Shown here: one piece after another, positions 1 to 64,000 of the stretch
How the letters are laid out: the number at the start of each line of letters is the position of its first letter
Numbering within the stretch: the stretch's first letter is position 1
Origin: a virus
Taxonomy: Duplodnaviria > Heunggongvirae > Uroviricota > Caudoviricetes
Virus record (IMG/VR): IMGVR_UViG_3300020577_006835
Location: 68,588 to 132,587 of that record
Direction: 5' to 3' (one strand)
DNA: 64,000 nt
Translations under genes and position numbers: made by a program
Notes under the pieces: model-generated
The model's database searches: none
What the model saw: the letters and a program-made list of their open reading frames with translations, nothing else
What the model was told of the DNA's origin: nothing

Positions 1-699
1 TGGGCCGAGTCCGGCGCGACGCAGGATCTTGAAGATGCAATCCTGAAGGCGATCCCCGTCTTCGGGAAGATCTTTTGGTACAAGGTGGGCTGCGACGTTG
101 GCTTCGTGACCGCTTCGGACTACTTGTCCAGCGTGTCCTACAAGCTGCTCGTCGTGATGCAGGGCAAGTCGCTACCCCTAGACTGTGAGCTGTCCTACGT
201 GAGCTACCTGTACAAGGTGGTTCGCGGCAGCATCCTGGCCGAGTACGGCAAGGCGCGCTCACACTCGCAGAGGGTCTTCTCCTCGTGGACCTCGTGCGCC
301 ATGCCGCCGCAGGGGCGCCTGGTCAGCGTGGCCGACGTGGACGCCAAGCTGTTCATCGAGGCGCTGCCCAGGATGATCGCCGTGAACGTGGCGCCCAGGA
401 TTCGCTTCAGTGGCGTGAAGCGCAGAGCGTGCCTCGTGATCCTGGAGAGGTACGCCACTGGCAAGCTGCTCTCGAAGCGCATGATCGAGAAGTACTTCAA
501 CCTGCCCAAGGCTGAGGTTGAGTTCTTGATGGAGTACGTCGCAGTGGCCGTGCGCCGGTACCTGTACGACATCAGGGACGACCTTCGTGAGGTGGGCGGC
601 GCAGCCATTCACTGGAGGGAGCTGTACGAGTGGGTCAACCCGCCGACAGCTGTGTACCGCTCCGGGTATTTCGATGAACGAACGCCTTCAGTTGCTTGA
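1..699 (+). CDS. hypothetical protein, 5' partial (frame is open to window start; first in-frame ATG at 85)
   Basis: ORF track 85..699; translation in this frame has no stop from nt 1; high GC3. Confidence 0.55.
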   Translation, partial: WAESGATQDLEDAILKAIPVFGKIFWYKVGCDVGFVTASDYLSSVSYKLLVVMQGKSLPLDCELSYVSYLYKVVRGSILAEYGKARSHSQRVFSSWTSCAMPPQGRLVSVADVDAKLFIEALPRMIAVNVAPRIRFSGVKRRACLVILERYATGKLLSKRMIEKYFNLPKAEVEFLMEYVAVAVRRYLYDIRDDLREVGGAAIHWRELYEWVNPPTAVYRSGYFDERTPSVA

Positions 700-1042
700 C
701 CTTGACGTCGCGCAGTACGTCGACGCCCTCATGGTGCTCCTGGTCAGGCAGTACGAGGCGACGCACCTGCCCGACCTGCTGAGCGTCTTCGGACCGGAGA
801 AGCTGGCCAAGTTCCTGACGCTCTTCGCTGGCACCACTATTCAGGTGCCGTCAACACAGATACTATACAAGCTTGCGCGTGATGCAGACATCTACACGAC
901 CATGAAGCGTGGTGGAGAGGTTGCGGCGCTCGCACGCCGCTACGACATGACTCAGTCAGAGGTCGTGCAGGTGCGGGCGCGGGTAGCAAGAGTGGTGGAC
1001 GAGGTGGTTGATGGCGGAGGAAAAGCCGAACAGCAAGGATGA
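674..1042 (+). CDS. hypothetical helix-turn-helix-like protein; small-terminase candidate
   Basis: ORF 587..1042 with start moved to ATG 674 (MNERLQLLDLD); high GC3; sits two genes upstream of large terminase. Confidence 0.5.
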   Translation: MNERLQLLDLDVAQYVDALMVLLVRQYEATHLPDLLSVFGPEKLAKFLTLFAGTTIQVPSTQILYKLARDADIYTTMKRGGEVAALARRYDMTQSEVVQVRARVARVVDEVVDGGGKAEQQG

Positions 1043-1607
1043 TGTCCTTGGTCTGAACAAGACGATTCCGGTCTTGGACCTGGAGCCGTTGGAAGAAGTG
1101 TACTCTCTCGACATTGCGCGAGAGAACCTGCTCGCCCTGTCGCGAGCGGCCGCGCTTGGGGGAGAAGAGTCGGAGGCCGTGGCCGAGACGGCCGATCTGG
1201 TCACCAAGGCCTTCCAGACCGACCTCAAGACGGTCCAGATCGCCTACGGGCGCGCGATCGCCAACCGCAGGACCATCCTGCTGGGGCTCATCGACTCGAT
1301 CGAGAAGAAGCTCAACACCAAGCGTGTCCTGACCAACGACGAGCTGCTCCGCTACCAGATGAACGCGTGGCGCATGGTCATGGACATCACCAAGACCATC
1401 GAGGACACGGTGCAGAACCCGCCGATCGGTGTCGGTGGTGAGCGCTCCGCTGCCCGCGGCCCGCAGACCGAGAAGAGCGTGCAGGACCTCAAGCGTGAGC
1501 GCGCAGCGCGCGACGTCATGCGTGAGCTGCTGGAGCACGTCGACAAGGAGCTGAAGGGGCGACTCGACGTCGTCGCAGAGAGGCCTGAGAAGGAGCCGGC
1601 AGAGTGA
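1011..1607 (+). CDS. hypothetical coiled-coil protein directly upstream of terminase large subunit; small-terminase candidate
   Basis: ORF 1008..1607; stop overlaps GTG start of next gene (GTGA at 1604-1607). Confidence 0.5.
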   Translation: MAEEKPNSKDDVLGLNKTIPVLDLEPLEEVYSLDIARENLLALSRAAALGGEESEAVAETADLVTKAFQTDLKTVQIAYGRAIANRRTILLGLIDSIEKKLNTKRVLTNDELLRYQMNAWRMVMDITKTIEDTVQNPPIGVGGERSAARGPQTEKSVQDLKRERAARDVMRELLEHVDKELKGRLDVVAERPEKEPAE

Positions 1608-4600
1608 CTCCTGATGAGGTGAGGAAGAAGCTCGCCGCCTCTCTCGAAGAAGAGATCGACCTGCAGATCGAGAAGGAGAAGCAGCGCCTGTTCAGCAGTC
1701 GCGACGGGGTCGACTCAGCCCTGAAGGCTCTCATCAAGTCGAGCGGCCGCGCTGACCTGCTGTACTACTTCAAGGACCTGCCGGAGGAGTGCAAGGACCA
1801 GGTCTACGACATCCTGCGTGCCCGCCTGCAGAACCCGACCGCTCCGCGTGGCGAGTTCGAGAAGGTGATCTGGGAGCCGGACTACGAGGAGCAGCCGATC
1901 TCGATCGAAGAGTTCCTGCAGTCCAAGTATCACATCGGGAAGTGGTACTACGAGAACATCTTCCCAAAGTGGAAGGAAGAGATCACGCAGGTGATCAACA
2001 AGGGCTGCATCGAGTGGGTGCTCGGCGGCTCGATCGGTTGCGGGAAGTGTGTTGAGGCCTCCACTCTGATCAACACCGACGAAGGCTTTGCAACGATCAG
2101 AGACGTGTACTGGGGCAACACACTCGGACCAGACACCTGCTCCGCAGTCCAGGCAGAGTCAGGTGTCAGAGAAATTCAGCAGGTCCACGACGAAGGTGTC
2201 ACCGAGACCCGCCGACTGAGGACGAAGCACGGCCACGTACTCGAAGGCAGACCGAACCACCGCGTTAGGGTTCTCGGTCCAGACTTGTCCTTGTCATGGA
2301 AGACGCTCGGTGAGATCGAACCTGGTGACTGTGTTCTTGAGCAGCCTGCAACCGTGTTCGGGAAAACCGATCTGCCATCTGAAGTGGCCGAGTTGCTGGG
2401 CTGGTTCATTGCTGAGGGTGTGCGTGAGGAGGGGAGCCCGAAGGCGGCCGTCAACACGGCGCGACTACACCTGCATGACGATGAGATTGACTATGTAGAG
2501 CAGCTGGCCAGGAGAGCTGCAGAGTTCTTGCAGGCTGACGTCTCAGTTAGCCGCGAGTACAGATATGTCTCTGTAACTGGTGGCCGTGTGCGCGATGTCT
2601 TCCCTTCCGGAACCAGCAAGGTGAAAACTGTCCCGGACAGCATCCTCACAGGTACGAGGGAGACGATCTGCGCCTTCTTGCGAGGGTTCTTCAGCGGTGA
2701 TGGGCACTCCGGACCGGTGGAGTGCTCGGCTGTCACTGTGTCACAGTGTCTGGCAGAGCAGGTCCGAGTGCTGCTCACCTCACTGGGTATGTACTGCTCG
2801 CTAACAACGAGTACAGCCTCGTACCGGCTGGCCGGTGAGCGCATCGTCACAGGCGACAAGTACCTGATTCGAATCCTCGGACCAGATTCCTTGAAGCAGT
2901 TCGCTGAGGAGATCGGATTCGCTCAGGAGAGCAAGCAGCAAGCTCTGATTGAGTTCGCAACACGGTGGTCACCTAACTCGGATCACTCGTTCGCGTTCAA
3001 GCTCTCGGCTGAGCAGCTGGGTGTGCTGCGGGAGCTGCAGCCAAGGTACAAGCCGAATGAGCTGCCAGATGGCGTCAACAAGCGCACCTCGCCGCGTGGA
3101 CTTCTACACCGGCTGGCGAAGCAAGGGTGCACAGTTCGACTGCTTCGGCAGGTTGAGGCCGCCGGAGGCTTCCTGCCTGGGCCGCTTCACCGGGTCGCGA
3201 CTGGGCAGCTCCTGTTCGACACGGTGGAGAGCGTCGAGGTGAGCGAGGGTCACTGCTACGACCTGACGGTCTCTGGTGACCCGTCCTACATCAGTGGCGG
3301 GTTCGTGAGTCACAACACCACGGCCGCCATGCTGATCACTCTGTACAAGGTGTACGTGGTCTCGTGCATGAAGGACCCGTGCGGCTTCTACACGGCCACC
3401 TCGATCGTCTTCGGCTTCTTCTCGATCACCAAGGATCTGTCGAAGGACGTCGAAGCCAACATGCTGCGCACGCGCCTCATGGAGTCCGAGTACTTCAGGC
3501 GCGCGGTCGGCATGACCGAGGAGGTCGATGACCCGCGGCGTCCGAACGCGATGATCTTCAAGTTCCCGAAGAACATCAAGCTCGTCTTCGGCTCCCGCGC
3601 ACTGCACGCTCTCGGACAGGACGTGTTCGGCGGCATCATGGACGAGGTGGCCTTCGACACTTCGTCCGGTGGCCGTCAGGTGATCGAGCTGTACAACTCG
3701 ATCAAGTCCCGTATCAAGTCGCGATACATGACCCACGCCGGCCGCGTCCCCGGCATCCTGTGCATCTCGTCGTCGGCTGACAAGGAAGGCGACTTCATCG
3801 ACAAGCACATGAAGGACGCCCAGTTCAAGGACAAGACGCACATCTCGTCCTTCGCGCTGTACCAGATGAAGCCGTACAGCGGCCCGACCTTCCGCGTCCT
3901 GGTCGGTGATCAGAGCCAGAAAAGCAAGCTGCTCGACAGAGTCGACGTCGACATGGAGCAAGGCTCGATCGAAGTGGTCCCGGTCGACGAGGCGCCCGAG
4001 GGGTTCCGCGTCGAGAACGTGCCTGTGCACTACTGGGACGACTACGAGCTGGACATCGAGAAGGCGCTCAAGGACATCTCCGGCATCCCGCTCTTCTCGG
4101 CCTCGCCGTTCTTCCCCAACAGGCAGAAGATCTTCCAGCTGATCGACGAGAACAGGAAGCACCCGTTCTCTGTCGACGAGCCGATCCTGACGACCGCTGA
4201 CGACGACTACACGCTGGAGTCTCTGTTCGACCGGGAGGCGCTCTTCGTCAAGCCGGACCCGTACGAGAACCGCTTCCAGATGCGGATCAACCCGGGCACG
4301 CCGCGCTTCTTCCACGTCGACTTGGCCAAGAGTCAGGACTCGGCGGGCCTGGCCTGTGTCCACCTGTTCGGCTCGAAGAAGGTGCTCCGCATCGGCCAGG
4401 ATGGCCGGCCTGGTGAGACCTACCTGCCGTACGTCTACGTCGACTTCATGGTCCGTCTCAGGCCGCCGGCAGAGAAGGGCGAGGAGATCGACTTCTCGAA
4501 GATCGTCTCCTTCATCTTCTACCTGCAGCAGCTGGGCTGCCCGATCGGCGAGGTGACCTTCGACCGGTACCAGTCGAGCCACTCGATCCAGCTCTTCAAG

Positions 4601-4987
4601 AAGCAGCACATCGAGTCGCGTGAGATCAGCATGGACATCACGCCCGCGCCGTACCTGACGCTGCAGTCAGCGTTCAACGCCGGCTGCATCTCGTACTACC
4701 GGTACCCGACGTTCCTGACCGAGGCGACCAGGCTGCAGAAGGACCCCAAGACCGGCAAGGGCGACCACCCGATCGGAGGGTCGAAGGACGTGCTCGACGC
4801 CGTGACCGGCGCCCACTACGCCTGCTTGATGTCGAAGTCGACCGAGATGCAGATGGCTGCGCCCCACCTCATCGTGCGCGGCATCACACCCCCGAGGCCG
4901 ACGGCCCCGGAGGTCAAGAACTGGGCGGCCAAGGACTACAAGGACTTCGACTCCATGGTCGACATCTTCGATGACAGCCTCCGCTGA
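1604..4987 (+). CDS. terL: terminase large subunit (ATPase/nuclease), interrupted by one intein
   Basis: Extein reconstitutes Walker A GGSIGCGK|TTAAML once the intein is removed; Walker B-like GGIMDEVAF; about 704 aa extein. Confidence 0.85.
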   Translation: MTPDEVRKKLAASLEEEIDLQIEKEKQRLFSSRDGVDSALKALIKSSGRADLLYYFKDLPEECKDQVYDILRARLQNPTAPRGEFEKVIWEPDYEEQPISIEEFLQSKYHIGKWYYENIFPKWKEEITQVINKGCIEWVLGGSIGCGKCVEASTLINTDEGFATIRDVYWGNTLGPDTCSAVQAESGVREIQQVHDEGVTETRRLRTKHGHVLEGRPNHRVRVLGPDLSLSWKTLGEIEPGDCVLEQPATVFGKTDLPSEVAELLGWFIAEGVREEGSPKAAVNTARLHLHDDEIDYVEQLARRAAEFLQADVSVSREYRYVSVTGGRVRDVFPSGTSKVKTVPDSILTGTRETICAFLRGFFSGDGHSGPVECSAVTVSQCLAEQVRVLLTSLGMYCSLTTSTASYRLAGERIVTGDKYLIRILGPDSLKQFAEEIGFAQESKQQALIEFATRWSPNSDHSFAFKLSAEQLGVLRELQPRYKPNELPDGVNKRTSPRGLLHRLAKQGCTVRLLRQVEAAGGFLPGPLHRVATGQLLFDTVESVEVSEGHCYDLTVSGDPSYISGGFVSHNTTAAMLITLYKVYVVSCMKDPCGFYTATSIVFGFFSITKDLSKDVEANMLRTRLMESEYFRRAVGMTEEVDDPRRPNAMIFKFPKNIKLVFGSRALHALGQDVFGGIMDEVAFDTSSGGRQVIELYNSIKSRIKSRYMTHAGRVPGILCISSSADKEGDFIDKHMKDAQFKDKTHISSFALYQMKPYSGPTFRVLVGDQSQKSKLLDRVDVDMEQGSIEVVPVDEAPEGFRVENVPVHYWDDYELDIEKALKDISGIPLFSASPFFPNRQKIFQLIDENRKHPFSVDEPILTTADDDYTLESLFDREALFVKPDPYENRFQMRINPGTPRFFHVDLAKSQDSAGLACVHLFGSKKVLRIGQDGRPGETYLPYVYVDFMVRLRPPAEKGEEIDFSKIVSFIFYLQQLGCPIGEVTFDRYQSSHSIQLFKKQHIESREISMDITPAPYLTLQSAFNAGCISYYRYPTFLTEATRLQKDPKTGKGDHPIGGSKDVLDAVTGAHYACLMSKSTEMQMAAPHLIVRGITPPRPTAPEVKNWAAKDYKDFDSMVDIFDDSLR
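2048..3316 (+). mobile_element. intein (423 aa) with LAGLIDADG homing-endonuclease domain, inserted in terminase P-loop after GK
   Basis: Begins with Cys after GCGK (codon tgt at 2048); ends ...GFVSHN followed by Thr (aac at 3314-3316, acc next); internal LGWFIAEG and FLRGFFSGDG LAGLIDADG-like motifs; block F/G YDLTVSGD..VSHN. Confidence 0.8.
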
Positions 4988-4998
4988 GCTGCGATACC

Positions 4999-5304
4999 AT
5001 GACCAAGCGTCAGGCGATCAGGGCTACGGCCAAGCGGATGGGTATCCAGGACGCTGTCCTGGAGAAGCATGTCAATGAGTTCTTCAAGTACGTGGCGGAG
5101 GCTCTGGTCCTTGGTGAAGAGGTTTGGATCTCTCCGATCGGCAAACTGGTCGTCAAGGAACTGAAAAATACCAAGCGTCGAAGGTTGTGGCTGGAACCGT
5201 GCGCCTCAATGAAGTCGACGCTGAAGCGAAACCCGATCGAGGTTCCTGACTGGTACCGGAGTCTGGGAGTGGTGGTGGAGGAGGAACATGGCACAGCAGA
5301 ATAG
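4999..5304 (+). CDS. hypothetical protein
   Basis: ORF track; coding-like codon usage; between terminase and portal. Confidence 0.5.
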   Translation: MTKRQAIRATAKRMGIQDAVLEKHVNEFFKYVAEALVLGEEVWISPIGKLVVKELKNTKRRRLWLEPCASMKSTLKRNPIEVPDWYRSLGVVVEEEHGTAE

Positions 5305-8300
5305 GGGCAGGTTCAGAGACCTCGTAGCCCGACTCTTCACGCGCGACGAGATCATCGAACCGGTCCGCATGGACGGTGAGCCGTCCCTGAGTCCGATCTC
5401 CTCGTACTACCGGACGCGGATGGAGCTGAGTTCCAACCGCATCAAGAGGTACAAGGACTACCGCGACATGGGCGAGGACACGCTCATCAGCGGTGCGCTC
5501 GACATGTACGCCGACGAGGCCGCACAGTTCGACCGCCAGGAGGGGAGGACCGTCTGGGTCGTCTCCAACAACAAGGAGGTCGAGAAGGCCATCCACACCA
5601 TGCTTGACGCGACCGAGATGGAGGAGCAGATCCCCGGTCTCGCGCGCTACCTGGCTCAGCACGGTGACAACCCGGTCCGTCCTCTGGCAGACAAGAACAA
5701 GGGCATCGTGGCCATGGAGTTCTTGGAGGCCGAGGACTTCGAGCGCCAGGTCGACAAGTACGGGCGCTTGACCGGTTTCAGGATTCTCCCTCTCGGCGAC
5801 CGCAGCTTCGACCCCTGGGACATCGTCCACTTCAGGATCATGAACCGCACGCAGACCGTGCGGCAGGGTGGCAGCATCTACGGCACGTCCGTGCTGGAGA
5901 ACGCTCGCAAGACGTGGAGGCAGCTCTGCCTTGCCAAGGGGACCACGATCTGGACCACGGCAGGGCCGAAGAGCATCGAGGACGTCCGGGCCGGCGACGA
6001 TGTGTTCTGCCACGACCCTGACACCGGCGAGACGGCTCAGACACGCATCGTGGCTGCCAAGGCGATGGGTCGGCAGAAGCTCGTCCGGGTGCAGACCGAG
6101 CACCGGGAGCTGTTCGTCACCCCGGATCACGGCCTGCTCGCGAAGACGCGTGGTGGTGAGTTCGTCTACAAGAAGGCCGAAGACTTGGTCCAGAGCGAGG
6201 GGCAGGCGGGCAAGCTTTTCCGCGATGCGGATCAGCTGGTGCTGCCCAGCTTGGATGGCGGCGTCGACCACCACGTCATCAAGCTGAACCCGAAGGACTA
6301 CTATGTCCACCTGAAGGAGCCAGCGCAGTACGACTCGGACGGCGTCGTGGGTCGGCTGTCGGACTTGGGGCTCAGCACGAGCCTGAAGAACGCACACGGG
6401 TTCCTCGCCGCAAAGCGTGGCATCCGACTCGATGACTTCTGCAAGCTGCGCCGGGCGTTCTTCGGTGGTCAGCACCCGGACATGGTGGTGACCTGCGGCA
6501 AGAGCACGCGGCCGACGGTGGCGAGCTTCGGTCCGGCCAACGACCGGCCGTTCTTCGTCGCTGGCAGTGACTTCGTGCGTCTCCTAGGTTTCATGCTCGG
6601 CGACGGCTGGGTCAACGAGGGTGGGCGGATCGGCTTCGCGCTCGGCGTCGACGAGAAGCAGAACGAGGCCTACCGGCAGCTCTTCGAGGAGATGTTTCAC
6701 GTCGAGATGGCGACGGTGCCTTCGAAGCCGGGGCAGGGTGGGCAGCACTACGTCGGCTCGATCGACATCGAGAAGATCTTCAACGCGGCCGGGTTCGTGA
6801 CTGGGTTCGCGAACAAGGTCGTCCCGGAGTGGGCCTACAACCTGTCGCCGTGGCTCAAGGTGCACCTGATCCGGGGCATCATGGACGCCGACGGGTGTGA
6901 GGGCGACGGTCGCCTCACCGTCGCCAACGAGCAGCTCGCGCGTGGCGTGCACACGCTCTGCCAGCAGGCTGGCCTGCGGGTGAGCCGGAAGATCAGCACG
7001 CAGGATCGTGAGGACCGTCAGCGCTCGTACCGGTTCTGGGTGGAGAAGATCCCGCTCATGGATCGGTGGATGCCAGAGGCCGTGGTGTACGAGCGTGTCA
7101 CGCACGTCGACCCGGCTGGTGAGGGCGAGACGTACGATCTTCAGGTCGACGACGACCTGCACAACTTCGTCGCCAACGGCGTGGTGTCGCACAACACGCT
7201 GCTCGAAGACCAGCTCGTCATCTACCGTCTGGAGGTTGGCGGCAGGCACCGCGTCTTCTACATCGACGTCGGCACCGCTTCGCACGAGCAGGCGCTGGCC
7301 ATCACCAGGAAGTACGAGCGGCAGTTCGGCAGGAAGCAGTACTTCAACCCGCAGTGTCTGACTGCCGACACCAAGGTCTTCACGCTCGACGGCCGTCAGT
7401 TGCGAATGGATGAGATGGCGGCTGAGGTTGCGGCTGGCAAGCAGCAGTGGGTGTACAGCTACGACATCAACAAGAAGAAGGTTGTCCCGGGTAGAGTGTT
7501 GTGGGCAGGCAAGACCGGCGCAGCGGTGCGTGTGTGCCGTGTCCAGCTCGACAACGACACGTCCGTCATGTGCACGTTGGACCACCGGTTCCTGGTGAAG
7601 CGTGACGATGGCAAGCGTCACGAGTACGTCGAGGCGTCGAAATTGCAGCCTGGCGATTCGATCACGCCGGTCAACTTCAAGCTGTCTGACAAGGGTCAAG
7701 GTGACCTACTGTCCGGTTACAGAATGGTGTGGCAGGACAGGTTCGACAACTACCAGTATGTGCACCGTGCTGTAGCCCACGCGGCGATTGGCACCCCGAG
7801 GAGAGCCGACGGCACGTTCCAGCCGGACTACCTGGTACACCACCAGGACTTCAACAAGCTCAACAACGCGCCTGAGAATCTGGAGTGGAAGACTCACCAG
7901 GACCACGTTGACCACCATGAGAAGCACTCGAAGAACCTGGAGCTGGGCCGCATCAGGCTGCAGGAGATTCTCAGCGGTGAGGAGCGTGAGGAGTACCTCT
8001 CCAGGCGTGAGAGGGCGAGACAGGAGGCTATCGCAGCGAACCCGGAGCTGCGTTCAAGACTGGCGGAGGCGTCGGCGGCAACGCTGAGAGCGTGGAACAA
8101 GTCGGACAGGGCCAAGGTCGAGCGGAAGAAGTCGATGACAGCACGCTGGCAGGTCAAGCCGGCTGAGATCACTGACTCACTGGTTCGGGGCAAGGTGAAC
8201 TCGGTCTTCGCGGAGTTGAAGCGCAGGAACCTTCCGATCACCGAGGAGGCGTGGAACTCAGTTGCTCGTCAAGGGCAGATCTCGTGGGTGAAGGCGAAGA

Positions 8301-9286
8301 CCAGGTACCCAGAGATGTTCAACTTCAACCACAAGGTCGTCTCCGTGACGGTCGGTGGCAAGGAGGACGTCTTCGACATCGTCGTCGAGCAGTACCACAA
8401 CTTCGCTGTGGCTCTCGAAAACGAGAGCGGCGTGTTCGTGCACAACAGCGGCGAGTGGACCTCGCGCTTCACACCGCTGCAGCTCACGTCCGAGATCTTC
8501 TGGCCGATCCGCGGCGAGTCGGCATCCCGGATCGAGTACCTGGGCACCGACCCCAACGTGCAGGGAATCGCCGACCTGGACTACTTCCGCAACAAACTGT
8601 TCGCCAGCTTGAAGATCCCCAAGGCGTACATCGGCGGCGACGAATACTCGTCTGCCCGCTACGGCCTGGCGCAGATCGACATCGCCTTCGCACGCTCCGT
8701 GCAGCGCCTGCAGCGCGCCCTGATCAACGGCATCACGCGCATGGGTCAGATCCACCTCGCCTTCCTGGGCAAGGACCCGACCCAGGCCGAGAACCAGTTC
8801 CAGATCATGATGAGCCCGCCGTCGACGCTGGACCAGGAGCAGCGCATGGAGGCGCTGGACCTGTCACTCACGCTGTCGATGAAGATGAAGCAGATCGGCG
8901 AGGCGCTCGGCCTCGATGACCAGGCTCTGAACGCGTACATCCAGAAGACCATGCTCGGTCTGACGCCGTACGACCTGAGCCGCATCACGGCGCAGATGCC
9001 AGGCGCGCAGCAGGATCAGGGGTTCAACCCACAGGTCATGGACCACCTGATCAGGACCGTCAACGGAGACCCGGAGGCGGCCGGCTACCGCCCTCGTGGC
9101 GAGCGTGGCGACGACATCTTCCCCAAGCTGGGTGACCAGGGGATTCTGGCCGAGTCGCTGGTGGGCTCCTACAGGTCGGAGGCTGACAAGCTCGGCTTCG
9201 AGGAGTTCTTCGGCGAGACCACCGAGGAAGAGGTCATGAGGCTGCGCTCCAAGATGCGGGTGTCTGACAAGGCTCCGAAGGGCTGA
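5288..9286 (+). CDS. probable portal protein carrying two inteins (extein about 545 aa)
   Basis: Position immediately after terminase; after removing the two intein-like insertions a portal-sized (about 545 aa) protein remains. Confidence 0.65.
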   Translation: MAQQNRGRFRDLVARLFTRDEIIEPVRMDGEPSLSPISSYYRTRMELSSNRIKRYKDYRDMGEDTLISGALDMYADEAAQFDRQEGRTVWVVSNNKEVEKAIHTMLDATEMEEQIPGLARYLAQHGDNPVRPLADKNKGIVAMEFLEAEDFERQVDKYGRLTGFRILPLGDRSFDPWDIVHFRIMNRTQTVRQGGSIYGTSVLENARKTWRQLCLAKGTTIWTTAGPKSIEDVRAGDDVFCHDPDTGETAQTRIVAAKAMGRQKLVRVQTEHRELFVTPDHGLLAKTRGGEFVYKKAEDLVQSEGQAGKLFRDADQLVLPSLDGGVDHHVIKLNPKDYYVHLKEPAQYDSDGVVGRLSDLGLSTSLKNAHGFLAAKRGIRLDDFCKLRRAFFGGQHPDMVVTCGKSTRPTVASFGPANDRPFFVAGSDFVRLLGFMLGDGWVNEGGRIGFALGVDEKQNEAYRQLFEEMFHVEMATVPSKPGQGGQHYVGSIDIEKIFNAAGFVTGFANKVVPEWAYNLSPWLKVHLIRGIMDADGCEGDGRLTVANEQLARGVHTLCQQAGLRVSRKISTQDREDRQRSYRFWVEKIPLMDRWMPEAVVYERVTHVDPAGEGETYDLQVDDDLHNFVANGVVSHNTLLEDQLVIYRLEVGGRHRVFYIDVGTASHEQALAITRKYERQFGRKQYFNPQCLTADTKVFTLDGRQLRMDEMAAEVAAGKQQWVYSYDINKKKVVPGRVLWAGKTGAAVRVCRVQLDNDTSVMCTLDHRFLVKRDDGKRHEYVEASKLQPGDSITPVNFKLSDKGQGDLLSGYRMVWQDRFDNYQYVHRAVAHAAIGTPRRADGTFQPDYLVHHQDFNKLNNAPENLEWKTHQDHVDHHEKHSKNLELGRIRLQEILSGEEREEYLSRRERARQEAIAANPELRSRLAEASAATLRAWNKSDRAKVERKKSMTARWQVKPAEITDSLVRGKVNSVFAELKRRNLPITEEAWNSVARQGQISWVKAKTRYPEMFNFNHKVVSVTVGGKEDVFDIVVEQYHNFAVALENESGVFVHNSGEWTSRFTPLQLTSEIFWPIRGESASRIEYLGTDPNVQGIADLDYFRNKLFASLKIPKAYIGGDEYSSARYGLAQIDIAFARSVQRLQRALINGITRMGQIHLAFLGKDPTQAENQFQIMMSPPSTLDQEQRMEALDLSLTLSMKMKQIGEALGLDDQALNAYIQKTMLGLTPYDLSRITAQMPGAQQDQGFNPQVMDHLIRTVNGDPEAAGYRPRGERGDDIFPKLGDQGILAESLVGSYRSEADKLGFEEFFGETTEEEVMRLRSKMRVSDKAPKG
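5927..7195 (+). mobile_element. portal intein 1 (423 aa) with LAGLIDADG endonuclease domain
   Basis: Starts CLAKGTTIWT (tgc at 5927); ends YDLQVDDDLHNFVANGVVSHN followed by Thr (aac 7193-7195); internal LLGFMLGDG and IRGIMDADG motifs. Confidence 0.75.
7355..8446 (+). mobile_element. portal intein 2 (364 aa) with HNH endonuclease domain
   Basis: Starts CLTADTKVFTLDG (tgt at 7355); ends DIVVEQYHNFAVALENESGVFVHN followed by Ser (aac 8444-8446); internal HNH motif DYLVHHQDFNKLNNAPENLEW..H..DHH. Confidence 0.7.
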
Positions 9287-9288
9287 TT

Positions 9289-9870
9289 GTGGGCTCCATC
9301 AAGAACCTCATCGACTACGTGAACACCGTCGACGAGATGGTGGAGGACGCCAAGATGTACCTGGACGCCTACGAGAAGGCCCTGCCGTTCACAGGGGACC
9401 GCCGTGAGGTTGTTGTCGACTGGAGCGATCAGGCGTACTACAACGCCGACATGAGCGTGAAGGTAGGCGGAGCCAACACAACGGTGCAGGAGGTCGAGTG
9501 GGACGCCTGGGCCAGGCGGGAGATCGAGAACGCCGAGCTGAAGTACAAAGCGATCCTGAATCGCAACATGGAAGAGGTCAGGGAGGAGGCTCGCAACAAG
9601 ATTGCCGACAAGCTCGCCGCTGACGCGGCCAGGGTCAGGATCGGCAGACTCGACAGGGGCACTCTGATGGGTATCTCTACCGGTCCGACCCCAGAGCTGG
9701 TGACCAAGAAGGCTGGCAAGTCTACATACTACCAACCGCGCCGTCCCAGCCAACCCAACCTCAACCTGCCAGAGCGTGAGGTCATCACCCCGTCCAGGAG
9801 GCGCTCGGAACCGCCACCGCCGACCCGTGACCTGGACCCGAAGCGGGAGATCTCGCTCGAAGATGATTGA
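9289..9870 (+). CDS. hypothetical protein with C-terminal KREISLEDD tail
   Basis: ORF track (GTG start); ends ...KREISLEDD with stop overlapping next start. Confidence 0.55.
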   Translation: MGSIKNLIDYVNTVDEMVEDAKMYLDAYEKALPFTGDRREVVVDWSDQAYYNADMSVKVGGANTTVQEVEWDAWARREIENAELKYKAILNRNMEEVREEARNKIADKLAADAARVRIGRLDRGTLMGISTGPTPELVTKKAGKSTYYQPRRPSQPNLNLPEREVITPSRRRSEPPPPTRDLDPKREISLEDD

Positions 9871-10753
9871 CCAGCGCACCTTGGAGGAGCGTCTCGACTA
9901 CCTGCGCGAGATGCTTGACATCGACGAGTCGAAGCACGTCGCGACTCATCGCGGTGTCCCTCACAGACAGGACTATCTCGACCTTCACTACGATCGGTAC
10001 CCGCACAAGCAGACCGACAAGGAAGAGAAGCGCACACGAGCGGCTGTGCTCGCTGCGGCCGGCATCGCCTCGCTGATCGGCATCTCGAAGCAGAAGATGC
10101 TGCAGCAGTTCTACATGGCCGAGAAGTACCTCAAGCTCTCCAAGACGGCCAAGACACCGTTCGAGAGGCAGAAGGCTCTCAGGCAGTTCGAGTCCATGAT
10201 CCAGCTGATCAAGGCCGGGCTCAGGCAGTCGTACACCAAGAGCTACCGGCTGGGCGTGTCGTCGAGCGGTGTGGGCGGCCAGTTCCGCACCCGGGGCTTC
10301 ATGTCGCCCGAGGAGGCGCGCTGGGTCGAATCGGCTTTCAAGCACGAGATGCGCTACCTGAACCAGCTGGTCAACGACGTGAAGGCGGGCAAGTCTGTGC
10401 CCACGCTGGCCAACAGGATCGGGCTCTACGCCAAGGCGCTGGCGGCGGCTTACAACTCAGGCCAGGTCATGGCCACGAACCGGGACACGCTGATCCACTG
10501 GAGGCTCAGCCAGGACCCGGAGGTGCAGCACTGCGACGACTGCCTGTATCTGGCAGGGCTCAGCCCGTTCGTTCGTGATACGCTGCCCACGGTGCCCAAG
10601 GCGGGCATCTGCAGGTGTTCGAGCAACTGCCGCTGCGAGCTGGAGTACGAGGTCGTCAAGCAGGACGTGGCCAGTCAGGTGCGCGCCGGCAACATGAGCA
10701 AGACGTACGTGGTCCGGAAGATCCGAGACCGCCAGAGAGGCCGGTATGCTTGA
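9863..10753 (+). CDS. hypothetical protein with C-terminal Cys-rich motif (CDDC...CRCSSNCRCE); possible head morphogenesis protein
   Basis: ORF 9776..10753 with start moved to ATG 9863 (MIDQRTLEERLDYLREM), which overlaps the previous stop. Confidence 0.5.
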   Translation: MIDQRTLEERLDYLREMLDIDESKHVATHRGVPHRQDYLDLHYDRYPHKQTDKEEKRTRAAVLAAAGIASLIGISKQKMLQQFYMAEKYLKLSKTAKTPFERQKALRQFESMIQLIKAGLRQSYTKSYRLGVSSSGVGGQFRTRGFMSPEEARWVESAFKHEMRYLNQLVNDVKAGKSVPTLANRIGLYAKALAAAYNSGQVMATNRDTLIHWRLSQDPEVQHCDDCLYLAGLSPFVRDTLPTVPKAGICRCSSNCRCELEYEVVKQDVASQVRAGNMSKTYVVRKIRDRQRGRYA

Positions 10754-11918
10754 AGAGCACGATGACGACATCCCAGTCCTGTCCCTCGAAGACCCGGAGA
10801 TCGAGGAGAACGACGGGGAAGCAGTCGAGAACGCGGTCAAGGGCTCGATCCGCTACGCCTTCATCGGCTCCGGACAGGGTGGCTCGCGGCTGGCGGCCGA
10901 GGCGTACAAGATCGGCTACCGCAAGACGATCTGCATCAACACGGCCCCGCAGGACCTGTCGGCGATCCAGATCCCCGAGGAGCAGAAGCTCTGCCTCGAC
11001 ATCGGTCCAGGGGGCGCCGGCAAGGACCCGGCCCGCGGCGAGGAGGCGACGACCAAGCATCAGCAGGCGATCTACAACCTGATGAAGCAGGTCTTCGGCA
11101 AGCAGATCGACCACATCATGATCTGCGCCGGTGCCGGCGGCGGTTCGGGCGGAGGCTCGGTGCTGCCGCTGATCATGATCGCCAAGCGCTACCTCCAGTT
11201 CCTCGGCCATGTAGAGGATCTTGACAAGCGCGTCGGTGTGGTGCTAACGCTCCCTACCAACAGTGAGGTCGTCGCAGTCCGGGTGGCGTGGAACGCCTAC
11301 CAGGTGGCCTCCAAGGTGTCGGACTTGGCCGAGGCGGGCTCCATCGCGCCGCTGGTCGTGGTCGACAACGACAAGGTCCTGGAGCTGAGACGCGGCATCC
11401 CGATGGTCAAGATGTGGCCAACGGTGAATTTCGATGTGATGAACCTGTTCCACATCTTCAACTTGCTGTCGTTGAAGCACTCATCGTACACGTCCTTCGA
11501 CCCGTCCGACTACGCGTCGGTGGTCAAGGCAGGCGGTCACACGATCATGGGTGTGACGTCGGTCAAACCGGAGCAAGCACAGAACGAAACAGAGATCATG
11601 CGGGTGGTGAAGTCGTCGCTCGACCGCACGTTGCTGGCAGATGGGTTCGACCTGTCGACGGCGACGCACGTGGCGGCGATCGTCATGGCCGGCCGGCAGA
11701 CGCTGGAAGAGGTCCCTGGACTGGCCGAGGTGATCGAGTACGTGTTCAGCATGCTGGGCACGCTGACCAGCGCGCAGCTGGTGCATCGCGGAGTGTACGA
11801 GGACTCACGGCCAGGGCTCAGGATTTACACGATCGTCTCCGGACTGCAGCGTCCGCTCACCAGGTATCGTAGACTCGAAACGCTCTCGCGTGAGAGGTAC
11901 CCTTTCACAGAGCGTTGA
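10746..11918 (+). CDS. tubulin/FtsZ-superfamily GTPase (PhuZ/TubZ-like phage tubulin)
   Basis: FIGSGQGGSRLA (N-terminal GTP loop), INTAPQDL, GPGGAGKDPARG, and tubulin signature-like ICAGAGGGSGGGS align with FtsZ GVGGGGxNA / VNTDAQAL / GLGAGANPEVG / AAGMGGGTGTG. Confidence 0.8.
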   Translation: MLEEHDDDIPVLSLEDPEIEENDGEAVENAVKGSIRYAFIGSGQGGSRLAAEAYKIGYRKTICINTAPQDLSAIQIPEEQKLCLDIGPGGAGKDPARGEEATTKHQQAIYNLMKQVFGKQIDHIMICAGAGGGSGGGSVLPLIMIAKRYLQFLGHVEDLDKRVGVVLTLPTNSEVVAVRVAWNAYQVASKVSDLAEAGSIAPLVVVDNDKVLELRRGIPMVKMWPTVNFDVMNLFHIFNLLSLKHSSYTSFDPSDYASVVKAGGHTIMGVTSVKPEQAQNETEIMRVVKSSLDRTLLADGFDLSTATHVAAIVMAGRQTLEEVPGLAEVIEYVFSMLGTLTSAQLVHRGVYEDSRPGLRIYTIVSGLQRPLTRYRRLETLSRERYPFTER

Positions 11919-11930
11919 GGTAGACTGCAC

Positions 11931-12005
11931 AGCGACGTGGCTCAGCTGGCCTAGAGCGCCTGGCTCATAACCAGGAGGTCGTCGGTTCGAATCCGACCGT
12001 CGCAA
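11931..12005 (+). tRNA. tRNA-Met (anticodon CAT)
   Basis: Cloverleaf by eye: D-arm GCTCAGCTGGCCTAGAGC, anticodon loop CTCATAA, T-arm GTCGGTTCGAATCCGAC; coordinates +/-2. Confidence 0.75.
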
Positions 12006-12010
12006 CTCGG

Positions 12011-12084
12011 TGCGGGGTGGAGCAGTTGGAAGCTTGCCGGGCTCATAATCCGGAGGTCGCAGGTTCGAGTCCTGCCCCCGCTTC
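12011..12084 (+). tRNA. tRNA-Met, initiator-like (anticodon CAT)
   Basis: Strongly resembles bacterial tRNA-fMet (GCGGGGTGGAGCAG...GGGCTCATAA...GGTTCGAGTCCTGCCCCCGC); coordinates +/-2. Confidence 0.75.
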
Positions 12085-12189
12085 TCTTCGACTCCCGTCG
12101 TCCCGTCCCCGCGGGGCGGCGCCGAGCAGACCAGCCAATCGGGGGCCAGGCAATTGTGCCTGGCTCCTGTTGGCCCTGCAGATGCCCTG

Positions 12190-12498
12190 ATGAGCGCACT
12201 ACGCATGGTAGAGGTAGCCACCTCCCGCTTTCGCGAGGTGACCGCTGTCACAGCCGTTGGGAGCAACGTGCGCGTGACGGTCGACTACCGCATGAACAAC
12301 AAGTTCCTGCCCGCCTTCCTGGAACAGCTTGACCGCGCGCTGCACGCCACCTACAACGCGGCGCTCATCGTCGAACCCTTGAGCGATGACCAATTCGCAG
12401 CGGACCCGAACTTCGAACGCACACCTGGAACTGGACCGATCGTGCCGACAACGTGGGACTGGATGAACAAGAAGGGAGAGAAGAATGGCAAGCGTTGA
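12190..12498 (+). CDS. hypothetical protein
   Basis: ORF 12154..12498, start moved to ATG 12190 (MSALRMVEV). Confidence 0.45.
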   Translation: MSALRMVEVATSRFREVTAVTAVGSNVRVTVDYRMNNKFLPAFLEQLDRALHATYNAALIVEPLSDDQFAADPNFERTPGTGPIVPTTWDWMNKKGEKNGKR

Positions 12499-12826
12499 AG
12501 CGAAGAAGTGTGATCAGTGTGGAACGGTGGAGCACGGCGAGCAGCTGGGCAGCTGGGTAGGGCTGGCCAAGCCGAACGGCGTCATGCTGATCGGCCCCAT
12601 CTACGAGGTGGCGGCCACGGTCAAGCGCCTGTACGGCGACTTCTCCGGGATCGAGGACATCGACCCGAGACAGCGCAGCGTCAAGGAGCTGTGCAGCCAG
12701 GGCTGCCTGCACGAGATGGTCTCGGCCCACTTGCAGAAGGGTGAGATGCAGGGTCAGAGCTACGGCCGGCGCCGCTCGATCGGCGTCACCGTGGACGACC
12801 TGACTGGTACGGTGGGAGTGGCGTGA
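12485..12826 (+). CDS. hypothetical protein
   Basis: ORF track; RBS GGAGAGAAGA upstream. Confidence 0.45.
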   Translation: MASVEAKKCDQCGTVEHGEQLGSWVGLAKPNGVMLIGPIYEVAATVKRLYGDFSGIEDIDPRQRSVKELCSQGCLHEMVSAHLQKGEMQGQSYGRRRSIGVTVDDLTGTVGVA

Positions 12827-13218
12827 ACGACCCAGCCTACACGCTGACCTGGGAGGAGTACCTGGCCGACATCGGGGAGCTGTGCGAGATCATCCGCTCA
12901 GCTCAGCTCTCCGTGTCAGCTGTGTACGGCATCCAGCCGCACGGCGTCATCCCAGCCTTCATCATCGCACAGCAGTTGCGCGTCGAGTACACGCCGCTCG
13001 CTCTGCCGGTGAGGATGAACGGCGGGACCATGCTCTGCGTCGACGGCTTCTCCAACCGTGGCGAGGATCTGGTCGCGTACCAGCGCGACTCCAAGACAGC
13101 TGCCGTGTACGTCAGGGACCGCCCGGACATCATCTTGCAGCCTCACTACTACGCGAAGGCCATCGAGGGCCTGATCCGCTTCCCTTACGAGCAGTCGCGC
13201 TCCCTCACAGGCCGCTAG
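12823..13218 (+). CDS. hypothetical protein
   Basis: ORF track (GTG start overlapping previous stop). Confidence 0.45.
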   Translation: MNDPAYTLTWEEYLADIGELCEIIRSAQLSVSAVYGIQPHGVIPAFIIAQQLRVEYTPLALPVRMNGGTMLCVDGFSNRGEDLVAYQRDSKTAAVYVRDRPDIILQPHYYAKAIEGLIRFPYEQSRSLTGR

Positions 13219-13260
13219 GATTCGCTGACTAGGAAGCCGACCCGATTCAAGCTAGCTTCA

Positions 13261-13452
13261 GTGCGTATGGGTTGGTTTACAAGGAAGACGGAGATCCAGA
13301 AGAGGGACCTCCGGGCTGACAAGTTGGCGAAGGCCATCAAGAAGATCGGCGGCTTCGAAGTAGTCGAGTGGAAGGCCACTGACCACGAAGAGCGCCCTGG
13401 TGGCTCAGACCGCACGGTGCGTGTCTCGACGATCAAGCTCGTCGAACGCTGA
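13261..13452 (+). CDS. small hypothetical protein
   Basis: ORF track. Confidence 0.35.
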   Translation: MRMGWFTRKTEIQKRDLRADKLAKAIKKIGGFEVVEWKATDHEERPGGSDRTVRVSTIKLVER

Positions 13453-13479
13453 CGCACGAGTGGATGTGGGGAGGGTGAG

Positions 13480-13704
13480 ATGGATGGTGCGTTCCCGAGG
13501 TGCCTGAAGTGCAAGCACGGCACGATGCTGCCGCTGAGTGATTTCCATCACGGCGGAGCGTCGATGCAATACAAGGCCTGGGCCTGTCACAACGACGAGT
13601 GCCGGGCCATGGTGAAGATCGACAAGGGCTGGGTCAGCTACGAGCGTGGCTCGCCGCACCCGCGGCCAGAGAAGTCGTTCAACACCGCCCAGTACGACCG
13701 GTAG
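13480..13704 (+). CDS. small zinc-ribbon-like protein (CxxC...C..C)
   Basis: ORF track; CLKCKHG...WACHNDEC. Confidence 0.45.
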   Translation: MDGAFPRCLKCKHGTMLPLSDFHHGGASMQYKAWACHNDECRAMVKIDKGWVSYERGSPHPRPEKSFNTAQYDR

Positions 13705-13860
13705 CGGCCCTCTCGGCCTGCACCTTGTCGTAGGCCGCCTCGGCCTGCTCCTGGGTCGTGACCACGCCCTCACGGGCCTGCGTCGCGATCAGGGTGGCCA
13801 CCATGAGCCGGCGCCTCTTCACCGGGTCCGTGAGGATCGCCCGGGTGTCGACGCGCCGGC

Positions 13861-14085
13861 TCACAGTTGCTGATCCGTGCTGAACGTGATGGGCGCCGGC
13901 AGACTCCCTTCTCTCCAGCTGGCCCAGGATCGCTGCAGCTCGTCGAACATCCGATCCGCTAGCGGGCCGGTGAATCTCTGTGTGCTGCCGTCCCGCCACG
14001 TGATAGTGGTTGAGGCTGAAGCCCCGGCACAGTTGCTCAGAGTGCGGACGTCCTCCCAGTTGATGGAAAGCTTTGCCTGTTTCAT
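13861..14085 (-). CDS. hypothetical protein
   Basis: ORF track; begins minus-strand island. Confidence 0.4.
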   Translation of the reverse strand: MKQAKLSINWEDVRTLSNCAGASASTTITWRDGSTQRFTGPLADRMFDELQRSWASWREGSLPAPITFSTDQQL

Positions 14086-14100
14086 GGGTTGCTCCTTGGC

Positions 14101-14436
14101 TCACAGCCACTGGTGCTTGAGGGCGTAGCCGTCACCGAAGAGTGCGGCCGACAGCTCGTAGACCGTGTGCATCCCCATGTCCATGCCGCAGCCGTGGACG
14201 ACGACGCCCTCCTCGCCCTCCCGGGTGGACCAGCCGAGAGCCTTCGCGACTAGGTGGTCGAGCTGGTAGACCCTGATCCCATGCTCCTCCTGGACCAGCT
14301 TCAGAACCGAGATGCGGCGGAGCATTCCGCTCCGTGCACGGTGACGCAGCACGAGGTGCAGCGTGTCACCTGGTACCAGGAAGTCGGCCTTCAGGCGGTC
14401 GCGGTACTCCTGCTGTTCGGCTTCGCTCTTTCTCAT
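14101..14436 (-). CDS. hypothetical protein
   Basis: ORF track; high GC3; promoter motif upstream on minus strand. Confidence 0.55.
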   Translation of the reverse strand: MRKSEAEQQEYRDRLKADFLVPGDTLHLVLRHRARSGMLRRISVLKLVQEEHGIRVYQLDHLVAKALGWSTREGEEGVVVHGCGMDMGMHTVYELSAALFGDGYALKHQWL

Positions 14437-14445
14437 GAGCGAATC

Positions 14446-14472
14446 TTAGCACGCGACCAACGAATTTGTCAA
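14446..14472 (-). promoter_or_regulatory. promoter-like motif TTGACA-N14-GTGCTAA (minus strand)
   Basis: Reverse complement reads TTGACAaattcgttggtcgcGTGCTAAgattc just upstream of the 14436 start. Confidence 0.5.
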
Positions 14473-14666
14473 GCGAGTGAGATCTCGATCTTCACTTCGA
14501 CAGGGTCATCGGTGTGCTTCAGCTCAGCGTAGTCCGGGCTGTCAGCCGGCAGCTCGATGGCACCGCGGGCGGACACGAAGACACCATGGCGGCGGACGGG
14601 TATTCCGGCATGCAGGTAGAGCCCGTTGAACAGTCTGTCCCGGGCAACGTACATCGTGATCGTCAT
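14469..14666 (-). CDS. small hypothetical protein
   Basis: ORF track. Confidence 0.35.
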   Translation of the reverse strand: MTITMYVARDRLFNGLYLHAGIPVRRHGVFVSARGAIELPADSPDYAELKHTDDPVEVKIEISLA

Positions 14667-15079
14667 TCAGGGTGTTCCGCCGCAGTGGGCCGGCGGAACT
14701 GCTCTAGCATTGCGGCCGCTTTCCCCCAGGCGTTGCGAGCACCCTCACGGAAGTCGTAGTGGGCCTCCGCGTACGGGCACTTCACGACGCCGTAGACGGC
14801 ATCCAGGGTGCGCTCGACGAGGTCTACGACGTCCTCCCTCGCCAGCTTCTCGCTGACGGCCTGCTCTAGGCGCTTGACCTTGTTCTGTGCGCGAACCAGC
14901 TTGCGAGCGAGGCTGCCGCGGTGCGCGTCGTTGGACCAGATGACATCTCGAAGATGAAAGCAGTGCTCGATGAGCTGCTCCTTGGTCATCTTGCGGATCG
15001 GGTCGTCTGGGCTGCGGGGTGCCAGAGGCTTCGGGTGCCACCTGGACTCCGCTGGTTCAGCTCCGAGCTTCGTCATCAT
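14663..15079 (-). CDS. hypothetical protein
   Basis: ORF 14663..15130 with start moved to ATG at 15077-15079 (MMTKLGAEPAE), clear of tRNA-Leu. Confidence 0.5.
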   Translation of the reverse strand: MMTKLGAEPAESRWHPKPLAPRSPDDPIRKMTKEQLIEHCFHLRDVIWSNDAHRGSLARKLVRAQNKVKRLEQAVSEKLAREDVVDLVERTLDAVYGVVKCPYAEAHYDFREGARNAWGKAAAMLEQFRRPTAAEHPE

Positions 15080-15103
15080 GCATCCCTCCGTCAAGCTAAG
15101 CAG

Positions 15104-15189
15104 TACTGGAGGGGGGACTTGAACCCCCACGGGTTGTTAGCCCACAGCGCTCTCGACGCTGCGCGTGCTGCCAGTTTCGCCACTCCAGT
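15104..15189 (-). tRNA. tRNA-Leu (anticodon GAG), class II with long variable arm
   Basis: 86 nt; T-arm GGGGGTTCAAGTCCCCC and D-arm closely resemble E. coli tRNA-Leu; anticodon stem CAGCG/CGCTG, loop TCGAGAG. Confidence 0.7.
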
Positions 15190-15264
15190 AAACAAGGCCG
15201 ATGGTAAGGGCTCGGCCAACACCCACTTGGTGAAGAACCTCGGATAACGGCCCGAGTGCCGAAG

Positions 15265-15335
15265 AGAGGGCAGCGGGAGTCGAACCCGCCTGACAGGTTT
15301 TGCAGACCTGCGCCTTACCGCTCGGCCATGACCTC
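15265..15335 (-). tRNA. tRNA-Cys (anticodon GCA)
   Basis: 71 nt; anticodon loop CTGCAAA; T-loop TTCGACT as in E. coli tRNA-Cys; 3-bp D-stem. Confidence 0.8.
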
Positions 15336-15343
15336 TTCAAGAG

Positions 15344-15417
15344 TACCAGGGGTGGGATTCGAACCCACACTGTCACGGTTCTGAACCGTGTGCCTCCTGC
15401 CGTTGGGCTACCCTGGC
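15344..15417 (-). tRNA. tRNA with anticodon CAG (Leu-type anticodon) but class-I (short variable arm) architecture; A73
   Basis: 74 nt; acceptor GCCAGGG/CCCTGGT, perfect anticodon stem CACGG/CCGTG, loop TTCAGAA, T-arm GTGGGTTCGAATCCCAC. Confidence 0.6.
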
Positions 15418-15942
15418 AGCTTTTCTACGTCTACGGTACTGGCGATTAGCCTCTGCACCACACGTCAACGAGGTGAACCCCTTGTTGTTGCCGTAGGTTG
15501 GAGTTTGTGAGTGGCAGTTCGGGCAGAGAAATTCTAGGTTGTCCAACCTGCAGTCCTTGAAATCCCCGTTTTTGTGCTCTACGTGCAGCCGTAGAGCGTT
15601 GCCAAGCCAGTGCCCGGGGTTGCCACAGCTGGCGCACTCGTACCTGGTGCCGGCTTCGATCAGGGCTCTCCGCAGTCTCAGGGCGTTTTCTCGATAAGGC
15701 TTGCTCCGAAGAACGAGAACCTCCTCGTGTGGCTTCTTGCTAGCCGAGGGCAGGCCGGCGTTCCACACAGTTCTACTGAAGTGCGTGGTGTCCAGGTTGT
15801 ACTGCTTGATCCTCAGCGAGATCAGGTTCGCTCCGCCGCCAGTCAGACGCATGTTGAGTGCCCGCATCACGTCTCTGATGCAGCTGCTGCTCGCTACTAT
15901 CGGGGCTAGTACCCCCTTGGTGTACTTCAGGTGTGCTGGCAT
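15373..15942 (-). CDS. HNH homing-endonuclease-like protein
   Basis: HVEHKNGDFKDCRLDNLEFLCPNCH motif; ORF 3' end overlaps tRNA 15344..15417 by about 45 nt, and its start abuts tRNA 15950. Confidence 0.7.
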   Translation of the reverse strand: MPAHLKYTKGVLAPIVASSSCIRDVMRALNMRLTGGGANLISLRIKQYNLDTTHFSRTVWNAGLPSASKKPHEEVLVLRSKPYRENALRLRRALIEAGTRYECASCGNPGHWLGNALRLHVEHKNGDFKDCRLDNLEFLCPNCHSQTPTYGNNKGFTSLTCGAEANRQYRRRRKAARVAQRQEAHGSEP

Positions 15943-15949
15943 GTGATAG

Positions 15950-16023
15950 TGGGTCCGGTGGGAGTCGAACCCACAACTTCTCGGTTAAGGGCCGAGTACT
16001 CTAGCCAGTTGAGTTACGGACCC
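15950..16023 (-). tRNA. tRNA-Lys (anticodon CTT), C at position 33
   Basis: 74 nt; acceptor GGGTCCG/CGGACCC, anticodon stem CTCGG/CCGAG, loop CCCTTAA, T-arm GTGGGTTCGACTCCCAC. Confidence 0.6.
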
Positions 16024-16027
16024 AGAG

Positions 16028-16102
16028 TGCGCTCGGCAGGATTCGAACCTGCGTCGCTCCGGGTAAAGGCCGGCTGCCTGGGCCAGACTAGGCTACGAGC
16101 GC
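16028..16102 (-). tRNA. tRNA-Lys (anticodon TTT)
   Basis: 75 nt; T-arm GCAGGTTCGAATCCTGC identical to E. coli tRNA-Lys; loop CCTTTAC. Confidence 0.65.
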
Positions 16103-16228
16103 GTATAGCTTACACAGAAGAAGGGCGTTGGTGCCGGGCTTCTTCTGTTTGGGCTTCAGCTTCTGCTGGATCGCGCTCATAGCCGTCTGTCTTAGCCTAC
16201 CTCTTGGCCCTGTGTCAAGGGCTCTTTC

Positions 16229-16528
16229 TCACGGTTGTCGAAGGTAGTTCTGGATCTCGGTCGTCAGGGCCGGCGGGTCGTTGGTGTAGAACACGAGCTT
16301 CTGCAGCGCGTCCGAACCGTGCACGGTGACCAGGAGGCCAGCTGGCACAGGCTTGGTCTTCACCCTGCGCGCGGTCGACTTGGAGGGGATGATCAGACCG
16401 ACGCTGACCCGCTTCACGAGCGGGTTCTTGCCGGCCCACCTGATGACCGGCACTGCGTCGTCAATCACAGTCGTATGCCCTTTGTAGTTGAACTTCTTCC
16501 CTTTCAGCACCCTCCTCGGCGTGCTCAT
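16229..16528 (-). CDS. hypothetical protein
   Basis: ORF track; reads like a real protein, whereas the overlapping + ORF is Arg-rich. Confidence 0.4.
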   Translation of the reverse strand: MSTPRRVLKGKKFNYKGHTTVIDDAVPVIRWAGKNPLVKRVSVGLIIPSKSTARRVKTKPVPAGLLVTVHGSDALQKLVFYTNDPPALTTEIQNYLRQP

Positions 16529-17127
16529 GCTTGAGCCCTCTCGCGCGCCCGCTTCTCGCGCATGTGGGTGCGCATCGCCTCACGTTTCGCTTCGCCGCGC
16601 CGAGCGTGTGTCGCCGCGTACGTGCACACCGGCCCGCAGAACTTCTGCCGCCTGTACCTCACGAACACCGCCTCACAGTGTGGGCACTTCCGATACGGGA
16701 ACGGCTGTTCCCGAAGGAGCCTCACAAACTCCGCGACAAGCATCTGCTCGACGGTTCGTGTCTCCCAGATCTCTACGAGCATCTCCCGGGAGGTGTGGAG
16801 GTAGGTTAGGACTGACGCACCAGGCACCGGCAGTCTCACCCCCTCCCACTGCAGGAGGCAGCCCAGGTGGAAGTTCACTTTCGGTAGAAGGGTTCTGAGC
16901 AGATTGGCGGGGTTTACAGCTGGCTCCGCGACAAGAACAACGGAGACCGGCGCAGAATCACGCAGGTTGTGCACCTTGAACTTGGCCGCCTCTTCGACCT
17001 GCTCCTTCAGGCGCGCGTGGGCGGACTCTGACAGCATGTCTACGTCATCGTACTCGGCTGACGCCAGCGCTGCGAACAGCGCTTTCACAGCCCCATGGTT
17101 CTTGAATGCCAACCTGTTGCCGCTCAC
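16525..17127 (-). CDS. hypothetical protein with C-terminal zinc ribbon (CPHCE...CGPVC)
   Basis: ORF track. Confidence 0.5.
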   Translation of the reverse strand: MSGNRLAFKNHGAVKALFAALASAEYDDVDMLSESAHARLKEQVEEAAKFKVHNLRDSAPVSVVLVAEPAVNPANLLRTLLPKVNFHLGCLLQWEGVRLPVPGASVLTYLHTSREMLVEIWETRTVEQMLVAEFVRLLREQPFPYRKCPHCEAVFVRYRRQKFCGPVCTYAATHARRGEAKREAMRTHMREKRARERAQA

Positions 17128-18566
17128 TTGGCGTACCTCGACTTGAAGTTGTTGATGTAGAGCAGAGCGCCCAGCTCGGCGACCTGGTCGGCGAAGTCCC
17201 TGGACAGGTGGTCGCTCACGTCCTGGTGGGCGAACTCGTGCAGGAGGAGCTTGAGCACCTCGACCACGTTGTCCTCACGAAACCAGTGGTGGCTGAGCCG
17301 ACCCACGTTGAAGGTGAGCGGGCTGCCAGGGCCGTAGGTGGCGGCGTAGGGCCAGGTGATGTCGCTCGTGAACTGCACCACGAGGTTCTTGAACCCCAGC
17401 GTGTCCTTGCAGATGATCTGCGAGAAGAGGGCGACCCACTTCATGCCCTCGGTCCACTTCTCGCGCGGGATGAGCTTCTGCTCGTCGCCGGTCTCGGAGT
17501 AGGGCTTCGGGCTCGGCGTCACCTGGCCGGCAGGCAGGGTTGCTGCGAACCGCTTCGTGTTGGCGTGCTCCTCGCGTGACTGTGAGCCTCCGTAGATCAG
17601 CTTGTAGCCCTCGCTGACGGCGATGTTGTTCGCCTCCGGGTCTGAGGGGTCGAACATGACCCGCTTCTCACCCCAGCGGAGGTCCTGCACCCTCTTGAAG
17701 GCCTCCTCCTCGACACGCTCGTCACCGGCAGCTTCACGCACCCAGGCCGAGGTCGCATCCTCAACAGAGAGACGGTGGTGAGACGCGTTCAGCGCGTGCG
17801 TGCGCAGAGCCCGCAGATAGCTCGGCGGCACGTTGTCGCGCTCGATGGTCAGCGGGACGCGCTGCAGCACGTTGTAGTGCCACTTGTCGCCTGACTCGAC
17901 GATCGGGATGCCCATCTCGTAGATCAGGGCTGTCTCGCCAGAAGCGGGCTCGTACAGCTCGACGACGGTCTTGCGCTGCGTGCGCCGCAGCTCCCCATCC
18001 TCGCCGCTGAACTCGGTCTGCAGCGTGGCATCGAGCGAGGTGACGGCGGCCCGCCGCGGGATCTCGATGCCGTTCAGCGTGACCGTGACACCGGCGGGTG
18101 GGATGATAGTGCGGAACGCGTCCATCATCTCTGTCATCTCCGCCTTGGTCGCGCGGAGCCTCGCGGTGAACGTGGTGCCTCGAATCGTGCCCGCGGTGCG
18201 ACTCAGGTGTCGACCGTGGTCGTCGAAGATGAGGGCGCCGGTCGTGCTCGCGATCTTCGCATGGTCGCAGAGCGCAAGTACAAACTTCTCGCCGATGTTG
18301 AAGCGACCGCGCAGGGTGGCGTCGGGCTTCTTCTGACTGGGCGCGAACAGCGTGTACGCGTCACGCAGGTCCTGGAAGCCTACCTCCGAATTGTCCCGGA
18401 CCTCCATCTCGACCCGGCCGCGGAACACGGACTCGGTGAGGGCAACCGAGACCCGATCGGACCCGGCATCGACCGCGTTCTGATACAGCTCGAAGAACAC
18501 GAAAGCCTTGCCCCTGCGTGCGACTTGCTGCGCCAGACCTTTCCGATCCACCTCGAACCATTCCAT
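17124..18566 (-). CDS. GHKL/Bergerat-fold ATPase-like protein with C-terminal HExxH (zincin-like) motif
   Basis: N-terminal ELYQNAVDAG (N-box ExxxNAxDA), DNSEVGF (G1), GRFNIGEKF (G2); C-terminal LLLHEFAHQ. ORF 17124..18599 starts at TTG inside its own promoter, so the start is placed at ATG 18564-18566, which has a GGAGG RBS. Confidence 0.55.
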   Translation of the reverse strand: MEWFEVDRKGLAQQVARRGKAFVFFELYQNAVDAGSDRVSVALTESVFRGRVEMEVRDNSEVGFQDLRDAYTLFAPSQKKPDATLRGRFNIGEKFVLALCDHAKIASTTGALIFDDHGRHLSRTAGTIRGTTFTARLRATKAEMTEMMDAFRTIIPPAGVTVTLNGIEIPRRAAVTSLDATLQTEFSGEDGELRRTQRKTVVELYEPASGETALIYEMGIPIVESGDKWHYNVLQRVPLTIERDNVPPSYLRALRTHALNASHHRLSVEDATSAWVREAAGDERVEEEAFKRVQDLRWGEKRVMFDPSDPEANNIAVSEGYKLIYGGSQSREEHANTKRFAATLPAGQVTPSPKPYSETGDEQKLIPREKWTEGMKWVALFSQIICKDTLGFKNLVVQFTSDITWPYAATYGPGSPLTFNVGRLSHHWFREDNVVEVLKLLLHEFAHQDVSDHLSRDFADQVAELGALLYINNFKSRYAK

Positions 18567-18587
18567 GCGTCGTACCTCCAGTCTCAG

Positions 18588-18616
18588 ATTAGACCACAAC
18601 CATCAATCTTTGTCAA
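18588..18616 (-). promoter_or_regulatory. sigma70-like promoter TTGACA-N17-TCTAAT (minus strand) for gene 17124..18566
   Basis: Reverse complement reads TTGACAaagattgatggttgtggTCTAATctgagactGGAGGtacgacgcATG. Confidence 0.5.
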
Positions 18617-18664
18617 CCGGGTTGACTTTCCCAACCCGATGTGAGAGAACCGTAGCTCGGAGGA

Positions 18665-20281
18665 ATGCACCGCATGGCGAAGGACGACTACACACAGCTG
18701 CAGAAGGACTTTCGAAGCGCACGACGCGTGAGCACACCGCTCATGTTGGTGCGCACGGTCGACGGACGAGAGACGGCACGCAACCTGACGGCAGCCGCAG
18801 CCGACGGGCACCCGGTCATCTGGTGGGACACGGCGACCGGTCTGTCATCGCTCAACAAGCAGGTCGGCGTCAAGGCCCTGCTCGAAGCGCTGACCCCGAC
18901 CGATCAGGACGGTGGCGAGCCGATGACGCCGGAGTCGATCACCTCGCCCGTCGACGCGCTGGCCGTGGCCAACAGGCTGCCCAGGACGTCGATCCTGATC
19001 ATGCACAACGCGCACCTGTTCCTGATCCCCGGCCAGGCGGCCTACCCGCTGATGGTGCAGAGCATCTGGAACCTGCGCGACACCTTCAAGACCAACAAGC
19101 GGCTGCTCGTCCTTCTTACGCCGAACACGTCCCTGCCGCCGGAGCTGGTGCAGGACTTCCTCATCTTCGAGGAGGAGCTGCCCAACCGCGAGCGCTTGCA
19201 GAAGGTGGTCGTCGACATCCACAAGTCGGCCAACGTCGAGGTCCCGAAGCAGGAGGTCGTCAACAAGGCGGTCGACGCGCTCCGCGGCCTGGCCTACAAC
19301 CCGGCCGAGCAGATCACGGCCATGTCGCTCTACATGGACGAGAACAAGCAGGTCGTCTTCAACGTCCAGGAGCTGTGGCGGCGCAAGCGGGAGCTGATCA
19401 ACCAGACCAAGGGTTTGTCGGTCGACGCGCCCAAGGCGACCTTCAAGGACATCGGCGGCCAGGCCCAGATCCAGCTCTTCGGCACGCGGATCTTCAACGG
19501 TCCCTCGGCCCCGAACTGCGTGGTGCGCATCGACGAGATCGAGAAGATGCTGGCCGGCGCAGCGGGTCCGGTCTCCGACACGTCCGGCGTCAGCCAGGAT
19601 GCGCTGGGCGTCGTGCTGCGCGAGATGGAGGACAACGGGTGGCCCGGCATCCTGCTCGTCGGCTCGCCCGGTACGGGTAAGACGCTCTTCTCGACCGCGC
19701 TCGGCACCACGTTCGAGAAGCTCTCGATCGCGCTCGACCTGGGTGCGATGAAGGGCAAGTACGTCGGCGAGTCGGAGGCTGCGATCCGCAACGCGATGAG
19801 CGTCATGCGCAGCGTGTCCGACAACCAGCTGCTGATCATCGGCACCTGCAACAAGCTGGAGGTGCTGCCGCCGGAGCTGCGCCGCCGCTTCAAGCTGGGC
19901 ATCTGGTTCATCGACCTGCCCTCGGCCGAGGAGCGGGACCTGATCTGGCAGATCAACCTCAAGCGCTTCAACCTGGACCTGAGCCAGACGCGGCCCGACG
20001 ACAAGGTCTACACCGGAGCCGACATCCGCAACATCTGCGAGATCGCCTGGCGGCTGTCGACCGACGTGATCGAGGCCTCCAAGTTCATCGTGCCCGTGGC
20101 CATCTCGGACCCGGCCTCGATCCAGCGGCTGCGAGTCCAGGCGCACAACAAGTACCTGTCGGCGGCCTACCCTGGGCCGTACATCATCCCGGCCGGGCAG
20201 GCTCCGGAGGAGCTGGCAGCCGAGGAGGGGAAGCGGGAGATCTCGCTCGACCTCACCGGCGGCAAGAAGTACGGGAACTGA
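18665..20281 (+). CDS. AAA+ ATPase-like protein with atypical motif order; C-terminal KREISLDLTGG
   Basis: GILLVGSPGTGKT (Walker A), YVGESEAAIRN, QLLIIGTCNKLEVLPPELRRRF (sensor-1/Arg-finger region); a Walker-B-like VVRIDEIEK lies upstream of Walker A. Confidence 0.6.
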   Translation: MHRMAKDDYTQLQKDFRSARRVSTPLMLVRTVDGRETARNLTAAAADGHPVIWWDTATGLSSLNKQVGVKALLEALTPTDQDGGEPMTPESITSPVDALAVANRLPRTSILIMHNAHLFLIPGQAAYPLMVQSIWNLRDTFKTNKRLLVLLTPNTSLPPELVQDFLIFEEELPNRERLQKVVVDIHKSANVEVPKQEVVNKAVDALRGLAYNPAEQITAMSLYMDENKQVVFNVQELWRRKRELINQTKGLSVDAPKATFKDIGGQAQIQLFGTRIFNGPSAPNCVVRIDEIEKMLAGAAGPVSDTSGVSQDALGVVLREMEDNGWPGILLVGSPGTGKTLFSTALGTTFEKLSIALDLGAMKGKYVGESEAAIRNAMSVMRSVSDNQLLIIGTCNKLEVLPPELRRRFKLGIWFIDLPSAEERDLIWQINLKRFNLDLSQTRPDDKVYTGADIRNICEIAWRLSTDVIEASKFIVPVAISDPASIQRLRVQAHNKYLSAAYPGPYIIPAGQAPEELAAEEGKREISLDLTGGKKYGN

Positions 20282-20419
20282 GGGGGAGCAGGGGGAGGGC
20301 GCCGCAGAGGCTCGACCCTCCCCCCGCATGGGTGGGGTGAGCCAAACCCTACTCATGTCCGTCAGAGTTGTCAATACGAGGTCGCTGGTGCTAACCGGCC
20401 AGCGGACAGGAGGACGAGG

Positions 20420-20761
20420 ATGCCGTGTTACGTGGTGAGCGAGGCGTCGGTCGACATCAAGGCGGCCAACTTCTCGCTTCTGGAGAAGGGGCTGGCCAAC
20501 GACAAGGACTTCATCCTGCACGGTGTGTATGGGGGTGTCCTGCACGCGTCGTGGAAAGGGCAACGGTTCACTCTGGCCAACGGACAGGTCACAGTGGAGC
20601 ACCGGGACCAGCGGATGGCCGAAAAGCTGGCCGGCGAGATCGGCAACGCCGTCAATCGAGCCTACTCCAAGCAGGTTGTGAAGCACGCTTCGCAGAAGAT
20701 GGGCTGGGCTGTGGAGCAGACGGGTGACCTGGAGTTCAACGTCACCAAGCGGTCGGCCTGA
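20420..20761 (+). CDS. hypothetical protein
   Basis: ORF track; promoter-like motif at about 20368-20394. Confidence 0.5.
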   Translation: MPCYVVSEASVDIKAANFSLLEKGLANDKDFILHGVYGGVLHASWKGQRFTLANGQVTVEHRDQRMAEKLAGEIGNAVNRAYSKQVVKHASQKMGWAVEQTGDLEFNVTKRSA

Positions 20762-20771
20762 GGGAGGGGAC

Positions 20772-20993
20772 ATGTCACAGGACAAGATGACGGTGCGCAT
20801 CGAGGAGGATGGCACCATCACGACGGTGGTCAACGGGCAGATCTCGACCATGAATCACGACTCTGCCGACAAGTGGCTCAAGATGGTTGAGAAGCTGGCC
20901 GGCGGCCACGTGCGCCGCACCAAGGACAAGAAGGCGGAGCACAAGCATGCCCACACGCACCACGACCACGAGCATGAACAAGCCAAGGCCTGA
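20772..20993 (+). CDS. small His-rich hypothetical protein
   Basis: ORF 20724..20993, start moved to ATG 20772 (MSQDKMTV); C-terminal HKHAHTHHDHEHE. Confidence 0.45.
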   Translation: MSQDKMTVRIEEDGTITTVVNGQISTMNHDSADKWLKMVEKLAGGHVRRTKDKKAEHKHAHTHHDHEHEQAKA

Positions 20994-21270
20994 GCCCACA
21001 CCAACACCGGTGTGGGAGATCATCAGCGCCACGTCCAAGGGTAAGTTCGTGATCGTCGAGGCCCGCATTGCCGGCAACCAGGTTGCGAGGTCTGGGTGCG
21101 CCTGGGTCGACTACCAGCTCAAGTTCGAGACCAAGGGAGGGCTGCCCTCGTGTGTGGGCGGCACGTACAAGATCTCCAACGTCGCCGCCGGTGACGCGTT
21201 CGCGACCAGGCTGCCGGACAACTTCCTGCGAGCCTGTGGCAGTGCCGCGCTCGCGGCCAGGAAGAGGTGA
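20974..21270 (+). CDS. hypothetical protein
   Basis: ORF 20887..21270, start moved to ATG 20974 (MNKPRPEP). Confidence 0.45.
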   Translation: MNKPRPEPTPTPVWEIISATSKGKFVIVEARIAGNQVARSGCAWVDYQLKFETKGGLPSCVGGTYKISNVAAGDAFATRLPDNFLRACGSAALAARKR

Positions 21271-21273
21271 ACC

Positions 21274-21561
21274 GTGAAGCTCTTGTTCTGCAAGGCGTGC
21301 GTGGACGTGAGGAAGCTCTCCACGCGCACGATCACGGTCTGTGACTGCGGTGCGTCCAAGGGCAAGTACCTGGAGGATGGGCTGAACGCTACGGTCGAAG
21401 GGGACCGCGCCCTCGTGCTGGGGTTCGACAACAACTCTCTTCGAGCTGCCATCATGCAGGACGGCAGACTGCCGAAGGAGTACGGGGCCGAAGGGGAGCC
21501 CGGCGTCAGGTTCGAAGCCTTCATCATCCCCAACTCAGCAAGGTCCGTGAAACGGGCTTGA
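21274..21561 (+). CDS. hypothetical protein
   Basis: ORF track (GTG start). Confidence 0.45.
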   Translation: MKLLFCKACVDVRKLSTRTITVCDCGASKGKYLEDGLNATVEGDRALVLGFDNNSLRAAIMQDGRLPKEYGAEGEPGVRFEAFIIPNSARSVKRA

Positions 21562-21584
21562 CACACTCAGCGGTCGAGTGCTAA
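21558..21584 (+). promoter_or_regulatory. promoter-like motif TTGACA-N14-GTGCTAA
   Basis: cTTGACAcactcagcggtcgaGTGCTAAagg, 35 nt upstream of the 21619 start with RBS GAAAGGAG. Confidence 0.5.
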
Positions 21585-21618
21585 AGGGCCGCACCAGTAG
21601 CAGAGAAAGGAGTAGAGA

Positions 21619-22530
21619 ATGGCGATCGAAGAAGGGGGCCGGAAGGTCATCGAGACGACCGTGTGTCTGGACGTGCAGATCAGCATGCTCGGCTTGGAGC
21701 GACGGGTCGAGTCCGAGGACGTGACCGCCAAGGACGCGGACAAGAAGCGTTTGCGTGTCACCAAGTTGATCATCGAATCCGACACCATCAAGTCGATGCA
21801 GAAGCTGCGCAGCCGACTCGCGGCCGATCTCAAGGAGATCAAGGTGCCCACCAAGATGTACCGGCACGGCATCTACTTGATCCCGCAGATCTACGTGGTC
21901 AACGTCGAGAACCTGCTGAAGCTGGCCAAGAAGGAGATGAAGGAGCTGGCCACGCAGCTGGTGTCCGAGTACGACGACCTGAAGGCGGCCGCCAAGGAGA
22001 GTCTGGGTCAGCTGTACGACGAGAAGGATTACCCGTCCCCTGAAGCGTTGCCGGCGCTGTTCGACGTCCAGTGGGATTACTTGGCGTTCGACACGCCAGC
22101 CGTTCTGAAGAACCTGGACTACGAGCTGTTCCAGAGTCAGCGGGAGAGAGCTGAGCGTCGCTGGGACGAGGCCGCGGAGCAGATCCGTCGTGCTCTGCGT
22201 GAGGGGTTCGGCGGTCTGGTGACCGAGTTCGTGGACAAGATGATCCCCGGAGACGACGGCACCTTCCGCAAGCTGAAGCAGCCCTTCATCGACAAGTTCC
22301 ACGAGTTCCTGCGCTTCTTCGAGGGCCGCAACGTGACCTCGGACGAGGAGCTGGACGAGCTGGTCAAGAAGGCCAAGGACCTGCTCGAAGGACGCACGGC
22401 GCAGGAGCTGCGCGGCGACGAGGAGATGCGCGAGAAGATCCTGGAGAGCTTCAAGACGCTGCGCGAGAGCAGCGACAAGCTGGTCCAGGAGTACGTGCGC
22501 GAGGTCAGTCTGGAGGAAGATGCGGCGTGA
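21619..22530 (+). CDS. acidic, Lys/Glu-rich hypothetical protein ending REVSLEEDAA (scaffold-like composition)
   Basis: ORF track; strong RBS; stop overlaps next GTG start. Confidence 0.6.
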   Translation: MAIEEGGRKVIETTVCLDVQISMLGLERRVESEDVTAKDADKKRLRVTKLIIESDTIKSMQKLRSRLAADLKEIKVPTKMYRHGIYLIPQIYVVNVENLLKLAKKEMKELATQLVSEYDDLKAAAKESLGQLYDEKDYPSPEALPALFDVQWDYLAFDTPAVLKNLDYELFQSQRERAERRWDEAAEQIRRALREGFGGLVTEFVDKMIPGDDGTFRKLKQPFIDKFHEFLRFFEGRNVTSDEELDELVKKAKDLLEGRTAQELRGDEEMREKILESFKTLRESSDKLVQEYVREVSLEEDAA

Positions 22531-23135
22531 GAGACACGCCTACATTGTTGGTGGCCGAGCAGGACTTCAAGCGGCTGGTGCTCGCGGGCCGTGTGTACAG
22601 CATCGCCCGCGGGCAGTGGCGCAAGATCGACGATCTGGGGCCGCCCCCTGTCGCGGTCGTGCGCCCCGGGCTGCTTGGTGAGGACTTCGCCTCCGAGGTC
22701 ACGGCCGCTGATCTGTGCGAGCTGAGCGGTGCCCAGACCGACTACATGGACACCTTCCTGCTGGTGCTGCGTGGGGCTGTCATGGACGAGGTGCCGTTCC
22801 ACACCGAGAGCGGCGTCACGATGCCTGAGGTCTACAAGGAGTGCTTGCAGTTCTTCGTCAGACACGCGCCGAGGCCGATCGTGCGCCGCATGATGATTGC
22901 ACCCGTCATCGACCGGGCGATCAACGACATCACCATGGCCGTGGATGCCTGGAAGACGAACCGCCCGGACTTCACCATGCTCTGGGAGGGCATGATGGAA
23001 GTGTCACGACGGTCTGACAGCCTGCGGGCCGGCGGGCGCCGCTACGTACCGAAGAGGCAGCTGGACCAGGAGACCTTGAAGGCGTTGACCCAGACCACAC
23101 CGGTGCGAGAGGTCTCGCTGTCAGAGGACGATTGA
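22527..23135 (+). CDS. hypothetical protein ending REVSLSEDD
   Basis: ORF track (GTG start). Confidence 0.55.
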   Translation: MRDTPTLLVAEQDFKRLVLAGRVYSIARGQWRKIDDLGPPPVAVVRPGLLGEDFASEVTAADLCELSGAQTDYMDTFLLVLRGAVMDEVPFHTESGVTMPEVYKECLQFFVRHAPRPIVRRMMIAPVIDRAINDITMAVDAWKTNRPDFTMLWEGMMEVSRRSDSLRAGGRRYVPKRQLDQETLKALTQTTPVREVSLSEDD

Positions 23136-23136
23136 A

Positions 23137-23919
23137 GTGGAGATCGTGGACGACATGACGCTCGACTTCATGGCCCACGTGACGGCCCAGGTGAGGCTGG
23201 ACGGGACCTTCATCACGGTTGCGCAGTCTGAGCCTGGCTACTCGACGGCCGACAAGGCGTACAAGGCTTTGCTGATCGAGGCTGGTCTTGCGGATGGAAT
23301 GGTGCTGCTTCCGTCGGATGAGGATCGTGACTTCGCTGCCAGGACCATGGCCTGGGCCAGAGAGGTGTTCGTCGCCCGCAGCTCGTTCCAGGAGAAGCAG
23401 CGAGAGGCAGCCCTGCAGGGCGTCAACAAGGTCAATTACAGAATCCTGGCCTCGCTCTACGTGGCGTACGACAAGACCGCGAACCGCAAGAAGCCGTTCG
23501 GCGCCCCGGGCGACATCATCTCGTGCAGGGCGCTGCTCAAGGGGCTCCGAGCGCAGCCGCTGGGGTCCACGCTCTTGAAGGGGCTCGACGCCACGTTCGA
23601 GAACATGGACAACGGGTCGACGCTCGTGGTCGAGATGCCGGCCAACCTCCAGCAGGACGCTGCGGACGAGCTGGTGCTCAACGATGAGTACCAGGGGACC
23701 TTCTACGTGGTCTCTGCCAGGGACCTGAGCGGGGTCTGGTACTGCCGCGGGACGGCCGTCGAGCTGGTGCACATCACTGCCGATGCAGCGATGCGGGTGA
23801 TCGGGCAGCGAATCCCCATCCCGAGAGTGCAGCGGGCGATGCCGACCAAGGCGATCGCAAGCGGGGTGGCACCGGAGCCGAAGAAGGTCAGGGACATTAG
23901 CTTGACGGAGGACGATTGA
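23137..23919 (+). CDS. hypothetical protein ending RDISLTEDD
   Basis: ORF track (GTG start). Confidence 0.55.
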   Translation: MEIVDDMTLDFMAHVTAQVRLDGTFITVAQSEPGYSTADKAYKALLIEAGLADGMVLLPSDEDRDFAARTMAWAREVFVARSSFQEKQREAALQGVNKVNYRILASLYVAYDKTANRKKPFGAPGDIISCRALLKGLRAQPLGSTLLKGLDATFENMDNGSTLVVEMPANLQQDAADELVLNDEYQGTFYVVSARDLSGVWYCRGTAVELVHITADAAMRVIGQRIPIPRVQRAMPTKAIASGVAPEPKKVRDISLTEDD

Positions 23920-24260
23920 GAGTCATCGAAGGCGTTGGACCTGATGCCCAGGTTGTCGCGAACGAGAGGGGTGCCAAGGCCAGCAAGCCCGCGGCCCGCA
24001 TGGACCTGCTGCCGCACCGGGCGCTGCTGGAGATCGGCAAGCTCGGCCTGTTCGGGGCAGACAAGTATGGGGTCGACAACTGGCGCGGCTTCGACGTGAA
24101 CGACCACCTGAACCACGCCGACGTCCACCTGCACGCCCACCTGGCCGGCGACCGGCAGGAGGGTCCGATCGGGCACCTGTCGAGGCTCGCACTCAGGGCG
24201 CTGTTCGCCCTGGAGACGGCCATCGACGATGAACGCAAGAAGCAAGAAACAGCAAGTTGA
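23916..24260 (+). CDS. hypothetical protein
   Basis: ORF track (TTG start overlapping previous stop). Confidence 0.45.
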   Translation: MRVIEGVGPDAQVVANERGAKASKPAARMDLLPHRALLEIGKLGLFGADKYGVDNWRGFDVNDHLNHADVHLHAHLAGDRQEGPIGHLSRLALRALFALETAIDDERKKQETAS

Positions 24261-24282
24261 CAAAGCACCGGACAGCGTGCTA
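24256..24282 (+). promoter_or_regulatory. promoter-like motif TTGACA-N14-GTGCTAA
   Basis: gTTGACAaagcaccggacagcGTGCTAAcaaaGGAGGctcctATG. Confidence 0.5.
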
Positions 24283-24297
24283 ACAAAGGAGGCTCCT

Positions 24298-24429
24298 ATG
24301 AAGACGATCGTTTCCACCCTGCTCGTGCTCTGGCTTGTGGCCGGAGTGGTGAGCACTGCTTCGGCCCACCCGCAGGGCAAGCCCCATCCCGAGCCGCATC
24401 CAGCGCCTCAGGAACCGTGGGGCAAGTAG
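24298..24429 (+). CDS. small secreted/membrane peptide (signal-peptide-like N-terminus)
   Basis: ORF 24229..24429, start moved to ATG 24298 with AAGGAGG RBS; MKTIVSTLLVLWLVAGVVSTASA. Confidence 0.45.
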   Translation: MKTIVSTLLVLWLVAGVVSTASAHPQGKPHPEPHPAPQEPWGK

Positions 24430-24438
24430 CCCACTCAG

Positions 24439-24510
24439 GCCACGCTCGTCTATCGGCTAGGACACCTGATTCTCGATCAGGGAAGCGGAGTTCGACTCTC
24501 CGGCGTGGTA
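24439..24510 (+). tRNA. tRNA-Glu (anticodon CTC)
   Basis: 72 nt; anticodon stem CCTGA/TCAGG, loop TTCTCGA; T-arm CGGAGTTCGACTCTCCG. Confidence 0.75.
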
Positions 24511-24520
24511 CTCGTGCCGG

Positions 24521-24594
24521 GGGTCAGGGGTGCATGCTGGAGCGCACATCGGTCTCCAAAACCGAAGGACTCGGTTCGACTCCGAGCTGACCTG
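24521..24594 (+). tRNA. tRNA-Trp (anticodon CCA)
   Basis: 74 nt; anticodon stem TCGGT/ACCGA, loop CTCCAAA; T-arm CTCGGTTCGACTCCGAG. Confidence 0.75.
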
Positions 24595-24657
24595 TTGAAC
24601 TCCAAATCAGGTTGACGACTTGTAACCCGGCAGCCCTTCGTGATGTAGTGTCGAGCT

Positions 24658-25107
24658 GTGAAGACTAAGGTTTGCACTAAGTGCGGTGCCAGGAAGCAGC
24701 TCGACCAATTTCACGTCAAGGATAAGCAGAGGGGGACGAGGCGAGCACGCTGTAAGCCTTGCTGGTCGATCTACAGGCGGCAGCACTACCTGGAGAACCA
24801 GAGCAAGTACATCAAGATGTCACGGGCTCGTGTTGTAGAGCATCGCCGCCGTCTTCGATTTCTGATTCTTGAGGCCAAGGCGAAGCCGTGTGCAGACTGC
24901 GACCTCTCATACCCGCCATGGGTGATGCAGTTTGATCATGTGCGGGGCAGGAAGCTCTTTCACCTGGGCGCCTACCGTGAAGACTACGTCTCGGTGCCCA
25001 CACTCCTGAACGAGATCAAGAAGTGCGACGTGGTGTGCGCGAACTGCCACGCTGATCGAACGTACAAGCGAAACCCGTACGACATCCCAGACAGCCCGTT
25101 CGTCTAG
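24658..25107 (+). CDS. HNH endonuclease (small free-standing family shared with 36387..36833 and 37826..38191)
   Basis: GTG start; PCADCDLSYPPWVMQFDHV...KCDVVCANCH; 3' end overlaps tRNA-Glu(TTC) by about 15 nt. Confidence 0.7.
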   Translation: MKTKVCTKCGARKQLDQFHVKDKQRGTRRARCKPCWSIYRRQHYLENQSKYIKMSRARVVEHRRRLRFLILEAKAKPCADCDLSYPPWVMQFDHVRGRKLFHLGAYREDYVSVPTLLNEIKKCDVVCANCHADRTYKRNPYDIPDSPFV

Positions 25108-25165
25108 AGGCCGAGGACGCCGGACTTTCAATCCGGGGACGCGGGTTCGAATCCCGTACGGGCTA
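25093..25165 (+). tRNA. tRNA-Glu (anticodon TTC)
   Basis: 73 nt; anticodon stem CCGGA/TCCGG, loop CTTTCAA; T-arm GCGGGTTCGAATCCCGT. Confidence 0.8.
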
Positions 25166-25192
25166 TTGACAAGGTCACCTCTCATGTGCTAA
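25166..25192 (+). promoter_or_regulatory. promoter-like motif TTGACA-N14-GTGCTAA
   Basis: TTGACAaggtcacctctcatGTGCTAAaacc, immediately after tRNA-Glu. Confidence 0.45.
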
Positions 25193-25248
25193 AACCAGAT
25201 CATCGCGGAGCAACACCGCTCAAGAACGTAGAGAGAAGGAGAGAGAAC

Positions 25249-25758
25249 ATGGCGAACGAAGAGAAGAAGAAGGCGAGCAAGAAGGTCCTCAAGGCGACGG
25301 CGACCCGCCTCATCGAGAAGGCGTTCCGCCTCGGCTGCCTCAAGACCCGCTACGAGAAGGCCTACAACGACACCCGCAAGGCGGGCCTCGCGGCCCTGGC
25401 CGAGCTTGGCCAGCTGCCCGCGAAGCCGGGCGACTGCCTCACCTTCGACGGCGGCGACCTGAAGCGCTTCGGCTCGAACGAGGTCACGGTCCAGACGGGC
25501 CTGATCCTGCAGAAGGTGCTCACCGACAAGACGGTCTCCGTCGACAAGCTCCTCAGCTGCGTGAAGAGCTTCGACGTCGAGAAGCTGAAGGAGACCTTCT
25601 CGCCCGACGTCGTCACCGAGACCGTGGTCCCGGGCGACCTCCGCTTCACCGCCAACGGCGACGTGAAGAAGCTCGTGGCCAGCAAGGCTGACGGGCTCGA
25701 CACCATCCTGTTCGACCTGATCAAGGTCGAGGAGGAGAAGGAGGAGCACGCGGCGTGA
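25249..25758 (+). CDS. Lys/Glu-rich hypothetical protein
   Basis: ORF 25186..25758, start moved to ATG 25249 with RBS AGAAGGAGAGAGAAC. Confidence 0.55.
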   Translation: MANEEKKKASKKVLKATATRLIEKAFRLGCLKTRYEKAYNDTRKAGLAALAELGQLPAKPGDCLTFDGGDLKRFGSNEVTVQTGLILQKVLTDKTVSVDKLLSCVKSFDVEKLKETFSPDVVTETVVPGDLRFTANGDVKKLVASKADGLDTILFDLIKVEEEKEEHAA

Positions 25759-26039
25759 GCGAGCGCGTCTACGTCCCCGTCCATCGCGGCGACAGTTTCT
25801 GGGCCATCGAGGAGCGATTGGACGGGGTCGTGACGCACGTCTGTGCAGCGGCCCTGTCCAGGATTCAGGCCCACGCACTGGCGGAGCAGTTCACGCGCGC
25901 CGTGTCACTGGCCCGACGGGAGGCTCGACCTGCCGTCCCCAGCCCTCCGAAGGAGAAAGTCTATGAGACGAAGCCTCAACGCCTTGGCCGTTCTGCTGCT
26001 GGTGTCGTGTACCGCGGTGCCGGCGTCAGCCGGCGGTAA
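25755..26039 (+). CDS. hypothetical protein (3' part overlaps next gene; extent uncertain)
   Basis: ORF track, GTG start; GC3 drops in the last third. Confidence 0.35.
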   Translation: MSERVYVPVHRGDSFWAIEERLDGVVTHVCAAALSRIQAHALAEQFTRAVSLARREARPAVPSPPKEKVYETKPQRLGRSAAGVVYRGAGVSRR

Positions 26040-26349
26040 CCAGCTCGCCAACAGCTGGGCCGCCATCAACTACGCCACTGCCGGTGCGATCGCTCTGGGA
26101 GCCCTGCAGGGTGGCCCTGTGGGCGTCCCTGTGGCCCCCGGCTGGGGAGGTGGGGTGGTAGGCCCTGCCGTCCCGGTGGCCCCCGTGTGGGGCTTCCCTG
26201 CGCTGCGGCCGGGGGTGGTCGTGGTGCCCGGCCCTGGCGGCTGGGAGGCCCGGCAGGCTGTGCGCGGATGCGTGCCGGCCAGGTGGAACCCGTACATCGA
26301 ACCTGGTGCGCCAGGGGCAGTGATCTGTGGCGGACAGTTCGCACGCTGA
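25963..26349 (+). CDS. secreted Gly/Pro/Val-rich protein with signal peptide
   Basis: ORF 25843..26349, start moved to ATG 25963 with AAGGAGAAAG RBS; MRRSLNALAVLLLVSCTAVPASA. Confidence 0.5.
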   Translation: MRRSLNALAVLLLVSCTAVPASAGGNQLANSWAAINYATAGAIALGALQGGPVGVPVAPGWGGGVVGPAVPVAPVWGFPALRPGVVVVPGPGGWEARQAVRGCVPARWNPYIEPGAPGAVICGGQFAR

Positions 26350-26857
26350 CCAGAGCTGGCGCTACTACCCCCGAAGGGGGGACAACCACGAGGTGCGGTC
26401 GATCTACGATGATGACGACCGACGGCTCGTGGCGAAGCGCCGTGCGAACCGCAGACTGGGCTCCACGGTGGCGTCTCCGGTCCGAGCGTTCTACGACCCG
26501 GACCGACGGCGCGCGATGCCGAGGCCGAGCTGGGGCAAGAAAGGGTACGTCGACCCGGCAACGGGCGGTGAGCCCGAGATCCCGCTCGGCCTCGACTTCA
26601 AGTACAAGGACCTTCTGATCGCCATGTTGATGGAGATCGTGAACGTCATCCGAGGCCACGGGCACGACGTCACAGCCAAGGAGTACGAGCGGGCGCTCAA
26701 CTTCGTCGCCGCCAGGGACCGCAAGTTGCCCGAGAACTGGCTCTCGTTCGACGACGCCTGCTGGGTCTGCGGTATCGACCCGAGCGCTGCCGCCCGCGCT
26801 ATCTTTGAGGATCAGCCAGGATGCTCACGCTTGCACTTGTTTTCAGTGTACTACTGA
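26327..26857 (+). CDS. hypothetical protein
   Basis: ORF track (GTG start); high GC3. Confidence 0.45.
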   Translation: MADSSHADQSWRYYPRRGDNHEVRSIYDDDDRRLVAKRRANRRLGSTVASPVRAFYDPDRRRAMPRPSWGKKGYVDPATGGEPEIPLGLDFKYKDLLIAMLMEIVNVIRGHGHDVTAKEYERALNFVAARDRKLPENWLSFDDACWVCGIDPSAAARAIFEDQPGCSRLHLFSVYY

Positions 26858-27090
26858 CCGTGGGCGACACCACCACGCTCCGCGACCAGTTCGGGCGCCC
26901 TGCCGGCTCCTTGAACAGTCGCGGGCAGCTCGGCAAGCAGTTCGTCACCGACTGCAACGGCATCACGCTCGGCTACACGGAGCCCTCTGGCACCTACGAC
27001 AGCGTAGGCCGCAAGGTGGCCCCGTTCCCGGACGCCGGGATTCTCCTGAGAAATTCGAAGTGTCCCGGCGCGAAGGAGGTGTACAAATGA
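26821..27090 (+). CDS. small hydrophobic-N-terminus protein
   Basis: ORF track. Confidence 0.4.
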   Translation: MLTLALVFSVLLTVGDTTTLRDQFGRPAGSLNSRGQLGKQFVTDCNGITLGYTEPSGTYDSVGRKVAPFPDAGILLRNSKCPGAKEVYK

Positions 27091-27132
27091 GTAGACGTGT
27101 GCTAACACTGACAGCCGTGGTCGTGCGGAGAG

Positions 27133-27594
27133 GTGTCGGTATACGTGAGACGAAGCAAGCTACCTCTGAAGGAGGTGTTGTCTAAGGGCCAGCTGCTGAT
27201 CAGCGCAGACAAGATCGAGGTCATGGTCGACGATCCGGACGGTGTGATCCGAGACTTCGGCCTGGAGCTGGAAGGGCTCGTGATCTCCGACAAGGGTTCG
27301 TGGCACGTGTTGTACGCCAGCGGCGGCAGCATGCTCCAGGAGCTGGAGTTGAAGGTCAAGACGCTGCGCAGGATCGAGGATGGTCTGGGAGCGCTCGAAG
27401 ACAGGTACGGGGTGCCAGGGAGCTTCGGCCAGTACGCGGTGAGGGTTGCCGACGTGCTGGGCATCAAGAGCTTCAGGGCACAGGGGTTGGCTCACCTGAC
27501 CCCGCGTGAGGCGGTGCACGTGATTGATCACCGTCCTGCCACGCTGCACAGGGTGGGGGAGTCTGAACGCCCCCGGGGAGCGGCGACGGCATGA
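27133..27594 (+). CDS. hypothetical protein
   Basis: ORF track. Confidence 0.5.
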   Translation: MSVYVRRSKLPLKEVLSKGQLLISADKIEVMVDDPDGVIRDFGLELEGLVISDKGSWHVLYASGGSMLQELELKVKTLRRIEDGLGALEDRYGVPGSFGQYAVRVADVLGIKSFRAQGLAHLTPREAVHVIDHRPATLHRVGESERPRGAATA

Positions 27595-28277
27595 AGGCAG
27601 GAAAGGGGGCTGGCAAGAAAGGTAACGAGTTGACGATCAAGAAGAAGAGAACGCGAGAAGAAGTACTCGCGAGCTTTACCAAGAAGTACAAGGTCGAGGC
27701 CAAGACCGGCTGCTGGGTCTGGCAAGGGGCCGTAGCCAACAGATCCCGAGGGACAGGTATCCGCGGCAACATGCTGGGTGAGACCGGCATCGAGGCTGCG
27801 CACCGAGTCTCGTGGAAGCTATTCAGGCCGGACGAGCCGATCGAGGGCCTCTACGTCGGGCAATCGTGCCACAACGCTCTCTGCGTGAATCCGAAACACT
27901 TGTTCAGCCAGAAGGGTCGACCTGTTCTGGCCGGCGAACATCACCCTCTGTCCAGGCTGAACGACTACACGGTGATGGAGCTGAGGCACCTGCGAGAGCG
28001 CAACCGAAACCGGAACACGCTGCAGAGGCTCGCCGACAGGTACAACGTGTCCAGGGAGGCGGTCCGCAGGATCGTGCACGGCATGTCATTGGGCGGGATG
28101 AAGATCCCCCAGGACATCGTCGAGCAGATCAAGAAGGACTACCAGCCCAAGATCGACATCGTCGAGTTCGTTGGCCTGCCTGAGAACGAGATCGCACGCA
28201 GCACGCTCGAAGGGGCAGCCTCCGGTCGCACCTGGCGACACGTAGGCGAGCCGCCAGTGGACATCGGGTCTCTGTGA
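27591..28277 (+). CDS. HNH endonuclease (HNH_3-type) with C-terminal HTH-like region
   Basis: GCWVWQG...AHRVSWKLF...GLYVGQSCHNALCVNPKHL. Confidence 0.7.
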   Translation: MKAGKGAGKKGNELTIKKKRTREEVLASFTKKYKVEAKTGCWVWQGAVANRSRGTGIRGNMLGETGIEAAHRVSWKLFRPDEPIEGLYVGQSCHNALCVNPKHLFSQKGRPVLAGEHHPLSRLNDYTVMELRHLRERNRNRNTLQRLADRYNVSREAVRRIVHGMSLGGMKIPQDIVEQIKKDYQPKIDIVEFVGLPENEIARSTLEGAASGRTWRHVGEPPVDIGSL

Positions 28278-28531
28278 TCGACCGGGTAGAAGTGGTCAGA
28301 GTGCTCCTCGCGCGTGGCGGTGTCGTCACGCGCGGGGATGTGGAGGCTCTGGTGGAGCGCCTGGACGAGCTGCAGGAGGAGCTGCAGCAGGTGCGACAGG
28401 ACGCCGAAGCGGTGGTCACAGCGGCCGAGGCCTACGCAGACGCGTGCCTGGCCAGCTCCTCGATCGAGGCTTTCGAGGCGCTTCCGACGGTTCTTGAGGG
28501 TTGGCGGAAATTGTACCCTCCGACGAATTGA
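28274..28531 (+). CDS. hypothetical protein
   Basis: ORF track (GTG start). Confidence 0.4.
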   Translation: MIDRVEVVRVLLARGGVVTRGDVEALVERLDELQEELQQVRQDAEAVVTAAEAYADACLASSSIEAFEALPTVLEGWRKLYPPTN

Positions 28532-28594
28532 CATTTTCTCACAGCAGGTATAGCTAGGGCACCTAGAAGGCAGGAAGGATTTTGGATTGACGGT

Positions 28595-29089
28595 ATGCTG
28601 GTGATCTCCGGTGGGCAGTCGGGTGCCGACATCGGCGGAGTGGTCGGAGCGTTCTCAGCCGGCCACTCCTGCCTCTTCATCGCTTTCCGCGGCTTCAAGC
28701 CGCAGGGCCGCGACTCCCTGCCGAGCGTGATCCCGTACAAGGACGCCGTCATGCCCGAGTGGGCAGTGTCCTACCCCCAGATGCTCTTGGCCCGTACGCA
28801 GCACAACGTCGAGCTGGCAGATGCGACCGTGGTCTTCATCAACACGATGCACCTGAAGGACTCGATCGGCTCGCGGCGTACCATGGAGTACGCGCAGAAG
28901 ATGCAGCGTCCTCGACTCCTGCTCACCCTGTTCGGGCAGTCTGATGTCGAGCCGACGGCGAGCGTGTTGTCCGAGTGGGTTCAACGTGTGAAGCCAGAAA
29001 TCCTGAACATTGCAGGAAGCAGAACTTGCGACGAGGACTTGGTGAGTCGCATAACCGAGAAAGGGTTGAAGCAATGCTTGACGGTGTGA
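28595..29089 (+). CDS. SLOG-superfamily Rossmann-like protein (MoCo-carrier/YpsA-like motif ISGGQSGADIGG)
   Basis: N-terminal LVISGGQSGADIGGVVGAFSAG glycine-rich nucleotide-binding-like motif. Confidence 0.35.
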   Translation: MLVISGGQSGADIGGVVGAFSAGHSCLFIAFRGFKPQGRDSLPSVIPYKDAVMPEWAVSYPQMLLARTQHNVELADATVVFINTMHLKDSIGSRRTMEYAQKMQRPRLLLTLFGQSDVEPTASVLSEWVQRVKPEILNIAGSRTCDEDLVSRITEKGLKQCLTV

Positions 29090-29622
29090 AGACGTTCGTA
29101 GACCAGTTGAGAGATCGGAGAGACTACCTCCTGAAAGAGCTGAAGGACACCGAGGAGACGCTGGCCTCGGCCGAGCAGGTGCTGGGCATCACGCCTACGC
29201 CGGTGCAGGCTGTGAAGCCTGTGGCGCTGGCGGAGCCGCCGGCCAACTCGCGTGTGGTTCTCGGCGCGGAGCGGTTCCGTGAGCGTGTGCTGAGCGTCAT
29301 GTCGACCAAGCACACGTGGATGACGAAGAAGGCGATCCACGAGCTGATGGAGCGCACGTCGTCGTCCTACCTCAAGGGTGCGCGTAACCGTTACGCCAAG
29401 GTGGCCGACGCGATCGACGTGCTCACGAAGCGCGGGGCAGTGCTGCGCAATGGGATCTTCTACGGTCTGGAGTCGTACCACGCATTCGACTCGACGCAGA
29501 ACATCGAGGCCTTGCGCCGGTGGAACCACGAGAGCTTGCGAAAGAAGAAGGCGGCATCGCTGAGAGCGTGGGACAGCCGCAGGGGGAGCAACAACCATGG
29601 GGAAGGAGTGGTAGCAGGATGA
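29074..29622 (+). CDS. hypothetical protein
   Basis: ORF 28975..29622, start moved to ATG 29074 (MLDGVKTFVDQL). Confidence 0.5.
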   Translation: MLDGVKTFVDQLRDRRDYLLKELKDTEETLASAEQVLGITPTPVQAVKPVALAEPPANSRVVLGAERFRERVLSVMSTKHTWMTKKAIHELMERTSSSYLKGARNRYAKVADAIDVLTKRGAVLRNGIFYGLESYHAFDSTQNIEALRRWNHESLRKKKAASLRAWDSRRGSNNHGEGVVAG

Positions 29623-30581
29623 TGGGTTCAAACGAGATCGACTTCAGGATCTTCTACGAGAAGATCAAGGAGGATCGCGTCAAGCTCGTAGACAGCATCG
29701 AGGCTGATCTGCAGCGTGTGCGCGAGGTGGACGAGCTGCTGGAGCGCATCGCGCGTCACCACGGCTTCGAGCACAACGGCAACGGGCACGTGCCGACGCC
29801 GGAAGTGCAGGCACCGCAGAAGGCGGCCAAGATCGCCACGATCAAGGCCAAGGACGGTACCGAAGAGCGCAAGTACATCGTCATCGACGGCAAGAAGAAG
29901 CTCACGCCGAGGACGATCCGTATTCGCGACGGGTACTCGATCGACAAGGACACCGGCTACGTGAGGCACACCGCCCTGCGTGCTGGCATCGACGCTCTGC
30001 GCCGACTGGGTGCGGGCTCGACGCTGGACGAGATCTGCAAGGAGATCGCCAGGGTCGGCGGCGAAGTGGACCGGAACAAGCTGCGCACCTCGTTGCGCCG
30101 CAACGGCAACCAGGGCGTGGCCGCGGTCTACGCCGAGAAGACGGACAACCCGGGCATCGCCCGCTACTTCCTGTGGGAGTGGCGTCCGGGGACGAAGCAG
30201 GGCAAGGCCGCGATCCAGATCCTCCGTCTGCAGAAGGTCGGCGACAAGCTGGTCCCGCCCAAGTACGACAAGAACGGTCTGCCTCTGGTGAAGGCGAAGC
30301 CGGTCACCGAGGAGACGAAGGCCGCTGCGGAGCCGGTGGTCGAAGAGCGTCCCCCGGTCAAGGTCGAGGAGCGCGCAAAGGCCCCTTCCGGCAACGAGCC
30401 TCCCCATCTCGACCCGTCGTGGGACGACGCGCGGATCTGGAACGCCATGTCCTCGCCGCAGCGCAACTACATGGTGAACTCGGCCAGCAACGGCCAGCCC
30501 CGCATCCGTCCGCTCAAGTTCGCACTGGAGCCTGAGTGGGCGGCCAAGGTCCACCGCGGGGAGATCACGGCAGACGAATGA
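29619..30581 (+). CDS. hypothetical protein
   Basis: ORF 29520..30581, start moved to ATG 29619 (MMGSNEIDF) after RBS GGAAGGAG. Confidence 0.55.
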   Translation: MMGSNEIDFRIFYEKIKEDRVKLVDSIEADLQRVREVDELLERIARHHGFEHNGNGHVPTPEVQAPQKAAKIATIKAKDGTEERKYIVIDGKKKLTPRTIRIRDGYSIDKDTGYVRHTALRAGIDALRRLGAGSTLDEICKEIARVGGEVDRNKLRTSLRRNGNQGVAAVYAEKTDNPGIARYFLWEWRPGTKQGKAAIQILRLQKVGDKLVPPKYDKNGLPLVKAKPVTEETKAAAEPVVEERPPVKVEERAKAPSGNEPPHLDPSWDDARIWNAMSSPQRNYMVNSASNGQPRIRPLKFALEPEWAAKVHRGEITADE

Positions 30582-30958
30582 TGCGCGTCAAGGCAGCAGC
30601 AGCTGCCCCTGCACGCTACATGGAGGGTGGGCGTCCGAGGGTGATCCTCGGACGTCTGTCCGACACCAAGCTGGGGCTCCTGTACAACCTGCTCAACACC
30701 AAGCTCTCGCGGACCGTGCATGTAGACCAGCGAGACGTGACGAGCATGGTCGACGAGCTGCGCGCGTGGCGTGAGGTCTACGGCGACCTGCGCGGTCTGA
30801 AGGCGGCCAAGGCCGAGATGGTCAAGGCTGCAGCCGAGGCCGACTACGAAGAGGCCGGCGCTCTGATGACCCGGATCGCCGAGGTGAGCGACAGCATCAA
30901 ACAGCTGGAGCAGGGGCTCGAAGACCTGTACAGAAGCACGCAGCAAGTAGGGAAGTGA
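30578..30958 (+). CDS. hypothetical protein with UVR-like helical motif
   Basis: ORF 30536..30958, start moved to ATG 30578; EMVKAAAEADYEEAGALMTRIAEVSDSIKQL. Confidence 0.45.
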   Translation: MMRVKAAAAAPARYMEGGRPRVILGRLSDTKLGLLYNLLNTKLSRTVHVDQRDVTSMVDELRAWREVYGDLRGLKAAKAEMVKAAAEADYEEAGALMTRIAEVSDSIKQLEQGLEDLYRSTQQVGK

Positions 30959-30979
30959 CCCCAGCCTTGGGATGAAAGG

Positions 30980-33046
30980 ATGATGATGAACGTGTTGGAG
31001 TACGCAATCTCGTTCGTGTTGCTGAACGCGCTTTGGGTGGTTCCGCTCGGAGTCGCGCTCATCGTGTCCATGAGATCGCTGCACCAGATCGGCCCCACCG
31101 AGGTCGGCCTGGTGAACAAGCTGTTCAGCTTCAAGAAGCTGGACTCCGGCTCGCCGATCGCCTTCAACGGTGAGGCCGGCTACCAGGCCGAGCTGCTGAC
31201 GCCTGGTCTGCGCTGGAAGACCTGGCCTATCTACCGCGTCGAGAAGCACCCTTGGGTGCAGGTGCCGCCGGAGCAGATCGGCCTCGTGGTGGCCCAGGTT
31301 GGTGATCCGATCCCGGTCGGAGCCAAGTCCGGAGTCTACAAGGAGGTGTTCGGCAACTTCGCCGATCTCAACGCCTTCATCCAAAACGGTGGGCAGAAGG
31401 GTGTGCAGCGCCCCGTGCTTCCGCCGGGCACCATCGCGCCGATCCACCCGATCGGATTCCTGGTATTGACCATGGAACACATGTTCGGTCTCCCTGTGGC
31501 CGACGACTGGCAGGGTGTGGATCACGCTCAGTTCCTGAGGTCGATCGGCCTCAACCCGAGCGACCTGCGAGTGACGCGCATCGAGCCGCAACACGACGAG
31601 CAGTCGGGCAAGGTGGTCGACGTCATCGGCATCGTGACCACGGGCGAGGGTGGACCGCTGCCTTCGACCGACATCGCCGGTCGGCTCGGCGGCTTCGACG
31701 ACATCGAGCAGGCCATCAACAAGGGCATGGACCAGGGTCAGCTGGTCGACATGGTGCTCGGCAACAAGAACACGCTGCACAACAACTACCAGGACTTCCA
31801 GAAGTTCCTGGACAACGGCGGCTGCATCGGTCTGCAGCACGACCCTCTGATGTACGGTGCCTACAACCTGAACCCGTTCCTGGTCGACGTCGAGATCATG
31901 CGCATGACGACCATCGACCAGGGCCAGGTGGGCGTGGTCAAGGCGTACGTCGGTCTCCCGACGCAGGACGTCTCTGGCGAGGCCTTCAAGTTCGGCGTGC
32001 TCGTCTCCCCTGGCCGTCGTGGCATCTGGGCCGAGCCGCTGCGCACGGGCAAGTACCCGATCAACCCGCGCTGCTACCAGATCGAGAAGGTGCCCACGTC
32101 GATCCTCACGCTCAACTGGGCCGAGGCCCGCAGCCGGGCGCACGACCTCGACGGCCACCTGTCGCAGATCGAGGCCAAGTCGAAGGAGGGCTTCGTCTTC
32201 AGGCTCGACCTGCAGGTGCAGATCCACGTCGCCGACAAGAACGCCCCGCGCGTGATCTCGGCCGTGGCCACGATGCAGAACCTGGTCAACGAAGTGCTGC
32301 AGGCGGCCGTGGGCAACCACTTCCGCGACAAGCTGCAGTCGATGGAGGCCGTGCAGTTCATCGAGCGCCGTGGCGAGGTGCAGCAGGAGGCCTACGAGCT
32401 GATCAGGGGCAAGCTGGACGACTACCACGTCGAGACGCCGGGTGTGTACATCCAGGACGTCGTGCTGCCCGAGGAGCTGGTCAAGGTCCTCAAGGAGCGC
32501 GAGATCGCCAACCAGTCGATCCAGACCTTCGAGATGAAGCGGCAGGCCGAGGACAAGCGCACGCAGACCGAGCGCGCCCGCGGTCTGGCCGAGAAGCAGG
32601 CCGCACTGGCAGCCTCCGAGGTCGACATCAAGATCAAGGAGAACAACGCGAGCGCCCGCAAGGCCGAGGCGCTGGGCGAGGCCTCCTACGTCAAGGAGGT
32701 CGGCGAGGCGCAGGCGGCCCCGATCCGTGCCGAGGCACTGGCCCGTGCCGAGGGCATCAGGGCAGAGGGCCTGGCTCGCGCAGAGGGCTACCAGAAGCAG
32801 GTGGCCGCTCTGGGGCAGGGGCCGACGGCGCTCATCAACGCGGTCTCCGAGCTGTCGGACATCAAGACCCGCTTCGTGCCCGAGATCCTGATCAACGGGG
32901 GCGGCGGCAGCACGGCGGACGGCCTGTTCGCCGTTCTCATGCGCTACCTGAGCCTGCCTGGCTCGACGGCGGCCGACATCGAGACCACGGCAGCCAGTGC
33001 CCAGGTGGACGACACCACCAAGGCCAACAACACGCTGCTCTCCTGA
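30980..33046 (+). CDS. SPFH/band-7 (flotillin/YqiK-like) membrane protein, 688 aa
   Basis: N-terminal TM segment, SPFH-like core, long coiled-coil with Ala/Glu repeats (AEALARAEGIRAEGLARAEG) typical of flotillins. Confidence 0.7.
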   Translation: MMMNVLEYAISFVLLNALWVVPLGVALIVSMRSLHQIGPTEVGLVNKLFSFKKLDSGSPIAFNGEAGYQAELLTPGLRWKTWPIYRVEKHPWVQVPPEQIGLVVAQVGDPIPVGAKSGVYKEVFGNFADLNAFIQNGGQKGVQRPVLPPGTIAPIHPIGFLVLTMEHMFGLPVADDWQGVDHAQFLRSIGLNPSDLRVTRIEPQHDEQSGKVVDVIGIVTTGEGGPLPSTDIAGRLGGFDDIEQAINKGMDQGQLVDMVLGNKNTLHNNYQDFQKFLDNGGCIGLQHDPLMYGAYNLNPFLVDVEIMRMTTIDQGQVGVVKAYVGLPTQDVSGEAFKFGVLVSPGRRGIWAEPLRTGKYPINPRCYQIEKVPTSILTLNWAEARSRAHDLDGHLSQIEAKSKEGFVFRLDLQVQIHVADKNAPRVISAVATMQNLVNEVLQAAVGNHFRDKLQSMEAVQFIERRGEVQQEAYELIRGKLDDYHVETPGVYIQDVVLPEELVKVLKEREIANQSIQTFEMKRQAEDKRTQTERARGLAEKQAALAASEVDIKIKENNASARKAEALGEASYVKEVGEAQAAPIRAEALARAEGIRAEGLARAEGYQKQVAALGQGPTALINAVSELSDIKTRFVPEILINGGGGSTADGLFAVLMRYLSLPGSTAADIETTAASAQVDDTTKANNTLLS

Positions 33047-33064
33047 CACAAACGTCTTGAAGGT

Positions 33065-33325
33065 TTGGTAGGATCGTGCGATAGGGCTCGCACACCTGAG
33101 GGGGATGAGTTGGAACGCACGGAGCTGTACCAGTACCTTCAAGAGAATCAGATGCTGATCGAGTCCCTGTCCAACAGTGGCCGGGGGATCTGCAAGCGCA
33201 TCACCAAGCTCAAGAGTCAGCACCTGGAGCATCCGGCTGACCAGGGAGTACTCAGCTCCCTGGTCAGCGCGGTGTCCGAGTTCCGGGCCGAGATGCGACA
33301 ACAGGAGAGGAGGGCCGGCAAGTGA
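33065..33325 (+). CDS. small hypothetical protein
   Basis: ORF track (TTG start). Confidence 0.3.
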   Translation: MVGSCDRARTPEGDELERTELYQYLQENQMLIESLSNSGRGICKRITKLKSQHLEHPADQGVLSSLVSAVSEFRAEMRQQERRAGK

Positions 33326-33528
33326 CCCAGAAGGCCGATAAGGCGATCGAAGCGGTCATGGCCGGCGAAGAGGCGTCCGATGTGGTAGACGCGCTGGGAG
33401 AGGGCGCCTTCTCGGCGGCGATGCCGTTGGAGAGGAGGAGCACCTTCGCAAGATCAGGGAAGGCAGCGGGCACCAGGTACAAGTCGGCCAAGAGGCTGGC
33501 ACCTGTGCCGGTCAAGCCTCCCTCGTAA
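33322..33528 (+). CDS. small hypothetical protein
   Basis: ORF track (GTG start). Confidence 0.35.
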   Translation: MTQKADKAIEAVMAGEEASDVVDALGEGAFSAAMPLERRSTFARSGKAAGTRYKSAKRLAPVPVKPPS

Positions 33529-33539
33529 GGTAGAGGTGG

Positions 33540-33773
33540 ATGGCAGAACGAAAGAAGTTGACGCTGAGGGAAGAGCGGGCACAGCAGAAGAAGATGATGG
33601 CGAAGTACGTGGACAACGTCTTCGCCCACCTGCGCAGGAACCCGGGTCGACCGGTGCCCATGCGCAAGCTCGCCGAGACGCAGGAAATGAAGCCGTGGCT
33701 CCCGCCGGGTTTCCCGGAGGAGATCACGAAGAAGTGGGGCCTGAACTCAGGGAAGCTTGCTGACCTGAGCTGA
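33540..33773 (+). CDS. small hypothetical protein
   Basis: ORF track. Confidence 0.4.
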   Translation: MAERKKLTLREERAQQKKMMAKYVDNVFAHLRRNPGRPVPMRKLAETQEMKPWLPPGFPEEITKKWGLNSGKLADLS

Positions 33774-33793
33774 GGTCCCTTTCGCGTTGTGGT

Positions 33794-34141
33794 GTGGTGG
33801 GGTGGAGGTGGTTGAGAGTGAAAGGATTGGTCCACGCGGAAGAGGGGATCGACTCCTCTCCGATTGTCTGGACGTCTGCAAGGTTGCTCGCTCTGGGTGT
33901 ACTTCACCAGGCGGCACACGATTTCTGGAAGGACGACGACCCAGAAGCTGAGGCTGAGAGCGCACGCGAGTGGTTCTACCAAGGTGATGTCGGCGAGCTG
34001 CCGTACTACCGGGTGTGCCAGGAGCTGCGCATCGACCCGGACTGGTTCCTCGACAGAGTCGAGAGAGACCGTCGCGCCTTCAAGGGTATCCACAGACCGT
34101 CAAGCGCGAACGCACCGATGCGGATCTCGCTGAACGACTGA
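33794..34141 (+). CDS. hypothetical protein
   Basis: ORF track (GTG start). Confidence 0.4.
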   Translation: MVGWRWLRVKGLVHAEEGIDSSPIVWTSARLLALGVLHQAAHDFWKDDDPEAEAESAREWFYQGDVGELPYYRVCQELRIDPDWFLDRVERDRRAFKGIHRPSSANAPMRISLND

Positions 34142-34146
34142 CCCTG

Positions 34147-34173
34147 TTGACAAGCCTGTCATGCGTGTGCTAA
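34147..34173 (+). promoter_or_regulatory. promoter-like motif TTGACA-N14-GTGCTAA
   Basis: gTTGACAagcctgtcatgcgtGTGCTAAaccacccgcATG, coordinates +/-1. Confidence 0.5.
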
Positions 34174-34182
34174 ACCACCCGC

Positions 34183-34410
34183 ATGGCAGACAACCCAAAC
34201 CAAGCACGAGGAGTCGTCAGAGTGTCGGCCCTCGTGCTTGGCCTACTCGCGATCGTCGCGATGTACCAAGGCCTGCACGCCTTCATGAGCGTGGACAACT
34301 ATGAGGGCGGCCGCTGGTACGCAGTCATGGCCCTCGGCTGGGCCATCTACCTGCTGGGCCTCCGAGCGCTGGCGACCGTGCTCGGCTTCATCATGTACGG
34401 GGAACGCTGA
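34183..34410 (+). CDS. small two-TM membrane protein
   Basis: ORF track; hydrophobic segments VSALVLGLLAIVAMY and YAVMALGWAIYLLGLRALATVLGFIMY. Confidence 0.45.
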   Translation: MADNPNQARGVVRVSALVLGLLAIVAMYQGLHAFMSVDNYEGGRWYAVMALGWAIYLLGLRALATVLGFIMYGER

Positions 34411-34411
34411 C

Positions 34412-35497
34412 TTGTACCTGCTGCTCTTGATGGTGGTGCCCCTGGTGGTGGGTGCTGTCGCGATGTTTACCTCGCGCGGCCGAGTCACCTGGAAAGAGTT
34501 CCTGGCCATGGAGGCGCTCTGCCTCTTCCTGCTCGGCGCTGGTGTTTTCATCGCCCGGTGGACGGCCACCTACGACGTCGAGGTCTGGAGCGGCCGCATC
34601 GTCAGCAAGAAGAAGGACTGGGTCTCCTGCGAACACAGCTACAGCTGCAACTGCAGGACAACCGGCAGCGGCAAGAAGAAGAGCACGACCTGCGACACCT
34701 GCTACGAGCACAGCAACGACTGGGACTGGTTGCTCTTCACCTCGAACGGTGAGCGGGTCGAGATCGAGCGCATCGACAGGCGCGGGTCTCAAACACCGCC
34801 GCGGTGGGAGGCTGCCAAGGTTGGCGACGCGACTGCGATCACGCACGCGTTCGACAACTACATCAAGGCCAACCCGGACTCCGTGCTCCGCTTGTCGGGC
34901 ACCATGGAGGCCTACTCTCTGCCCGAGTACCCGAACACGGTCTACGACTACTACTACGTGAACCGAGTGGTCGGTGACGCACCTGTACCCAACAGGCAGA
35001 TGTGGGAGTGGCAGGTCGCAGAGCTGAACGCAGACCTGGGCCGCGCCAAGCAGGTGAACGTGGTCTTCGTCTTCACCAAGCAGGACCCAGGCTTCACCGA
35101 GGCCCTGCGAGAGAAGTGGATCGGCGGCAAGAAGAACGACCTGATCATCATCTTCGGCACCAAGGACGGGACCTTCCTCGACTGGGTCAACATCATCTCC
35201 TGGACCGATTCGGAGATGCTCAAGGTGCAGCTGCGCGATGAGCTGTTGGCCATCAAGGACCTGGGCTACCGAGGCCCGATCCTCGACACCGTCAAGCGCA
35301 TGGTCAAGGAGCAGTTCGTCAGGAAGCCGATGGCCGACTTCAAGTACTTGATGGCCGGCCTGCAGCCTGGGCCAGGAGCGATCGGCGCGCTGTTCTTCCT
35401 GTCGATCGCACTCTCGTGTGGGCTCGTGTTCTGGTTCCACAAGGAAGACGTTTTCGGGGACGAGGATGTCCCTGCAGCATGGAGGAGGAGAGTATGA
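34412..35497 (+). CDS. membrane protein (N-terminal and C-terminal TM helices; Cys-rich segment CEHSYSCNCRTTGSGKKKSTTCDTCYEH)
   Basis: Part of ORF 34301..35497; start set at TTG 34412 just after the previous stop (an alternative ATG is at 34430). Confidence 0.5.
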   Translation: MYLLLLMVVPLVVGAVAMFTSRGRVTWKEFLAMEALCLFLLGAGVFIARWTATYDVEVWSGRIVSKKKDWVSCEHSYSCNCRTTGSGKKKSTTCDTCYEHSNDWDWLLFTSNGERVEIERIDRRGSQTPPRWEAAKVGDATAITHAFDNYIKANPDSVLRLSGTMEAYSLPEYPNTVYDYYYVNRVVGDAPVPNRQMWEWQVAELNADLGRAKQVNVVFVFTKQDPGFTEALREKWIGGKKNDLIIIFGTKDGTFLDWVNIISWTDSEMLKVQLRDELLAIKDLGYRGPILDTVKRMVKEQFVRKPMADFKYLMAGLQPGPGAIGALFFLSIALSCGLVFWFHKEDVFGDEDVPAAWRRRV

Positions 35498-36078
35498 AGG
35501 CAGTAGCAGCAGTCGCAGCGTTGTTCGGAGTGGTCATCGTCTTCGCCCTGGGTGTGGTGCTGGCAGGCGTCGGCTACCGCAACGGCGCCGTGCGCTTCGA
35601 GAACGCGATCGAAGCGTCGTACACCAACAACCAGAACGTGTACGACAACGGGTGGAAGGAAGTGAAGGAGAAGGCGCAGGTGCCGACTCTGGCCGAGAGC
35701 CAGCTGGAGAAGCTCTACAAGTCGGCCTTGCAGGGCCGCTACGGCGACAAGGGGTCGCAGGCCGTGGTCCAGTTCATCCAGGAGCAGAACCCGCATCTGG
35801 AGCCCGCCCTGTACGTGCAGATCCAGCAGTCGGTCGAAGCCTTCAGGCGCAGCTTCACGTCGCACCAGACGACGCTGATCTCGCAGAAGCAGGCCTACAA
35901 GAACTACCTCGACGCCTCGATCAGCGGCATCGTGTTCAACGGTTTCTTCGGCTTTCCGCACATCGACCTGACCAAGTTCGACATCATCACGTCCGACCAG
36001 ACGCAGCAGGACTTCGAGACCAAGAAGTCACAACCGATCGACCTGATCAGCGACAGGCCATTGCAACCGGAGAAGTAA
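35494..36078 (+). CDS. LemA-family membrane protein
   Basis: ORF 35416..36078, start moved to ATG 35494 with RBS; N-terminal TM, then NGAVRFENAIEASYTNNQNVYDNGWKEVKEKAQVPTLAESQLEKLYKSALQGRYG, which is LemA-like. Confidence 0.65.
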   Translation: MKAVAAVAALFGVVIVFALGVVLAGVGYRNGAVRFENAIEASYTNNQNVYDNGWKEVKEKAQVPTLAESQLEKLYKSALQGRYGDKGSQAVVQFIQEQNPHLEPALYVQIQQSVEAFRRSFTSHQTTLISQKQAYKNYLDASISGIVFNGFFGFPHIDLTKFDIITSDQTQQDFETKKSQPIDLISDRPLQPEK

Positions 36079-36386
36079 GCAGTGACGGCTGCTGCACGTG
36101 TAAGCTGACGTGCGACAGCATGGGTCGGTGCAGGAATCACGGCCACTGGTCGTCGGTGACGGCGACAGAAGCGAGTGGGTACGGAGGCGACAACGGCGCC
36201 AGAGTTCCGTCGAAAGGTTCCATGCCAGCCGGGGTGTCCGGGTTCGATCCCTGGGGATACCGCACCAAGTCGGAGGAAGAGCCGACCAGCCGTTCACGAC
36301 CGTGAAACCCATACCGGTTGACAAGAAACGCGGATCTGGGCATAGTCGGTGATCAACGCGAGAGTGGCGAAATTGGCAGCACGCGC

Positions 36387-36833
36387 ATGGGGATGAGCAA
36401 GGAACAAGCACGAGTCTACCACCGCTCCTACTACTACAAGCGGCGACAGAAGCTCTACGATTTCCTCGGTGGAAAGTGCGTGGTGTGCGGTGCAACAGAA
36501 GACCTTGAGTTTGATCACATTGACCCTGCACAGAAGTCGTTCGACATCAAGGATAACCTCACGCTCAGTGAGGCTGTGAAGCAAGAGTTGGAGAAGTGCC
36601 AGTTGTTGTGCCGCGCGCACCACACCGAGAAAACCATCCGGGCGCAGATCAAGGTCAGCTTCGAGCATGGCACGTCGTACGGGTGGCGCAGGGCGCGTTG
36701 TAGTTGTGTAGCGTGCTCGGAGGCCCGCTGGCACTACTACGACAGGCGCAACGCGGCTCGACGTCGCGTGAGAGACAAGCCAAACAAGACCAAGAGACAG
36801 GCTGGGGTGACGGGAACTGGCATACCTCACTGA
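36387..36833 (+). CDS. HNH endonuclease (same family as 24658..25107)
   Basis: ORF 36318..36833, start moved to ATG 36387; GGKCVVCGATEDLEFDHIDPAQK...KCQLLCRAHH; 3' end overlaps the tRNA-like element at 36801. Confidence 0.7.
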   Translation: MGMSKEQARVYHRSYYYKRRQKLYDFLGGKCVVCGATEDLEFDHIDPAQKSFDIKDNLTLSEAVKQELEKCQLLCRAHHTEKTIRAQIKVSFEHGTSYGWRRARCSCVACSEARWHYYDRRNAARRRVRDKPNKTKRQAGVTGTGIPH

Positions 36834-36876
36834 TTCAAAACCAGTGGCACTGTGGGTTCGAGTCCCACCCCCAGTA
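36801..36876 (+). tRNA. tRNA-like gene, anticodon CAA? (irregular D-arm; low confidence)
   Basis: 7-bp acceptor GCTGGGG/CCCCAGT and T-arm GTGGGTTCGAGTCCCAC are good; anticodon stem ACTGA/CCAGT with loop TTCAAAA; D-arm is poor. Confidence 0.35.
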
Positions 36877-36877
36877 T

Positions 36878-36949
36878 ACACCGATAGCTCAGATGGTAGA
36901 GCGCACGACTGATAATCGTGATACGGGAGTTCGATCCTCTCTCGGTGTA
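36878..36949 (+). tRNA. tRNA-Ile (anticodon GAT)
   Basis: 72 nt; ACACCGA TA GCTC AGATGGTA GAGC...CACGA CTGATAA TCGTG...GGGAGTTCGATCCTCTC. Confidence 0.85.
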
Positions 36950-36954
36950 CTCAG

Positions 36955-37028
36955 GCCCACGTAGCACAACTGGATAATGCACCGGACTACGAATCCGGTT
37001 ATTGGGGGTTCAAGTCCCTCCGTGGGTA
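36955..37028 (+). tRNA. tRNA-Arg (anticodon ACG)
   Basis: 74 nt; anticodon stem CCGGA/TCCGG, loop CTACGAA; T-arm GGGGGTTCAAGTCCCTC. Confidence 0.8.
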
Positions 37029-37036
37029 CTTCTCAG

Positions 37037-37110
37037 GGGTCGTTAGCTCAGTGGAGCAGAGCACCACGTTCCGAGCGTGGGGGTCGCAGGTTCGAGTCCT
37101 GCACGGCCTA
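37037..37110 (+). tRNA. tRNA-Arg (anticodon CCG)
   Basis: 74 nt; anticodon stem CCACG/CGTGG, loop TTCCGAG; acceptor has 2 G-U pairs. Confidence 0.7.
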
Positions 37111-37121
37111 CTGAAGCCTGT

Positions 37122-37196
37122 GCGCCAGTAGCTCAGCGGACTCAGAGCGGCGGTTTTCTACACCGAGGGTCGGGGGTTCGATTCCCTCCTGGCGTG
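37122..37196 (+). tRNA. tRNA-Arg (anticodon TCT)
   Basis: 75 nt; acceptor GCGCCAG/CTGGCGT; loop TTTCTAC; T-arm GGGGGTTCGATTCCCTC. Confidence 0.8.
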
Positions 37197-37229
37197 TTGA
37201 AGTAGCAGCAGAAGAAGGAAGGGGAATGC

Positions 37230-37655
37230 ATGAAGAGAAGGATGCGAAAGGCTCTCTTGACGAAGCTCGCCGACTTGTTGGACGACTTCTTCCACACCAT
37301 CAAGCACCTGATTGCCGTGCTGGAGCTGCAGGGTTGGTCGCTGGACAACCTGGCCTTCGGCATGGGCGGCGCGCTGCTGCAGCAGATCGACCGGGACACG
37401 TGTTCCTTCGCCATGAAGGGTTCCTGGGTTCGAGTCGACGGTGTGGAGCGCGAGATCTACAAACAGCCTGTGACCGATTCGAAGAAGAACTCGCTGCGCG
37501 GGCGGCTGGCTCTCATCAAGGATGTCAAAGGACTCTTGACAACAGTAGCTGGTCCGTGCGAAGACGACATCCTCGTCGACACGTATCTCAACGGCGAGGT
37601 GCTCCAGACCTGGGACTACGAACAGGTCAGGGAGCGAGTCCGAGCAGCGATCTGA
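37230..37655 (+). pseudogene. C-terminal fragment (about 140 aa) of a nicotinamide/nicotinate phosphoribosyltransferase (NAMPT-family) gene; the N-terminal catalytic two-thirds are absent from the locus
   Basis: NLAFGMGGALLQQIDRDTCSFAMKGSWVRVDGVEREIYKQPVTDSKKNSLRGRLAL aligns with the NAMPT C-terminus (NIAFGSGGGLLQK..RD..FA.K.SYV..NG.G..VFKDP..D..K.SKKGRLSL); strong RBS; flanked by tRNA and HNH genes. Confidence 0.6.
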
Positions 37656-37751
37656 CCATGAACGACTTCACACACCAGATGCCAAGCCCCGCCAAGGGTG
37701 CGGTTGCGCGACCACGACCGTGGCCGCGACCGTGCCCGTGTCGGTAAGCAT

Positions 37752-37823
37752 CTGGGTGTAAGTCAGTGGCAGACGGCGCCGTTCGGATCGGCGAGGCCGG
37801 GAGTTCGAGTCTCCCCACCCAGA
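37752..37823 (+). tRNA. tRNA-Pro (anticodon CGG)
   Basis: 72 nt; acceptor CTGGGTG/CACCCAG; anticodon stem CGCCG/CGGCG, loop TTCGGAT; T-arm GGGAGTTCGAGTCTCCC. Confidence 0.7.
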
Positions 37824-37825
37824 CT

Positions 37826-38191
37826 CAACCTCCACCCTCCGCTGAGCCTGAGACTGCTCTAGACCGCCGTCGAAGGCGGTGGCGCGAGTGGTACCACCGC
37901 AACAAGCACGATCAGTTCAAGAAGGAGTACTTCAGGAGGACGACGAGGAGAGCGAAAGCCAGGGCTTGGCTGGATAACTACAAGAGGGGGCTGTCTTGTG
38001 CTGAGTGCGGGTTTTCGAACCCAGTAGCACTGGACTTTCACCACACAGATCCGGCGGGCAAGGATTTCAGCTTGGCTGACGCTCTCAACGTCTCTCTTTC
38101 TATCAAGAGGCTGCAAAAGGAAATTCAGAAGTGCGTCGTCTTGTGTGCGAACTGTCACCGGATAGAGCATGCAAGACTGATCGGGATGTAG
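37826..38191 (+). CDS. HNH endonuclease (same family as 24658 and 36387); start codon unclear because the upstream in-frame region (ORF 37766..) runs through tRNA-Pro(CGG)
   Basis: RRRRWREWYHRNKHDQFKKEYF...CAECGFSNPVALDFHHTDPAGK...KCVVLCANCHRIEH; 3' end overlaps tRNA-Pro(TGG) by about 10 nt. Confidence 0.6.
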   Translation, partial: QPPPSAEPETALDRRRRRWREWYHRNKHDQFKKEYFRRTTRRAKARAWLDNYKRGLSCAECGFSNPVALDFHHTDPAGKDFSLADALNVSLSIKRLQKEIQKCVVLCANCHRIEHARLIGM

Positions 38192-38257
38192 CGTAGTCTG
38201 GCCAACGCGCCTGTTTTGGGAACAGGAGACTCGCAGGTTCGAATCCTGTCATCCCGA
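38182..38257 (+). tRNA. tRNA-Pro (anticodon TGG)
   Basis: 76 nt; CGGGATG TA GCGT...CCTGT TTTGGGA ACAGG...GCAGGTTCGAATCCTGT CATCCCG A. The N-terminus of ORF 38216.. is really this tRNA. Confidence 0.75.
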
Positions 38258-38287
38258 CTCTTTCTCATAGTGACCGCCAGGACAACA

Positions 38288-38818
38288 ATGACCCTTCACG
38301 AGCGCCTCGGACAGTTCGACCAGAAGCAGGTGGTGCGCTTCGAGTGCACCTTCGAGGTCTACGCTGTCTGCAACATGCTGACCAACACCATGCGGGTCAA
38401 CATGGCCATGGCGGCCGAGCTGGTGCCCGAGCTGACCCGCTTGCAGCAGTCAACGCAGACCTTGGCCAGCAGGTTTGCGATCCTGCCGGCCCACATCGAC
38501 AAGCTGAAGGACGGGGCCATCGTCGAGCTGAGCATCCGCGAGATCATGGCCATGCTGGAGATCGTGTACTTCTTCCGCACCAGGGGGTTCGGGGCGCTCG
38601 TCTCATCGTTCTACGACTTCGTCGACGCCGGCATTCTGCCTCGTGACGCAGAGCTGAACGTGCAACACTTGGAGCGCATGCTGCGCTCGACCGAGATGTC
38701 GATCAGCATGCTGGGCGAGGACGTCTACCGGTGCCTGTCGCAGTCGAAGGAGAAGCCGACGGTACCGATCGAGATGGCAGAGGGTTCTGCGTTGAAGCAG
38801 GGGGAGCTGGGTAATTGA
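38288..38818 (+). CDS. hypothetical protein
   Basis: ORF 38216..38818, start moved to ATG 38288 (MTLHERLGQF), downstream of tRNA-Pro. Confidence 0.5.
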   Translation: MTLHERLGQFDQKQVVRFECTFEVYAVCNMLTNTMRVNMAMAAELVPELTRLQQSTQTLASRFAILPAHIDKLKDGAIVELSIREIMAMLEIVYFFRTRGFGALVSSFYDFVDAGILPRDAELNVQHLERMLRSTEMSISMLGEDVYRCLSQSKEKPTVPIEMAEGSALKQGELGN

Positions 38819-38819
38819 C

Positions 38820-39023
38820 GTGGACGAAACCGAGTACCAAGGGCTCGTCGAGAAGTTCACAGAGCTGATTCACGGGTCCGAGGACGCCATGGGGGCCTTC
38901 GCGGCCCACCTGGCCCGGAACCAGCTCACCGCGGCCGCGCTGTACGCGCTGCTCTACAACCACGGCATCCGCTTCGACACCAACGCCATCAGCTCCTGGC
39001 GCAGGCAGAAGGTGAAGCGGTGA
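38820..39023 (+). CDS. small hypothetical protein
   Basis: ORF track (GTG start right after previous stop). Confidence 0.4.
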   Translation: MDETEYQGLVEKFTELIHGSEDAMGAFAAHLARNQLTAAALYALLYNHGIRFDTNAISSWRRQKVKR

Positions 39024-39475
39024 GAGAGGCCGTCGGAGACCTCTGGACGCACCCGGCTCGCATCAAGGTGGTGACGACCAACTGGACGCTCAAGAGCGAC
39101 GGCTCGCTCGTCATGGGTGCCGGCGTCGCCAAGCAGGCGGCAGAGCGTTACCCAGACCTGCCGTACGAGCTTGGTGAGTTCATCGCCGGCTGCATCAAGC
39201 ATGGTCGTGGGCCGTTGCCGGTCTTCGTCGCCCGCTACAACTTGATCTCTCTGCCGACCAAGGTCGACTGGCGGGCTCCGTCGGAGCTGGGCTTCGTCGA
39301 GGAGATGCTCGACAAGCTCGCCAACGATCTGTTCGGCACCTACCCGGTCAGCCAGGACGTGGTCATGCCGAGGCCAGGTTGCGGGCTCGGCGGGTTGCGC
39401 TGGGAGGACGTCAAGCCGATCTGCGAGAGGCACCTTGTGAGCGATCATTACATCGTGATCGACAAGGTGTGCTGA
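39020..39475 (+). CDS. macro-domain-like (ADP-ribose binding/processing) protein
   Basis: VVTTNWTLKSDGSLVMGAGVAKQAAERYP and PRPGCGLGGL resemble the macro-domain motifs NAAN...GGGVAGAI and G.G.YG. Confidence 0.45.
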   Translation: MREAVGDLWTHPARIKVVTTNWTLKSDGSLVMGAGVAKQAAERYPDLPYELGEFIAGCIKHGRGPLPVFVARYNLISLPTKVDWRAPSELGFVEEMLDKLANDLFGTYPVSQDVVMPRPGCGLGGLRWEDVKPICERHLVSDHYIVIDKVC

Positions 39476-39661
39476 CACGGGGGCTGGTGGTGGATCTGGG
39501 ACTGGTGTTGTTGGGTGGGTCGATCGCGCTGAACGCCTACCTCGTCATGAGGCTGCAGGTGGTCACCAAGGAACGGGACCTGCTTGAGATGGAGAAGCGT
39601 CACCGCCTCAAGGCGGCGAGTCACCTCAAGCTGGTGAGAGCAGGAAGGTTGGTACGAACTG

Positions 39662-40486
39662 ATGGACGAAACGCGGGTCCAAGATCTGCTTGACGAGGTC
39701 GAGCGCGAGCGCAACGTCAAGATACTGTTTGCCGTCGAGTCCGGTTCCAGGGCCTGGGGTCTCGACTCGCCTAAGAGCGACTGCGACGTGCGCTTCGTAT
39801 TCACCTACCCGCGCGACCGGTACCTGACGATCCAGCCGCCGAACGACGTCATCGTCCACAAGAACGGCGAGATCGAGCTGGACAGCTGGGAGCTGCGCAA
39901 GGCGCTCGGCCTGCTGACCAAGGGCAACCCGACCTGCATGGAGTGGGTCTTCGCGCAGGTGGTCTACCGCGAGCTGGACTGGTCGCACTGGCCTGGGCTC
40001 AAGGTGCTGCGCGACCTGGCGCACCACTACTTCAACCCGATCGCGACCTACTACCACTACCTGCACATCGCGTCCAACAACTACAAGGACTACATCCGAG
40101 GCCGGGGCGAAGTGCCGGTCAAGAAGCTGACGCACGTGTTCCGCGGGCTCTTCAGCGCGATCTGGGTGCTGCAGAACACGACTCTGCCGAAGGTCATGTA
40201 CACCGGCGAACTCACGGACCCGATGCCGGCGCACAACTTCAACACGCTGATGGTTGCCGCCCTGCCGCGCGTGCGCGAGTACCTCACGGAGCAGGAGTGC
40301 GACGAGCTGGTTCAGATCCCTGCCATGAAGAGGGAAGGTGTCGACACGATGCAGGAGCCGGCCTGGCTGGAGCCGTACCTGGACACCGAGCTGCGTGTGC
40401 TCAAGGATGCTGCCAGCTCGGTGCCCAAGCCGCTGCACCAGGACTTCAAGATGCTGGACGAGTTCTTCCGGGCTTCGCTACGCTGA
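39662..40486 (+). CDS. Pol-beta-superfamily nucleotidyltransferase (PF10127/RlaP-like)
   Basis: ILFAVESGSRAWGLDSPKSDCDVRFVF fits the GS..G...SD.D signature; about 270 aa with a helical C-terminal domain. Confidence 0.55.
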   Translation: MDETRVQDLLDEVERERNVKILFAVESGSRAWGLDSPKSDCDVRFVFTYPRDRYLTIQPPNDVIVHKNGEIELDSWELRKALGLLTKGNPTCMEWVFAQVVYRELDWSHWPGLKVLRDLAHHYFNPIATYYHYLHIASNNYKDYIRGRGEVPVKKLTHVFRGLFSAIWVLQNTTLPKVMYTGELTDPMPAHNFNTLMVAALPRVREYLTEQECDELVQIPAMKREGVDTMQEPAWLEPYLDTELRVLKDAASSVPKPLHQDFKMLDEFFRASLR

Positions 40487-40504
40487 AACACAAGGAGATG
40501 AACG

Positions 40505-41008
40505 ATGAACGAGGATGTGACGCTGAAGGAGCTGCGTGAGCAGCTGTCCGCCGACCTGAAGGCGGGCAAGATCGTAACCTGCGCCTGCTGCGAGCAGAAG
40601 TGCAAGGTGTACAAGCGTACCATCACGAGGACGATGGCGATCGCCCTCCTGCTCTTCACCAGGTACACGAGACCGGGCGAGCCGTTCCACCTGCCGACCC
40701 TTCTGTCTGACCCTCCGGGCGATCTGCCGGCCACGCTGCGCGCCGGCTTCCACGGCGGTGACCCGGTCAAGCTCAAGCACTGGGGCATGATCGAGTCCGC
40801 ATCCAAGGAGAAGAGGCCGGACGGCAGCAAGCGCAACGGCTGGTACGTCGTCACCCCGTTCGGGCGCAGCTTCGCCCGTGGCGAGGTTTTCGCCAAGAAG
40901 CACGTGCGCACCTACAACGAGCGCGTGCTGCGCATGGAGGAGCCGTTGATCAAGATCTCGACCGCTCTGGGCGAGGGGTTCGACTTCAACGAGCTGATGA
41001 GTGCGTGA
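40505..41008 (+). CDS. hypothetical protein
   Basis: ORF track; RBS AAGGAGATGAACG. Confidence 0.5.
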   Translation: MNEDVTLKELREQLSADLKAGKIVTCACCEQKCKVYKRTITRTMAIALLLFTRYTRPGEPFHLPTLLSDPPGDLPATLRAGFHGGDPVKLKHWGMIESASKEKRPDGSKRNGWYVVTPFGRSFARGEVFAKKHVRTYNERVLRMEEPLIKISTALGEGFDFNELMSA

Positions 41009-41634
41009 CCGGACGCATGTACCCGGCTGAGTTGCAGAGTCTGCATGATCGAGTCCTGCACGGGCTCGCGACCAAGTCGCTGAAGTACTCGAAGCAGGGG
41101 TTCACGTTGCGCAGCGGGAAGACGAGCCACGTGCTCATCGACGCCTCGCGCACGATCAAGTCAGGGGAGCACTTCGAGGACATCGGGTACCTTTGCGAGC
41201 GCTTCCTGCACTCGCTCACCGACCACTGGCCTGTGGCCGTCGGCGGGCCGGCAACGGGATGCGACCCGCTGTGTGCAGCTCTCTTGGCGACTACCAGCGT
41301 GCGCCTGGATTGGTTCTCGGTACGCAAGGAGCCCAAGAACCGTGGCCTCGACTACGGCTGCCTCAGCGGTGCCTACCCAACCAGTGGTGAGTCGGTTGTC
41401 CTGTTCGAGGACGTGCTGACCACCGGCGGCTCGCTGCTGCATGCGATCGAGCAGTGCCGGCCTAAGATGGACATCCTGGGCGTGTTCGTGCTCGTTGACC
41501 GGGAGGAGGGTGGCAGGGAGGCGATCCAGGCTGCGCTGCCGGACGCGCTGTTTCACGCCGAGTTCACTCTGGACGAGATCGAGGCCTACAAGCGCGCCCA
41601 GGCCGGCGGCCGGATGCCCTGGGACGATGAGTGA
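41005..41634 (+). CDS. type I phosphoribosyltransferase, orotate-PRTase (PyrE)-like
   Basis: PRPP-binding motif VVLFEDVLTTGGSLL; GFTLRSGKTSHVLIDAS resembles the OPRT N-terminal motif. Confidence 0.6.
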   Translation: MTGRMYPAELQSLHDRVLHGLATKSLKYSKQGFTLRSGKTSHVLIDASRTIKSGEHFEDIGYLCERFLHSLTDHWPVAVGGPATGCDPLCAALLATTSVRLDWFSVRKEPKNRGLDYGCLSGAYPTSGESVVLFEDVLTTGGSLLHAIEQCRPKMDILGVFVLVDREEGGREAIQAALPDALFHAEFTLDEIEAYKRAQAGGRMPWDDE

Positions 41635-41869
41635 GCTGGACCAGCTCGTCGTCCTGCTGAACAGCGCCGGGTATGAGAGGTACAACCCGCTCAACCTGGA
41701 CGGCGGGGGCAAGATCGGCGAGATGCAGGTGCTCCTGGCTCAGGCCAGGAAGGAGATCGCGACCGCCTTCAGGTTTCCCAAGTCCTACCTGAACACCGCA
41801 GAGCCCAAGAGCTTGAACGGCAGAGTGTACCCGAAAGAGTTGTGGGAGAAGGTGTTGACAAAAGCATGA
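41627..41869 (+). CDS. small hypothetical protein
   Basis: ORF 41441..41869, start moved to ATG 41627 (MSELDQLVV), overlapping the PRTase stop. Confidence 0.4.
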   Translation: MSELDQLVVLLNSAGYERYNPLNLDGGGKIGEMQVLLAQARKEIATAFRFPKSYLNTAEPKSLNGRVYPKELWEKVLTKA

Positions 41870-41881
41870 GTCGTGTGCTAA
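41855..41881 (+). promoter_or_regulatory. promoter-like motif TTGACA-N14-GTGCTAAtct
   Basis: gTTGACAaaagcatgagtcgtGTGCTAATCTcttctcATG. Confidence 0.5.
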
Positions 41882-41890
41882 TCTCTTCTC

Positions 41891-42778
41891 ATGATGATGA
41901 ACGCACAGCGCAAGGCGAAGAGCAGCAGCAAGCGGAACGAGACGGTCGTCGATCTCCGTGAGTTCATCGCGGCCGGCATTCAGGGTGTGCTCCTGAGCCG
42001 CCGCTTCATCCCCGCCTCCGAGGCCCGCCAGACCGGCGACGAGTCGACGCTGGAGACCGCCCGCGGCCTCAGCACCCGCTTCCAGACCTCGATCACCGAC
42101 CGCGCCCGCGAGGGTGCCGACAAGGTCCTCGCCTTCATGGGCGAGCAGCAGTTCAAGATGGCGTCGGCGCGCAGCGAGTTCTCGCGCTCGCTGTCGGCCG
42201 AGTTCTCGAACGCGCGTCAGAACGGTGTGCGCGGCGACAAGGCCGGCATCGTCGTGTGGGCCATCAAGGTCTACATGGACGCCCAGAAGGCCGCCAAGGG
42301 GGCTCCTGCGGTCGAGAGCCGCAACGTGGTCTGCGAGGCGACCCGCATCGTCAACCTCTTCGCCAAGGCGACGGAGGCCGGCCTGCAGCACCCGAAGATC
42401 CGCCTTCAGGTCGAGAGCTTGGGCAAGGTGGTCTTCTCGCTCGCCGGCCCGCGCTCCAGCGCCCCGGGCTCGATCAACATCACCGACGGCCGCCCCTACG
42501 GCCAGAACACCTACTACGGCCGCATCACCAAGGACGGCCAGATGGTCCCCAGCAAGGCGTGCACGGACGAGGTCCGCGACCTGATCGTCTCGCTGGCCAC
42601 CGACCCTGCTGGTGTCGCCAAGGTGCACGGGCACCGGACCGGGTATTGCTGCTTCTGCGGCAGACTGTTAACGGACGACAGAAACGGGTTCTCGGTCGAT
42701 ATGGGTTACGGTCCGATTTGTAGTGAGAAGTGGGGGCTGCCGTGGGGTGTCAGCGTGTCGGAGGAGGCAAGTGCGTAG
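41891..42778 (+). CDS. hypothetical protein with C-terminal Cys-rich motif (GYCCFCGRLL...GYGPICSEKWG)
   Basis: ORF track. Confidence 0.55.
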   Translation: MMMNAQRKAKSSSKRNETVVDLREFIAAGIQGVLLSRRFIPASEARQTGDESTLETARGLSTRFQTSITDRAREGADKVLAFMGEQQFKMASARSEFSRSLSAEFSNARQNGVRGDKAGIVVWAIKVYMDAQKAAKGAPAVESRNVVCEATRIVNLFAKATEAGLQHPKIRLQVESLGKVVFSLAGPRSSAPGSINITDGRPYGQNTYYGRITKDGQMVPSKACTDEVRDLIVSLATDPAGVAKVHGHRTGYCCFCGRLLTDDRNGFSVDMGYGPICSEKWGLPWGVSVSEEASA

Positions 42779-43569
42779 TCGCAGGGTGCGGGGAGCCCAC
42801 CCGTAGTCGTGGGCTGTGCCAGCTGCACTACAACCGCTGGATCAAGTACGGCAAGACTGGGGTCGGGCCAAGCACTAGGTTACACCAGCGCGCCCGCGGC
42901 AGGGTGTGCTCTGTACCGCAGTGCGACCGCCCGGTGAGGTGCAAAGGGCTCTGCAGCGTCCACTACGGCCACGGGATTCGGAGTAGCACCTGTGCACGCT
43001 GCGGTGGCAGGAAGACCGCAGCTGCTGCCCTCTGCGCGGGTTGCTTCGAGAAGACCTTCGAGCCGCCTGCCGCTGAGAAGCGGTGCACAGGGTGTAATGC
43101 AGTGCAGCCTGTCGAGGCGTTCGGCTGGCGCAGTGATGGTTCCGGCAGGTCCAAGCTGAGATCCAAGTGCCGCACCTGTGAGCGAGCCCGCGCGCGTACC
43201 TACATGGCTGCTCTGCGGCTCGACCCAGACAGGTGGCGCAGGGTGAAGGCGCGAGAGAAAGCTGCCAGGGACCTAGTGGCTCAACGAGACCCCGAGCGGT
43301 GGCTTTTCCGCTCGTTACGGGTCTCAGCTAAAGCACTCGGCATTGACCCTGAGCTGGTGTTTGAGCGTTTGCAACGCACAGGTCACCGGTGTGAGGTTTG
43401 CGGGTTGCAGGGTGCCCCATCACCAGGTCGTCGCCTCCACATCGACCACTGTCATACGACAGGTAGGTTTCGCGGACTGCTGTGCTCCCCGTGTAACCGG
43501 GCGCTGGGTCTAGTCGAAGACGACACAGACCGAGTCTTGAAGCTTGCCAAATATCTCAAGGGTGCTTGA
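42730..43569 (+). CDS. recombination endonuclease VII-family (HNH-like) protein with N-terminal CxxC zinc-ribbon repeats
   Basis: C-terminal RLHIDHCHTTGRFRGLLCSPCNRALG matches the Endo VII motif; N-terminal repeated C..GC...R..GLC..HY units. Confidence 0.6.
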   Translation: MGAAVGCQRVGGGKCVVAGCGEPTRSRGLCQLHYNRWIKYGKTGVGPSTRLHQRARGRVCSVPQCDRPVRCKGLCSVHYGHGIRSSTCARCGGRKTAAAALCAGCFEKTFEPPAAEKRCTGCNAVQPVEAFGWRSDGSGRSKLRSKCRTCERARARTYMAALRLDPDRWRRVKAREKAARDLVAQRDPERWLFRSLRVSAKALGIDPELVFERLQRTGHRCEVCGLQGAPSPGRRLHIDHCHTTGRFRGLLCSPCNRALGLVEDDTDRVLKLAKYLKGA

Positions 43570-43592
43570 CAAGAGCCTCACTCGCGTGCTAA
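43566..43592 (+). promoter_or_regulatory. promoter-like motif TTGACA-N14-GTGCTAA
   Basis: cTTGACAagagcctcactcgcGTGCTAAaggt. Confidence 0.5.
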
Positions 43593-43636
43593 AGGTAGGG
43601 ACTGGCAGCGGCGCAGCCGCAGAAGGGGATGAAAGA

Positions 43637-43996
43637 ATGGTTCGGTACCGGGTACACGTCAGCATGATCGGCGACCTCCTCCGATTCAGCGACACGGCGG
43701 AGATCGTCAGCCCGCTTCAGGGCAACGTGGTCCGCAAGCTCCGCCGCATCGACGGCGAGACGGTCGAGCTGGACGCGCTCGCCGGCCCGGTGCTCCAGCT
43801 CCAGGCGCTCACGCCGGTCGAGTACCAGCCGTGGGTCTTCGACCGCGGCAGCCTCCTGATCGAGGTCCCGACCGACGTGGTCCCGGACGGCAAGGGCAAG
43901 CTCTGCACCGAGTCCGACGTGCTCCGCACGCCGGACGGGCGCGAGTTCGAGATCTGCGCAGCCTTCGAGGCCTGCGTCGACGCGGCGGTGCGCTGA
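43637..43996 (+). CDS. hypothetical protein
   Basis: ORF 43544..43996, start moved to ATG 43637 with RBS GAAGGGGATGAAAGA. Confidence 0.45.
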   Translation: MVRYRVHVSMIGDLLRFSDTAEIVSPLQGNVVRKLRRIDGETVELDALAGPVLQLQALTPVEYQPWVFDRGSLLIEVPTDVVPDGKGKLCTESDVLRTPDGREFEICAAFEACVDAAVR

Positions 43997-44481
43997 TGGG
44001 CTGGACGCACACCGAGGGTGCCACGCGCGCCGACGTCATCAACTACCTGACCAGGGATGGCATCTTCGGCGAGGGTGCGAAGTGCCTCAAGAAGGCGACC
44101 CGGGGCAACGTGCTCTGGGCGGTGATCGAGGTCAAGCCCGACGACCGGTTCATCCTCTGCGCCCTGCTGAGCTGCGAGAAGGGCTTCGGCTGGGGTTACA
44201 AGGACATGACCGAGAGCATGCACCCGTACTACTACAGCTGCCCGGTCAGCTTCCTGGAGATGGTCCCGGTGGCTTGCCAGCCGTGGCGCGACGGGGTGCT
44301 GGCCGCAGCGGCCAAGGCGAGGCGCAAGTTCAAGGTGGGAGTGTGGTACACTCTCCCTGGCCGCCGGCCGAACAAGGTGCGCATCGAGTCGGTGAGCCCG
44401 TTGCGTGGCAGGGGTGAGGACGGGCTGCTGTATCGAGTGTCGTCCAAGTTCCTGGGCGAAGAGATCCCGGTGGAGGTCTGA
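43996..44481 (+). CDS. hypothetical protein
   Basis: ORF 43831..44481, start moved to ATG 43996 (MGWTHTEGA), overlapping the previous stop. Confidence 0.45.
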   Translation: MGWTHTEGATRADVINYLTRDGIFGEGAKCLKKATRGNVLWAVIEVKPDDRFILCALLSCEKGFGWGYKDMTESMHPYYYSCPVSFLEMVPVACQPWRDGVLAAAAKARRKFKVGVWYTLPGRRPNKVRIESVSPLRGRGEDGLLYRVSSKFLGEEIPVEV

Positions 44482-44482
44482 C

Positions 44483-44833
44483 ATGCGTGTGCAGGTGTAC
44501 TGGAACTTCAACCGCAAGGTCTGGTCCGTGCGTGATGCGCGGACCCGTCGGGTGATCGGGCACGCGAGCGAGCTGCTGCTCAGCCGGTGCACGATGAAGG
44601 TCTCCGAGGCCGGCCGGCAGCGCGTGCTGCGCGAGAAGCGCAAGAACGTCCACGCCTACATCGAGGGCTTCCTGGAGACCCTGCGGCCGACCGCAACCTG
44701 GGAGCCGATCGGGTACAACCCGTACAAGGGTGAGACGTTCACGCTGCGCGAGTCCGGCTGCCCGATCGTGGCCAGTGCGCTGGCCAAGTTCGACCCGGAC
44801 GGAAAGGCGTTCGTTCACGGCAGAGGCTGGTAG
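44483..44833 (+). CDS. hypothetical protein
   Basis: ORF 44405..44833, start moved to ATG 44483 (MRVQVYWNF). Confidence 0.45.
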   Translation: MRVQVYWNFNRKVWSVRDARTRRVIGHASELLLSRCTMKVSEAGRQRVLREKRKNVHAYIEGFLETLRPTATWEPIGYNPYKGETFTLRESGCPIVASALAKFDPDGKAFVHGRGW

Positions 44834-44994
44834 GTTCGCGGGGCCGTCTCCTTTGGAAGACCCGTCGTGCTTCGGTGGCCCCGTGGGCATCACCTTGCCG
44901 ACCACAACGGGCTACGGCTTGGTGGTTCATGCATAAGGGCCTGTCCTGATTGAAGGGCAGGAAAACCACTACCCCTACGAGGAAGGAGAGAGGA

Positions 44995-45357
44995 ATGAGT
45001 GAGTTGAGTTTCAAGAGCGACCCGACCGAGGACATCAGACGGGCGCAGGTGGCCGAGCTGAACGGCAGCGTCCAGGAGGACACCGTCGAGCAGGCGCGCG
45101 AGAAGCTGGCAGCCCAGTACGGCCAGCTGTGGAACACGGAGCAGCTGCAGCAGGACTTCAGCGTCACGGGCTTCATGGCCCCGTACGTCACGGTGCGCCG
45201 CAAGCGCGACGGGGCGACCGGCACGCTGCAGTTCACGCACAACCCGCGCTTCTACTTCCGCTGGCAGCCGGACGTGCCCGAGGAGCTGAAGGACGTGATC
45301 GACGAGCTGCCCGACACGACGCTCCGCGCCTACGCGATCGGCCCCAAGGACGGCTGA
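44995..45357 (+). CDS. hypothetical protein
   Basis: ORF 44950..45357, start moved to ATG 44995 with RBS GAAGGAGAGAGG. Confidence 0.45.
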   Translation: MSELSFKSDPTEDIRRAQVAELNGSVQEDTVEQAREKLAAQYGQLWNTEQLQQDFSVTGFMAPYVTVRRKRDGATGTLQFTHNPRFYFRWQPDVPEELKDVIDELPDTTLRAYAIGPKDG

Positions 45358-45359
45358 GG

Positions 45360-45671
45360 GTGAAGAGGGTTCTCAAGTACGCCATCACCCCGGGCAGGGT
45401 CTTCCCGCTCACGGTCCCGTACAAGAACTTCAAGGTGCTCTGCGTTCAGGAGCAGCACGGCAGACCGCAGCTCTGGGCACTGGTCGATGAGGAGAAGGAC
45501 TTCGACCCCAACGCCGAGTATCAGCACGACTTCTTCATCTTCGACACCGGCTCCCCGATCTTCGACCCGGAGTTCGAGGAGATCGGCGAGTACGTGGGCA
45601 CCTTCCAGCTCAAGGGCGGCGACCAGGTCTTCCACGTCTTCGAAGCTCTGAAGTGGACACCAGGTAGCTGA
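45360..45671 (+). CDS. hypothetical protein
   Basis: ORF 45129..45671, start moved to GTG 45360 (VKRVLKYAITPG). Confidence 0.4.
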   Translation: MKRVLKYAITPGRVFPLTVPYKNFKVLCVQEQHGRPQLWALVDEEKDFDPNAEYQHDFFIFDTGSPIFDPEFEEIGEYVGTFQLKGGDQVFHVFEALKWTPGS

Positions 45672-45844
45672 AATCTCTTGCACGGCTGCTCGGTGCCGTG
45701 CTAATGCTTGACCTTCTCAGGCAGCGTTTCACCGGGCCAGGGCCTGGTATCCGAAAGGGTACCAGGCCTGAGGCTCTGAGGATCAACGACATGACCAGCT
45801 TTGAAAGGAGGATAGCCATGAAGCGAATGTAAAGGAGGCTATTC

Positions 45845-46636
45845 ATGTCCACGAAGAATCTGGCGCGGACCATCATCGAAGGTGGCCGCACGACTCGCTC
45901 GAAGGACGCGCGCAGGCAGTGCACGCGGTTCGCCCGTCAGCAGGCTCGGATGTACATCACCAGAGGCCTGAAGGACCCGGACCACTTCGACGACTTCAAC
46001 GAGTTCGACTACCGCGAGTGGGATGTCCACGAGCAGCGCGACAAGCTGCCGCCGGTCTACCGCTGGCTCGACAAGCACTCCGGGCAGCCCTGGGACCTGG
46101 TTTGGTCCAAGCTCAAGGGCAAGTTCGACAACCGCAACGTCGCTCAGCGGCACGTGATCTACGACCACATGCTGCACGAGGTGACCGGCAACGGCGTGAC
46201 CCGGGAGGTCATGTACCGCTACTGGTACCGCCGCGAGGGGTTCAACCCGGAGGAGATGCACGTCGACAAGGACGGCATCCTGCGCGGGCACACCCGCTAC
46301 GGGCGCTACTACTACAACCGGCGGAAGGCGATCAAGCCGCGGTACACCGGGCAGCAGGTCTCGGCCTGGGCCGGCGACAACAAGGTCATCGTCCGCGGAC
46401 CCGGCGTCTACTTCTGGGTCGAGCCCGTAGAGTCCAGCCTGAGCGCTGTGGCCGCAGCCGAGTACCGGCGTCGCACCGGCTTCGAGCCGCCCAGCTACGC
46501 CTACCGGCAGACCACCAAGCTGACCAAGAAGGATGCCGAGATCTTCGAGCACCTGATGCAGCTGCCGGACTACCTGAACTACAAGAAGATGCTGCTCTAC
46601 CCGACTCCGCACAAGCGCGTAGTGTACGCAGGGTGA
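45845..46636 (+). CDS. hypothetical protein
   Basis: ORF track; strong RBS AAAGGAGG; preceded by a mini-ORF and hairpin. Confidence 0.55.
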   Translation: MSTKNLARTIIEGGRTTRSKDARRQCTRFARQQARMYITRGLKDPDHFDDFNEFDYREWDVHEQRDKLPPVYRWLDKHSGQPWDLVWSKLKGKFDNRNVAQRHVIYDHMLHEVTGNGVTREVMYRYWYRREGFNPEEMHVDKDGILRGHTRYGRYYYNRRKAIKPRYTGQQVSAWAGDNKVIVRGPGVYFWVEPVESSLSAVAAAEYRRRTGFEPPSYAYRQTTKLTKKDAEIFEHLMQLPDYLNYKKMLLYPTPHKRVVYAG

Positions 46637-46650
46637 GACGAGAGGGAGGG

Positions 46651-46992
46651 ATGACGATGGTGAGAGGTGGAGGGCGCGGGGGCGCCATCAAGCGCGTGAT
46701 GATCGAGGAGAAGCCGAGTCCGACTCCGACTCCGACACACAGGCAGGACTCCGTGGCCCAGCTGCCGACCATGACGGTCTGCGTCGGGTGCCAGACGCTC
46801 ACAAAGCGCATCGAGCACCTGGAGCGCCGGGTGGCCGACCTGATCGAGGCGCTCTGCGGAGGGTCGAGCCGTGCCCCGCATACCAGGGGGATGCTCATCT
46901 CCGAGGGTGCACCGATAGTCCCGATCAGCAAGGAGACGCTGGACAACCTACGGCATCATCTGCCGTTACGCGGGTACTCCGTCAGAAGGTAG
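46651..46992 (+). CDS. hypothetical protein
   Basis: C-terminal part of ORF 45919..46992, from ATG 46651 (MTMVRGGG...); the upstream part of that ORF is an antisense-like artifact. Confidence 0.35.
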   Translation: MTMVRGGGRGGAIKRVMIEEKPSPTPTPTHRQDSVAQLPTMTVCVGCQTLTKRIEHLERRVADLIEALCGGSSRAPHTRGMLISEGAPIVPISKETLDNLRHHLPLRGYSVRR

Positions 46993-47011
46993 AATTACAC
47001 GACTGGAGGTC

Positions 47012-47362
47012 GTGATGGACCGTGTGGACGAAGTGCTGGGACAGGTGCTGATCGGTGTCGATCCGGCGCAGGCGATCGACGAGAGCAAGCTGGAGCCGGT
47101 CTACGAGCCGGACAAGATCCGCGGCCTGCTCGCCGTGCACGGCTACCGCCAGGTGGTCGAAGGCAACCAGGTCTCGCGCGACCAGCTCGAAGGCCGTGAG
47201 CGGTACAAGCACGAGGACGGGACCATGGTCTACCTCGACATGAACCCGTTCAACAACGAGGGTCGCGGCCGCTGGACCTTCCACCACGCTGCCGGCGTGC
47301 ACGAGGGGTACTCGCACAAGCACCTGGCCCACGTCCTTGGCAGCTGGGCTCTGCGCTCCTGA
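47012..47362 (+). CDS. hypothetical protein
   Basis: ORF track (GTG start). Confidence 0.45.
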   Translation: MMDRVDEVLGQVLIGVDPAQAIDESKLEPVYEPDKIRGLLAVHGYRQVVEGNQVSRDQLEGRERYKHEDGTMVYLDMNPFNNEGRGRWTFHHAAGVHEGYSHKHLAHVLGSWALRS

Positions 47363-47752
47363 AAATTCTTCAAACAGGATCTTCAAGGGTGTCGGCAACA
47401 AATTCCTCTCACACCACGTAGAAATTGCTTGCATCCCCGTCTGGCTCGTGCGATTGACATCTCCACTCGAATGGTTGTCACCGCGCTGACACCCATTGTT
47501 TGGATTGTCGCATTTCTGGCGAAGGCGGGGATGTATGCGGGTGCGGAACGATCTCGACCGACTCATCGACCTGGCAGCTGACCTGCCAGGCCGCCTGACC
47601 AGCGGTTTGCAGCCCGAGCGGCTCCGGCCTCTCAGCGGCGCGACCGCGGCAACGTCCTAGTCCGACTCTGCTGCCGGGCCGGTGGACTCACCTTGGGGGT
47701 TGAGCTGCCGGAGTTGGCGGCGCTACCTGTCAAGCGCAAGATTGGAGGGGGG

Positions 47753-48283
47753 ATGAACGTCGAGAAGGTGGCCTACGCGATCCGCAAGCTGCGCCGCATC
47801 CGCGAGACCCTGCAGCCGGAGCAGTTCGACATCGGCGACTGGACCAGGGAGAACTGGACCAAGGATGGCAGCTGCGGCTTCACTGCGTGCGCGATCGGTT
47901 GGCTGCTGCACGAGGACTCGGAGACGCAGGCGTACATGGGTGTGACGCTCGTGCCCACCCTAGACCGCCGCGCAACATCCCTTGCTGTCATCAAGGATGA
48001 TGGCCCGCCCGAAGCGGACGCCTTGTGTCAGTACCACATCGTCGCCTCGATGTTCGACATCCAGACCGAGCAAGCGCTGCACCTGTTCTCCCCCATGGGG
48101 TACTGGGATCTTGACCCGCACAAGCCCACGCTGACCGACGTGCTCGACAGGTTCACCGTGTTCTTCTACATGAACGGTGGCACGTCCGAGATGCTGCTCG
48201 ACGCCGATCAACAGGTGCAGCAGATCGTGGAGCGCGCCCTCTGCGACTTCGAGGTCTACGAAGAGGAGCCAGTCAGTGAGTGA
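47753..48283 (+). CDS. hypothetical protein
   Basis: ORF 47693..48283, start moved to ATG 47753 with RBS GGAGGGGGG. Confidence 0.5.
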   Translation: MNVEKVAYAIRKLRRIRETLQPEQFDIGDWTRENWTKDGSCGFTACAIGWLLHEDSETQAYMGVTLVPTLDRRATSLAVIKDDGPPEADALCQYHIVASMFDIQTEQALHLFSPMGYWDLDPHKPTLTDVLDRFTVFFYMNGGTSEMLLDADQQVQQIVERALCDFEVYEEEPVSE

Positions 48284-48941
48284 GAAGGCGCTGCCGACGA
48301 CCGAGGTGTCGGAGGACTTCATCCGGTACATGCGCAACCGGATGCTGGTCAGCTACTACAAGTACGGCCCTCTGGCCGAGGCGTACCCGCACAGGGTCAA
48401 CGCGCTCGAAACGCTGCAGGACAGGCTCAAGAAGTACGAGGCCACCGGCAACACCGAGTGGCTGGTCGATGCGGCCAACATGGCGATGATCGAGTTCATG
48501 CGCCCTGCACACCCGCAGGCACACTTCCGCCCGACGGACTCGAACGAGTCGCCTGGCAGGGTGACCAAGGTGGGCCGCACCAGCAAGAGCAACAAGGAGA
48601 TCCGCGAGGAGGCTCGGCACGCAGCTGCCGACCGCTTCCACGCGCTGGTCGAGAAGACGGGGCCACTGCCGAGCAGCGTGTTGTGCGCCAGCGAGCCGTG
48701 GCCTACGAAGACCAACAAGAAAGGAGGTGAGAAAGGAATGACGAAGGCAGAGATGGTCCGCGTCGCGAACGAGATCGTGACGTCGGCAGTGCTCGCGGTC
48801 GACAAGGAAGCCGACCGCAAGGTTCTGAAGCCGCAGTGGCGGAAGGATCTCAAGACCAAGATCGTCTGCGCGCTGGAGACGGCGGCAGCGGAAGGTCTCC
48901 CCAAGCGCGGCCGCAAGGCTGGGCTGAAGGTGGCGGCCTGA
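48276..48941 (+). CDS. hypothetical protein
   Basis: Part of ORF 48177..48941, from GTG 48276 (VSEKALPTTEV), overlapping the previous stop. Confidence 0.45.
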   Translation: MSEKALPTTEVSEDFIRYMRNRMLVSYYKYGPLAEAYPHRVNALETLQDRLKKYEATGNTEWLVDAANMAMIEFMRPAHPQAHFRPTDSNESPGRVTKVGRTSKSNKEIREEARHAAADRFHALVEKTGPLPSSVLCASEPWPTKTNKKGGEKGMTKAEMVRVANEIVTSAVLAVDKEADRKVLKPQWRKDLKTKIVCALETAAAEGLPKRGRKAGLKVAA

Positions 48942-49005
48942 TCCGAACCGAAGCTTTGGAGGCCTGGTTGACGCCCACAGCCAGGCCTTCCAACTTCGCT
49001 CCCGC

Positions 49006-49335
49006 ATGACCCTCTGGGAGTTCATCTGCGAGGTGAACAGCATCATCTCGCTGTCCGCCATCGAGCTAGACAGGATCACCGCGGCCATCGACATGATGGT
49101 CGTGCGGATGGAGATAAAGGCGCGACCCCAGAAGCTGCAGGCCGACTGGTCTCTGGACGAGGGTTCCGGGTTCATGCCCTACGCCCAGGAGGGGTCCTAC
49201 TCCGAGGCGGACAAGCTCGCGGCCCAGAAGCTGGCCGTCAAGGTCTTGAGAGAGGCCGCAGCCAACGGGTTGATCGTCCCATCACCTGTTGCGACCGCTG
49301 AATACCTAGAGGAGGAGATGGCCCTTGGCCCGTGA
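49006..49335 (+). CDS. hypothetical protein
   Basis: ORF track. Confidence 0.45.
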   Translation: MTLWEFICEVNSIISLSAIELDRITAAIDMMVVRMEIKARPQKLQADWSLDEGSGFMPYAQEGSYSEADKLAAQKLAVKVLREAAANGLIVPSPVATAEYLEEEMALGP

Positions 49336-49942
49336 CCCGACGAAGTACATCTTCGATGGCGTTCGATTCCCGTCCGTGACCGAGGTGCTCTCGCTGTCCG
49401 GCTGGTCCGACTACAGCGACGTCAACTCCGAGGTGCTTGACCGAGCAGCTGTCCGCGGCAGTGAGGTGCACGACCTGAGCGAGCAGTTCGACCTGCAGAT
49501 GCTCGACCCGGACACCCTGCCCCTGCACCGCAGAGGGTACATGAACGGGTACCGGCGGTTCCACCAGGACTACGACTGCCGGCCGCTGCTCAGAGAGCGG
49601 GTGGTCAAGAGCTTCAAGTACCGTGTCGCAGGCCAGATGGACATCTACGCCTTCCTCAACGGCAAGCTGGCTGTGATTGACGTGAAGACGGCGCGCGAGG
49701 AGTCGAGGTCCTGGGGCCTGCAGCTGGCCGGCTACGCGATCTGCTTGATGGAGGAGGACTTCCACAAGATGCTGCTCAAGCAGAACGGGCAGATCAAGCC
49801 GGAGAGGTACGGGCTCAGGCTGGGGCACGAGGGTACCTACGAGCTGGACCGCTGGCCCAACGACAAGGACTACACCCTGTTCCTGGCCGCCACCACGACC
49901 GTAAACGCGCAGATCGACGCCGGATTGGTCACTGTCGGTTGA
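49325..49942 (+). CDS. possible PD-(D/E)xK-fold nuclease-like protein
   Basis: GQMDIYAF...LAVIDVKTAR resembles a D...(D/E)xK motif. Confidence 0.35.
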   Translation: MARDPTKYIFDGVRFPSVTEVLSLSGWSDYSDVNSEVLDRAAVRGSEVHDLSEQFDLQMLDPDTLPLHRRGYMNGYRRFHQDYDCRPLLRERVVKSFKYRVAGQMDIYAFLNGKLAVIDVKTAREESRSWGLQLAGYAICLMEEDFHKMLLKQNGQIKPERYGLRLGHEGTYELDRWPNDKDYTLFLAATTTVNAQIDAGLVTVG

Positions 49943-49966
49943 CAAACACACCGGGAGTCGTGTTAA
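49939..49966 (+). promoter_or_regulatory. promoter-like motif TTGACA-N15-GTGTTAA upstream of tRNA cluster
   Basis: gTTGACAaacacaccgggagtcGTGTTAAgg, about 40 nt before tRNA-Gln. Confidence 0.45.
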
Positions 49967-50006
49967 GGTGGCCGCTGTGCAACGACAGTCACAACGAAGG
50001 TATTGC

Positions 50007-50081
50007 TGGCCAGTAGCTTAGCCCGGTTAAAGCAGCGGTCTCTGAAATCGCGATGCGCAGGTTCGAATCCTGCCTGGCCTA
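50007..50081 (+). tRNA. tRNA-Gln (anticodon CTG)
   Basis: 75 nt; anticodon stem GCGGT/ATCGC, loop CTCTGAA; T-arm GCAGGTTCGAATCCTGC. Confidence 0.7.
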
Positions 50082-50097
50082 CTCCTTCTCAACTTGC

Positions 50098-50169
50098 AGG
50101 CCAGTAGCTCAACGGCTAGAGCGACGGACTTTGACTCCGTGGGTGTGGGTTCGATTCCTACCTGGCCTG
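50098..50169 (+). tRNA. tRNA-Gln (anticodon TTG)
   Basis: 72 nt; anticodon stem ACGGA/TCCGT, loop CTTTGAC; T-arm GTGGGTTCGATTCCTAC. Confidence 0.75.
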
Positions 50170-50177
50170 CGCCTCAA

Positions 50178-50250
50178 GCCCACGTGGCCGAAAGGATCAG
50201 GCACGCCCCTCCTAAGGGCGTCGATGCAGGTTCGAGTCCTGCCGTGGGTA
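50178..50250 (+). tRNA. tRNA-Arg (anticodon CCT)
   Basis: 73 nt; anticodon stem CGCCC/GGGCG, loop CTCCTAA; T-arm GCAGGTTCGAGTCCTGC. Confidence 0.7.
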
Positions 50251-50387
50251 TTCGATGTCAGAGGGGTGGTTTGTGGAGTGGTTGGGGTACACGCTGCTGG
50301 TGACGGCAGCCTTGCTGGTGCTTTTCTCGTTCAGAAGGTAAGGAAGTCGGTTTGGGGTTCGTCAACCCCAGCGGAGGAGGAGAACTC

Positions 50388-51338
50388 ATGAAGGGGATTC
50401 TGTTCGGAGCGCTCGCGCTCAGCATGCTGATCGGTGGTGGCAAGGCGTACGCCTACGACTCGGACCGTGCGTTCCAGGAGCCTGGCAACGCGCTGGTGGC
50501 ACCGTTCGATGCCAGGGAAGGGCGCACCACGTTCCTCCTGGCCAGCAACGTCGGCGACAAGAAGCTGACCACGCACTGGGCCTTCTGGAGTGACAGCTGC
50601 TCGCACCTGGCCGACGTCTCGATCTGCTTGACGCAGGACGACACCGTGGTCGTGGACCCGGCGTCGGTCTCGGCCGTCAACGAGGCCAACGATCAGGTCG
50701 GCCCCAAGGTCAACCTGTCCGGCAAGGCCGGCTTCGTGACGATCACAGCCTACGAGGCGAACGAGAACTGCGACAACCCGGGTCGTTCGGGTGAGGTCCT
50801 GGTCGACGACACGCTGCTCGGCTCGTACACGATCGCCGACCTGTCGACGACTGCATCGTTCGGTGCGAGCCCGCTCGTGCTCGGCCTCGACGAGAGCGGC
50901 ACGTACACCGACCTGCCGAACAAGGTGGTCACCGAGATCAACGCCGAGACGTTCGCCCCTGGCGATCTGGCTGCGGCCACGGTCTACGCCATCTCGCTCG
51001 AAGAGCGTGGCGGTGAGTCGCAGGGCTTCGCCGGTGAGGTCGGACCGATCAAGGGCCAGGTTGTGGCGGCGTCAAGCTACTTCGACAACCTGGAGATCCG
51101 CACCTCGCTGCCGGATCTGACCTTCGGCTGCGCGGCCGAGCTGGACCTGCTCCAGTACCTGTCGCCGCTGGAGGGTGCGACGGCCGGCGTCCTGCGCCTG
51201 AGCGACCTGCGCATCGTCGACGGTGGCAGCGAGACCGAGATCGGCGGCACGACCGCGGTCTACGGCATCGTGGCCGAGGCGGTCGGACCGTTCGGCGTCG
51301 TGCTGCAGCCGACCTACAAGTACACCAGCCTGGAGTAA
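50388..51338 (+). CDS. secreted protein with signal peptide
   Basis: ORF 50352..51338, start moved to ATG 50388 after RBS GGAGGAGGAG; MKGILFGALALSMLIGGGKAYA. Confidence 0.55.
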   Translation: MKGILFGALALSMLIGGGKAYAYDSDRAFQEPGNALVAPFDAREGRTTFLLASNVGDKKLTTHWAFWSDSCSHLADVSICLTQDDTVVVDPASVSAVNEANDQVGPKVNLSGKAGFVTITAYEANENCDNPGRSGEVLVDDTLLGSYTIADLSTTASFGASPLVLGLDESGTYTDLPNKVVTEINAETFAPGDLAAATVYAISLEERGGESQGFAGEVGPIKGQVVAASSYFDNLEIRTSLPDLTFGCAAELDLLQYLSPLEGATAGVLRLSDLRIVDGGSETEIGGTTAVYGIVAEAVGPFGVVLQPTYKYTSLE

Positions 51339-51377
51339 GCAGGGGGTGGCGTAGAGAGGCTCCGGCTTCTCGGAAAG

Positions 51378-51404
51378 AGACCAACCTTCGGGTTGGTTTT
51401 TTTC
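51378..51404 (+). terminator. rho-independent terminator (hairpin ACCAACC-TTCG-GGTTGGT followed by T7)
   Basis: agagACCAACCttcgGGTTGGTttttttct immediately after the 51338 stop. Confidence 0.65.
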
Positions 51405-51415
51405 TATCCAGGCTG

Positions 51416-51442
51416 TTGACAGATCCACAGGTCGTGTGCTAA
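51416..51442 (+). promoter_or_regulatory. promoter-like motif TTGACA-N14-GTGCTAAtct
   Basis: gTTGACAgatccacaggtcgtGTGCTAATCTtcttcacATG. Confidence 0.5.
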
Positions 51443-51452
51443 TCTTCTTCAC

Positions 51453-51911
51453 ATGGACGCAAACTACTCGAACGAGATGCAGAGCGGACTGTGGGCCGAG
51501 ACCAGCCCGGACGAGTGCCCCTGCCGGGGCGGTGGCTGGATGCACGACGACTACGACTGCACCTGGAAGTGCCCGCTTCACGGACACGACCTCGGTGCCG
51601 GCACGCCGCCGCACCCGGAGGACGAGGAGCCCCGCCACTTCGACCACGATCAGCACCTGCTTCTTGCCCGTCGCGCGGCGTACCGCACCTTCCGCGAGCG
51701 CACCGGGCTCGGCCTGGCCTTCCACAAGCTGGTCTTCGCCGAGTGCGGTGAGAAGGCCTCGCCCAAGGAGCAGGTGGCCGCCGCCAAGCTCGTCTCCGAG
51801 TGCATCCTCATGGAGCGCGCCGAGACCCAGGCCTGGCGCGAAGGTTTCTCCTGCGACCTGGAGCGCCGCCTGGAGGACGAGGCGGCCCGCGAGCGCCGCG
51901 ACCGTCGCTGA
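51453..51911 (+). CDS. hypothetical Cys/His-rich protein
   Basis: ORF track; CPCRGGGWMHDDYDCTWKCPLHGH. Confidence 0.5.
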   Translation: MDANYSNEMQSGLWAETSPDECPCRGGGWMHDDYDCTWKCPLHGHDLGAGTPPHPEDEEPRHFDHDQHLLLARRAAYRTFRERTGLGLAFHKLVFAECGEKASPKEQVAAAKLVSECILMERAETQAWREGFSCDLERRLEDEAARERRDRR

Positions 51912-51950
51912 TCGAGTAGAGCAGTCCAACAACCAAGAAGGAGAGAAGAG

Positions 51951-52178
51951 ATGAAGCCGCACCTGACGATCAAGCTGACCGACCTGCTCAAGAACGCGCG
52001 CGAGCTGGACAACGCTCGCCAGATCCTCCAGGCGCAGGAGGCGCACCAGCTGCGGGACTACGCCGTCGAGCGCACCCGCCGCGTGCGCCAGAACGTGAAG
52101 CGCCGGCTGGCGACCGCGATCAAGCACGGCGACCAGGCCGCCGTCAGCACGCTCTCCAACCTCGCGGAGCGCCTGTGA
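51951..52178 (+). CDS. small hypothetical protein
   Basis: ORF track; RBS AAGGAGAGAAGAG. Confidence 0.45.
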   Translation: MKPHLTIKLTDLLKNARELDNARQILQAQEAHQLRDYAVERTRRVRQNVKRRLATAIKHGDQAAVSTLSNLAERL

Positions 52179-52411
52179 GCGACAACGAGAAGGTCTACGA
52201 GCTGTTCCACGGCGACGGGGGCCACGGCGGCCCCTACACGCTGGAGGAGGCGATCGAGGCCGGCAAGAGGTTGGCCGTGGGCAGGGTGCAGCGAGGTGCC
52301 CCGTCGGCCTACGAGCGGGTGTTTCGAGGCACTACGGCGAAGGAGCCGACGAAGATCATCCAGGCCAATCGCTGCATGCACTGCGCCGAGATCCACGTCT
52401 GCGTGAGTTGA
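52175..52411 (+). CDS. small hypothetical protein
   Basis: ORF track (GTG start overlapping previous stop). Confidence 0.4.
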   Translation: MSDNEKVYELFHGDGGHGGPYTLEEAIEAGKRLAVGRVQRGAPSAYERVFRGTTAKEPTKIIQANRCMHCAEIHVCVS

Positions 52412-52415
52412 ACGA

Positions 52416-52550
52416 GTGGGTGTAGTTTAGAGGTCTAGAACGGCCCGAACGGGAGCTGCTGATGGCCACAGCTAACAGCCCTGGGACTGATCACCCTGGG
52501 TCAACTGGGCTCCCCGGTGGACGACGCAGGTTCGAATCCTGCCACCCGCA
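52416..52550 (+). ncRNA. 135-nt tRNA-like element: canonical acceptor, D-arm and T-arm, with a 55-60 nt insertion in the anticodon region and a long variable region
   Basis: GTGGGTG TA GTTT AGAGGTCTA GAAC ... GCAGGTTCGAATCCTGC CACCCGC A; followed by ACCA; internal direct repeat CCCTGGG x2. Confidence 0.35.
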
Positions 52551-52601
52551 ACCAACAATCAACTTGGAGGCGTCACCACGTTGCGCTACTACGTGGGCAC
52601 G

Positions 52602-53672
52602 ATGCAGAAACCTGAATACCTGATCATCGGATCAGGGCTCACAGGTGCGACGATCGCCCGCTTGCTGCATGACGCCGGCAAGCGGGTTCTCGTGCTTGAG
52701 AGCCGAAGCCACCCGGGCGGCAACGTCTGGGACGACATCTACGAGGACACCGGGATCTGGTACCACCTGTACGGGCCTCACTACTTCCGCACCGACTCGG
52801 AGCGCGTGTGGGCCTTCGTCAACCGCTTCTGCAACTGGCGACCATGGGCGGCACGCGTCTCGATCGAGCACAAGGACAAGCTCCGGCCCTGGCCGCTGAC
52901 GCCTGAGGAGCTGGCCGAGTTCGGCAAGATCGAGCCTCCGGAGCGCGTCGAGAACTTCCGCGACGCCTGCCTGACGAAGATGCCGCGGGCTGCGTACGAG
53001 GCCTTCGTCGAGCCCTACAACCTGAAGCAGTGGGGTGTGTCGCCGCTGCAGCTGAAGCCCACGCTGGCCGGCCGGATCGACACCGCGGGGGACGATCCTT
53101 TGCGCCGCCTCAAGCCACAGAGGTACCAGGCGCAGCCGATGGGCGGCTACCAAGCCCTGATCAAGAACATGCTGCGCGACATCCCGGTCGAGGTGGGTCA
53201 CCACTTCGAGCTGGACGAGTGGAGCGGTGATGGCCACCTGGTCTTCACCGGCTCGAGCGACGAGCTGTTCGACAAGCGCTTCGGGCCGCTGCCGTACCGG
53301 TCTCAGGAGAGGGCAGTCGTCTACTACCCGTTCCAGAGTCAGCGCGAGTGGCCGACACCGCAGGTCAACTTCCCTTCTCTGCTCGACATCCCGATCCGCG
53401 GCATCGAGTGGAGGCATCTCGGCCCGCCGACCACCAAGTGGGGCGCGCTGATCACCTGGGAGATGCCGAGAGCTGGTGGCCTGGAGTATCCTATCCCGAC
53501 GTTCGAGGCCGAGGCCCTGTACGAGCGGTACAGGGCGCTGCTGCCTGAGCTGGAGCGGGTCACGGTCGCTGGCAGACTAGGGCGGTTTCAGTACCTCGAC
53601 ATGGATCAAGCGATTGGCGCCGCTATGGTGTTGGCTGGGAGGCTGCTGAAAGGTGAAAAAGATCCAGCTTGA
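52602..53672 (+). CDS. glf: UDP-galactopyranose mutase
   Basis: YLIIGSGLTGATIA...GKRVLVLESRSHPGGN...YGPHYFRT...GGYQALIKNML...VAGRLGRFQYLDMDQAI aligns along the whole length with bacterial Glf. ORF track start is TTG 52581; ATG 52602 is preferred. Confidence 0.8.
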   Translation: MQKPEYLIIGSGLTGATIARLLHDAGKRVLVLESRSHPGGNVWDDIYEDTGIWYHLYGPHYFRTDSERVWAFVNRFCNWRPWAARVSIEHKDKLRPWPLTPEELAEFGKIEPPERVENFRDACLTKMPRAAYEAFVEPYNLKQWGVSPLQLKPTLAGRIDTAGDDPLRRLKPQRYQAQPMGGYQALIKNMLRDIPVEVGHHFELDEWSGDGHLVFTGSSDELFDKRFGPLPYRSQERAVVYYPFQSQREWPTPQVNFPSLLDIPIRGIEWRHLGPPTTKWGALITWEMPRAGGLEYPIPTFEAEALYERYRALLPELERVTVAGRLGRFQYLDMDQAIGAAMVLAGRLLKGEKDPA

Positions 53673-54396
53673 TGAGGTGAGAGTGGTCGAGTTGTACCGG
53701 CAAGGGAGAAGCCTACCGCAAGTGGCGGTGGAGATGCACTGCTCTCCGGGTACAGTGAAGAAGTGTTTGACCGGTCTCGGTGTCAAGATCCGCAGAGCCA
53801 GGCCTCTCAGTGAGCAGATCGAGATCGGTAGGCGGTTCGGCAGGCTGACCGTGACCGACTTGATGATGACGGCACGCAGAGATGGGCCAGGGCTCACACT
53901 GACAGCTCTCTGCAGCTGTCAGTGCGGTCGCAGCGGTCTTGAGAAAAGAGCTAGCAACCTGTTGAGCGGCACGACTACATCCTGCGGGTGTAGGCCAAGA
54001 ATCGGCGCTGACGGTCCGCGATGGAAAGGTTGTGGCCAGCTGAGCGGGTACGCCTGGGCTCAGATCACAGCATCTGCCAGAAGCCGTGCTGATAGGCAAA
54101 AGGCTCACTTCGAAGTTACTATCGAGGAGGCGTGGCAGTTGTTTGAAGCCCAAGGTGGTCGGTGTGCTCTGAGCGGGCTGCCGATCTGCTTTGCCGAGAC
54201 AGCTGAGAAGAAGAGGCAAGGGCAGCAGACAGCCTCTCTAGACAGGATTGATTCCAGAGCGGGTTACACAGTCGGTAATCTGCAGTGGGTTCACAAGGAC
54301 ATCAACAAGCTCAAGAGTGACTTCCAAGAGGGGAGATTCGTTGAGCTGTGCAAGCTCGTGGCCGATTACCAAGCAGAGAGGCTGTTGCATGGGTGA
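53653..54396 (+). CDS. HNH homing-endonuclease-like protein with N-terminal HTH
   Basis: GTG start; C-terminal GGRCALSGLPI...ASLDRIDSRAGYTVGNLQWVHKDINKLK; inserted between glf and the GT2 gene. Confidence 0.6.
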   Translation: MKKIQLDEVRVVELYRQGRSLPQVAVEMHCSPGTVKKCLTGLGVKIRRARPLSEQIEIGRRFGRLTVTDLMMTARRDGPGLTLTALCSCQCGRSGLEKRASNLLSGTTTSCGCRPRIGADGPRWKGCGQLSGYAWAQITASARSRADRQKAHFEVTIEEAWQLFEAQGGRCALSGLPICFAETAEKKRQGQQTASLDRIDSRAGYTVGNLQWVHKDINKLKSDFQEGRFVELCKLVADYQAERLLHG

Positions 54397-55231
54397 GAAG
54401 ATCTCGGTGATGGTGCCCTACTACAAGGAAGACGGGGCGCAGGTACGAACGCTGTTGCAGTCGCTGCCGATGAACATGCTGCACGAGGTGGCTGTGGTCG
54501 ATGACGGCGGCAACGGTTCGATCAAGGACTTCCTGCCGCCAGGGGTCAAGTACTACAGGCATGACGAGAACGTCGGACCCACCGGCAACTACAACAGGTG
54601 TATCGAGCATGCGACCGGTGACCTGGTGCACATCATGCACGCCGACGACGTCGTGCAGGTGGCTTTCTACATCGGGATCACCGGCCTGGCGCAAAAGTGG
54701 CCCGACTGCGCCTTCTACGGCACGCAGCACTTCCACATGCAGGAGGGCAACAACCAGGTCTTCGTACCGGCGTACCAGTTCTTCCTGTTCACGCCGACCG
54801 ACGATCCGACCACCCTGTACTACGGCAACGCGTTCGCAGCCTCGGCCTGTGTGATCCGGCGCTCCTTCTTCGCGAAGCACGGTTACTACAACGAGAAGCT
54901 GGTCCATGTGGCAGACTGGGAGATGTGGGTACGAGCGATCAGGTTTGGCGGCGGGGTCTACCTGCCGGCGCCACTGGTCACGTACTTGACGTCCAGCAGG
55001 AATCACACGACACACCTCGCGATGACCGGCGACAACTTCCGCGACACGCTGCAGCTGGCACCGATCTTCGAGGAGTACGGCGGAGACAAGTTCGACAAGA
55101 GGAAGTTCTACGAGACGGTGCTCGCATCGACCGAGGCTCAGGCCAAGGGTCTGGAGGCCGCCGGGTTGAAGGATGCCGCCAAGCACAACCGTAAGCTGGC
55201 GCACGAGATCAAGGGGAGACTCAATGGGTAA
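54389..55231 (+). CDS. family-2 glycosyltransferase (GT-A fold)
   Basis: ORF 54248..55231, start moved to ATG 54389 (ATGGGTGA overlap); ISVMVPYYKEDGAQVRTLLQSL...HEVAVVDDGGNGS. Confidence 0.6.
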   Translation: MGEKISVMVPYYKEDGAQVRTLLQSLPMNMLHEVAVVDDGGNGSIKDFLPPGVKYYRHDENVGPTGNYNRCIEHATGDLVHIMHADDVVQVAFYIGITGLAQKWPDCAFYGTQHFHMQEGNNQVFVPAYQFFLFTPTDDPTTLYYGNAFAASACVIRRSFFAKHGYYNEKLVHVADWEMWVRAIRFGGGVYLPAPLVTYLTSSRNHTTHLAMTGDNFRDTLQLAPIFEEYGGDKFDKRKFYETVLASTEAQAKGLEAAGLKDAAKHNRKLAHEIKGRLNG

Positions 55232-55778
55232 GGTTGAAGCGCTCAGCAAGGCGTCCCAGGTCGCCGGATTCATGTACGAGCATGAGCTGGAGTGGCTCTA
55301 CGACCAGGCCTGTGACCGCGACATCATCATCGAGATTGGTGTCTGGAAAGGGCTCAGCACGACCGTGCTCTGTGAGGCTTGTCCGGGCGTCGTGATCGCT
55401 GTCGACCACTTTTCCGGTGGCTCGGACGAGGGGGATGCGAGCCCGGCCGCGGCCAAGAACCAGAATGTCAGGGCGGTCGCCATCGAGAACCTCAAGCCAT
55501 ACCTGGATTCAGGCAAGCTGATCCTGGTGCAGACCCCGTCCGACAAGGCGTTTGAGACCCTGCGCAAGCTGTTCCCCGGTCGCTTCGCCGACATGGTCTA
55601 CATCGACGGAGACCACCGGACCGAGGCCGTGAAGCTGGACTTGAGGTACAAGGACCTGATCAAGGACGGCGGACTACTCTCAGGGCACGACTGGGATTGG
55701 AGCAGTGTGCGCGAAGCAGTGGCGCCGCTGAAGCCTGTGACCCTGGGTCGCATGTGGTGGACGCTGATCGGCGGTTGA
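55227..55778 (+). CDS. TylF/MycF-like class I SAM-dependent (sugar) O-methyltransferase
   Basis: ORF 55173..55778, start moved to ATG 55227; IIEIGVWKGLST, VDHFSGG, VYIDGDH, LSGHDWDW. Confidence 0.55.
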   Translation, partial: GKVEALSKASQVAGFMYEHELEWLYDQACDRDIIIEIGVWKGLSTTVLCEACPGVVIAVDHFSGGSDEGDASPAAAKNQNVRAVAIENLKPYLDSGKLILVQTPSDKAFETLRKLFPGRFADMVYIDGDHRTEAVKLDLRYKDLIKDGGLLSGHDWDWSSVREAVAPLKPVTLGRMWWTLIGG

Positions 55779-55801
55779 CAAGCCGCCAGGTCGTGTGCTA
55801 A
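55775..55801 (+). promoter_or_regulatory. promoter-like motif TTGACA-N14-GTGCTAA
   Basis: gTTGACAagccgccaggtcgtGTGCTAAaaagatcggATG. Confidence 0.5.
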
Positions 55802-55810
55802 AAAGATCGG

Positions 55811-57361
55811 ATGTCGTACCTCGGCTACAAGCTGCACCCTGAGAGCAGGGACAGACTGCTGCACCGCTTCCCCGCGGTGCACCCGGAGGTGGTCGCACAC
55901 CACGTGACGACCGACCTGCTGGGGAAGCGGTACACGGCCTTCAGGCCCGAGGATGCGCACGTCGAGGTCATCGGCCACGCAGCCAACAGCCTGGTCCAGG
56001 CTGCCGTGCTGCGCGTCAACGGCAAGACGCACCGTGACGACGGGGAGCCGTTTCATGTCACACTGTCCGTGAACAGGAAGCTCGGAGGGTCGCCCAAGGA
56101 CTCGAAGGAGCTGATCCGCCAGGGTTACGAGAAGGTGGACCCGTTCACGATCCAGGCCGAGCCCGAGTATTTCCAGGAGGAAGTCACGCCAGTTTTGTCC
56201 AAATACGATCACGTCATCCGTGCGGTGCAGGACTTCACAGGGTTGAAGCCGTACCTCGTCGGCGGAGCTGTGCGTGACGCGATGCTGGGCAAGCCGTCCA
56301 AGGACACGGACCTGGTGGTCGTGGGCGGCCACGACAAGCTGCACAAGCTCGGCTTCAAGCCGATCAAGAAGGACTTCCCGGTCTTCACGCACCCGAAGTT
56401 CCCCGGCGTCGAGGTTGCTCTGGCCCGCGGCGAGAAGAAGACCGGCACCGGCCACAGCGGCTTCGACTGGCACGAGGCGGCCGACCTGACCACGGACTTG
56501 AATCGCAGGGATTTCACGGTCAACGCGATGGCCTATCACCCGGACGACGGCGTGATCGACCACCACGGCGGCATGAGCGACCTGCAGAACAAGAAGCTGC
56601 GCCACGTGTCGGATGCCTTCTCTGAGGACCCGCTGCGCACGTTCAGGGCGGCCCGCTTCGCGGCCAAGCTGGGCTTCGATGTCCACCCGGACACGATCCC
56701 AGTGCTGCGAGCGACCAATCCGGAGCTGCCGGCGCTGTCCAAGGAGCGCGTGCGCGACGAGTTCAGCCGGGCCATGATGACCAAGAACCCGAGCCGGTTC
56801 TTCAAGACGCTCAAGCTGTCCGGCTCGCACGAGCACTGGTTCCCGGAGGCTGCGCACCTGAAGGACTCGACGATGCGGGCGCTCGACTCGGCTGCGGCCG
56901 GCGGGGCGTCCGAGGAGGCCAGGCACCTGGTCCTGACCCACGCCATGTCACCGGAGACGATCAAGGCCTTCGACGCACGGCTGGGTGTGGGAGCGGCCGA
57001 CACGGCACGCAAGCTGACGCACGCCAAGTACTCGCCCATGGGCACGGCCAGGCACCAGAGCCCGGACGCGGCCGCGGAGCACTGGAGGGCGGTCCGCTCG
57101 ACGCTCATGGGGCCTCATCTGCAGGCGCTGGCCCACCAGGGCGGCAACCAGGTGGAGCACCTGAAGGGGCTCTTCAAGAGGCTGGGAGAGGTCAGGATCG
57201 AGCCCCAGAAGGGCAAGAGGGCCGACGTGGCGGCCATTCGCAGCACGTACGCAGCTGCGGCCGCGCAGTACCTCAAGGAGAGCGTGAACAAGGTCGACGA
57301 GCTGATCGCAGAGGCATTGAAAGGAATGAATGGGTATGGGGATCGGACCGAGCTGGGGTAG
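55811..57361 (+). CDS. fusion of N-terminal 2H-phosphoesterase-like domain (two HxT motifs) and class II tRNA nucleotidyltransferase (CCA-adding enzyme / PcnB family)
   Basis: N-terminal HHVTTD and FHVTLS; then LVGGAVRDAMLGKPSKDTDLVVVG (GGxVRD...DxD head motif), RRDFTVNAMAY, DPLRTFRAARFAAKLGF. Confidence 0.7.
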   Translation: MSYLGYKLHPESRDRLLHRFPAVHPEVVAHHVTTDLLGKRYTAFRPEDAHVEVIGHAANSLVQAAVLRVNGKTHRDDGEPFHVTLSVNRKLGGSPKDSKELIRQGYEKVDPFTIQAEPEYFQEEVTPVLSKYDHVIRAVQDFTGLKPYLVGGAVRDAMLGKPSKDTDLVVVGGHDKLHKLGFKPIKKDFPVFTHPKFPGVEVALARGEKKTGTGHSGFDWHEAADLTTDLNRRDFTVNAMAYHPDDGVIDHHGGMSDLQNKKLRHVSDAFSEDPLRTFRAARFAAKLGFDVHPDTIPVLRATNPELPALSKERVRDEFSRAMMTKNPSRFFKTLKLSGSHEHWFPEAAHLKDSTMRALDSAAAGGASEEARHLVLTHAMSPETIKAFDARLGVGAADTARKLTHAKYSPMGTARHQSPDAAAEHWRAVRSTLMGPHLQALAHQGGNQVEHLKGLFKRLGEVRIEPQKGKRADVAAIRSTYAAAAAQYLKESVNKVDELIAEALKGMNGYGDRTELG

Positions 57362-57668
57362 GAGTGCAAGGGTCAGCGCAGCCGCGACTCCGACATCGAA
57401 GACGGCGCCCAACCCGAATCCGCACAGGTTTCAGATCCGCTGGATCAAGGAGTACTCGAACTGCACTGCGGCGCTGGTGCACTACCCGGACTGCGACAAC
57501 TTCGAGGGCGAGAAGCTGCTGGTCTTCTCTGGGATGTGCGCCGCGAAGATCAGGGCCATGAGAGTGCTCGACCCACACTTCAGGGAGGACATGAACTTGA
57601 TCGCGCGTCTCCGACCTGACGAGCTAGGCATGAGGGTGTTGAAGAAGATCGCGATCGAGAAGAAGTGA
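57330..57668 (+). CDS. hypothetical protein (start uncertain)
   Basis: ORF track; overlaps the end of the previous gene. Confidence 0.35.
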   Translation: MGMGIGPSWGRSARVSAAATPTSKTAPNPNPHRFQIRWIKEYSNCTAALVHYPDCDNFEGEKLLVFSGMCAAKIRAMRVLDPHFREDMNLIARLRPDELGMRVLKKIAIEKK

Positions 57669-57671
57669 GAC

Positions 57672-58292
57672 GTGAGAAAACTGATCCTGGTTCGCCACGG
57701 TGAGTCCGCTGCCAACGTCAGCGAGATCATCAGCGGTGACCCGCAGACACCGTTGACCGACCTGGGCGTGCACCAGGCGACCAACACCGGCAAGCAGATC
57801 GCGATGAAGTACGACCCGCGAGAGCTGCAGATCGTGGCCAGCCCGTACAAGAGGGCGCACGACACAGCTCTGCACATCGCACGCGAGATCGGTCACGACC
57901 CGTCGTCGATTGTGCTTGACCCGGAGCTGCGCGAGCGCCACTTCGGTGAGTTCGAGGGTAGGCACGTCGACTTCCAGAAGGTGCCCGGGTATGTCGTCCA
58001 GGTACGCAAGGGCTACAACCGCGCCAACGAGCACTTCAGGCCTGATGGTGGTGAGTCGCTGGTCGACGTGAGCAACCGCGCCGTGCCGGCGATTCAGCGT
58101 CACCTGGCCGCGTTCCCCGGCAAGCACTTGTTGGTCGTGGCGCACGGGCACGTCATCAAGGCCTTCCACGGCTGGCACCAGGGGCACTGGGACAAGATCC
58201 CTCGCGTGCAGAACGCCGAGGCCCGTGAGTTCGATCTGAAGGAGTCTCACGTCGGTGTAGAGGCTCTGATCGCCGAGCTGCTCTCGCAGTAG
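57672..58292 (+). CDS. histidine phosphatase superfamily (phosphoglycerate-mutase-like) protein
   Basis: GTG start; LILVRHGESAAN (RHG motif)...VVAHGHVIKA. Confidence 0.7.
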   Translation: MRKLILVRHGESAANVSEIISGDPQTPLTDLGVHQATNTGKQIAMKYDPRELQIVASPYKRAHDTALHIAREIGHDPSSIVLDPELRERHFGEFEGRHVDFQKVPGYVVQVRKGYNRANEHFRPDGGESLVDVSNRAVPAIQRHLAAFPGKHLLVVAHGHVIKAFHGWHQGHWDKIPRVQNAEAREFDLKESHVGVEALIAELLSQ

Positions 58293-58317
58293 CGACCCAG
58301 GTCCACGGCGGGGTATC

Positions 58318-59589
58318 ATGCTCCTCGTGGACGACTTCGAGAGCGCTCCCGTCATGGGGTGGATCTCTCCGAAAGGGGAGGTCCACGAGCTTGGCGGTTA
58401 CAACAACCACGACCGTTGGGCCTACGCCAAGCACGGCGTCTCTGCGGACTTCCTCATGTCCAAGGGGTGGGTGCGCAAGGCGCATCGAGACTCCTACGAG
58501 GCTGGCAGCGACAGCGCTCTGCCGCGCGTGCTGAAGCACGTTCGCCGGCACCACCCGGACGTCGGTGAGTTCTACTTCGACACGCCGTCGCAGAAGACGC
58601 TCGGAGGCGTGCGTACCTGGCTCGTGCCCGTGAGCCGTCCCGGTGCGAAGCAGCTCTTGGGGGAGGGCCACAACGAGGTCCCGGCCTACGGCTGGATCTC
58701 TCCCACCGGAGAGACTCATGACCTGGGGGGTTACAACGACCACGATCGCTGGGCAGAGCGTGTGCAAGGCATGACGAGCGATCAGCTCCTGAGCAAGGGT
58801 TGGATTCGCAAGGGGTCGCCGCACGCCTATCAAGCCGGCAGCGACAGCGCGCTACCACGCGTGCTGAAGCACATTCGCCTACACCACCCTATGGCTCAGA
58901 ATTTCTACTTCGACACGCCGTCCGAGAAGCATCCGGGCGGTCTGCGCTCGTGGCATGTCCCTGTGCGCATGCCAGGCTCGAAGCGGCTGCTTGGCGACGT
59001 GCCAAAGGGTGTGTGGCTGACCAGGGATAGTTCCGTGGTGAAAGAAGTCGTCGAGGCCATCGTGCGTGGCCGCTATGCGGGTGGGCGCGGGGTCGACCCT
59101 GTTGCGCAGTGGAACGCGTACTTCAACAACCGCCCAGCGGGGTGGATCACACCCACGGGCGACTTCCACTCGCTCTCCGACCTACCTGAGGGTAGGCGCA
59201 CGCACCCGCGTTGGATCGAGGCCAACCAGGACATCGTCAAGCAGTACGGTCACCTGGTGGTCAAGGGTCCGCACGCTGCAGAGAACACACACGACGCCAT
59301 GATGCGCGGTGGCTGGGTCCAGAAAGAAAACAAGGATCGCTACCGTGTTTGGGGTCCTGAGGCATTGAAAACCGTTCAGGACCATGTGAAGAAGCACCAC
59401 CCTGAAACCAGGGAGGTGACGGTCGAGATCGTGAACCCTGCAAAGGGTGGTACGAGCTTCAAGTCCCCGGTCTACGAGAGCGAGGATGCCATGCGAGCCT
59501 CGCTCGCAAGCTGGTTGATTCACATCGCGTTGGGTGGAGGGGCAGGTGGGCATCGTTCGCTCGATCGGTACGGACTTCAAGAACCCTGA
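58318..59589 (+). CDS. protein built of three tandem repeats of about 100 aa each
   Basis: Repeat 1 and repeat 2 share GWISP.GE.H.LGGYN.HDRWA...SKGW.RK....Y.AGSDSALPRVLKH.R.HHP....FYFDTPS.K..GG.R.W.VPV; the third copy is diverged. Confidence 0.55.
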   Translation: MLLVDDFESAPVMGWISPKGEVHELGGYNNHDRWAYAKHGVSADFLMSKGWVRKAHRDSYEAGSDSALPRVLKHVRRHHPDVGEFYFDTPSQKTLGGVRTWLVPVSRPGAKQLLGEGHNEVPAYGWISPTGETHDLGGYNDHDRWAERVQGMTSDQLLSKGWIRKGSPHAYQAGSDSALPRVLKHIRLHHPMAQNFYFDTPSEKHPGGLRSWHVPVRMPGSKRLLGDVPKGVWLTRDSSVVKEVVEAIVRGRYAGGRGVDPVAQWNAYFNNRPAGWITPTGDFHSLSDLPEGRRTHPRWIEANQDIVKQYGHLVVKGPHAAENTHDAMMRGGWVQKENKDRYRVWGPEALKTVQDHVKKHHPETREVTVEIVNPAKGGTSFKSPVYESEDAMRASLASWLIHIALGGGAGGHRSLDRYGLQEP

Positions 59590-59866
59590 CGGGACCTACA
59601 CATGCGCCCCTTGCGATGGAGGCGGGCGCGCACCATGTCGTTGCGATTGTGGCTGCCCTTGTATCCCGGACCAGGACGGGATCTGCAGCTGTTGCAGGGA
59701 GGCGTTGGAGATAGAGGCCTTCGCGTTCGACGCGGAGGATGAAGCGGTTGTGGTTCAGGCTCGCCGGCTACTCGGTCTCCCGCCGTGGATTCGCGAGGTG
59801 CCGGCCACGGGGGGTGGCGATGCAGCAGCTGTCGTTCGAGTGGAATCTGACGGAGCCGAAGATTGA
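59534..59866 (+). CDS. small Cys-rich protein (CAPCDGGGRAPCRCDCGCPCIPDQDGICSCC)
   Basis: ORF track (GTG start); overlaps the end of the repeat protein. Confidence 0.3.
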   Translation: MEGQVGIVRSIGTDFKNPDGTYTCAPCDGGGRAPCRCDCGCPCIPDQDGICSCCREALEIEAFAFDAEDEAVVVQARRLLGLPPWIREVPATGGGDAAAVVRVESDGAED

Positions 59867-60200
59867 CCCAGGACTGCAAAGCTTTGTGCTGCGCGCCCAG
59901 CTCCTCGGCGGGTACATCGTCAGTTCCAAGGACTGCTCTGATGAGGAGCTGGAGCAGGCCAAGGCCGAAGGGCGCTTCTACAGCAGCTACGGCAACCGCG
60001 AGTACGTCTTCAGAGAGTAGAACTGTGCACAAGCATGACATCGACTTCATGAGGCTGGCCGGCCCGTACGAGTGTGACAACTGCGGACTGGAGCAGCCTG
60101 TGGTGAGCAGGTGCGTGACCTGCGTCGCGTTCATCTGCGAGAAGTGCTTGACGCAACCAGCTGCCCTCGAACGGCACTCGATGTGCCTGGGAGCCTAGTA

Positions 60201-61067
60201 GTGGACGAGTTCCGAGCATCAAGAATCATTGACGCCATCCTGTCCGGCGAGCCGCTCAGCAGAGCGCTGGTAGAGGCGTCTCCGCAGCCTGCGTTCCACA
60301 ACGCGTACGAGTGGCATGACAGCCACACCAAGCACTACAAGCGGCTGAACGAAGAGGACGAGGTGCATGCGACCAACGCGCAGGCGGCCGCTGGCAGGAT
60401 CTCGACCTACCAGCAGTTCGCTCGCGACTACGGGCGCATCGACCCTGGCACACGTACCAACCTGAAGATCTACAAGTACGGGCCGGAGCACTCGCGTGCG
60501 ATCGACGCTCTGATCCAGCGCCACGGCTACCAGGTGTACTACGCTGGTGGGAAGTACGGGAAGCCGGACCTGGCCAACAAAAACTACGACACTGGGCATT
60601 TGATGGTGTACGACCCGTCTGAGGGGTCTGGAGGGGATTTCGGCGAGCAGGCGTATACAGAGCACTGGAGAAAAACGCACGAACTTGCGCACGCGCTTAC
60701 CCACCAGACGTTGAACGCCAAGTACGGTGAAGCTCGCAGGATGGGGAAGCTGGGGCACCACCGTACTCCACATGAGGCTCTCCGAGCTGTTGAGTGGGAA
60801 CACATGGCCGCCAACAAGCAACGGGAGTTGAGCGCTGCTATTGGTGTCCACTTGTCAGACAGTGACTTTGGGAGGGAGTACAACACTGTGCTTCACGATG
60901 CCGTGCACCGTGCTGTGACTGGGCTTTTTACCAACCCCAGTGTTGAAGGTTTCCACCCACATGATGTAGCTGTGCCTCTCTCCCATTCGCTGGCACTTGT
61001 CCAAGCGCATGCAGATAAGATGAAGCTGGGGCCGCATGACACCTTGAAGAGGAAAGCAGGTCAGTGA
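60201..61067 (+). CDS. hypothetical protein with HExxH motif ([10 protein letters not shown])
   Basis: Part of ORF 60111..61067, from GTG 60201. Confidence 0.45.
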
Positions 61068-61780
61068 GGAAGACGCAGGCACAGCAGTGCGCTGAGACTG
61101 GCTGTGATGTTGTGCTGCCGAAAGCTCGGAGTGTTGAAGCCAGGTGCGCACGGCACGCGCTAATGCTTTGGAAGCGCAGCAACGCCGAGCAGGTCAAGAA
61201 GTACGAAACTGAGTACCGCAAAGCGCACAAAGAGCAGATCAACGCTACCAGGAGATTGAGGCTAGCTGAGCCAGAGGTGCGGGCCATTACCAGGGCTCGC
61301 GATCGTGCCCGCCTTGAGCAGAAGAGGTTGTATGTAGCTGCGAATCGCGAGCGGTACCAGGAGTTGCACCGCAGTTACTATCCGCGCTATCGAGAGCGGT
61401 ACCAGAGGCGGTACCAGGAAAACCGTGAGAAGCTGCTAGCTCAGAATAAGTCCTGGCAAGCAAAAAACAAGGATAGAGTGAAAGCCAAGCGTGAGGAGTG
61501 GAAGGCGGCAAACCCTGGAAAGGTCAGAGCTGAGTGGGCGAGGCGTCGCGCTGCGAAGATGCAGGCGATGCCGCGGTGTTTGACCGCGGAGCAACTGCTT
61601 CAGCTCGAACGAATCTACGAGAGTTGCCCGCCTGGGTACCACGTCGACCACATCGTACCGCTTCGCGGCAAAGACGTCTCCGGGTTACACGTACCGTGGA
61701 ACCTGCAGTACTTGCCGGCAGCAGAGAATCTTCGCAAGAGCAACAAGTACAGTAGTTCGCGCAGCATTGTCGCTGTGTGA
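61064..61780 (+). CDS. HNH endonuclease
   Basis: GTG start; C-terminal [38 protein letters not shown]. Confidence 0.7.
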
Positions 61781-61815
61781 GGAGGCGCCAGTAGTGGGCT
61801 AGCGAGGAGGAACCT

Positions 61816-62070
61816 ATGGGTCGACTGGGAATGTGTCTGCTCATGTTTTGTTTGACGGCAACCAGTGTGGCCGGGGCGATAACCTTCAAGATGAACCACG
61901 AAGGCAACTCTGTTGCATGTAGGGAAGAGAGGAAGTTCTTGATGGACTGGGATGCGGAGCTGCACACAGCGGCACAGCTGGCTGCGTACGAGCCCTTCGC
62001 GGGCCTGACACAGCCGACGACGACACCAACACCGGCGATGACGGCCGGCGGCCGCGACTACCAGGGCTGA
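61816..62070 (+). CDS. small secreted protein (signal peptide)
   Basis: ORF track; RBS AGGAGGAACC. Confidence 0.45.
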   Translation: MGRLGMCLLMFCLTATSVAGAITFKMNHEGNSVACREERKFLMDWDAELHTAAQLAAYEPFAGLTQPTTTPTPAMTAGGRDYQG

Positions 62071-62288
62071 TGGGTAAGCGGTCGTTCAAGGCCTGGCTCA
62101 CCGGCCAGCGCCTGCGCAAGGACAGTGTCGGCACGATCGCGCGCTTCGTGTGCGACGACAGCAGGATCTTGATGGGTGCACCGAACGCACACACGGTGCA
62201 CGTGCGACTCGATCAGTACGGGCTGCTCACCGCGACGAGAGCCAAGGCTCTCCAGAAGGCGGAGGCCGAGTGGCGAGAGACCTGGTAA
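62070..62288 (+). CDS. small hypothetical protein
   Basis: ORF track. Confidence 0.4.
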   Translation: MGKRSFKAWLTGQRLRKDSVGTIARFVCDDSRILMGAPNAHTVHVRLDQYGLLTATRAKALQKAEAEWRETW

Positions 62289-62548
62289 TCGAGCACGGCG
62301 TCGTCGCCTATCAGTGGGACGACGAGAGTCCGACGCCGTGCACGGTGCTCCACTTCGTCGGCTACCCAATCTTCCCGGACGATGCGGAGATGGATCGCCT
62401 GCTGCAGGACCTGGCCACCGACCCGTGCTTCGGTCTGATCGGCATCCCGTTTGCCCTCAAGAGGGCGACCCCTGAGCAGGTCAGGTTCTACATGGAGGAC
62501 ATCCCGGAAGATGTTCTTGTCATCGAAGACGAGGACGATTTCTGTTGA
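62279..62548 (+). CDS. small acidic hypothetical protein
   Basis: Part of ORF 62150..62548, from GTG 62279. Confidence 0.35.
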   Translation, partial: DLVIEHGVVAYQWDDESPTPCTVLHFVGYPIFPDDAEMDRLLQDLATDPCFGLIGIPFALKRATPEQVRFYMEDIPEDVLVIEDEDDFC

Positions 62549-62571
62549 CAGCTACTTGGAGGGGGTGCTAG
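62545..62571 (+). promoter_or_regulatory. promoter-like motif TTGACA-N14-GTGCTAG (copy A of duplicated element)
   Basis: gTTGACAgctACTTGGAGgGGGTGCTAGAGGCGCC. Confidence 0.45.
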
Positions 62572-62598
62572 AGGCGCCTCAAATTTGTGGGGGTGGTG

Positions 62599-63158
62599 TG
62601 GAGCATTACTATCAGAGTGTTCAAGGTTGGTTCGTCGAGGGCGATATAGCTTTCTACAAGACCCTGCTTTCAATGATTCCGGACGGCGGGGTTTTTGTTG
62701 AGGTTGGCTCGTGGAGAGGGAGATCCTTCTCATACATGCTCGTCGAGGCCTTGAACACCAACAGGCAGATCAAGATGGTCTCCGTCGACCACTTCGGCGG
62801 GTCACCAGAGGAGCACATCTTTTTCGGTGCCGACAGCGGTGAGGTAAGGAACTGTTTCCTTAGCAACGCTTCCAGGTCGGGCTACCCGTACGAATTGATC
62901 GAGGCCCCCTCACTGGTAGCCGCCGAGCGGTTCCAGGATGAGTCTGTCGATGCGGTTTTCATCGACGCTGCCCACAACGAGCAGGATGCAACTGCGGACT
63001 TCGCCGCTTGGTTGCCGAAGGTCAAAGTAGGGGGAGTACTCTCCGGGCACGACTCCCATTTCCCTGGCGTTCAAGCGGCGTGGGCGAACAACGGGCTGCA
63101 GCCCATCATCGTTGGTGACACGGAGGCAGGCGGGTCCTGCTGGTATCTCATCAAGTAA
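62599..63158 (+). CDS. TylF/MycF-like SAM-dependent O-methyltransferase (paralog of 55227..55778)
   Basis: VEVGSWRGRSFSY, VSVDHFGGSPEE, VFIDAAH, LSGHDSHF; start set at GTG 62599 within ORF 62451..63158. Confidence 0.5.
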
Positions 63159-63161
63159 GTG

Positions 63162-63188
63162 TTGACAACCACTTGGAGAGGGTGCTAG
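63162..63188 (+). promoter_or_regulatory. promoter-like motif TTGACA-N14-GTGCTAG (copy B of duplicated element)
   Basis: gTTGACAaccACTTGGAGaGGGTGCTAGAGGCGCC. Confidence 0.45.
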
Positions 63189-63278
63189 AGGCGCCCTCGA
63201 AACGTCGGGCAGCGACGTGAGCATGGTGCTCGAAGCCGAGAGGCACTGCACTAGACAGTCAGAGAACAGGAGGAGACC

Positions 63279-64000
63279 ATGTCCTACGAGGACAAGCTGG
63301 CGCAGATCCGCGCCCTCATCGCCCAGTTCAACGAGGCCGCTGAGGAGGGCGAGAAGATCGACGCCGCCGAGTTCGAGCGCAAGCTCAGGAAGACCGGCGC
63401 AGTCAACGAAGAGACCCTGCGTGCAGCCACGTGGGAGGACTTCGAGAAGGCAGGCCTGCCGCGCATCATGGCTCGCCGTGTGGCAGAGCTGGCGCGCGTC
63501 ACCAAGCCGGGCGAGAAGGAGTTCGTCAGCTCCAAGAAGGCCGAGCGCATGTCGGTCAGGGAGCTGGTCGAGGCCTACAACCCGAACGAGACGATCGAGA
63601 GCCCGGTCACGAGCCGCCTGAAGGCCGTGTCGCAGGGCAAGCGGTGCCTCGTGCTCAAGAACGACGGGACGGTGCACGTCGAGCCCACGGTCAAGCTGCT
63701 CGGCGAGGTGCAACAGGGCTACGCGGAGCGCCCGCTCTTCTACGACCCGGACGATCTCTCGCCACTGCGAGTGGTCCGCGTCGGCGAGAAGGCCAGCTCC
63801 GTGGTCGACGAGAACCCGGTCTTCCGCGGCGAGGCACTGCGGCCGGACGGCACGTGCCAGCGCACGGACCTGAACTGGGGCGAAATCCCGTTCGAGACCA
63901 GGCAGCTGGTCTACCTGATCGCCCTCGATCCGTCCTCCAGCTCAGTGGCCACGCCCGACCTGGCCATGAAGCTGTACGATCTCGCCTCCGAGACCGGCAA
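63279..64000 (+). CDS. hypothetical protein, 3' partial (runs off window)
   Basis: ATG 63279 after RBS GGAGGAGACC; high-GC3 open frame to the end of the window. Confidence 0.5.
   Translation, partial: MSYEDKLAQIRALIAQFNEAAEEGEKIDAAEFERKLRKTGAVNEETLRAATWEDFEKAGLPRIMARRVAELARVTKPGEKEFVSSKKAERMSVRELVEAYNPNETIESPVTSRLKAVSQGKRCLVLKNDGTVHVEPTVKLLGEVQQGYAERPLFYDPDDLSPLRVVRVGEKASSVVDENPVFRGEALRPDGTCQRTDLNWGEIPFETRQLVYLIALDPSSSSVATPDLAMKLYDLASETG

Follow-up and report, generated by a model that had tools for sequence, protein, structure and literature searches.

An SPFH/Band 7 gene and a TPM-like/LemA-like gene pair in a large uncultured phage: evidence for two adjacent, unrelated modules

Results

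Eight ORFs and a recurrent promoter-like motif at the locus

The window analysed here is the 64,000-nucleotide stretch covering positions 68,588 to 132,587 of the IMG/VR record IMGVR_UViG_3300020577_006835. A sequence-only reading had described positions 30980-36078 of this window as a membrane-remodelling operon. All eight ORFs of that interval are present on the + strand, and their GC3 values (0.74-0.91) are of the coding type. The features of the locus are as follows.

30980..33046, + strand: 688-aa SPFH/Band 7 membrane protein (Pfam Band_7)
33065..33325, + strand: 86-aa soluble orphan, GC3 0.77, gene called in sibling contigs too
33322..33528, + strand: 68-aa soluble orphan, start overlapping the preceding stop (GTGA), found by gene calls
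33540..33773, + strand: 77-aa basic, soluble orphan, GC3 0.83
33794..34141, + strand: 115-aa soluble orphan (104-107 aa according to gene callers), GC3 0.74
34147..34173, + strand: promoter-like site TTGACAAGCCTGTCATGCGTGTGCTAA, with -35 TTGACA and extended -10-like TGCTAA
34183..34410, + strand: 75-aa two-TM peptide with two hydrophobic segments (callers: 62 aa from GTG 34222)
34412..35497, + strand: 361-aa membrane protein, PHROG 2087, with three TM segments, a Cys/His domain and a TPM-fold domain
35494..36078, + strand: 194-aa LemA-like protein, PHROG 1383, a helical bundle behind an N-terminal TM anchor
37230..37655, + strand (context): 141-aa remnant ORF, Pfam NAPRTase E 1.3e-12

The membrane theme proposed for the interval is a fair description, as all the larger products are membrane proteins. 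Topology prediction agreed with the single N-terminal TM segment expected of the SPFH protein and with the two of the 75-aa peptide, and added three in the 361-aa protein and one, N-terminal, in the 194-aa protein. The idea of a single co-operating operon is not supported, for four reasons: between the SPFH gene with its small ORFs and the genes for the two-TM, 361-aa and 194-aa products lies a strong, recurrent promoter motif; of the 80 viral loci that carry a 361-aa homologue, 77 have the LemA-like partner adjacent, but none has the SPFH gene, any of the four small ORFs or the two-TM ORF; the SPFH gene is a stand-alone gene of bacterial type; and the reading did not recognise the TPM fold of the 361-aa protein, and so missed that 34412-36078 looks like a phage counterpart of the bacterial lemA-TPM pair, and one that is common in large phages.

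The interval had been read as running without promoter-like breaks, which is not the case, as its largest gap (34142-34182) contains an exact copy of the motif TTGACA-N15-TGCTAA. This motif is found at 15 sites in the window, 10 of them exact, when 0.07 would be expected by chance. A generic scan for sigma-70 promoters and terminators detected nothing inside the interval and missed the copy at 34147-34173, which lies 9 nt upstream of the ATG of the two-TM ORF. An ATG follows the motif at 9-10 nt in five exact copies, this one and four others; such spacing has the geometry of leaderless mRNAs, and the genes behind the motif are probably transcribed as a leaderless mRNA. The promoter is nevertheless a sequence motif, and read-through into these genes from upstream is possible.

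A bacterial-type SPFH gene followed by lineage-specific small ORFs

The SPFH/band-7 call had been offered as one that a profile search could refute, and the search bore it out: Pfam Band_7 matches the 688-aa protein at aa 311-524 (E 1.1e-19, 71.6 bits with a cut-off of 23.6). The protein has one N-terminal TM segment (aa 5-32), and about 280 aa between this anchor and the SPFH domain match no family. The tail, described as a flotillin-type Ala/Glu coiled coil, is A/E-rich and matches the FloT coiled-coil region only weakly; the NCBIfam FloT model failed with 17 bits against a cut-off of 700. No PDB entry was matched by sequence, even when the family profile was used. Full-length homologues about 60% identical to the phage protein are encoded on chromosomes of Acidobacteria, Armatimonadota and Phycisphaerae, where the gene stands alone. 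This high identity to bacterial chromosomal genes suggests that the phage gene was captured from bacteria. Phage homologues were found in 8 phage records, and in one related phage contig the remaining 3.4 kb 3' of the SPFH gene do not contain the TPM-like/LemA-like pair. The encoded set had been called uncommon among phages, which holds for the SPFH gene but not for the 361-aa and 194-aa proteins, whose homologues were retrieved from 503 and 436 phage records, respectively.

The four small ORFs downstream encode no detectable TM segments. The 86-aa ORF matched nothing in Pfam, PHROG, NCBIfam or PADLOC, and the 68-aa, 77-aa and 115-aa ORFs matched no Pfam or PHROG family. A search of 1.84 billion representative proteins returned only 4 relatives of the two-TM peptide beyond the motif, and a TM-containing ORF of any kind directly precedes the TPM-like gene in only 12 of 75 loci. 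This peptide is lineage-specific, and its gene probably opens the transcript on which the pair is also encoded.

A TPM-like/LemA-like cassette conserved in large phages

The ORF at 34412 had been predicted to encode a membrane protein with a Cys cluster, and it does have three TM segments (TM1, aa 2-20; TM2, 27-53; TM3, 321-345, followed by a short charged tail) and a conserved Cys/His cluster. The latter is located in a beta-rich domain (about 54-150) in which C73, H75, C79, C97 and H100 are invariant or nearly so. A second, alpha/beta domain (about 186-301), with a GGKKND motif at 238-243, adopts a TPM fold in a high-confidence structure model. Comparison of sequence profiles between this family and the bacterial TPM partners gave no significant match, so that the TPM assignment is one of predicted fold.

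The 194-aa protein belongs to PHROG 1383 (E 1.9e-51), and its ATG overlaps the stop codon of the 361-aa gene (ATGA), as read from the sequence. Its assignment to the LemA family stands at the level of the family profile, but the protein alone has no Pfam LemA match at E<0.1. The sole PDB match of the family profile is LemA 2ETD (E 1.3e-5), and hhalign aligned the family with six canonical LemA proteins over 153 columns (97.4% probability, E 1.3e-11). The structure model is all-helical (pLDDT 88); Foldseek with this model was non-specific, with 2ETD at E 2.4 and yet at the best target-normalised TM-score, 0.54. The phage family also has a motif of its own, GRYGDKGSQA..Q.IQEQNP.

Among the 80 IMG/VR loci, the LemA-like gene of the 77 follows the 361-aa homologue directly and on the same strand, with an approximate median gap of 30 nt (measured in 76 of the 77). 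The pair was confirmed in CBA120, ICP1, phiM7, RAY, X1 and Aeh1, and is also present in Lak phages; hundreds of large virulent phages conserve it as a cassette of two genes. In bacteria, four of six sampled loci have lemA followed directly by a TPM/DUF477/YgcG gene, so that 34412-36078 looks like a diverged, order-reversed phage counterpart of this pair. We found no experiments on any member of the phage cassette in the literature searched.

Several observations bear on which side of the membrane the globular domains occupy. The TM1-TM2 loop and C-terminal tail of the 361-aa protein and the N-terminus of the LemA-like protein carry net positive charge, and this modest bias suggests that both globular domains are extracytoplasmic. 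The LemA C-terminal domain has been predicted to be extracellular or luminal (PMC3905215), and lipoprotein-type LAGC/LSGC boxes, present in two of the six canonical LemA proteins, again point to an extracytoplasmic domain. Against this topology, the cytoplasm would be the more natural place for a Cys/His cluster, and TPM domains of cytoplasmic location are known (AscF; PMC13456599).

Discussion

Altogether, we consider it somewhat better than an even chance that the interval holds two unrelated modules side by side, within the accessory, tRNA-rich section of the genome of a large uncultured phage. Module A (30980-34141) would consist of the SPFH/Band 7 scaffold gene of bacterial type and the four lineage-specific small soluble ORFs, and Module B (34147-36078) of its own promoter-like site, the orphan two-TM peptide and the tightly coupled TPM-like/LemA-like pair. 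We infer that the two proteins of the pair associate with each other in the cytoplasmic membrane of the host, their globular domains both lying outside the cytoplasm, and that a putative host-type promoter drives their synthesis, as would fit expression early in infection. Over a long infection, they may serve as chaperone-like or maintenance factors by which the membrane, or the protein complexes in it, are kept functional. For TPM and Band 7 proteins, a part as chaperone-like assembly factors in envelope-stress operons has been proposed (PMC11237479), and an envelope-perturbed Flavobacterium mutant induces both lemA and a TPM gene (PMC13236525). An early, outward-facing membrane-maintenance complex is, by inference, the most likely role. 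The SPFH protein may have a comparable broad function, which it would exert independently of the pair.

The shared strand, the short gaps and the empty generic promoter and terminator scan would fit one eight-gene operon whose products jointly form a platform in the membrane for replication or assembly, and a bacterial precedent exists in pspA-ydjGHI, which combines Band 7, TPM and zinc-ribbon proteins (PMC11237479, PMC8581546). This organisation is quite unlikely given the exact copy of the recurrent motif between the two halves, the absence of the SPFH gene and small ORFs from all 80 loci, the solitary SPFH gene of bacteria, the absence of the pair from the 3.4 kb left downstream of that gene on the related phage contig, and a window with no PspA or NfeD partner. 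It is unlikely, too, that the pair, with or without the two-TM peptide, works as a device for superinfection exclusion or lysis timing on the periplasmic side of the inner membrane. T4 Imm/Sp and the RI antiholin are analogues for such a device, and small membrane proteins with apparently extracytoplasmic domains, a host-type promoter suited to early expression and confinement to large virulent phages would all agree with it. Searches of Pfam, PHROG, PADLOC and with structure models, however, returned no sequence or fold likeness to known exclusion or antiholin proteins. Moreover, the cassette is kept across very different hosts (Vibrio, Prevotella, and contigs binned with candidate-phyla bacteria) and is homologous to a housekeeping-type bacterial module, which argues for a general, receptor-independent function.

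A link to NAD+ was weighed as well, with the pair tied to phage salvage, through an outward-facing TPM phosphatase feeding NAD precursors, or to counter-defence, as the second arm of an anti-abortive-infection block. Of the 80 loci, 25 have a NAMPT, NMNAT or Nudix homologue no more than 10 kb away, in 24 cases downstream, a count uncorrected for synteny shared by kinship, and NAD genes are near the pair also in X1, Aeh1, L008, L009 and sibling strains; across all phage genomes, NARP2 has a frequency of only about 1.1% (bioRxiv 10.1101/2024.02.11.579819), and some TPM proteins have phosphatase or ATPase activity (PMC13456599). The remaining 55 loci, in contrast, have no nearby NAD gene, nor do CBA120, ICP1, phiM7 and RAY, and the cassette includes no transporter. 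In addition, the strain of the window has lost such genes with the pair intact: sibling contigs carry intact 314-aa Nudix and 464-aa NAMPT genes, and a 2.4-kb deletion, with its blastn junction at window position 37289, removed the Nudix/NMNAT-like gene and most of the NAMPT gene and left the 141-aa remnant. The NAD link is therefore very unlikely. Least plausible of all is a place for the 194-aa protein in the virion structure and for the cassette in particle assembly. The label 'virion structural protein' is attached to homologues in Aeh1, CBA120, phiM7 and Simmy50 and to PHROG 1383, but our search for primary evidence behind it found none, and the text of the RAY proteomics paper does not mention gp45/gp46. 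The protein itself is anchored by an N-terminal TM segment and is homologous to LemA, and its gene lies in no structural block but amid accessory genes and tRNAs, downstream of a host-type promoter.

Comparison with known systems

The closest parallel to the pair is the bacterial lemA-TPM arrangement, in which a single-TM, LemA-type helical bundle is likewise encoded beside a membrane-anchored TPM-fold protein, tightly spaced on one strand, with both globular domains probably outward of the cytoplasmic membrane. The phage version differs in its reversed order, with the TPM-like gene first, in the N-terminal two-TM hairpin and extra Cys/His beta domain of its TPM protein, in the absence from that protein of the Gly-rich C-terminal tail seen in YgcG-type proteins, in scores below Pfam thresholds for both proteins, and in the GRYGDKGSQA-type motif proper to its LemA-like family. 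MamQ is also a single-TM LemA-type protein, and its requirement for magnetosome formation gives some support to a membrane-organising role of the family (PMC3905215); the homology is distant, however, the phage locus has no magnetosome context, and MamQ has other Mam proteins, not a TPM protein, as partners.

The SPFH protein resembles FloT/YqiK and other SPFH scaffolds in its N-terminal membrane anchor, SPFH/Band 7 domain and A/E-rich coiled-coil tail, and its homologues go under the names YqiK or HflC in some sources. It departs from them in the roughly 280 unmatched residues between anchor and domain, in the failed FloT model (17 bits, cut-off 700), in having no PDB relative by sequence or family profile and in the lack of an NfeD/YuaF-type partner gene. 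Finally, in the Bacillus subtilis envelope-stress operon pspA-ydjGHI (PspA, zinc-ribbon, TPM and Band 7), Cys-rich modules likewise occur together with a membrane protein of the TPM type and a Band 7 protein (PMC11237479, PMC8581546). No PspA/IM30 homologue is encoded in the window, however; YdjI is soluble, in contrast to the anchored SPFH protein of the phage, and the phage SPFH and TPM-like genes are not co-conserved (0/80 loci).

Genomic setting and the eight ORFs

The DNA of the window has a GC content of 63% and comes from a large uncultured phage, with terminase- and portal-like genes that carry HNH/intein-like inserts and with 20 tRNA genes. Megablast of the window and of the region 30980-36078 gave no match among sequenced phage genomes, and tblastn with the portal protein returned remote matches only and no close cultured relative; proteins identical or near-identical to those of the window are encoded on public metagenome contigs, the longest of 208 kb. 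The terminase-like gene (1604-4987) and the portal gene (5288-9286) are unusually long, at 1127 and 1332 aa, and match portal/terminase profiles in parts only; the portal gene has an HNH-endonuclease stretch inside, and both genes probably contain inteins. Just upstream of the region studied, 28595-29089 encodes a 164-aa protein of the circularly permuted YpsA SLOG family (Pfam cpYpsA, E 4.7e-20), which has a nucleotide-binding-type fold. At 36318-38260, seven tRNA genes (Leu, Ile, three Arg and two Pro) are interspersed with two ORFs for HNH-type endonucleases (36318-36833 and 37766-38191), whose ends overlap tRNA genes.

All eight ORFs that the sequence-only reading had placed in the region are present on the plus strand, with a coding-type third-position GC of 0.74-0.91 and with gaps between successive ORFs of 18, -4, 11, 20, 41, 1 and -4 nt.

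ORFs of the region 30980-36078 in order, with transmembrane (TM) segments from a hydropathy scan
30980-33046, plus strand: SPFH gene, one TM segment, N-terminal
Next, plus strand: four small ORFs, no TM segment in any of them
Next, plus strand: 75-aa ORF, two TM segments
34412-35497, plus strand: gene of the 361-aa TPM-like protein, three TM segments (aa 1-23, 29-53, 320-344)
35494-36078, plus strand: gene of the 194-aa LemA-like protein, one TM segment (aa 1-31)

None of the eight proteins matched a defence system among the PADLOC models, and the NCBIfam and PADLOC scans yielded no meaningful name; single-sequence PDB searches with the three large proteins (SPFH, 361-aa and 194-aa) returned nothing useful. 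The four small ORFs and the 75-aa ORF are all lineage-specific orphans. They matched nothing in Pfam, PHROGs, NCBIfam or PADLOC and occur in none of 80 related IMG/VR viral loci, and 1.84 billion representative proteins include only four relatives of the 75-aa protein; gene callers do predict all five in sibling contigs.

A bacterial-type SPFH gene and two predicted transcription units

Profile search bears out the assignment of the first protein to the SPFH family: Pfam Band_7 PF01145 matches aa 311-524 (E 1.1e-19) with 71.6 bits against a curated cut-off of 23.6, and is present in every homologue among the matches listed. The more specific label of flotillin is weaker: the FloT equivalog model of NCBIfam, NF058507, scores 17.1 bits against a cut-off of 700, and its match is confined to the coiled-coil stretch at aa 499-620. 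No partner of the NfeD/YuaF/YqiJ type was found, the seven downstream ORFs having no Pfam match, and neither the single sequence nor a 29-sequence family profile found a PDB relative by sequence. The protein shares ~60% identity along its whole length with a great many bacterial proteins on chromosome-sized contigs (Acidobacteria, Armatimonadota, Phycisphaerae and others), and in both bacterial contexts read its gene stands isolated among unrelated genes. Only 8 records among sequenced phages have a detectable relative, of which the best match, 34% identical, is in a 642-kb metagenomic phage. We take the SPFH gene to be an ordinary auxiliary gene of bacterial type, uncommon in phages, that probably came from bacteria by capture. 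A copy with 71% identity on a related phage contig is not followed by the TPM-like/LemA-like pair in the 3.4 kb of contig remaining.

The region had been read as one membrane-remodelling operon without promoter-like breaks. A generic sigma-70 scan inside 30980-36078 found nothing. The motif TTGACA-N15-TGCTAA, with at most one mismatch, occurs at 15 sites in the window, as compared to 0.07 expected by chance, and ten of these are exact.

Positions of TTGACA-N15-TGCTAA in the window, minus-strand sites marked (-)
Sites 1-8: 11221, 14446(-), 16192(-), 20368, 21558, 24257, 25166, 34147
Sites 9-15: 37536, 41855, 43566, 51416, 55775, 62545, 63162

Most of the copies examined have a gene start or a tRNA cluster just downstream, and five exact copies are followed by an ATG at 9-10 nt, as expected for leaderless mRNAs; the pattern suggests that such mRNAs are common in this phage, and the spacing may give a hint to the transcription and translation habits of its host. 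An exact copy of this putative promoter motif lies at 34147-34173, within the widest gap of the region, with the ATG of the two-TM ORF 9 nt on, and contradicts the supposed lack of breaks. With the promoter predicted from its motif, two transcription units would be the most economical reading of the region. What the sequence-only reading observed largely stands, while its single operon does not, since the motif lies between the two halves and the SPFH gene and small ORFs accompany the pair in 0 of the 80 loci.

A conserved two-gene cassette in large phages

By tblastn, 503 phage records contain the 361-aa protein and 436 contain the 194-aa protein. Carriers include Ackermannviridae (CBA120 orf253/254), Vibrio phage ICP1, T4-like phages of Aeromonas (Aeh1) and Sinorhizobium (phiM7), Acinetobacter myoviruses, Xanthomonas and Burkholderia jumbo phages, Prevotella Lak megaphages and the nucleus-forming Erwinia phage RAY (gp45/gp46), and adjacency of the pair was read directly in six genomes from among these carriers. 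The two genes overlap by ATGA on one strand in the window. We obtained the 80 IMG/VR loci with a profile of the 361-aa protein, and in 77 of them the LemA-like gene is the next one downstream, on the same strand, with an approximate median gap of 30 nt (measured in 76 of the 77). We considered, and rejected, a small TM protein encoded upstream as a conserved partner of the pair, as a TM-containing ORF lies directly upstream in 12 of 75 loci only and the 75-aa ORF is an orphan. Given this linkage, the rarity of an upstream TM ORF, and the absence of the SPFH gene, the small ORFs and the two-TM ORF from all 80 loci, the conserved unit is a two-gene cassette.

The idea of a phage flotillin operon reduces to a host-like auxiliary SPFH gene beside unrelated genes, which is of modest interest. 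The more useful result is that two proteins named "hypothetical" and "virion structural protein" in hundreds of large phages form an almost invariably linked LemA-TPM-related cassette.

The TPM-like and LemA-like proteins

The 361-aa protein belongs to PHROG 2087, labelled as of unknown function. Its AlphaFold2 model, built with 63 homologues, is confident (pLDDT 93.5, pTM 0.85) and displays two N-terminal TM helices, a beta-rich domain (~54-150), an alpha/beta domain (~186-301) and a C-terminal TM helix; on this model, the protein is predicted to have the TPM alpha-beta-alpha sandwich fold. Pfam TPM_phosphatase PF04536 does not match the protein itself and is matched by 4 of 33 homologues (best E 9e-4), and hhalign of the family against bacterial TPM partners was not significant. 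Within the beta domain C73, H75, C79, C97, H100, D103 and W106 are invariant or near-invariant, further Cys positions are common, and the conserved Cys/His residues look like a metal or disulfide cluster. Enzymatic activity varies within the TPM family and is absent in AscF (PMC13456599).

The 194-aa protein, a member of PHROG 1383, had been called a LemA-family protein. Pfam LemA PF04011 does not match the protein itself at E<0.1, and is touched by 6 of its 37 homologues at E up to 1 (best E 4.3e-6). A profile of the 37 homologues found exactly one sequence in the PDB, the LemA protein 2ETD, at E 1.3e-5 and over two collinear stretches, and a 63-sequence profile aligned with six canonical bacterial LemA proteins with an hhalign probability of 97.4% (E 1.3e-11, 153 columns), from the TM helix through the C-terminal FP..GF motif. 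These two matches make the call right at superfamily level. In the AlphaFold2 model (pLDDT 88), a TM helix at the N-terminus leads into a bundle of helices, a kind of fold for which structure searches tell little; 2ETD gave the best target-normalised TM-score, 0.54, without reaching significance. The phage family has an invariant motif of its own, GRYGDKGSQA..Q.IQEQNP.

NAD+ salvage genes near the cassette

In 25 of the 80 loci, homologues of NAD+ salvage genes (NAMPT, NMNAT/Nudix, NAD-kinase-like) are found no more than 10 kb from the pair, and in 24 of the 25 they are downstream of it; such genes also neighbour the pair in sibling strains of this phage, in X1 and Aeh1, and in two metagenomic contigs. 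The NAD+ reconstitution pathway NARP2 (NAMPT + NMNAT) is reported from only ~1.1% of phage genomes (bioRxiv 10.1101/2024.02.11.579819), and the proximity looks far above that frequency, in a statistic that ignores shared ancestry. One of the two metagenomic contigs, of 97.5 kb, belongs to a "Candidatus Sungbacteria" MAG (GCA_016181585.1) and has the pair beside NMNAT-like, nicotinamidase, NAD-kinase-like and NAPRTase genes; despite its assignment to a bacterium of the candidate phyla, it may be a prophage or else a phage that was binned wrongly.

As compared to a sibling contig that is 99.7-99.9% identical, the window lacks positions 6940-9339 of that contig, a clean 2.4-kb deletion with its junction at 37289, which took away a Nudix/NMNAT-like gene of 314 aa and the greater part of a NAMPT gene of 464 aa.

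Product of the 2.4-kb deletion
37230-37655: NAMPT fusion remnant of 141 aa

An HNH-plus-tRNA insertion replacing NAMPT was rejected, as the alignment with the sibling contig shows a plain deletion. The window thus has no intact NAMPT and NMNAT pair as NARP2 requires, while sibling strains retain both genes. Because the deletion strain keeps the pair intact despite the loss of the Nudix gene and most of NAMPT, and because many phages carry the pair with no NAD genes nearby, a direct functional dependence of the pair on NAD+ salvage is unlikely. It is possible that both belong to a common host-takeover or counter-defence gene block, and the fact that the cassette often lies shortly upstream of these counter-defence genes is an additional testable lead.

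Possible role of the cassette

Charge bias would put two parts of the 361-aa protein on the cytoplasmic side, its short loop between TM1 and TM2 and its C-terminal tail, with its Cys/His and TPM domains outside, and the net-positive N-terminus of the LemA-like protein would put its helical bundle outside too. Lipoprotein-type boxes are found in two of the six canonical LemA proteins, and the C-terminal domain of LemA is predicted to be extracellular or luminal (PMC3905215). From the charge bias, these boxes and this topology, we propose that the pair may form a two-protein, outward-facing inner-membrane complex, which would be expressed from a host-type promoter.

Our best-supported guess is that the pair serves membrane or membrane-complex maintenance during long infections. 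TPM proteins take part in repairing or assembling membrane complexes, or serve as adapters (PMC13456599), and TPM and Band 7 proteins have been proposed as chaperone-like partners in envelope-stress operons (PMC11237479). Magnetosome formation needs MamQ, a LemA-family protein (PMC3905215), and lemA is induced together with a TPM gene in an envelope-perturbed mutant (PMC13236525). Competing with maintenance are a superinfection exclusion device, a lysis-timing device and a role in the virion. The last of these has in its favour the "virion structural protein" label of PHROG 1383; the text of the RAY proteomics paper mentions neither gp45 nor gp46, and we could not trace the label to data. We consider it a long shot that the pair is a widespread, unrecognised host-takeover or counter-defence module on the outer face of the cytoplasmic membrane, where it could shield the membrane from abortive-infection effectors that form pores or disrupt membranes or, alternatively, act together with the NAD+-rebuilding genes that often follow. 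If true, this would be a "keep the host cell alive" device common to Ackermannviridae, ICP1, T4-like Aeromonas and Sinorhizobium phages, nucleus-forming jumbo phages and Lak megaphages.

The cassette also raises the question of how large phages act on the host cytoplasmic membrane early in infection. As the tractable phages ICP1, CBA120 and RAY carry it, it offers a testable handle on two poorly understood families, LemA, which is without known function, and TPM, whose functions are disputed.

Comparison with the bacterial lemA-TPM module

A description of the cassette in phages was not found in the literature searched. LemA genes ride other mobile elements too, as seen with the phage-like 46-kb C. 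difficile plasmid pJ21_1, where a canonical LemA gene is followed by that of a 268-aa hypothetical protein near ssb and sigma-factor genes. In four of the six bacterial loci sampled, on plasmid and chromid records (Burkholderia, Legionella, Parabacteroides and Polaromonas), lemA is directly followed by one or two genes annotated as TPM, DUF477 or YgcG, while the Fusobacterium locus has DUF2207-protein genes just upstream instead. In 77 of the 80 viral loci as in these four bacterial ones, the LemA gene directly adjoins the TPM gene on the same strand; the phage order is, however, the opposite, with the TPM-like gene first. The architecture differs as well: the YgcG-type partner of bacteria consists of a signal peptide, a TPM domain, a TM segment and a Gly-rich tail, whereas the phage protein has a two-TM hairpin, a Cys/His beta domain, the TPM-fold domain, a TM segment and a short charged tail, that is, an extra TM hairpin and Cys/His domain and no Gly-rich tail. 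Altogether, phages have in the TPM-like/LemA-like pair their own, widespread version of a bacterial module that is known but functionally obscure.

Follow-up and report, generated by a model that had tools for sequence, protein, structure and literature searches.

A truncated NadV gene in a jumbo phage is what a deletion left of an NAD+-rebuilding operon

The truncated NadV/NAMPT gene described here is the product of a ~2.0-kb deletion that removed most of a two-gene NAD+-rebuilding operon (nadM-nadV), which a sister phage species keeps intact at the same site. The 64-kb stretch of DNA that we analyzed (the window) comes from an uncultivated jumbo phage, probably with an actinobacterial host; the genome measures at least 208 kb, has 62.7% GC, and carries replication and portal genes of T4-like type. 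Taking the locus as a whole, with the genes next to the remnant acting independently, we give this account a probability of roughly 80%.

Results

The truncated gene and its surviving 5' signals occupy the following positions.

37198..37232, + strand: 5' end of the ancestral operon, with a purine-rich Shine-Dalgarno sequence (AAGGAAGGGG) and the leader-ORF ATG (alignment with L024)
37230..37655, + strand: remnant ORF, 141 aa, residues 22-141 corresponding to NadV ~343-463 (profile matches)
37233..37288, + strand: filler of ~56-58 nt at the deletion junction, remnant codons 2-21

The initial annotation recognized in this ORF a NAMPT C terminus without its N-terminal part, and every search that we ran agrees. 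Pfam PF04095 matched residues 23-110 (E=1.3e-12), phrog_448 matched at 3.5e-28 over profile positions 367-495 of 500, and NCBIfam NF006629 matched over positions 343-463 of 465 with 110.6 bits against a cut-off of 405. The three profiles thus place the remnant at the C-terminal end of NadV alone, its last ~120 residues. The NAMPT_N domain and about two-thirds of the catalytic domain are gone, as is the conserved QGDG strand immediately upstream of the breakpoint. When the whole 64-kb window was searched by tblastn with two full-length phage NAMPTs, a single match region was found (37293-37652) and no N-terminal piece. Neither the NAMPT N terminus nor NadM was found in the window or in the 9 kb upstream and 3.6 kb downstream of it, 12.6 kb of flanks that were recovered from contigs near-identical to it. 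The search for NadV and NadM therefore covered ~77 kb of the ≥208-kb genome, and the ~130 kb outside it may hold a second copy. Because NAMPT_N and most of the catalytic domain are missing, we infer that the 141-aa product would be catalytically dead and unable to make NMN, and that the ORF is a recent pseudogene remnant. Its protein is 84% identical to the C terminus of the intact NadV of the sister species; identity to the phage NAMPTs of RsoM2USA and ACP17 is 42-46%.

The sister species is represented by contigs L024, L023, and L017, whose overlapping ends (99.3% and 98.3% identity) join them into one continuous locus running into the same macrodomain-RlaP-transferase block that follows the remnant in the window. 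Intact nadM and nadV lie there between tRNA-Arg(tct) and tRNA-Pro(cgg), with two tRNA-Pro genes downstream of nadV.

L024 1358-1683: tRNA Leu/Ile/Arg/Arg, upstream of nadM (ARAGORN)
L024 1760-2686: nadM, NMN adenylyltransferase-Nudix (CTP_transf_like and NUDIX domains)
L024 2683-4074: nadV, 463 aa (NAMPT_N and NAPRTase domains)

NF006629 matched this NadV end to end with 457 bits (cut-off 405). Alignment of the two species revealed a left homology block (window 37121-37232, L024 1607-1715) and a right one (window 37289-37823, L024 3708-4244); the ~2.0 kb absent from the window comprises all of nadM and nadV codons 1 to ~342. The old leader-ORF ATG is now the start codon of the remnant, which reads, in one frame, from the Shine-Dalgarno sequence through the leader ATG and ~58 nt of filler into the last ~120 nadV codons. 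No significant match to the filler was found in L024 1684-3760, in the window, or in the other loci. Since the remnant starts at the old ribosome-binding site and leader ATG, it arose by deletion, not by insertion of a mobile element and very probably not by splitting of the gene. The proposal that an NAD+-salvage counter-defense was lost at this locus is borne out by the intact nadM-nadV that the sister species has at exactly this place.

A NadM-type adenylyltransferase-Nudix adjoining a full-length NadV, as in L024, is the canonical pair of NARP2, the Nampt-plus-Nmnat pathway of NAD+ reconstitution (Osterman et al., bioRxiv 10.1101/2024.02.11.579819); NadV-NadM of jumbo phages were treated by Iyer et al. 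(2022, PMC9503650). The window, in contrast, is not a member: nadM is absent, only NadV ~343-463 is left, and the pathway is gone. An ancestor carried a NARP2-type operon (leader, nadM, nadV) between two tRNA clusters, and in the window lineage one ~2.0-kb deletion took nadM together with nadV codons 1 to ~342.

The remnant is bordered by tRNA and HNH genes.

36318..36833, + strand: free-standing HNH endonuclease gene (phrog_4234 at 3e-32)
36801-37197, + strand: tRNA cluster Leu(caa), Ile(gat), Arg(acg), Arg(ccg), Arg(tct) (ARAGORN, window and L024)
37752..37824, + strand: tRNA-Pro(cgg), ancestral, directly 3' of nadV in the sister species (ARAGORN in the window, L023, and L024)
37766..38191, + strand: second HNH endonuclease ORF (phrog_3106 at 1.3e-28)
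38182..38258, + strand: tRNA-Pro(tgg), ancestral (ARAGORN; Rfam)

The upstream tRNAs, earlier counted as four, number five by ARAGORN, and the HNH gene reported beside them is real (PHROG, 3e-32); so is the downstream HNH gene (PHROG, 1e-28 in round figures), with a tRNA-Pro on either side. Rfam supports four of the five upstream tRNAs, Ile(gat), Arg(acg), Arg(ccg), and Arg(tct), and did not confirm Leu(caa). The same tRNAs border the intact operon in L024, which makes both flanking clusters ancestral, except for Arg(ccg), absent in the sister species. The two HNH genes were inserted later, at sites outside the operon. Immediately 5' of tRNA-Leu, ~450 bp (36351-36801) has been inserted (451 nt in the window versus 9 nt in L024), and the spacer between the two tRNA-Pro genes, which holds the second HNH gene, measures 357 nt in the window versus 14 nt in the sister species, where the two genes are adjacent in both L024 and L023 with no HNH gene between them. 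The only in-frame start of the second HNH ORF falls within tRNA-Pro(cgg).

L003, a phage near-identical to that of the window, has a different deletion, and a larger one.

34300..37341, + strand: 3,043-bp segment of the window that L003 lacks (blastn)

Within this segment lie a 398-aa gene, a 220-aa gene, the HNH gene, and the five tRNAs, and its 3' part takes in the first 112 nt of the remnant ORF; the 8 bases TGGACAAC are common to both of its junction ends. The L003 junction joins a 75-aa ORF in frame to the remnant; 15 further NadV codons are lost, and the allele has the changes L120R and, within the GMGG motif, M45T. With HNH genes, tRNA-Arg(ccg), and a two-gene cassette inserted nearby, the locus is a plasticity zone.

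Comparison of the remnant with intact nadV gave a dN/dS of 0.149 at a dS of 0.69. This value lies below those of the neighboring genes (0.17-0.53), which indicates that selection acted on the gene during most of the period after the split between the two species. The remnant allele was nucleotide-identical on all 11 contigs compared, and the exact protein came from at least 11 samples (19 contigs read); it is thus a young clonal allele. The window and L003 alleles differ by six synonymous and three nonsynonymous changes (dN/dS 0.16; binomial p=0.009 against neutrality). This bias could mean constraint on the fragment itself; we prefer to read the divergence as having accrued while the gene was still intact.

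Alternative explanations of the remnant

What counts against a mere leftover of deletion is that an open frame has been kept behind a strong ribosome-binding site. The fragment might accordingly be a functional small protein, expressed from the old leader and maintained by selection; possible roles include those of regulator, decoy, and dominant-negative partner to NAD-salvage enzymes of the host. Besides the strong Shine-Dalgarno sequence with its ATG, neither of the two deletion alleles has an interrupted frame (in L003 the fusion preserves it), the differences between them are biased toward synonymous changes (dN/dS 0.16, p=0.009), the allele is widespread (19 contigs read, at least 11 samples), and stand-alone NAMPT C-terminal pieces occur in unrelated genomes too. 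However, the ribosome-binding site and ATG were inherited from the ancestral leader and did not newly evolve, two in-frame junctions would arise by chance about 1 time in 9, and the copies of the window allele, being nucleotide-identical, offer no test of selection after the deletion. L003 dispenses with 15 more residues and has a mutated GMGG motif, which is conserved, and the other short fragments start elsewhere, most of them cut by contig ends or, in L008, resulting from a frameshift. The retained segment is not known to be a separate domain in NAMPT structures. We consider a functional fragment improbable.

The initial annotation had suggested that the gene was destroyed by a mobile element, in effect an inserted tRNA/HNH island. 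HNH genes do flank the remnant, at distances of 400 bp on the upstream and 110 bp on the downstream side; comparison with the sister species confirms both as insertions, and a homing endonuclease could have set off the deletion by making a double-strand break. The tRNAs, though, are no inserted island, since they border the intact L024 operon; neither of the two HNH insertions is inside the operon; and about 2 kb of DNA is gone, not interrupted or displaced. Destruction by insertion has, in our estimation, a very slim chance. The other early suggestion was a split NAMPT, in which the fragment would assemble with ~340 N-terminal residues encoded at another place in the genome. Homing endonucleases are known to split phage genes, and only ~77 kb of the ≥208-kb genome was examined. 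Against this, the order at the junction (leader start codon, ~58 nt of unrelated filler, nadV codon ~343) is that of a simple deletion scar. The event also took nadM, the fragment lacks the conserved QGDG strand at the breakpoint, and L003 has shortened it further. A split gene is very unlikely, to the point of being nearly negligible.

The genes downstream of the remnant

Beyond the second tRNA-Pro gene, the following genes were identified.

38288..38818, + strand: 176-aa protein, first gene of the syntenic block (gene calls on identical contigs)
39020..39475, + strand: orphan DarG-type macrodomain, 151 aa (PDB, NCBIfam, PADLOC, BLASTP)
39662..40486, + strand: RlaP-family Pol-beta nucleotidyltransferase, 274 aa (PF10127, 181.5 bits, E=3e-53; phrog_14344)
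40505..41008, + strand: 167-aa protein (phrog_2693)
41005..41634, + strand: OPRT-like type I phosphoribosyltransferase (PDB OPRT; TIGR00336; phrog_32468)

The macrodomain gave no match in a single-sequence Pfam search. It matched DarG macrodomains in the PDB at 3e-8 as a single sequence and at 3.6e-24 as a profile (Mycobacterium tuberculosis DarG), NCBIfam antitoxin_DarG at 1.5e-15, and PADLOC DarG at 1.6e-15. BLASTP aligned it at 8e-15 with AdfM (PhiKZ gp104), a chimallivirus orphan DarG2-like macrodomain that acts against DarT2 (Morgan et al. 2026, PMC13309987), with N21 opposite N23 of AdfM. Residues N21, K81, and G120-G124 are invariant across 39 homologues. Like AdfM and DarG (PDB 5M3I, 5M31), the window protein consists of one macrodomain (~150 aa) and has no DarT toxin next to it, and it shares with them the catalytic Asn, the PTKxxWRxPS lysine motif, and the GCGLGGL loop. 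It is only 28% identical to AdfM; PhiKZ is a chimallivirus, whereas the window phage is not, and its tubulin matches only Bacillus phage G. We predict a DNA ADP-ribosyl glycohydrolase that, like AdfM, acts against DarT2. Alternatively, the protein may not act on DNA but be an ADPR-1''-phosphate phosphatase (Poa1p/Adpp type) or an enzyme for soluble ADP-ribose derivatives that arise from NAD+-depleting defenses or from tRNA repair, with a functional link to RlaP or the lost NAD pathway. PHROG 335, which it matches, is annotated "phosphatase"; macrodomain phosphatases occur in 15% of NARP1 operons (bioRxiv 10.64898/2026.01.28.702374); and the gene adjoins RlaP, Macro domains having been linked to RNA repair in a jumbo-phage survey (PMC7824862). 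Yet DarG macrodomains are by far its best matches, with TARG1 next, the DarG models of both NCBIfam and PADLOC match it, and conservation extends to the catalytic Lys of the PTK motif as well as to the Asn that was mutated in AdfM. Moreover, it is NARP1, not NARP2, that is fed by an ADPR-1P phosphatase (bioRxiv 10.64898/2026.01.28.702374), and neither KptA/Tpt1 nor an RNA ligase was found within the window. A phosphatase is unlikely.

The RlaP-family protein, with a full-length Pfam match and the GS...DxD Pol-beta motif of known RlaP systems (PMC12776372; PMC7824862), is predicted to repair tRNAs by adding NMP to RNA 3' ends, by analogy with the family's RNA-repair nucleotidyltransferases (Carruthers et al. 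2025, PMC12776372). It co-occurs with many tRNAs and a CCA-adding enzyme, as is also the case in other jumbo phages. RlaP in jumbo phages usually mirrors the distribution of RNA ligase (survey PMC7824862), but no RNA ligase partner was detected in the 64-kb window.

The transferase probably starts at the ATG at 41017, giving 205 aa (gene callers, identical contigs). M. tuberculosis OPRT in the PDB matched it at 2e-13; the TIGR00336 pyrE match (6e-19, 68 bits) lies below the 106.8-bit cut-off, and PF00156 scored 24.1 bits against a cut-off of 26.3. With the short actinobacterial form of PyrE (PDB 5HKF) and the pyrE-like gene of cyanophage P-SSM2 it has in common the type I PRT signature (VVLFEDVLTTGGS), and it also has the flexible-loop R-K-x-x-K motif, with 30-32% identity across ~170 residues; DYYVD in M. 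tuberculosis OPRT is SHVLID here. Given this substitution and the scores below both cut-offs, we call the protein PyrE-like only, its base specificity being uncertain.

Homologues of the 167-aa protein occur only in actinobacteriophages. The 176-aa protein, 86% identical to its L017 homologue, had no family match in Pfam, PHROG, or NCBIfam. Synteny with L017 shows the same gene order in both species (176-aa, 67-aa, macrodomain, RlaP, 167-aa, transferase), kept with or without NARP2.

Discussion

NARP2 is possibly costly to metabolism, according to its authors, through its consumption of PRPP (bioRxiv 10.1101/2024.02.11.579819). Profile searches upheld the families first proposed for the three downstream ORFs (macrodomain, PF10127 RlaP, OPRT-like transferase). 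Their description as an NAD/ADP-ribose-related gene set did not hold: they are of DNA de-ADP-ribosylase, RNA 3'-end repair, and PyrE-like types, and their phage homologues are scattered over different phages with no recurring module. The evidence gathered gave no sign that the three act jointly or with NAD+ salvage, and the members of the block appear to act independently of each other. The macrodomain would strip DarT2-type ADP-ribose from phage DNA, as AdfM does; RlaP would restore trimmed tRNA 3' ends, beside the phage's 20 tRNAs and CCA-adding enzyme; and the PyrE-like enzyme would make nucleotide from PRPP. All three are real genes with separate, already known phage functions, and the locus is an ordinary one.

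A deletion removed the nadM-nadV operon and left the 3' end of nadV

The genes at issue are the following (window coordinates).
37230-37655 (+): remnant ORF of 141 aa, C-terminus of NadV (NAMPT) only
39020-39475: macrodomain gene
39662-40486: RlaP gene (PF10127)
41005-41634: OPRT/PyrE-like transferase gene

The remnant had been described in the initial annotation as a NAMPT-family C-terminus whose N-terminal part is missing, and our profile searches confirmed this. It matched PF04095 (E=1.3e-12) at positions 155 to 222 of 239 only, with the Pfam domain PF18127 (NAMPT_N) absent; phrog_448 (3.5e-28) at profile positions 367 to 495 of 500; and NCBIfam NF006629 at model positions 343 to 463 of 465, with 110.6 bits, below the 405-bit equivalog cut-off. 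In tblastn searches, full-length ACP17 and RsoM2USA NAMPT queries matched window 37293-37652 alone, and NAMPT N-terminal homology was not found in the window or recovered flanks. The remnant lacks NAMPT_N and the initial two-thirds of the catalytic domain, and is not a member of the NadV/NAMPT family. A NadM query likewise had no match in the window or recovered flanks, and the CTP_transf_like and NUDIX Pfam domains had no match among the window ORFs scanned.

An alignment of three remnant sequences, used as a probe of metagenome contigs, retrieved L024 (WBZL01019709.1), a contig from a sister phage species whose NadV matches NF006629 end to end (457 bits, above the 405-bit cut-off). L024 overlaps a second contig, L023, at 99.3% identity, and L023 overlaps a third, L017, at 98.3%. 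Together they rebuild the same locus in the sister species, with proteins 57-86% identical to those of the window.

Gene order at the locus in the sister species (L024, L023 and L017 joined)
1. 81-aa ORF
2. tRNA-Leu(caa), tRNA-Ile(gat), tRNA-Arg(acg), tRNA-Arg(tct)
3. Shine-Dalgarno sequence and 16-codon leader
4. nadM (308 aa; CTP_transf_like and NUDIX)
5. nadV (463 aa; NAMPT_N and NAPRTase)
6. tRNA-Pro(cgg), tRNA-Pro(tgg)
7. 125-aa gene, 176-aa-type gene, 67-aa gene, macrodomain, RlaP, 170-aa gene, transferase, DUF6011

In the alignment, window 37121-37232 corresponds to L024 1607-1715 (tRNA-Arg(tct), Shine-Dalgarno sequence and leader ATG), and window 37289-37823 corresponds to L024 3708-4244. 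From these homology breakpoints, placed with a precision of a few bases, L024 1716-3707 is absent from the window, that is, the whole of nadM and nadV codons 1 to ~342. About 58 nt stand in its place. A search for the source of this filler in the deleted region, the window and other loci gave chance-level matches only; the resemblance of its 'LLDDFF' to NadV residues 27-32 (13/14 nt) was not significant (E=0.15). The phage NAD+ reconstitution pathway NARP2 consists of Nampt and Nmnat and acts against defences such as Thoeris, DSR and SIR2-HerA (bioRxiv 10.1101/2024.02.11.579819). Both genes are present in L024, and the pair is absent from the window and recovered flanks.

Can the loss instead be attributed to insertion of a mobile element, as had been proposed, or to a split gene? 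HNH genes do lie near the remnant. However, window 36351-36801, which holds one of them, is an insertion where L024 has 9 nt, and the spacer between the two tRNA-Pro genes is 357 nt in the window versus 14 nt in L024. Both HNH genes are thus later insertions outside the operon. The tRNAs flanking the remnant on both sides are ancestral, and what looked like a good ribosome-binding site and ATG of its own is the 5' end of the ancestral operon. The lesion is a deletion, so insertional disruption did not hold up, and there was no sign of a split gene at the locus.

The region carries further signs of plasticity. The HNH ORF 37766-38191 has its only in-frame start within tRNA-Pro(cgg) and its stop within tRNA-Pro(tgg), and its insertion occupies the former 14-nt spacer exactly. 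An endonuclease VII/HNH gene (279 aa; window 42730-43569) is missing in L017, where 42747 joins 43564 directly, and is another free-standing endonuclease insertion. A two-gene cassette at window 34301-36078 (398 aa, phrog_2087; 220 aa, phrog_1383 'virion structural protein') occurs neither in L024 nor in L003, a contig of a phage near-identical to the window. Two contigs otherwise identical to the window are wholly divergent upstream of window 38569 (L012 1-230) and 38702 (L015 1-598), so the region of the 176-aa gene is also polymorphic in the population.

Age of the deletion and a second deletion allele

Over the 120 retained codons, the comparison of the window with L024 gave a dN/dS of 0.149 (dS 0.69), against 0.17-0.53 for neighbour genes. 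Purifying selection therefore acted on nadV for nearly the whole time since the species split, and the deletion happened recently. Of the contigs read, 19 encode the identical 141-aa product; they come from 11 or more JGI and SRA samples. Because the remnant ORF was nucleotide-identical in 11/11 copies compared, these copies lack the variation arisen since the deletion that a test of selection would need.

L003, whose flanks are 98.8-100% identical to the window, carries a different, larger deletion. It lacks window 34300-37341, with junction ends that share the 8 bases TGGACAAC, and as a result a 75-aa membrane ORF, cut after its first ~24 codons, continues in frame into NadV residue ~358. 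The C-terminal NadV piece is thus in frame in both alleles. The cassette 3' of the remnant differs as well: L003 has tRNA-Pro(tgg), an HNH_3 gene, a 125-aa gene and a 106-aa gene. In nucleotides, the segment of this 125-aa gene (L003 6555-6941) and its sister-species counterpart (L017, L023) share 87-90% identity, compared with ~73% for the surrounding conserved block, which indicates recent exchange between the two species.

The remnants of L003 and the window have 9 coding differences, 6 synonymous and 3 non-synonymous (dN/dS 0.16; binomial p=0.009 versus neutrality), compared to zero differences in the 1.1 kb immediately upstream and 8.5 kb downstream. When polarised with L024, which gave no direction at two synonymous sites, the changes were four synonymous ones and E117D in the window lineage, and M45T (GMGG to GTGG) and L120R in the L003 lineage. 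The simplest reading, which the data do no more than suggest, is that the two remnants derive from nadV alleles that diverged while intact, by independent deletions or by recombination. With so few sites, third-position transition bias could produce a similar synonymous-rich pattern. If the alleles did diverge with nadV intact, two independent losses would point to active selection against NARP2 in the population, through PRPP cost or toxicity or through host sensing, and the in-frame C-terminal piece might keep a residual role; we consider this combined scenario improbable.

Stand-alone NAMPT C-terminal pieces elsewhere

All 29 matches returned by a protein search with the remnant were short, but that search was incomplete, since L024 NadV, full-length and 84% identical, was not among its matches, and its lack of full-length matches is uninformative. 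A remnant probe of IMG/VR gave zero matches. We considered whether stand-alone NAMPT C-terminal domains form a conserved family and rejected the idea: the short matches begin at different alignment columns, most of them begin with a residue other than Met on contigs of 1-2 kb, where the contig end has probably truncated them, one (L008) is a full-length gene with a frameshift, and the remaining ones are unrelated remnants. NAMPT C-terminal pieces of 134-142 aa do occur in unrelated bacterial contigs (P0015, GCA_041445565.1; P0023/L004 10001-10405; L009 1045-1455), one directly following a CTP_transf_like (NMNAT-type) gene and one adjoining an eCIS cluster. These may be pseudogene remnants.

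The macrodomain is of the DarG type and appears to be an orphan

The suspected macro-domain-like nature of 39020-39475 was upheld. Although the single sequence had zero matches in Pfam, phmmer against the PDB matched the DarG macrodomains of Mycobacterium tuberculosis (3e-8) and Thermus aquaticus (6e-8), and a 39-sequence profile matched DarG chains at 3.6e-24, 1.6e-22 and 2.7e-18, with TARG1 behind at 1e-13. The DarG models of NCBIfam (antitoxin_DarG, 1.5e-15) and PADLOC (1.6e-15) were matched in their macrodomain half only. These matches are domain-level and fall under the 250-bit cut-off for full-length DarG because the DarT-binding half is absent; the 151-aa protein spans DarG model positions 5-136 of 338. 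N21, K81 and G120-C121-G122-x-G124 are invariant in 39 homologues. We take the Lys of the PTK motif to be the catalytic residue (DarG K80, TARG1 K84). These similarities place the protein in the DarG/TARG1 macrodomain clade.

The closest known counterpart is AdfM (PhiKZ gp104), an orphan DarG2-like macrodomain, which matched by BLASTP at 8e-15 and shares the PTKxxWRxPS and GCxxGGL motifs. N21 aligns with AdfM N23, the Asn mutated in the AdfM study, and orphan DarG-like antitoxins in phages have already been published (PMC13309987). The window macrodomain is flanked by genes of 67 and 74 aa, one on each side. DarT family members are longer than this. Neither Pfam nor PHROGs had a match for the 67-aa ORF, and PADLOC had none for the 176-aa or RlaP proteins. 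The macrodomain thus appears to be an orphan, with no DarT toxin beside it and no DarT-binding C-terminal domain. Its most likely role, as predicted from sequence, would be to strip phage DNA of the ADP-ribose that DarT2 installs; a Poa1p/Adpp-type ADPR-1''-P phosphatase is a weaker alternative.

No support for a module of RlaP, the transferase and the macrodomain

The two remaining downstream assignments stood as well. RlaP matched PF10127 over nearly its full length (181.5 bits, cut-off 23; E=3e-53; profile positions 3-248 of 249), and its translation carries the Pol-beta GS/DxD motif (ESGSRAWG...DCDVRF). Members of this family extend damaged RNA 3' ends by one or two NMPs, after which the repaired tRNA is chargeable again (PMC12776372). 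In jumbo phages, RlaP usually accompanies RNA ligases (PMC7824862); RNA-ligase, RtcB and PNK Pfam domains had no match among the 87 window ORFs scanned.

The OPRT-like transferase matched M. tuberculosis OPRT at 2e-13, though it remained below the cut-offs of TIGR00336 pyrE (68.4 bits versus 106.8; E=6e-19) and PF00156 (24.1 bits versus 26.3), and is best described as a putative PyrE-like protein. The PRPP motif and RKxxK loop of M. tuberculosis OPRT align with it, whereas the DYYVD segment is SHVLID in the transferase. Residues of this segment contact orotate in the OPRTs of Escherichia coli and Salmonella.

These three genes and the remnant had been grouped as a NAD/ADP-ribose-related set. 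We found no such grouping: homologues of the macrodomain, RlaP and transferase are found in separate phages or, in Pseudomonas phage D6, at distant positions of one genome, and nothing supports a shared pathway. The sister species, where NARP2 is still present, has the downstream block in the same gene order, so the block is not a replacement for the lost operon.

The phage and its host

The window has a G+C content of 62.7% with strong GC3 coding bias, and near-identical contigs extended it 9 kb upstream, where gp32, UvsX-like and gp46/47-like genes lie, and 3.6 kb downstream. A 208-kb JGI contig encodes a protein 99% identical to the window macrodomain, so this is a jumbo phage. A chimallivirus identity would link the macrodomain to AdfM biology, but the TubZ/PhuZ-like tubulin (window 10746-11918) has Bacillus phage G as its sole phage match, at 24% identity, and this is no recognisable chimallivirus. 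The neighbour genes phrog_2693, DUF6011 and L5 gp82-like have homologues in actinobacteriophages only, which suggests that the host may be an actinobacterium. The window had a single match in a phage nucleotide database, a tRNA-Pro in Streptomyces phages, and a Band_7 protein probe of IMG/VR returned only an unrelated phage of 40% GC.

Selfish elements are abundant in this genome. The T4-type portal gene (window 5288-9286) holds two inteins (Hint_2; Intein_splicing with an HNH_3 domain), and the 1127-aa gene upstream of it (1604-4987) holds a LAGLIDADG intein. A CCA-adding tRNA nucleotidyltransferase (55811-57361) adjoins a histidine-phosphatase gene (His_Phos_1; 57672-58292); together with RlaP and the 20 tRNA genes in the window, this indicates that the phage invests heavily in tRNA maintenance. 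RNA ligase, KptA, Nudix and SIR2 had no match anywhere in the window. Upstream of the remnant by ~8 kb, at approximately 28595-29089, is a gene for a protein with a cpYpsA SLOG domain, a family with links to NAD/ADP-ribose. UDP-galactopyranose mutase, family-2 glycosyltransferase and methyltransferase genes cluster at 52581-55778 and possibly modify the cell envelope or DNA.

Implications

What is new here is a natural NARP2 loss seen at high resolution, along with further members of known families, not a new kind of system; neither the loss nor the AdfM-like extension is a new principle. Roughly one jumbo phage in three has NadV. The locus offers a clean natural before/after pair, with NARP2 kept in one and lost in the other of two closely related environmental jumbo phages. 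The loss fits the suggestion of the NARP2 authors that the pathway may carry a higher metabolic cost from PRPP consumption (bioRxiv 10.1101/2024.02.11.579819). The macrodomain extends AdfM-like orphan DarG macrodomains to a non-chimallivirus jumbo phage that probably infects an actinobacterium. The locus shows that counter-defence genes turn over quickly in tRNA/HNH plasticity zones.

Follow-up and report, generated by a model that had tools for sequence, protein, structure and literature searches.

A UDP-galactopyranose mutase-family gene with glycosyltransferase and methyltransferase partners in an uncultured tRNA-rich phage: a probable glycan pathway

Why would a phage encode a UDP-galactopyranose mutase-family flavoenzyme (Glf), a family GT2 glycosyltransferase and two methyltransferases (MT1 and MT2), and onto what acceptor would their product go? 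These questions are raised by a locus in an uncultured large tRNA-rich phage whose genome is at least 140 kb long. The window, that is, the whole stretch of DNA analysed, covers 64,000 nt (64 kb) of it.

Extent of the module

The initial annotation read 52602-63158 as one glycan synthesis and decoration cassette. The genes are real and lie where it placed them, to within about 1 base, and an independent JGI gene call agrees on the boundaries of GT2 and MT1 and on the MT2 end. The region is, however, not one 10.5-kb cassette, because 55811-62548 carries unrelated genes. These genes, for a CCA-adding enzyme, a histidine phosphatase (His_Phos_1), proteins of unknown function and a second HNH product, occupy about 6.8 kb and separate MT1 from MT2. 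The functional unit is 52581-55778 and comprises Glf, an inserted HNH-type endonuclease gene, GT2 and MT1. The features are as follows.

52581..53672, + strand: Glf, UDP-galactopyranose mutase family flavoenzyme (Pfam GLF, NAD_binding_8, PDB 3hdq, catalytic residues)
53634..53674, + strand: left copy of a duplicated Glf-3'/GT-5' junction of about 41 bp (local alignments)
53653..54396, + strand: inserted free-standing HNH/His-Me-finger endonuclease gene with N-terminal HTH (PHROG matches)
54372..54412, + strand: right copy of the duplicated junction, containing the GT start codon (local alignments)
54389..55231, + strand: GT2 (GT-A fold) glycosyltransferase, putative galactofuranosyltransferase (PF00535, AlphaFold model, Glf adjacency)
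55224..55778, + strand: MT1, Methyltransf_24 SAM-dependent methyltransferase, putative sugar O-methyltransferase (PF13578, 6g7d, Foldseek)
62543..62578, + strand: first copy of a 36-nt direct repeat, 20 nt ahead of MT2
62598..63158, + strand: MT2, second Methyltransf_24 methyltransferase (PF13578, E = 6.5e-18)
63160..63195, + strand: second copy of the 36-nt direct repeat, beginning 2 nt past the MT2 stop codon

Some 45 kb of the window separate the module from the portal gene, and its surroundings are tRNA and RNA-repair genes and not structural genes. No 19-residue Kyte-Doolittle window exceeds 1.4 in the module enzymes, which therefore have no transmembrane segment. On balance, Glf, GT2 and MT1 are probably translationally coupled and make up a soluble pathway of three enzymes with a bacterial origin; MT2 is probably an extra decorating enzyme and the HNH gene a selfish insertion. 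The likeliest product of the three-gene set is a methylated galactofuranose glycan.

MT2 stands apart. Its likely start is GTG 62598, the previously given 62599 being out of frame; on a near-identical contig the gene caller chose ATG 62511. It had been taken for a paralogous second copy of MT1, but the two are only 30% identical and MT2 is compositionally atypical (GC3 0.72) and repeat-flanked. Recent duplication was rejected, as 30% identity makes them distant relatives. The duplicated promoter element described beside MT2 does exist as a 36-nt repeat (copies 33/36 identical; two in the window vs 0 expected by chance), but it brackets the gene, and no sigma-70 promoter is predicted at it. With the repeat on either side, MT2 appears to have been acquired separately.

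Enzyme families and predicted chemistry

The recognition of Glf at 52602..53672 is borne out. The protein, which starts at TTG 52581 in the JGI call (ATG 52602 is an alternative), matches Pfam GLF (PF03275) with 97.7 bits (E = 1e-27; threshold 26.3) and NAD_binding_8 with E = 3.2e-16, and the FAD-binding Rossmann motif GSGLTGA is present, as are the other motifs quoted earlier. Its closest solved structure is D. radiodurans UDP-galactopyranose mutase (3hdq, E = 2e-55). In a MAFFT alignment with the Kp (K. pneumoniae), Dr and Ec enzymes, Glf keeps Kp-numbered H60, Y155, W160, R174, N270, R280, Y314, R343, Y349 and D351. The active-site Arg and Tyr residues on which its first identification had been made to depend are thus largely retained, with the catalytic Arg pair (R174, R280) and most active-site Tyr/Trp in place.

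Three substrate contacts are swapped in the Glf subfamily (in 60/60 of the closest relatives, Kp H63 is R, N84 is A and Y185 is L), and the sugar could therefore differ. Against the NCBIfam equivalog TIGR00031, Glf scores 187.1 bits, under the 303.75 cut-off. By sequence, Glf is a member of the UDP-galactopyranose mutase family; its identity with the equivalog enzyme is putative. The same architecture could thus serve another chemistry, in which the mutase uses UDP-GalNAc or another NDP-sugar and something other than a Galf glycan is made. The sub-cut-off score is consistent with this, as is the subfamily Arg at Kp H63 (E. coli H59), which corresponds in the alignment to C. jejuni residue 59 (4mo2); Arg59 is said, in work by Poulin et al. 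in 2014, to contribute to UDP-GalNAc use. The Arg-GalNAc link is a tentative one for this protein, however, and the remaining Glf catalytic residues match bona fide UGMs, so that a different sugar is rated improbable.

The second enzyme matches PF00535 (E = 7e-14, 52.5 bits; threshold 23.3), and its D86 and D87 (DxD motif) are invariant. The top PDB matches of its AlphaFold model (pLDDT 92) are GT2 enzymes, although the fold matches are generic (TM ~0.6-0.67); TarP, a prophage-encoded wall-teichoic-acid glycosyltransferase, is among them. GT2 has no significant similarity to GlfT2. From its genomic linkage to Glf in phages and bacteria, we infer that it is a galactofuranosyltransferase.

The methyltransferases were described as TylF/MycF-like, an identity that was rejected. 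Neither MT1 nor MT2 matches the TylF family PF05711, PF13578 (Methyltransf_24) alone being matched at E <= 0.01 (51 bits for MT1, 66 bits for MT2), and TylF-family structures are lacking from the top 50 fold matches. The best profile and structural match of both is MeT1, the methylmannose-polysaccharide 1-O-methyltransferase of Mycobacterium hassiacum (PDB 6G7D): the MT1 profile matches 6g7d with E = 6.7e-14, and MeT1 entries head the structure matches of the MT1 model (pLDDT 92; Foldseek TMq 0.80). For MeT1, activity as a sugar 1-O-methyltransferase is proven (PMC9883506). It differs in being only about 21% identical, in its sugar substrate (3-O-methyl-mannoside) and in its context, an intracellular polysaccharide. 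Throughout the MT1/MT2 family E37, G39, G43, D61, D123, D128, H131 and D156 do not vary, the acidic/His motifs among them, and in the profile alignment the SAM-binding motifs ExGxxxG and DGxH line up with MeT1. The PHROGs label for the family is 'DNA methyltransferase'. This label, the equivalog score and residue swaps of Glf, the generic GT2 folds and the distance from the portal gene count against the proposed three-enzyme pathway and its tentative virion acceptor.

Relatives, source and the inserted endonuclease gene

Gene order Glf-GT2-MT is kept in three phage lineages, the first being the window with the near-identical contigs L001 and L091-L093. Amino-acid identities to the window Glf/GT2/MT are 73/79/71% in L003 and 52/43/55% in L089/L090; in L002, GT2 and Glf adjoin. 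Viral contig L110 encodes, immediately after Glf, a 615-aa GT2+DUF3431+Methyltransf_24 protein whose methyltransferase domain is 43% identical to MT2, and the gene after Glf in L125 encodes a 400-aa Methyltransf_24/RMNT_CmcI(weak) protein.

In bacteria, 22/80 loci of GT2 homologues (13/30 of the closest) have Glf within 6 kb, often directly adjacent. The neighbourhoods of these homologues hold GT2, GT4, ABC transporter (ABC_tran) and Wzt_C genes, and the bacteria nearest by GT2 are Planctomycetota, Verrucomicrobiota, Acidobacteriota and Omnitrophota. Locus L006 has the order Methyltransf_24/TylF(weak)-Glf-GT2-x-MBOAT, and L008 has two GlfT2-like genes, Glf, GT2 and GT4. Such bacterial Glf loci, many of them in Planctomycetota/Verrucomicrobiota, share with the phage the same GT2 clade by Glf, sometimes with a Methyltransf_24 gene, but they also hold transporters, further glycosyltransferases and acyltransferases, whereas the phage keeps three soluble enzymes with at most 37% identity. 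Besides phages, a single bacterial locus shows linkage to the methyltransferase. Bacterial Glf-containing polysaccharide loci are the likely evolutionary source of the module.

The glycan-pathway reading, and with it the glycan synthesis and decoration function first proposed, is well supported by genomic inference, because gene order is conserved in three phage lineages, bacterial GT2 homologues are linked to Glf, a GT2-methyltransferase fusion lies by Glf, and the methyltransferase structure resembles MeT1. Glycosyltransferase domains are also fused to a sugar methyltransferase domain in chlorovirus PBCV-1 A064R, which acts on the capsid glycan. A064R resembles the L110 fusion in domain pairing but differs in belonging to a eukaryotic virus and in its rhamnose chemistry.

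The HNH ORF (53653-54396) shares 20 nt with Glf and 8 nt with the GT gene. Its PHROG matches are the endonuclease/HNH families phrog_3322, phrog_1035 and phrog_3118 (E = 7e-19 to 3e-11); in Pfam it has weak HTH matches only, and no HNH model is matched. The insertion proposed earlier is upheld: L003 and L089, which keep Glf-GT2-MT, lack the gene, its GC3 is 0.65 vs ~0.85 in its neighbours, and about 41 bp of the former Glf/GT junction are present at both of its ends, as found by local alignment of its two boundaries and the uninterrupted junction of L003. To this L003 junction the right copy scores 86 and the left copy 34. Relatives of the gene are multi-copy in huge phages. By these comparisons it is a putative selfish homing-type insertion, and a recent split of the module. 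The insertion would have duplicated about 41 bp of the junction and so spared both flanking genes, Glf and GT staying intact.

The actinobacteriophage and cell-wall framing of the initial annotation does not hold, and an actinobacterial host is not supported. Megablast of the window matches no phage record, the best-scoring model for the CCA enzyme is the proteobacterial-type and not the actinobacterial one, and the closest bacterial GT2 relatives lie in the four bacterial groups named above.

Acceptor of the glycan

The observed families, linkage and fusion suggest the following substrates and order of steps. Glf would convert host UDP-galactopyranose to UDP-galactofuranose, UDP-GalNAc being maybe also a substrate; the GT-A glycosyltransferase would move the furanose onto an acceptor in the cytoplasm of the infected cell; and the MeT1-like, probably metal-dependent methyltransferase would O-methylate the sugar, possibly as a cap.

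DNA is unlikely as the acceptor. Its hypermodification would use UDP-Galf from Glf to glycosylate a hydroxylated pyrimidine of the phage genome, following the proposal made for Pootjesviridae (Rhizobium phage RL38J1), where phage Glf genes are linked to glycosylated 5-hydroxycytosine (PMC13326640). Glf also lies amid DNA-metabolism genes in T4-like phages and phage DSL-LC01, and one small window ORF matches a dATP/dGTP diphosphohydrolase domain. RL38J1 is alike in that a Glf-family mutase (~30% identical) supplies a furanose donor to phage glycosyltransferases, but its system needs a ThyA-like 5hodCMP synthase and GT4-resembling glycosyltransferases, and neither is seen in the window: no thymidylate-synthase-like gene occurs among coding-like ORFs of at least 200 aa or 42 smaller ones, and no GT4-type DNA glycosyltransferase was found, this evidence covering 64 kb of the genome. 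GT4-type enzymes have the GT-B fold. The window glycosyltransferase is GT-A and unrelated to the Glf-partner glycosyltransferases of cultured phages, whereas the tabulated known or proposed DNA glycosyltransferases resemble GT4-type enzymes (PMC13326640). The window, unlike RL38J1, also avoids restriction sites, namely five 6-bp palindromes (CTCGAG 1 vs 46 expected; GAGCTC, ATCGAT, GGATCC and GGGCCC 0 vs 12-33 expected), which would not be expected with C or T globally shielded.

Phage structural (virion) proteins are the tentative choice, slightly favoured over intermediates of host envelope glycans. The Glf modules of L004 and L125 lie amid packaging/structural genes, near portal or terminase genes, and Cluster O/F1 mycobacteriophages offer a precedent: their virion-glycosylation genes, as in Corndog gp35-38 (O-methyltransferase and glycosyltransferases) and Che8, have been proposed to modify capsid proteins, and for Che8 such decoration is reported (PMC4351075, PMC11256854). 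There too, soluble phage glycosyltransferases adjoin an O-methyltransferase. Those clusters have no nucleotide-sugar mutase and sit inside the structural operon of small actinophages, whereas the window has Glf and another GT2 clade, far from the portal gene of a large tRNA-rich phage; searches of cultured phages gave no sequence similarity for GT2 or MT1. Phage Glf and GT/O-methyltransferase clusters being known (PMC13326640, PMC4351075), the novelty of a phage-made methylated-Galf glycan is smaller than first claimed. By contrast, the bacterial GT2 relatives belong to polysaccharide loci, a point in favour of a glycan and not a protein as acceptor.

Host-envelope remodelling comes a close second. 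On this view, lipid-linked O-polysaccharide or wall-glycan intermediates would receive Galf from the soluble GT2 on the cytoplasmic side and be capped by the methyltransferase. Terminal methylation caps the chain in ABC-transporter-type polysaccharide pathways (E. coli O8/O9a WbdD), and it is in loci of this type, with Glf, GT4, ABC_tran and Wzt_C, that the closest GT2 relatives lie; the structural match to TarP points the same way. Yet no transporter or lipid-carrier enzyme gene is nearby, no temperate marker is seen in the 64-kb window, the module is retained across phage lineages with probably different hosts, and GT2 is distant from the bacterial enzymes. The phage would somewhat rather decorate its own virion proteins with the methylated glycan; were envelope intermediates the acceptor, the cell surface would be altered, and superinfecting phages, for example, might be excluded or progeny kept off debris.

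A putative three-gene glycan module and its phage

Glf (a UDP-galactopyranose mutase family gene), GT2 (a GT-A glycosyltransferase gene) and MT1 (a Methyltransf_24, PF13578, methyltransferase gene) lie together in the window, with an HNH endonuclease gene between the first two.

Genes of the module
52581/52602-53672, + strand, Glf (ORF and JGI gene call)
53653-54396, + strand, endonuclease (ORF and JGI gene call)
54389-55231, + strand, GT2 (ORF and JGI gene call)
55224-55778, + strand, MT1 (ORF and JGI gene call)

The endonuclease gene shares 20 nt with Glf and 8 nt with GT2, and GT2 in turn shares 8 nt with MT1. All genes named in the initial annotation, including a second Methyltransf_24 gene (MT2), are present, and JGI gene calls on an identical contig agree on boundaries. 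They had been joined into one 10.5-kb cassette, but they are not one unit. Between MT1 and MT2 lie genes for a CCA-adding enzyme, a 112-aa ORF, a His_Phos_1 phosphatase and a 423-aa internally repeated protein, along with ORFs without assigned function and a second, classical HNH gene. Because these intervening genes have no glycan link, the single cassette is rejected in favor of a 3.2-kb module and a separate gene, MT2, 6.8 kb away. The 423-aa protein (58318-59589, + strand), which has no family match, contains two internal repeats with a 333-nt period (65-104 nt at 77% identity) and a third, weaker copy of 36 nt located 450 nt further on. A sigma-70 consensus scan upstream of Glf gave no promoter. 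A 135-nt tRNA-like gene (52416-52550, + strand; Rfam tRNA 38.7 bits, E = 2.9e-5) lies about 30 nt upstream of Glf; it is missed by default ARAGORN and, with introns allowed, becomes a candidate tRNA-Val(cac) whose intron is 42 nt and whose extra arm is long.

The source of the window is an uncultured large phage; its Glf is also present, unchanged, on a JGI contig of 140,644 bp. The window is about 62% G+C, has nearly all genes on the + strand and carries 20 tRNAs. Other genes encode an AAA ATPase, an SPFH protein, endonuclease VII and an RlaP RNA-repair nucleotidyltransferase (39662-40486). TubZ/PhuZ-like tubulins, one of which is encoded here, are typical of large phages.

Phage genes elsewhere in the window
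1604-4987, + strand, 1127-aa ORF with an intein carrying a LAGLIDADG domain (domain matches)
5288-9286, + strand, T4-like portal gene interrupted by two intein/Hint segments, one with an HNH_3 domain (domain matches)
10746-11918, + strand, TubZ/PhuZ-like tubulin (Tubulin and TubZ-like_C domains)

Portal searches found only distant cultured relatives, and also huge metagenomic phages. By megablast the window had no match among 50,697 phage records, and by tblastn against cultured phages GT2 had one weak match and MT1 none; thus no cultured relative is at hand. A GT2 profile scan of IMG/VR found a single distant locus (L094). The actinobacteriophage origin assumed initially is rejected, as nothing in the window marks an actinophage and the CCA-adding enzyme scores 224 bits on a proteobacterial-type model versus 101 bits on the actinobacterial model. 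This enzyme (55811-57361, + strand) is extended at its N-terminus by about 140 aa that match phrog_36523, and together with RlaP and the 20 tRNAs it looks like a phage tRNA maintenance toolkit adjoining the glycan module. A Pfam scan of the pooled small ORFs of the window also gave a dATP/dGTP diphosphohydrolase N-terminal domain (E = 1e-16), NAPRTase (E = 1e-12) and a cpYpsA SLOG domain ORF at 28595-29089.

Evidence for one putative pathway

Five independent lines of evidence say that Glf, GT2 and MT1 form one putative pathway. First, the order Glf-GT2-Methyltransf_24 is repeated in two more distant phage lineages, with protein identities to the window Glf, GT2 and methyltransferase of 73, 79 and 71% in contig L003 and 52, 43 and 55% in contigs L089/L090; in viral contig L002, GT2 and Glf are adjacent. 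Second, in a profile scan using one genome per bacterial species, the GT2 clade was found mainly in Planctomycetota, Verrucomicrobiota, Acidobacteriota and cyanobacteria at no more than 37% identity, and Glf lay within 6 kb, often as the immediate neighbor, at 22 of 80 bacterial GT2 loci and 13 of the 30 closest. Third, further GT2 enzymes, GT4 enzymes, ABC transporters and Wzt_C domains surround the bacterial GT2/Glf loci, a gene set typical of ABC-transporter-type polysaccharide loci; GT4-type enzymes have the GT-B fold. At one such locus (L008), Glf, GT2 and GT4 are accompanied by a pair of GlfT2-like genes. Another bacterial Glf locus (L006) has the order Methyltransf_24/TylF(weak)-Glf-GT2-x-MBOAT, and since its methyltransferase has no similarity to MT1 or MT2 detectable by BLASTP, it counts only as a neighbor of the same Pfam family. 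Fourth, a 615-aa GT2+DUF3431+Methyltransf_24 fusion directly follows Glf at 9082-10929 of L110, a 110-kb IMG/VR contig (IMGVR_UViG_3300020577_014401), and shares 43% identity with MT2 in its methyltransferase domain. This fusion probably corresponds to phrog_2675, for which the PHROGs label 'DNA methyltransferase' may be wrong. In viral contig L125, the gene that comes after Glf codes for a 400-aa Methyltransf_24/RMNT_CmcI(weak) protein. Fifth, the MT1/MT2 profile matches M. hassiacum MeT1 (6G7D, E = 6.7e-14), and the MT1 model (pLDDT 92) superposes on MeT1 (TMq 0.80) better than on cation-dependent catechol O-methyltransferases. For MeT1, sugar O-methylation has been demonstrated by experiment (PMC9883506). 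The methyltransferases had been called TylF-like, a membership that is rejected because the TylF family PF05711 has no match; the fold match is to MeT1 instead. The GT2 model (pLDDT 92) is a generic GT-A, best matching WrtF, AvpGT, TarP/TarS and RmlT (TM ~0.6-0.67). No transmembrane segments were found in the Glf, GT2 or methyltransferase proteins.

Glf matches Pfam GLF and NAD_binding_8 well over threshold, and its closest solved structure is D. radiodurans UGM (E = 2e-55). Aligned with the K. pneumoniae (Kp), D. radiodurans and E. coli enzymes and its 60 closest relatives (P0001-P0060), Glf retains H60, Y155, W160, R174, N270, R280, Y314, R343, Y349 and D351 (Kp numbering); loss of the active-site Arg/Tyr residues had been named initially as refuting the glycan proposal, and this retention counters that refutation. 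Three substrate contacts are changed, H63 to Arg, N84 to Ala and Y185 to Leu. Bacterial or viral, essentially all 60 of the relatives share these changes and therefore constitute a large distinct Glf subfamily; no characterized member was identified among P0001-P0060. The window Glf scores 187 bits on TIGR00031, the NCBIfam Glf equivalog model, under its cut-off of 303.75 bits. In the C. jejuni enzyme (4mo2), the residue aligned with the Arg at Kp 63 is number 59, which assists UDP-GalNAc acceptance there; the alignment may offer a lead to UDP-GalNAc use by the window Glf. Annotated Glf occurs in 88 phage records.

The endonuclease insertion and the second methyltransferase

In L003 and L089, Glf and GT2 overlap directly with no gene between them. 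A stretch of about 41 bp from the ancestral junction is present twice in the window, at 53634-53674 and 54372-54412. The right copy closely matches the L003 junction and provides the start codon for GT. Divergence of the left copy means that Glf, formerly ending ...ADRLLNG*, now ends ...AGRLLKGEKDPA*. The endonuclease gene starts inside the left copy, and its product terminates ...AERLLHG*, resembling the ancestral Glf C-terminus. The endonuclease gene has a GC3 of 0.65, lower than the 0.82-0.87 of Glf, GT2 and MT1. Related genes occur in several copies in huge phages and, in Ralstonia phages, carry an HNH endonuclease annotation; a sequence search of the protein against solved structures gave no match. 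Sequence comparison with L003 and L089 thus confirms the proposed homing-endonuclease insertion, but since the gene is present in all near-identical contigs, it is 'recent' only in the sense of postdating the separation from the L003 lineage.

MT2 is a real gene, but the start first assigned to it, 62599, is out of frame. Candidate starts are GTG 62598, preceded by a GGGGGTGG Shine-Dalgarno-like run, and ATG 62511, chosen by the gene caller on a near-identical contig. MT2 shares its Pfam family with MT1 at only 30% identity, and its composition is atypical (GC 0.57, GC3 0.72). A 36-nt direct repeat flanks it (33/36 identical): the first copy is 20 nt ahead of the start, and the second begins 2 nt past the stop. 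The duplicated element noted initially therefore exists, but its 'promoter' label is dropped: although the repeat contains TTGACA, a sigma-70 consensus scan predicted no promoter there. A metagenome scan with the repeat gave 0 matches, and no MT2-less relative was found. MT2 seems to have been acquired separately. Its nearest relatives, in other viruses, are linked to Glf, and this keeps a functional tie between MT2 and the pathway. GC3 is 0.68-0.72 across 60111-63158, versus about 0.85 elsewhere; this stretch, holding a 318-aa ORF without assigned function, the classical HNH gene (61064-61780) and MT2, may have been acquired more recently.

Acceptor and meaning of the putative glycan

Virion proteins are, by a small margin and at less than even odds, the likeliest acceptor. 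In their favor, the soluble three-enzyme set is retained across phage lineages, Glf modules adjoin terminase or portal genes in viral contigs L004 and L125, and mycobacteriophage virion glycosylation (PMC4351075, PMC11256854) is a precedent. A host envelope glycan, favored by the bacterial ancestry of GT2, is almost as probable an acceptor. That the sugar goes to DNA is very improbable. The Glf of Pootjesviridae has been proposed to feed glycosylation of 5-hydroxycytosine (PMC13326640), and Glf sits among DNA-metabolism genes in T4-like phages and DSL-LC01, but the window GT2 is not related to the genes that partner Glf in these cultured phages. DNA glycosyltransferases tabulated in PMC13326640 resemble GT4-type enzymes, whereas that of the window is GT-A, and a ThyA-like gene is absent among the scanned window ORFs. 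Five 6-bp palindromes are drastically avoided (seen vs expected: CTCGAG 1 vs 45.6, GAGCTC 0 vs 33, ATCGAT 0 vs 20, GGATCC 0 vs 12.7 and GGGCCC 0 vs 12), which suggests selection by host restriction systems and points to DNA exposed to restriction, not shielded by global hypermodification. CTAG occurs 40 times against 87 expected.

Phage clusters of glycosyltransferase and O-methyltransferase genes and phage systems of Glf with glycosyltransferases are published. New here are the Glf-GT2-Methyltransf_24 trio, conserved in a lineage of uncultured large phages, the fusion variant in another virus, the likely bacterial source loci of the trio and the cleanly resolved endonuclease insertion. The latter, with its duplicated junction, is a natural example of a homing endonuclease gene entering a translationally coupled operon and leaving it unbroken. 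It is possible, if doubtful, that the module represents a widespread, uncharacterized viral pathway, occurring both as Glf-GT2-methyltransferase operons and as GT2-methyltransferase fusion proteins, by which large non-actinobacterial phages furnish their virion proteins with a glycan of O-methylated galactofuranose (or GalfNAc). If so, phage capsid glycosylation would extend past mycobacteriophages, with a furanose sugar added, and virion glycosylation would not be peculiar to actinophages. Galactofuranose is not known from animals, and decorated virions would carry a phage-made glycan shield from a sugar that animals lack, relevant to phage immunogenicity, stability and adsorption. If the host surface is rewritten instead, this would be a compact case in which a phage of lytic type has taken three soluble steps from a bacterial polysaccharide pathway. 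On either view, the Glf-GT2-methyltransferase trio, together with its fused form, is a clean three-enzyme system open to testing.
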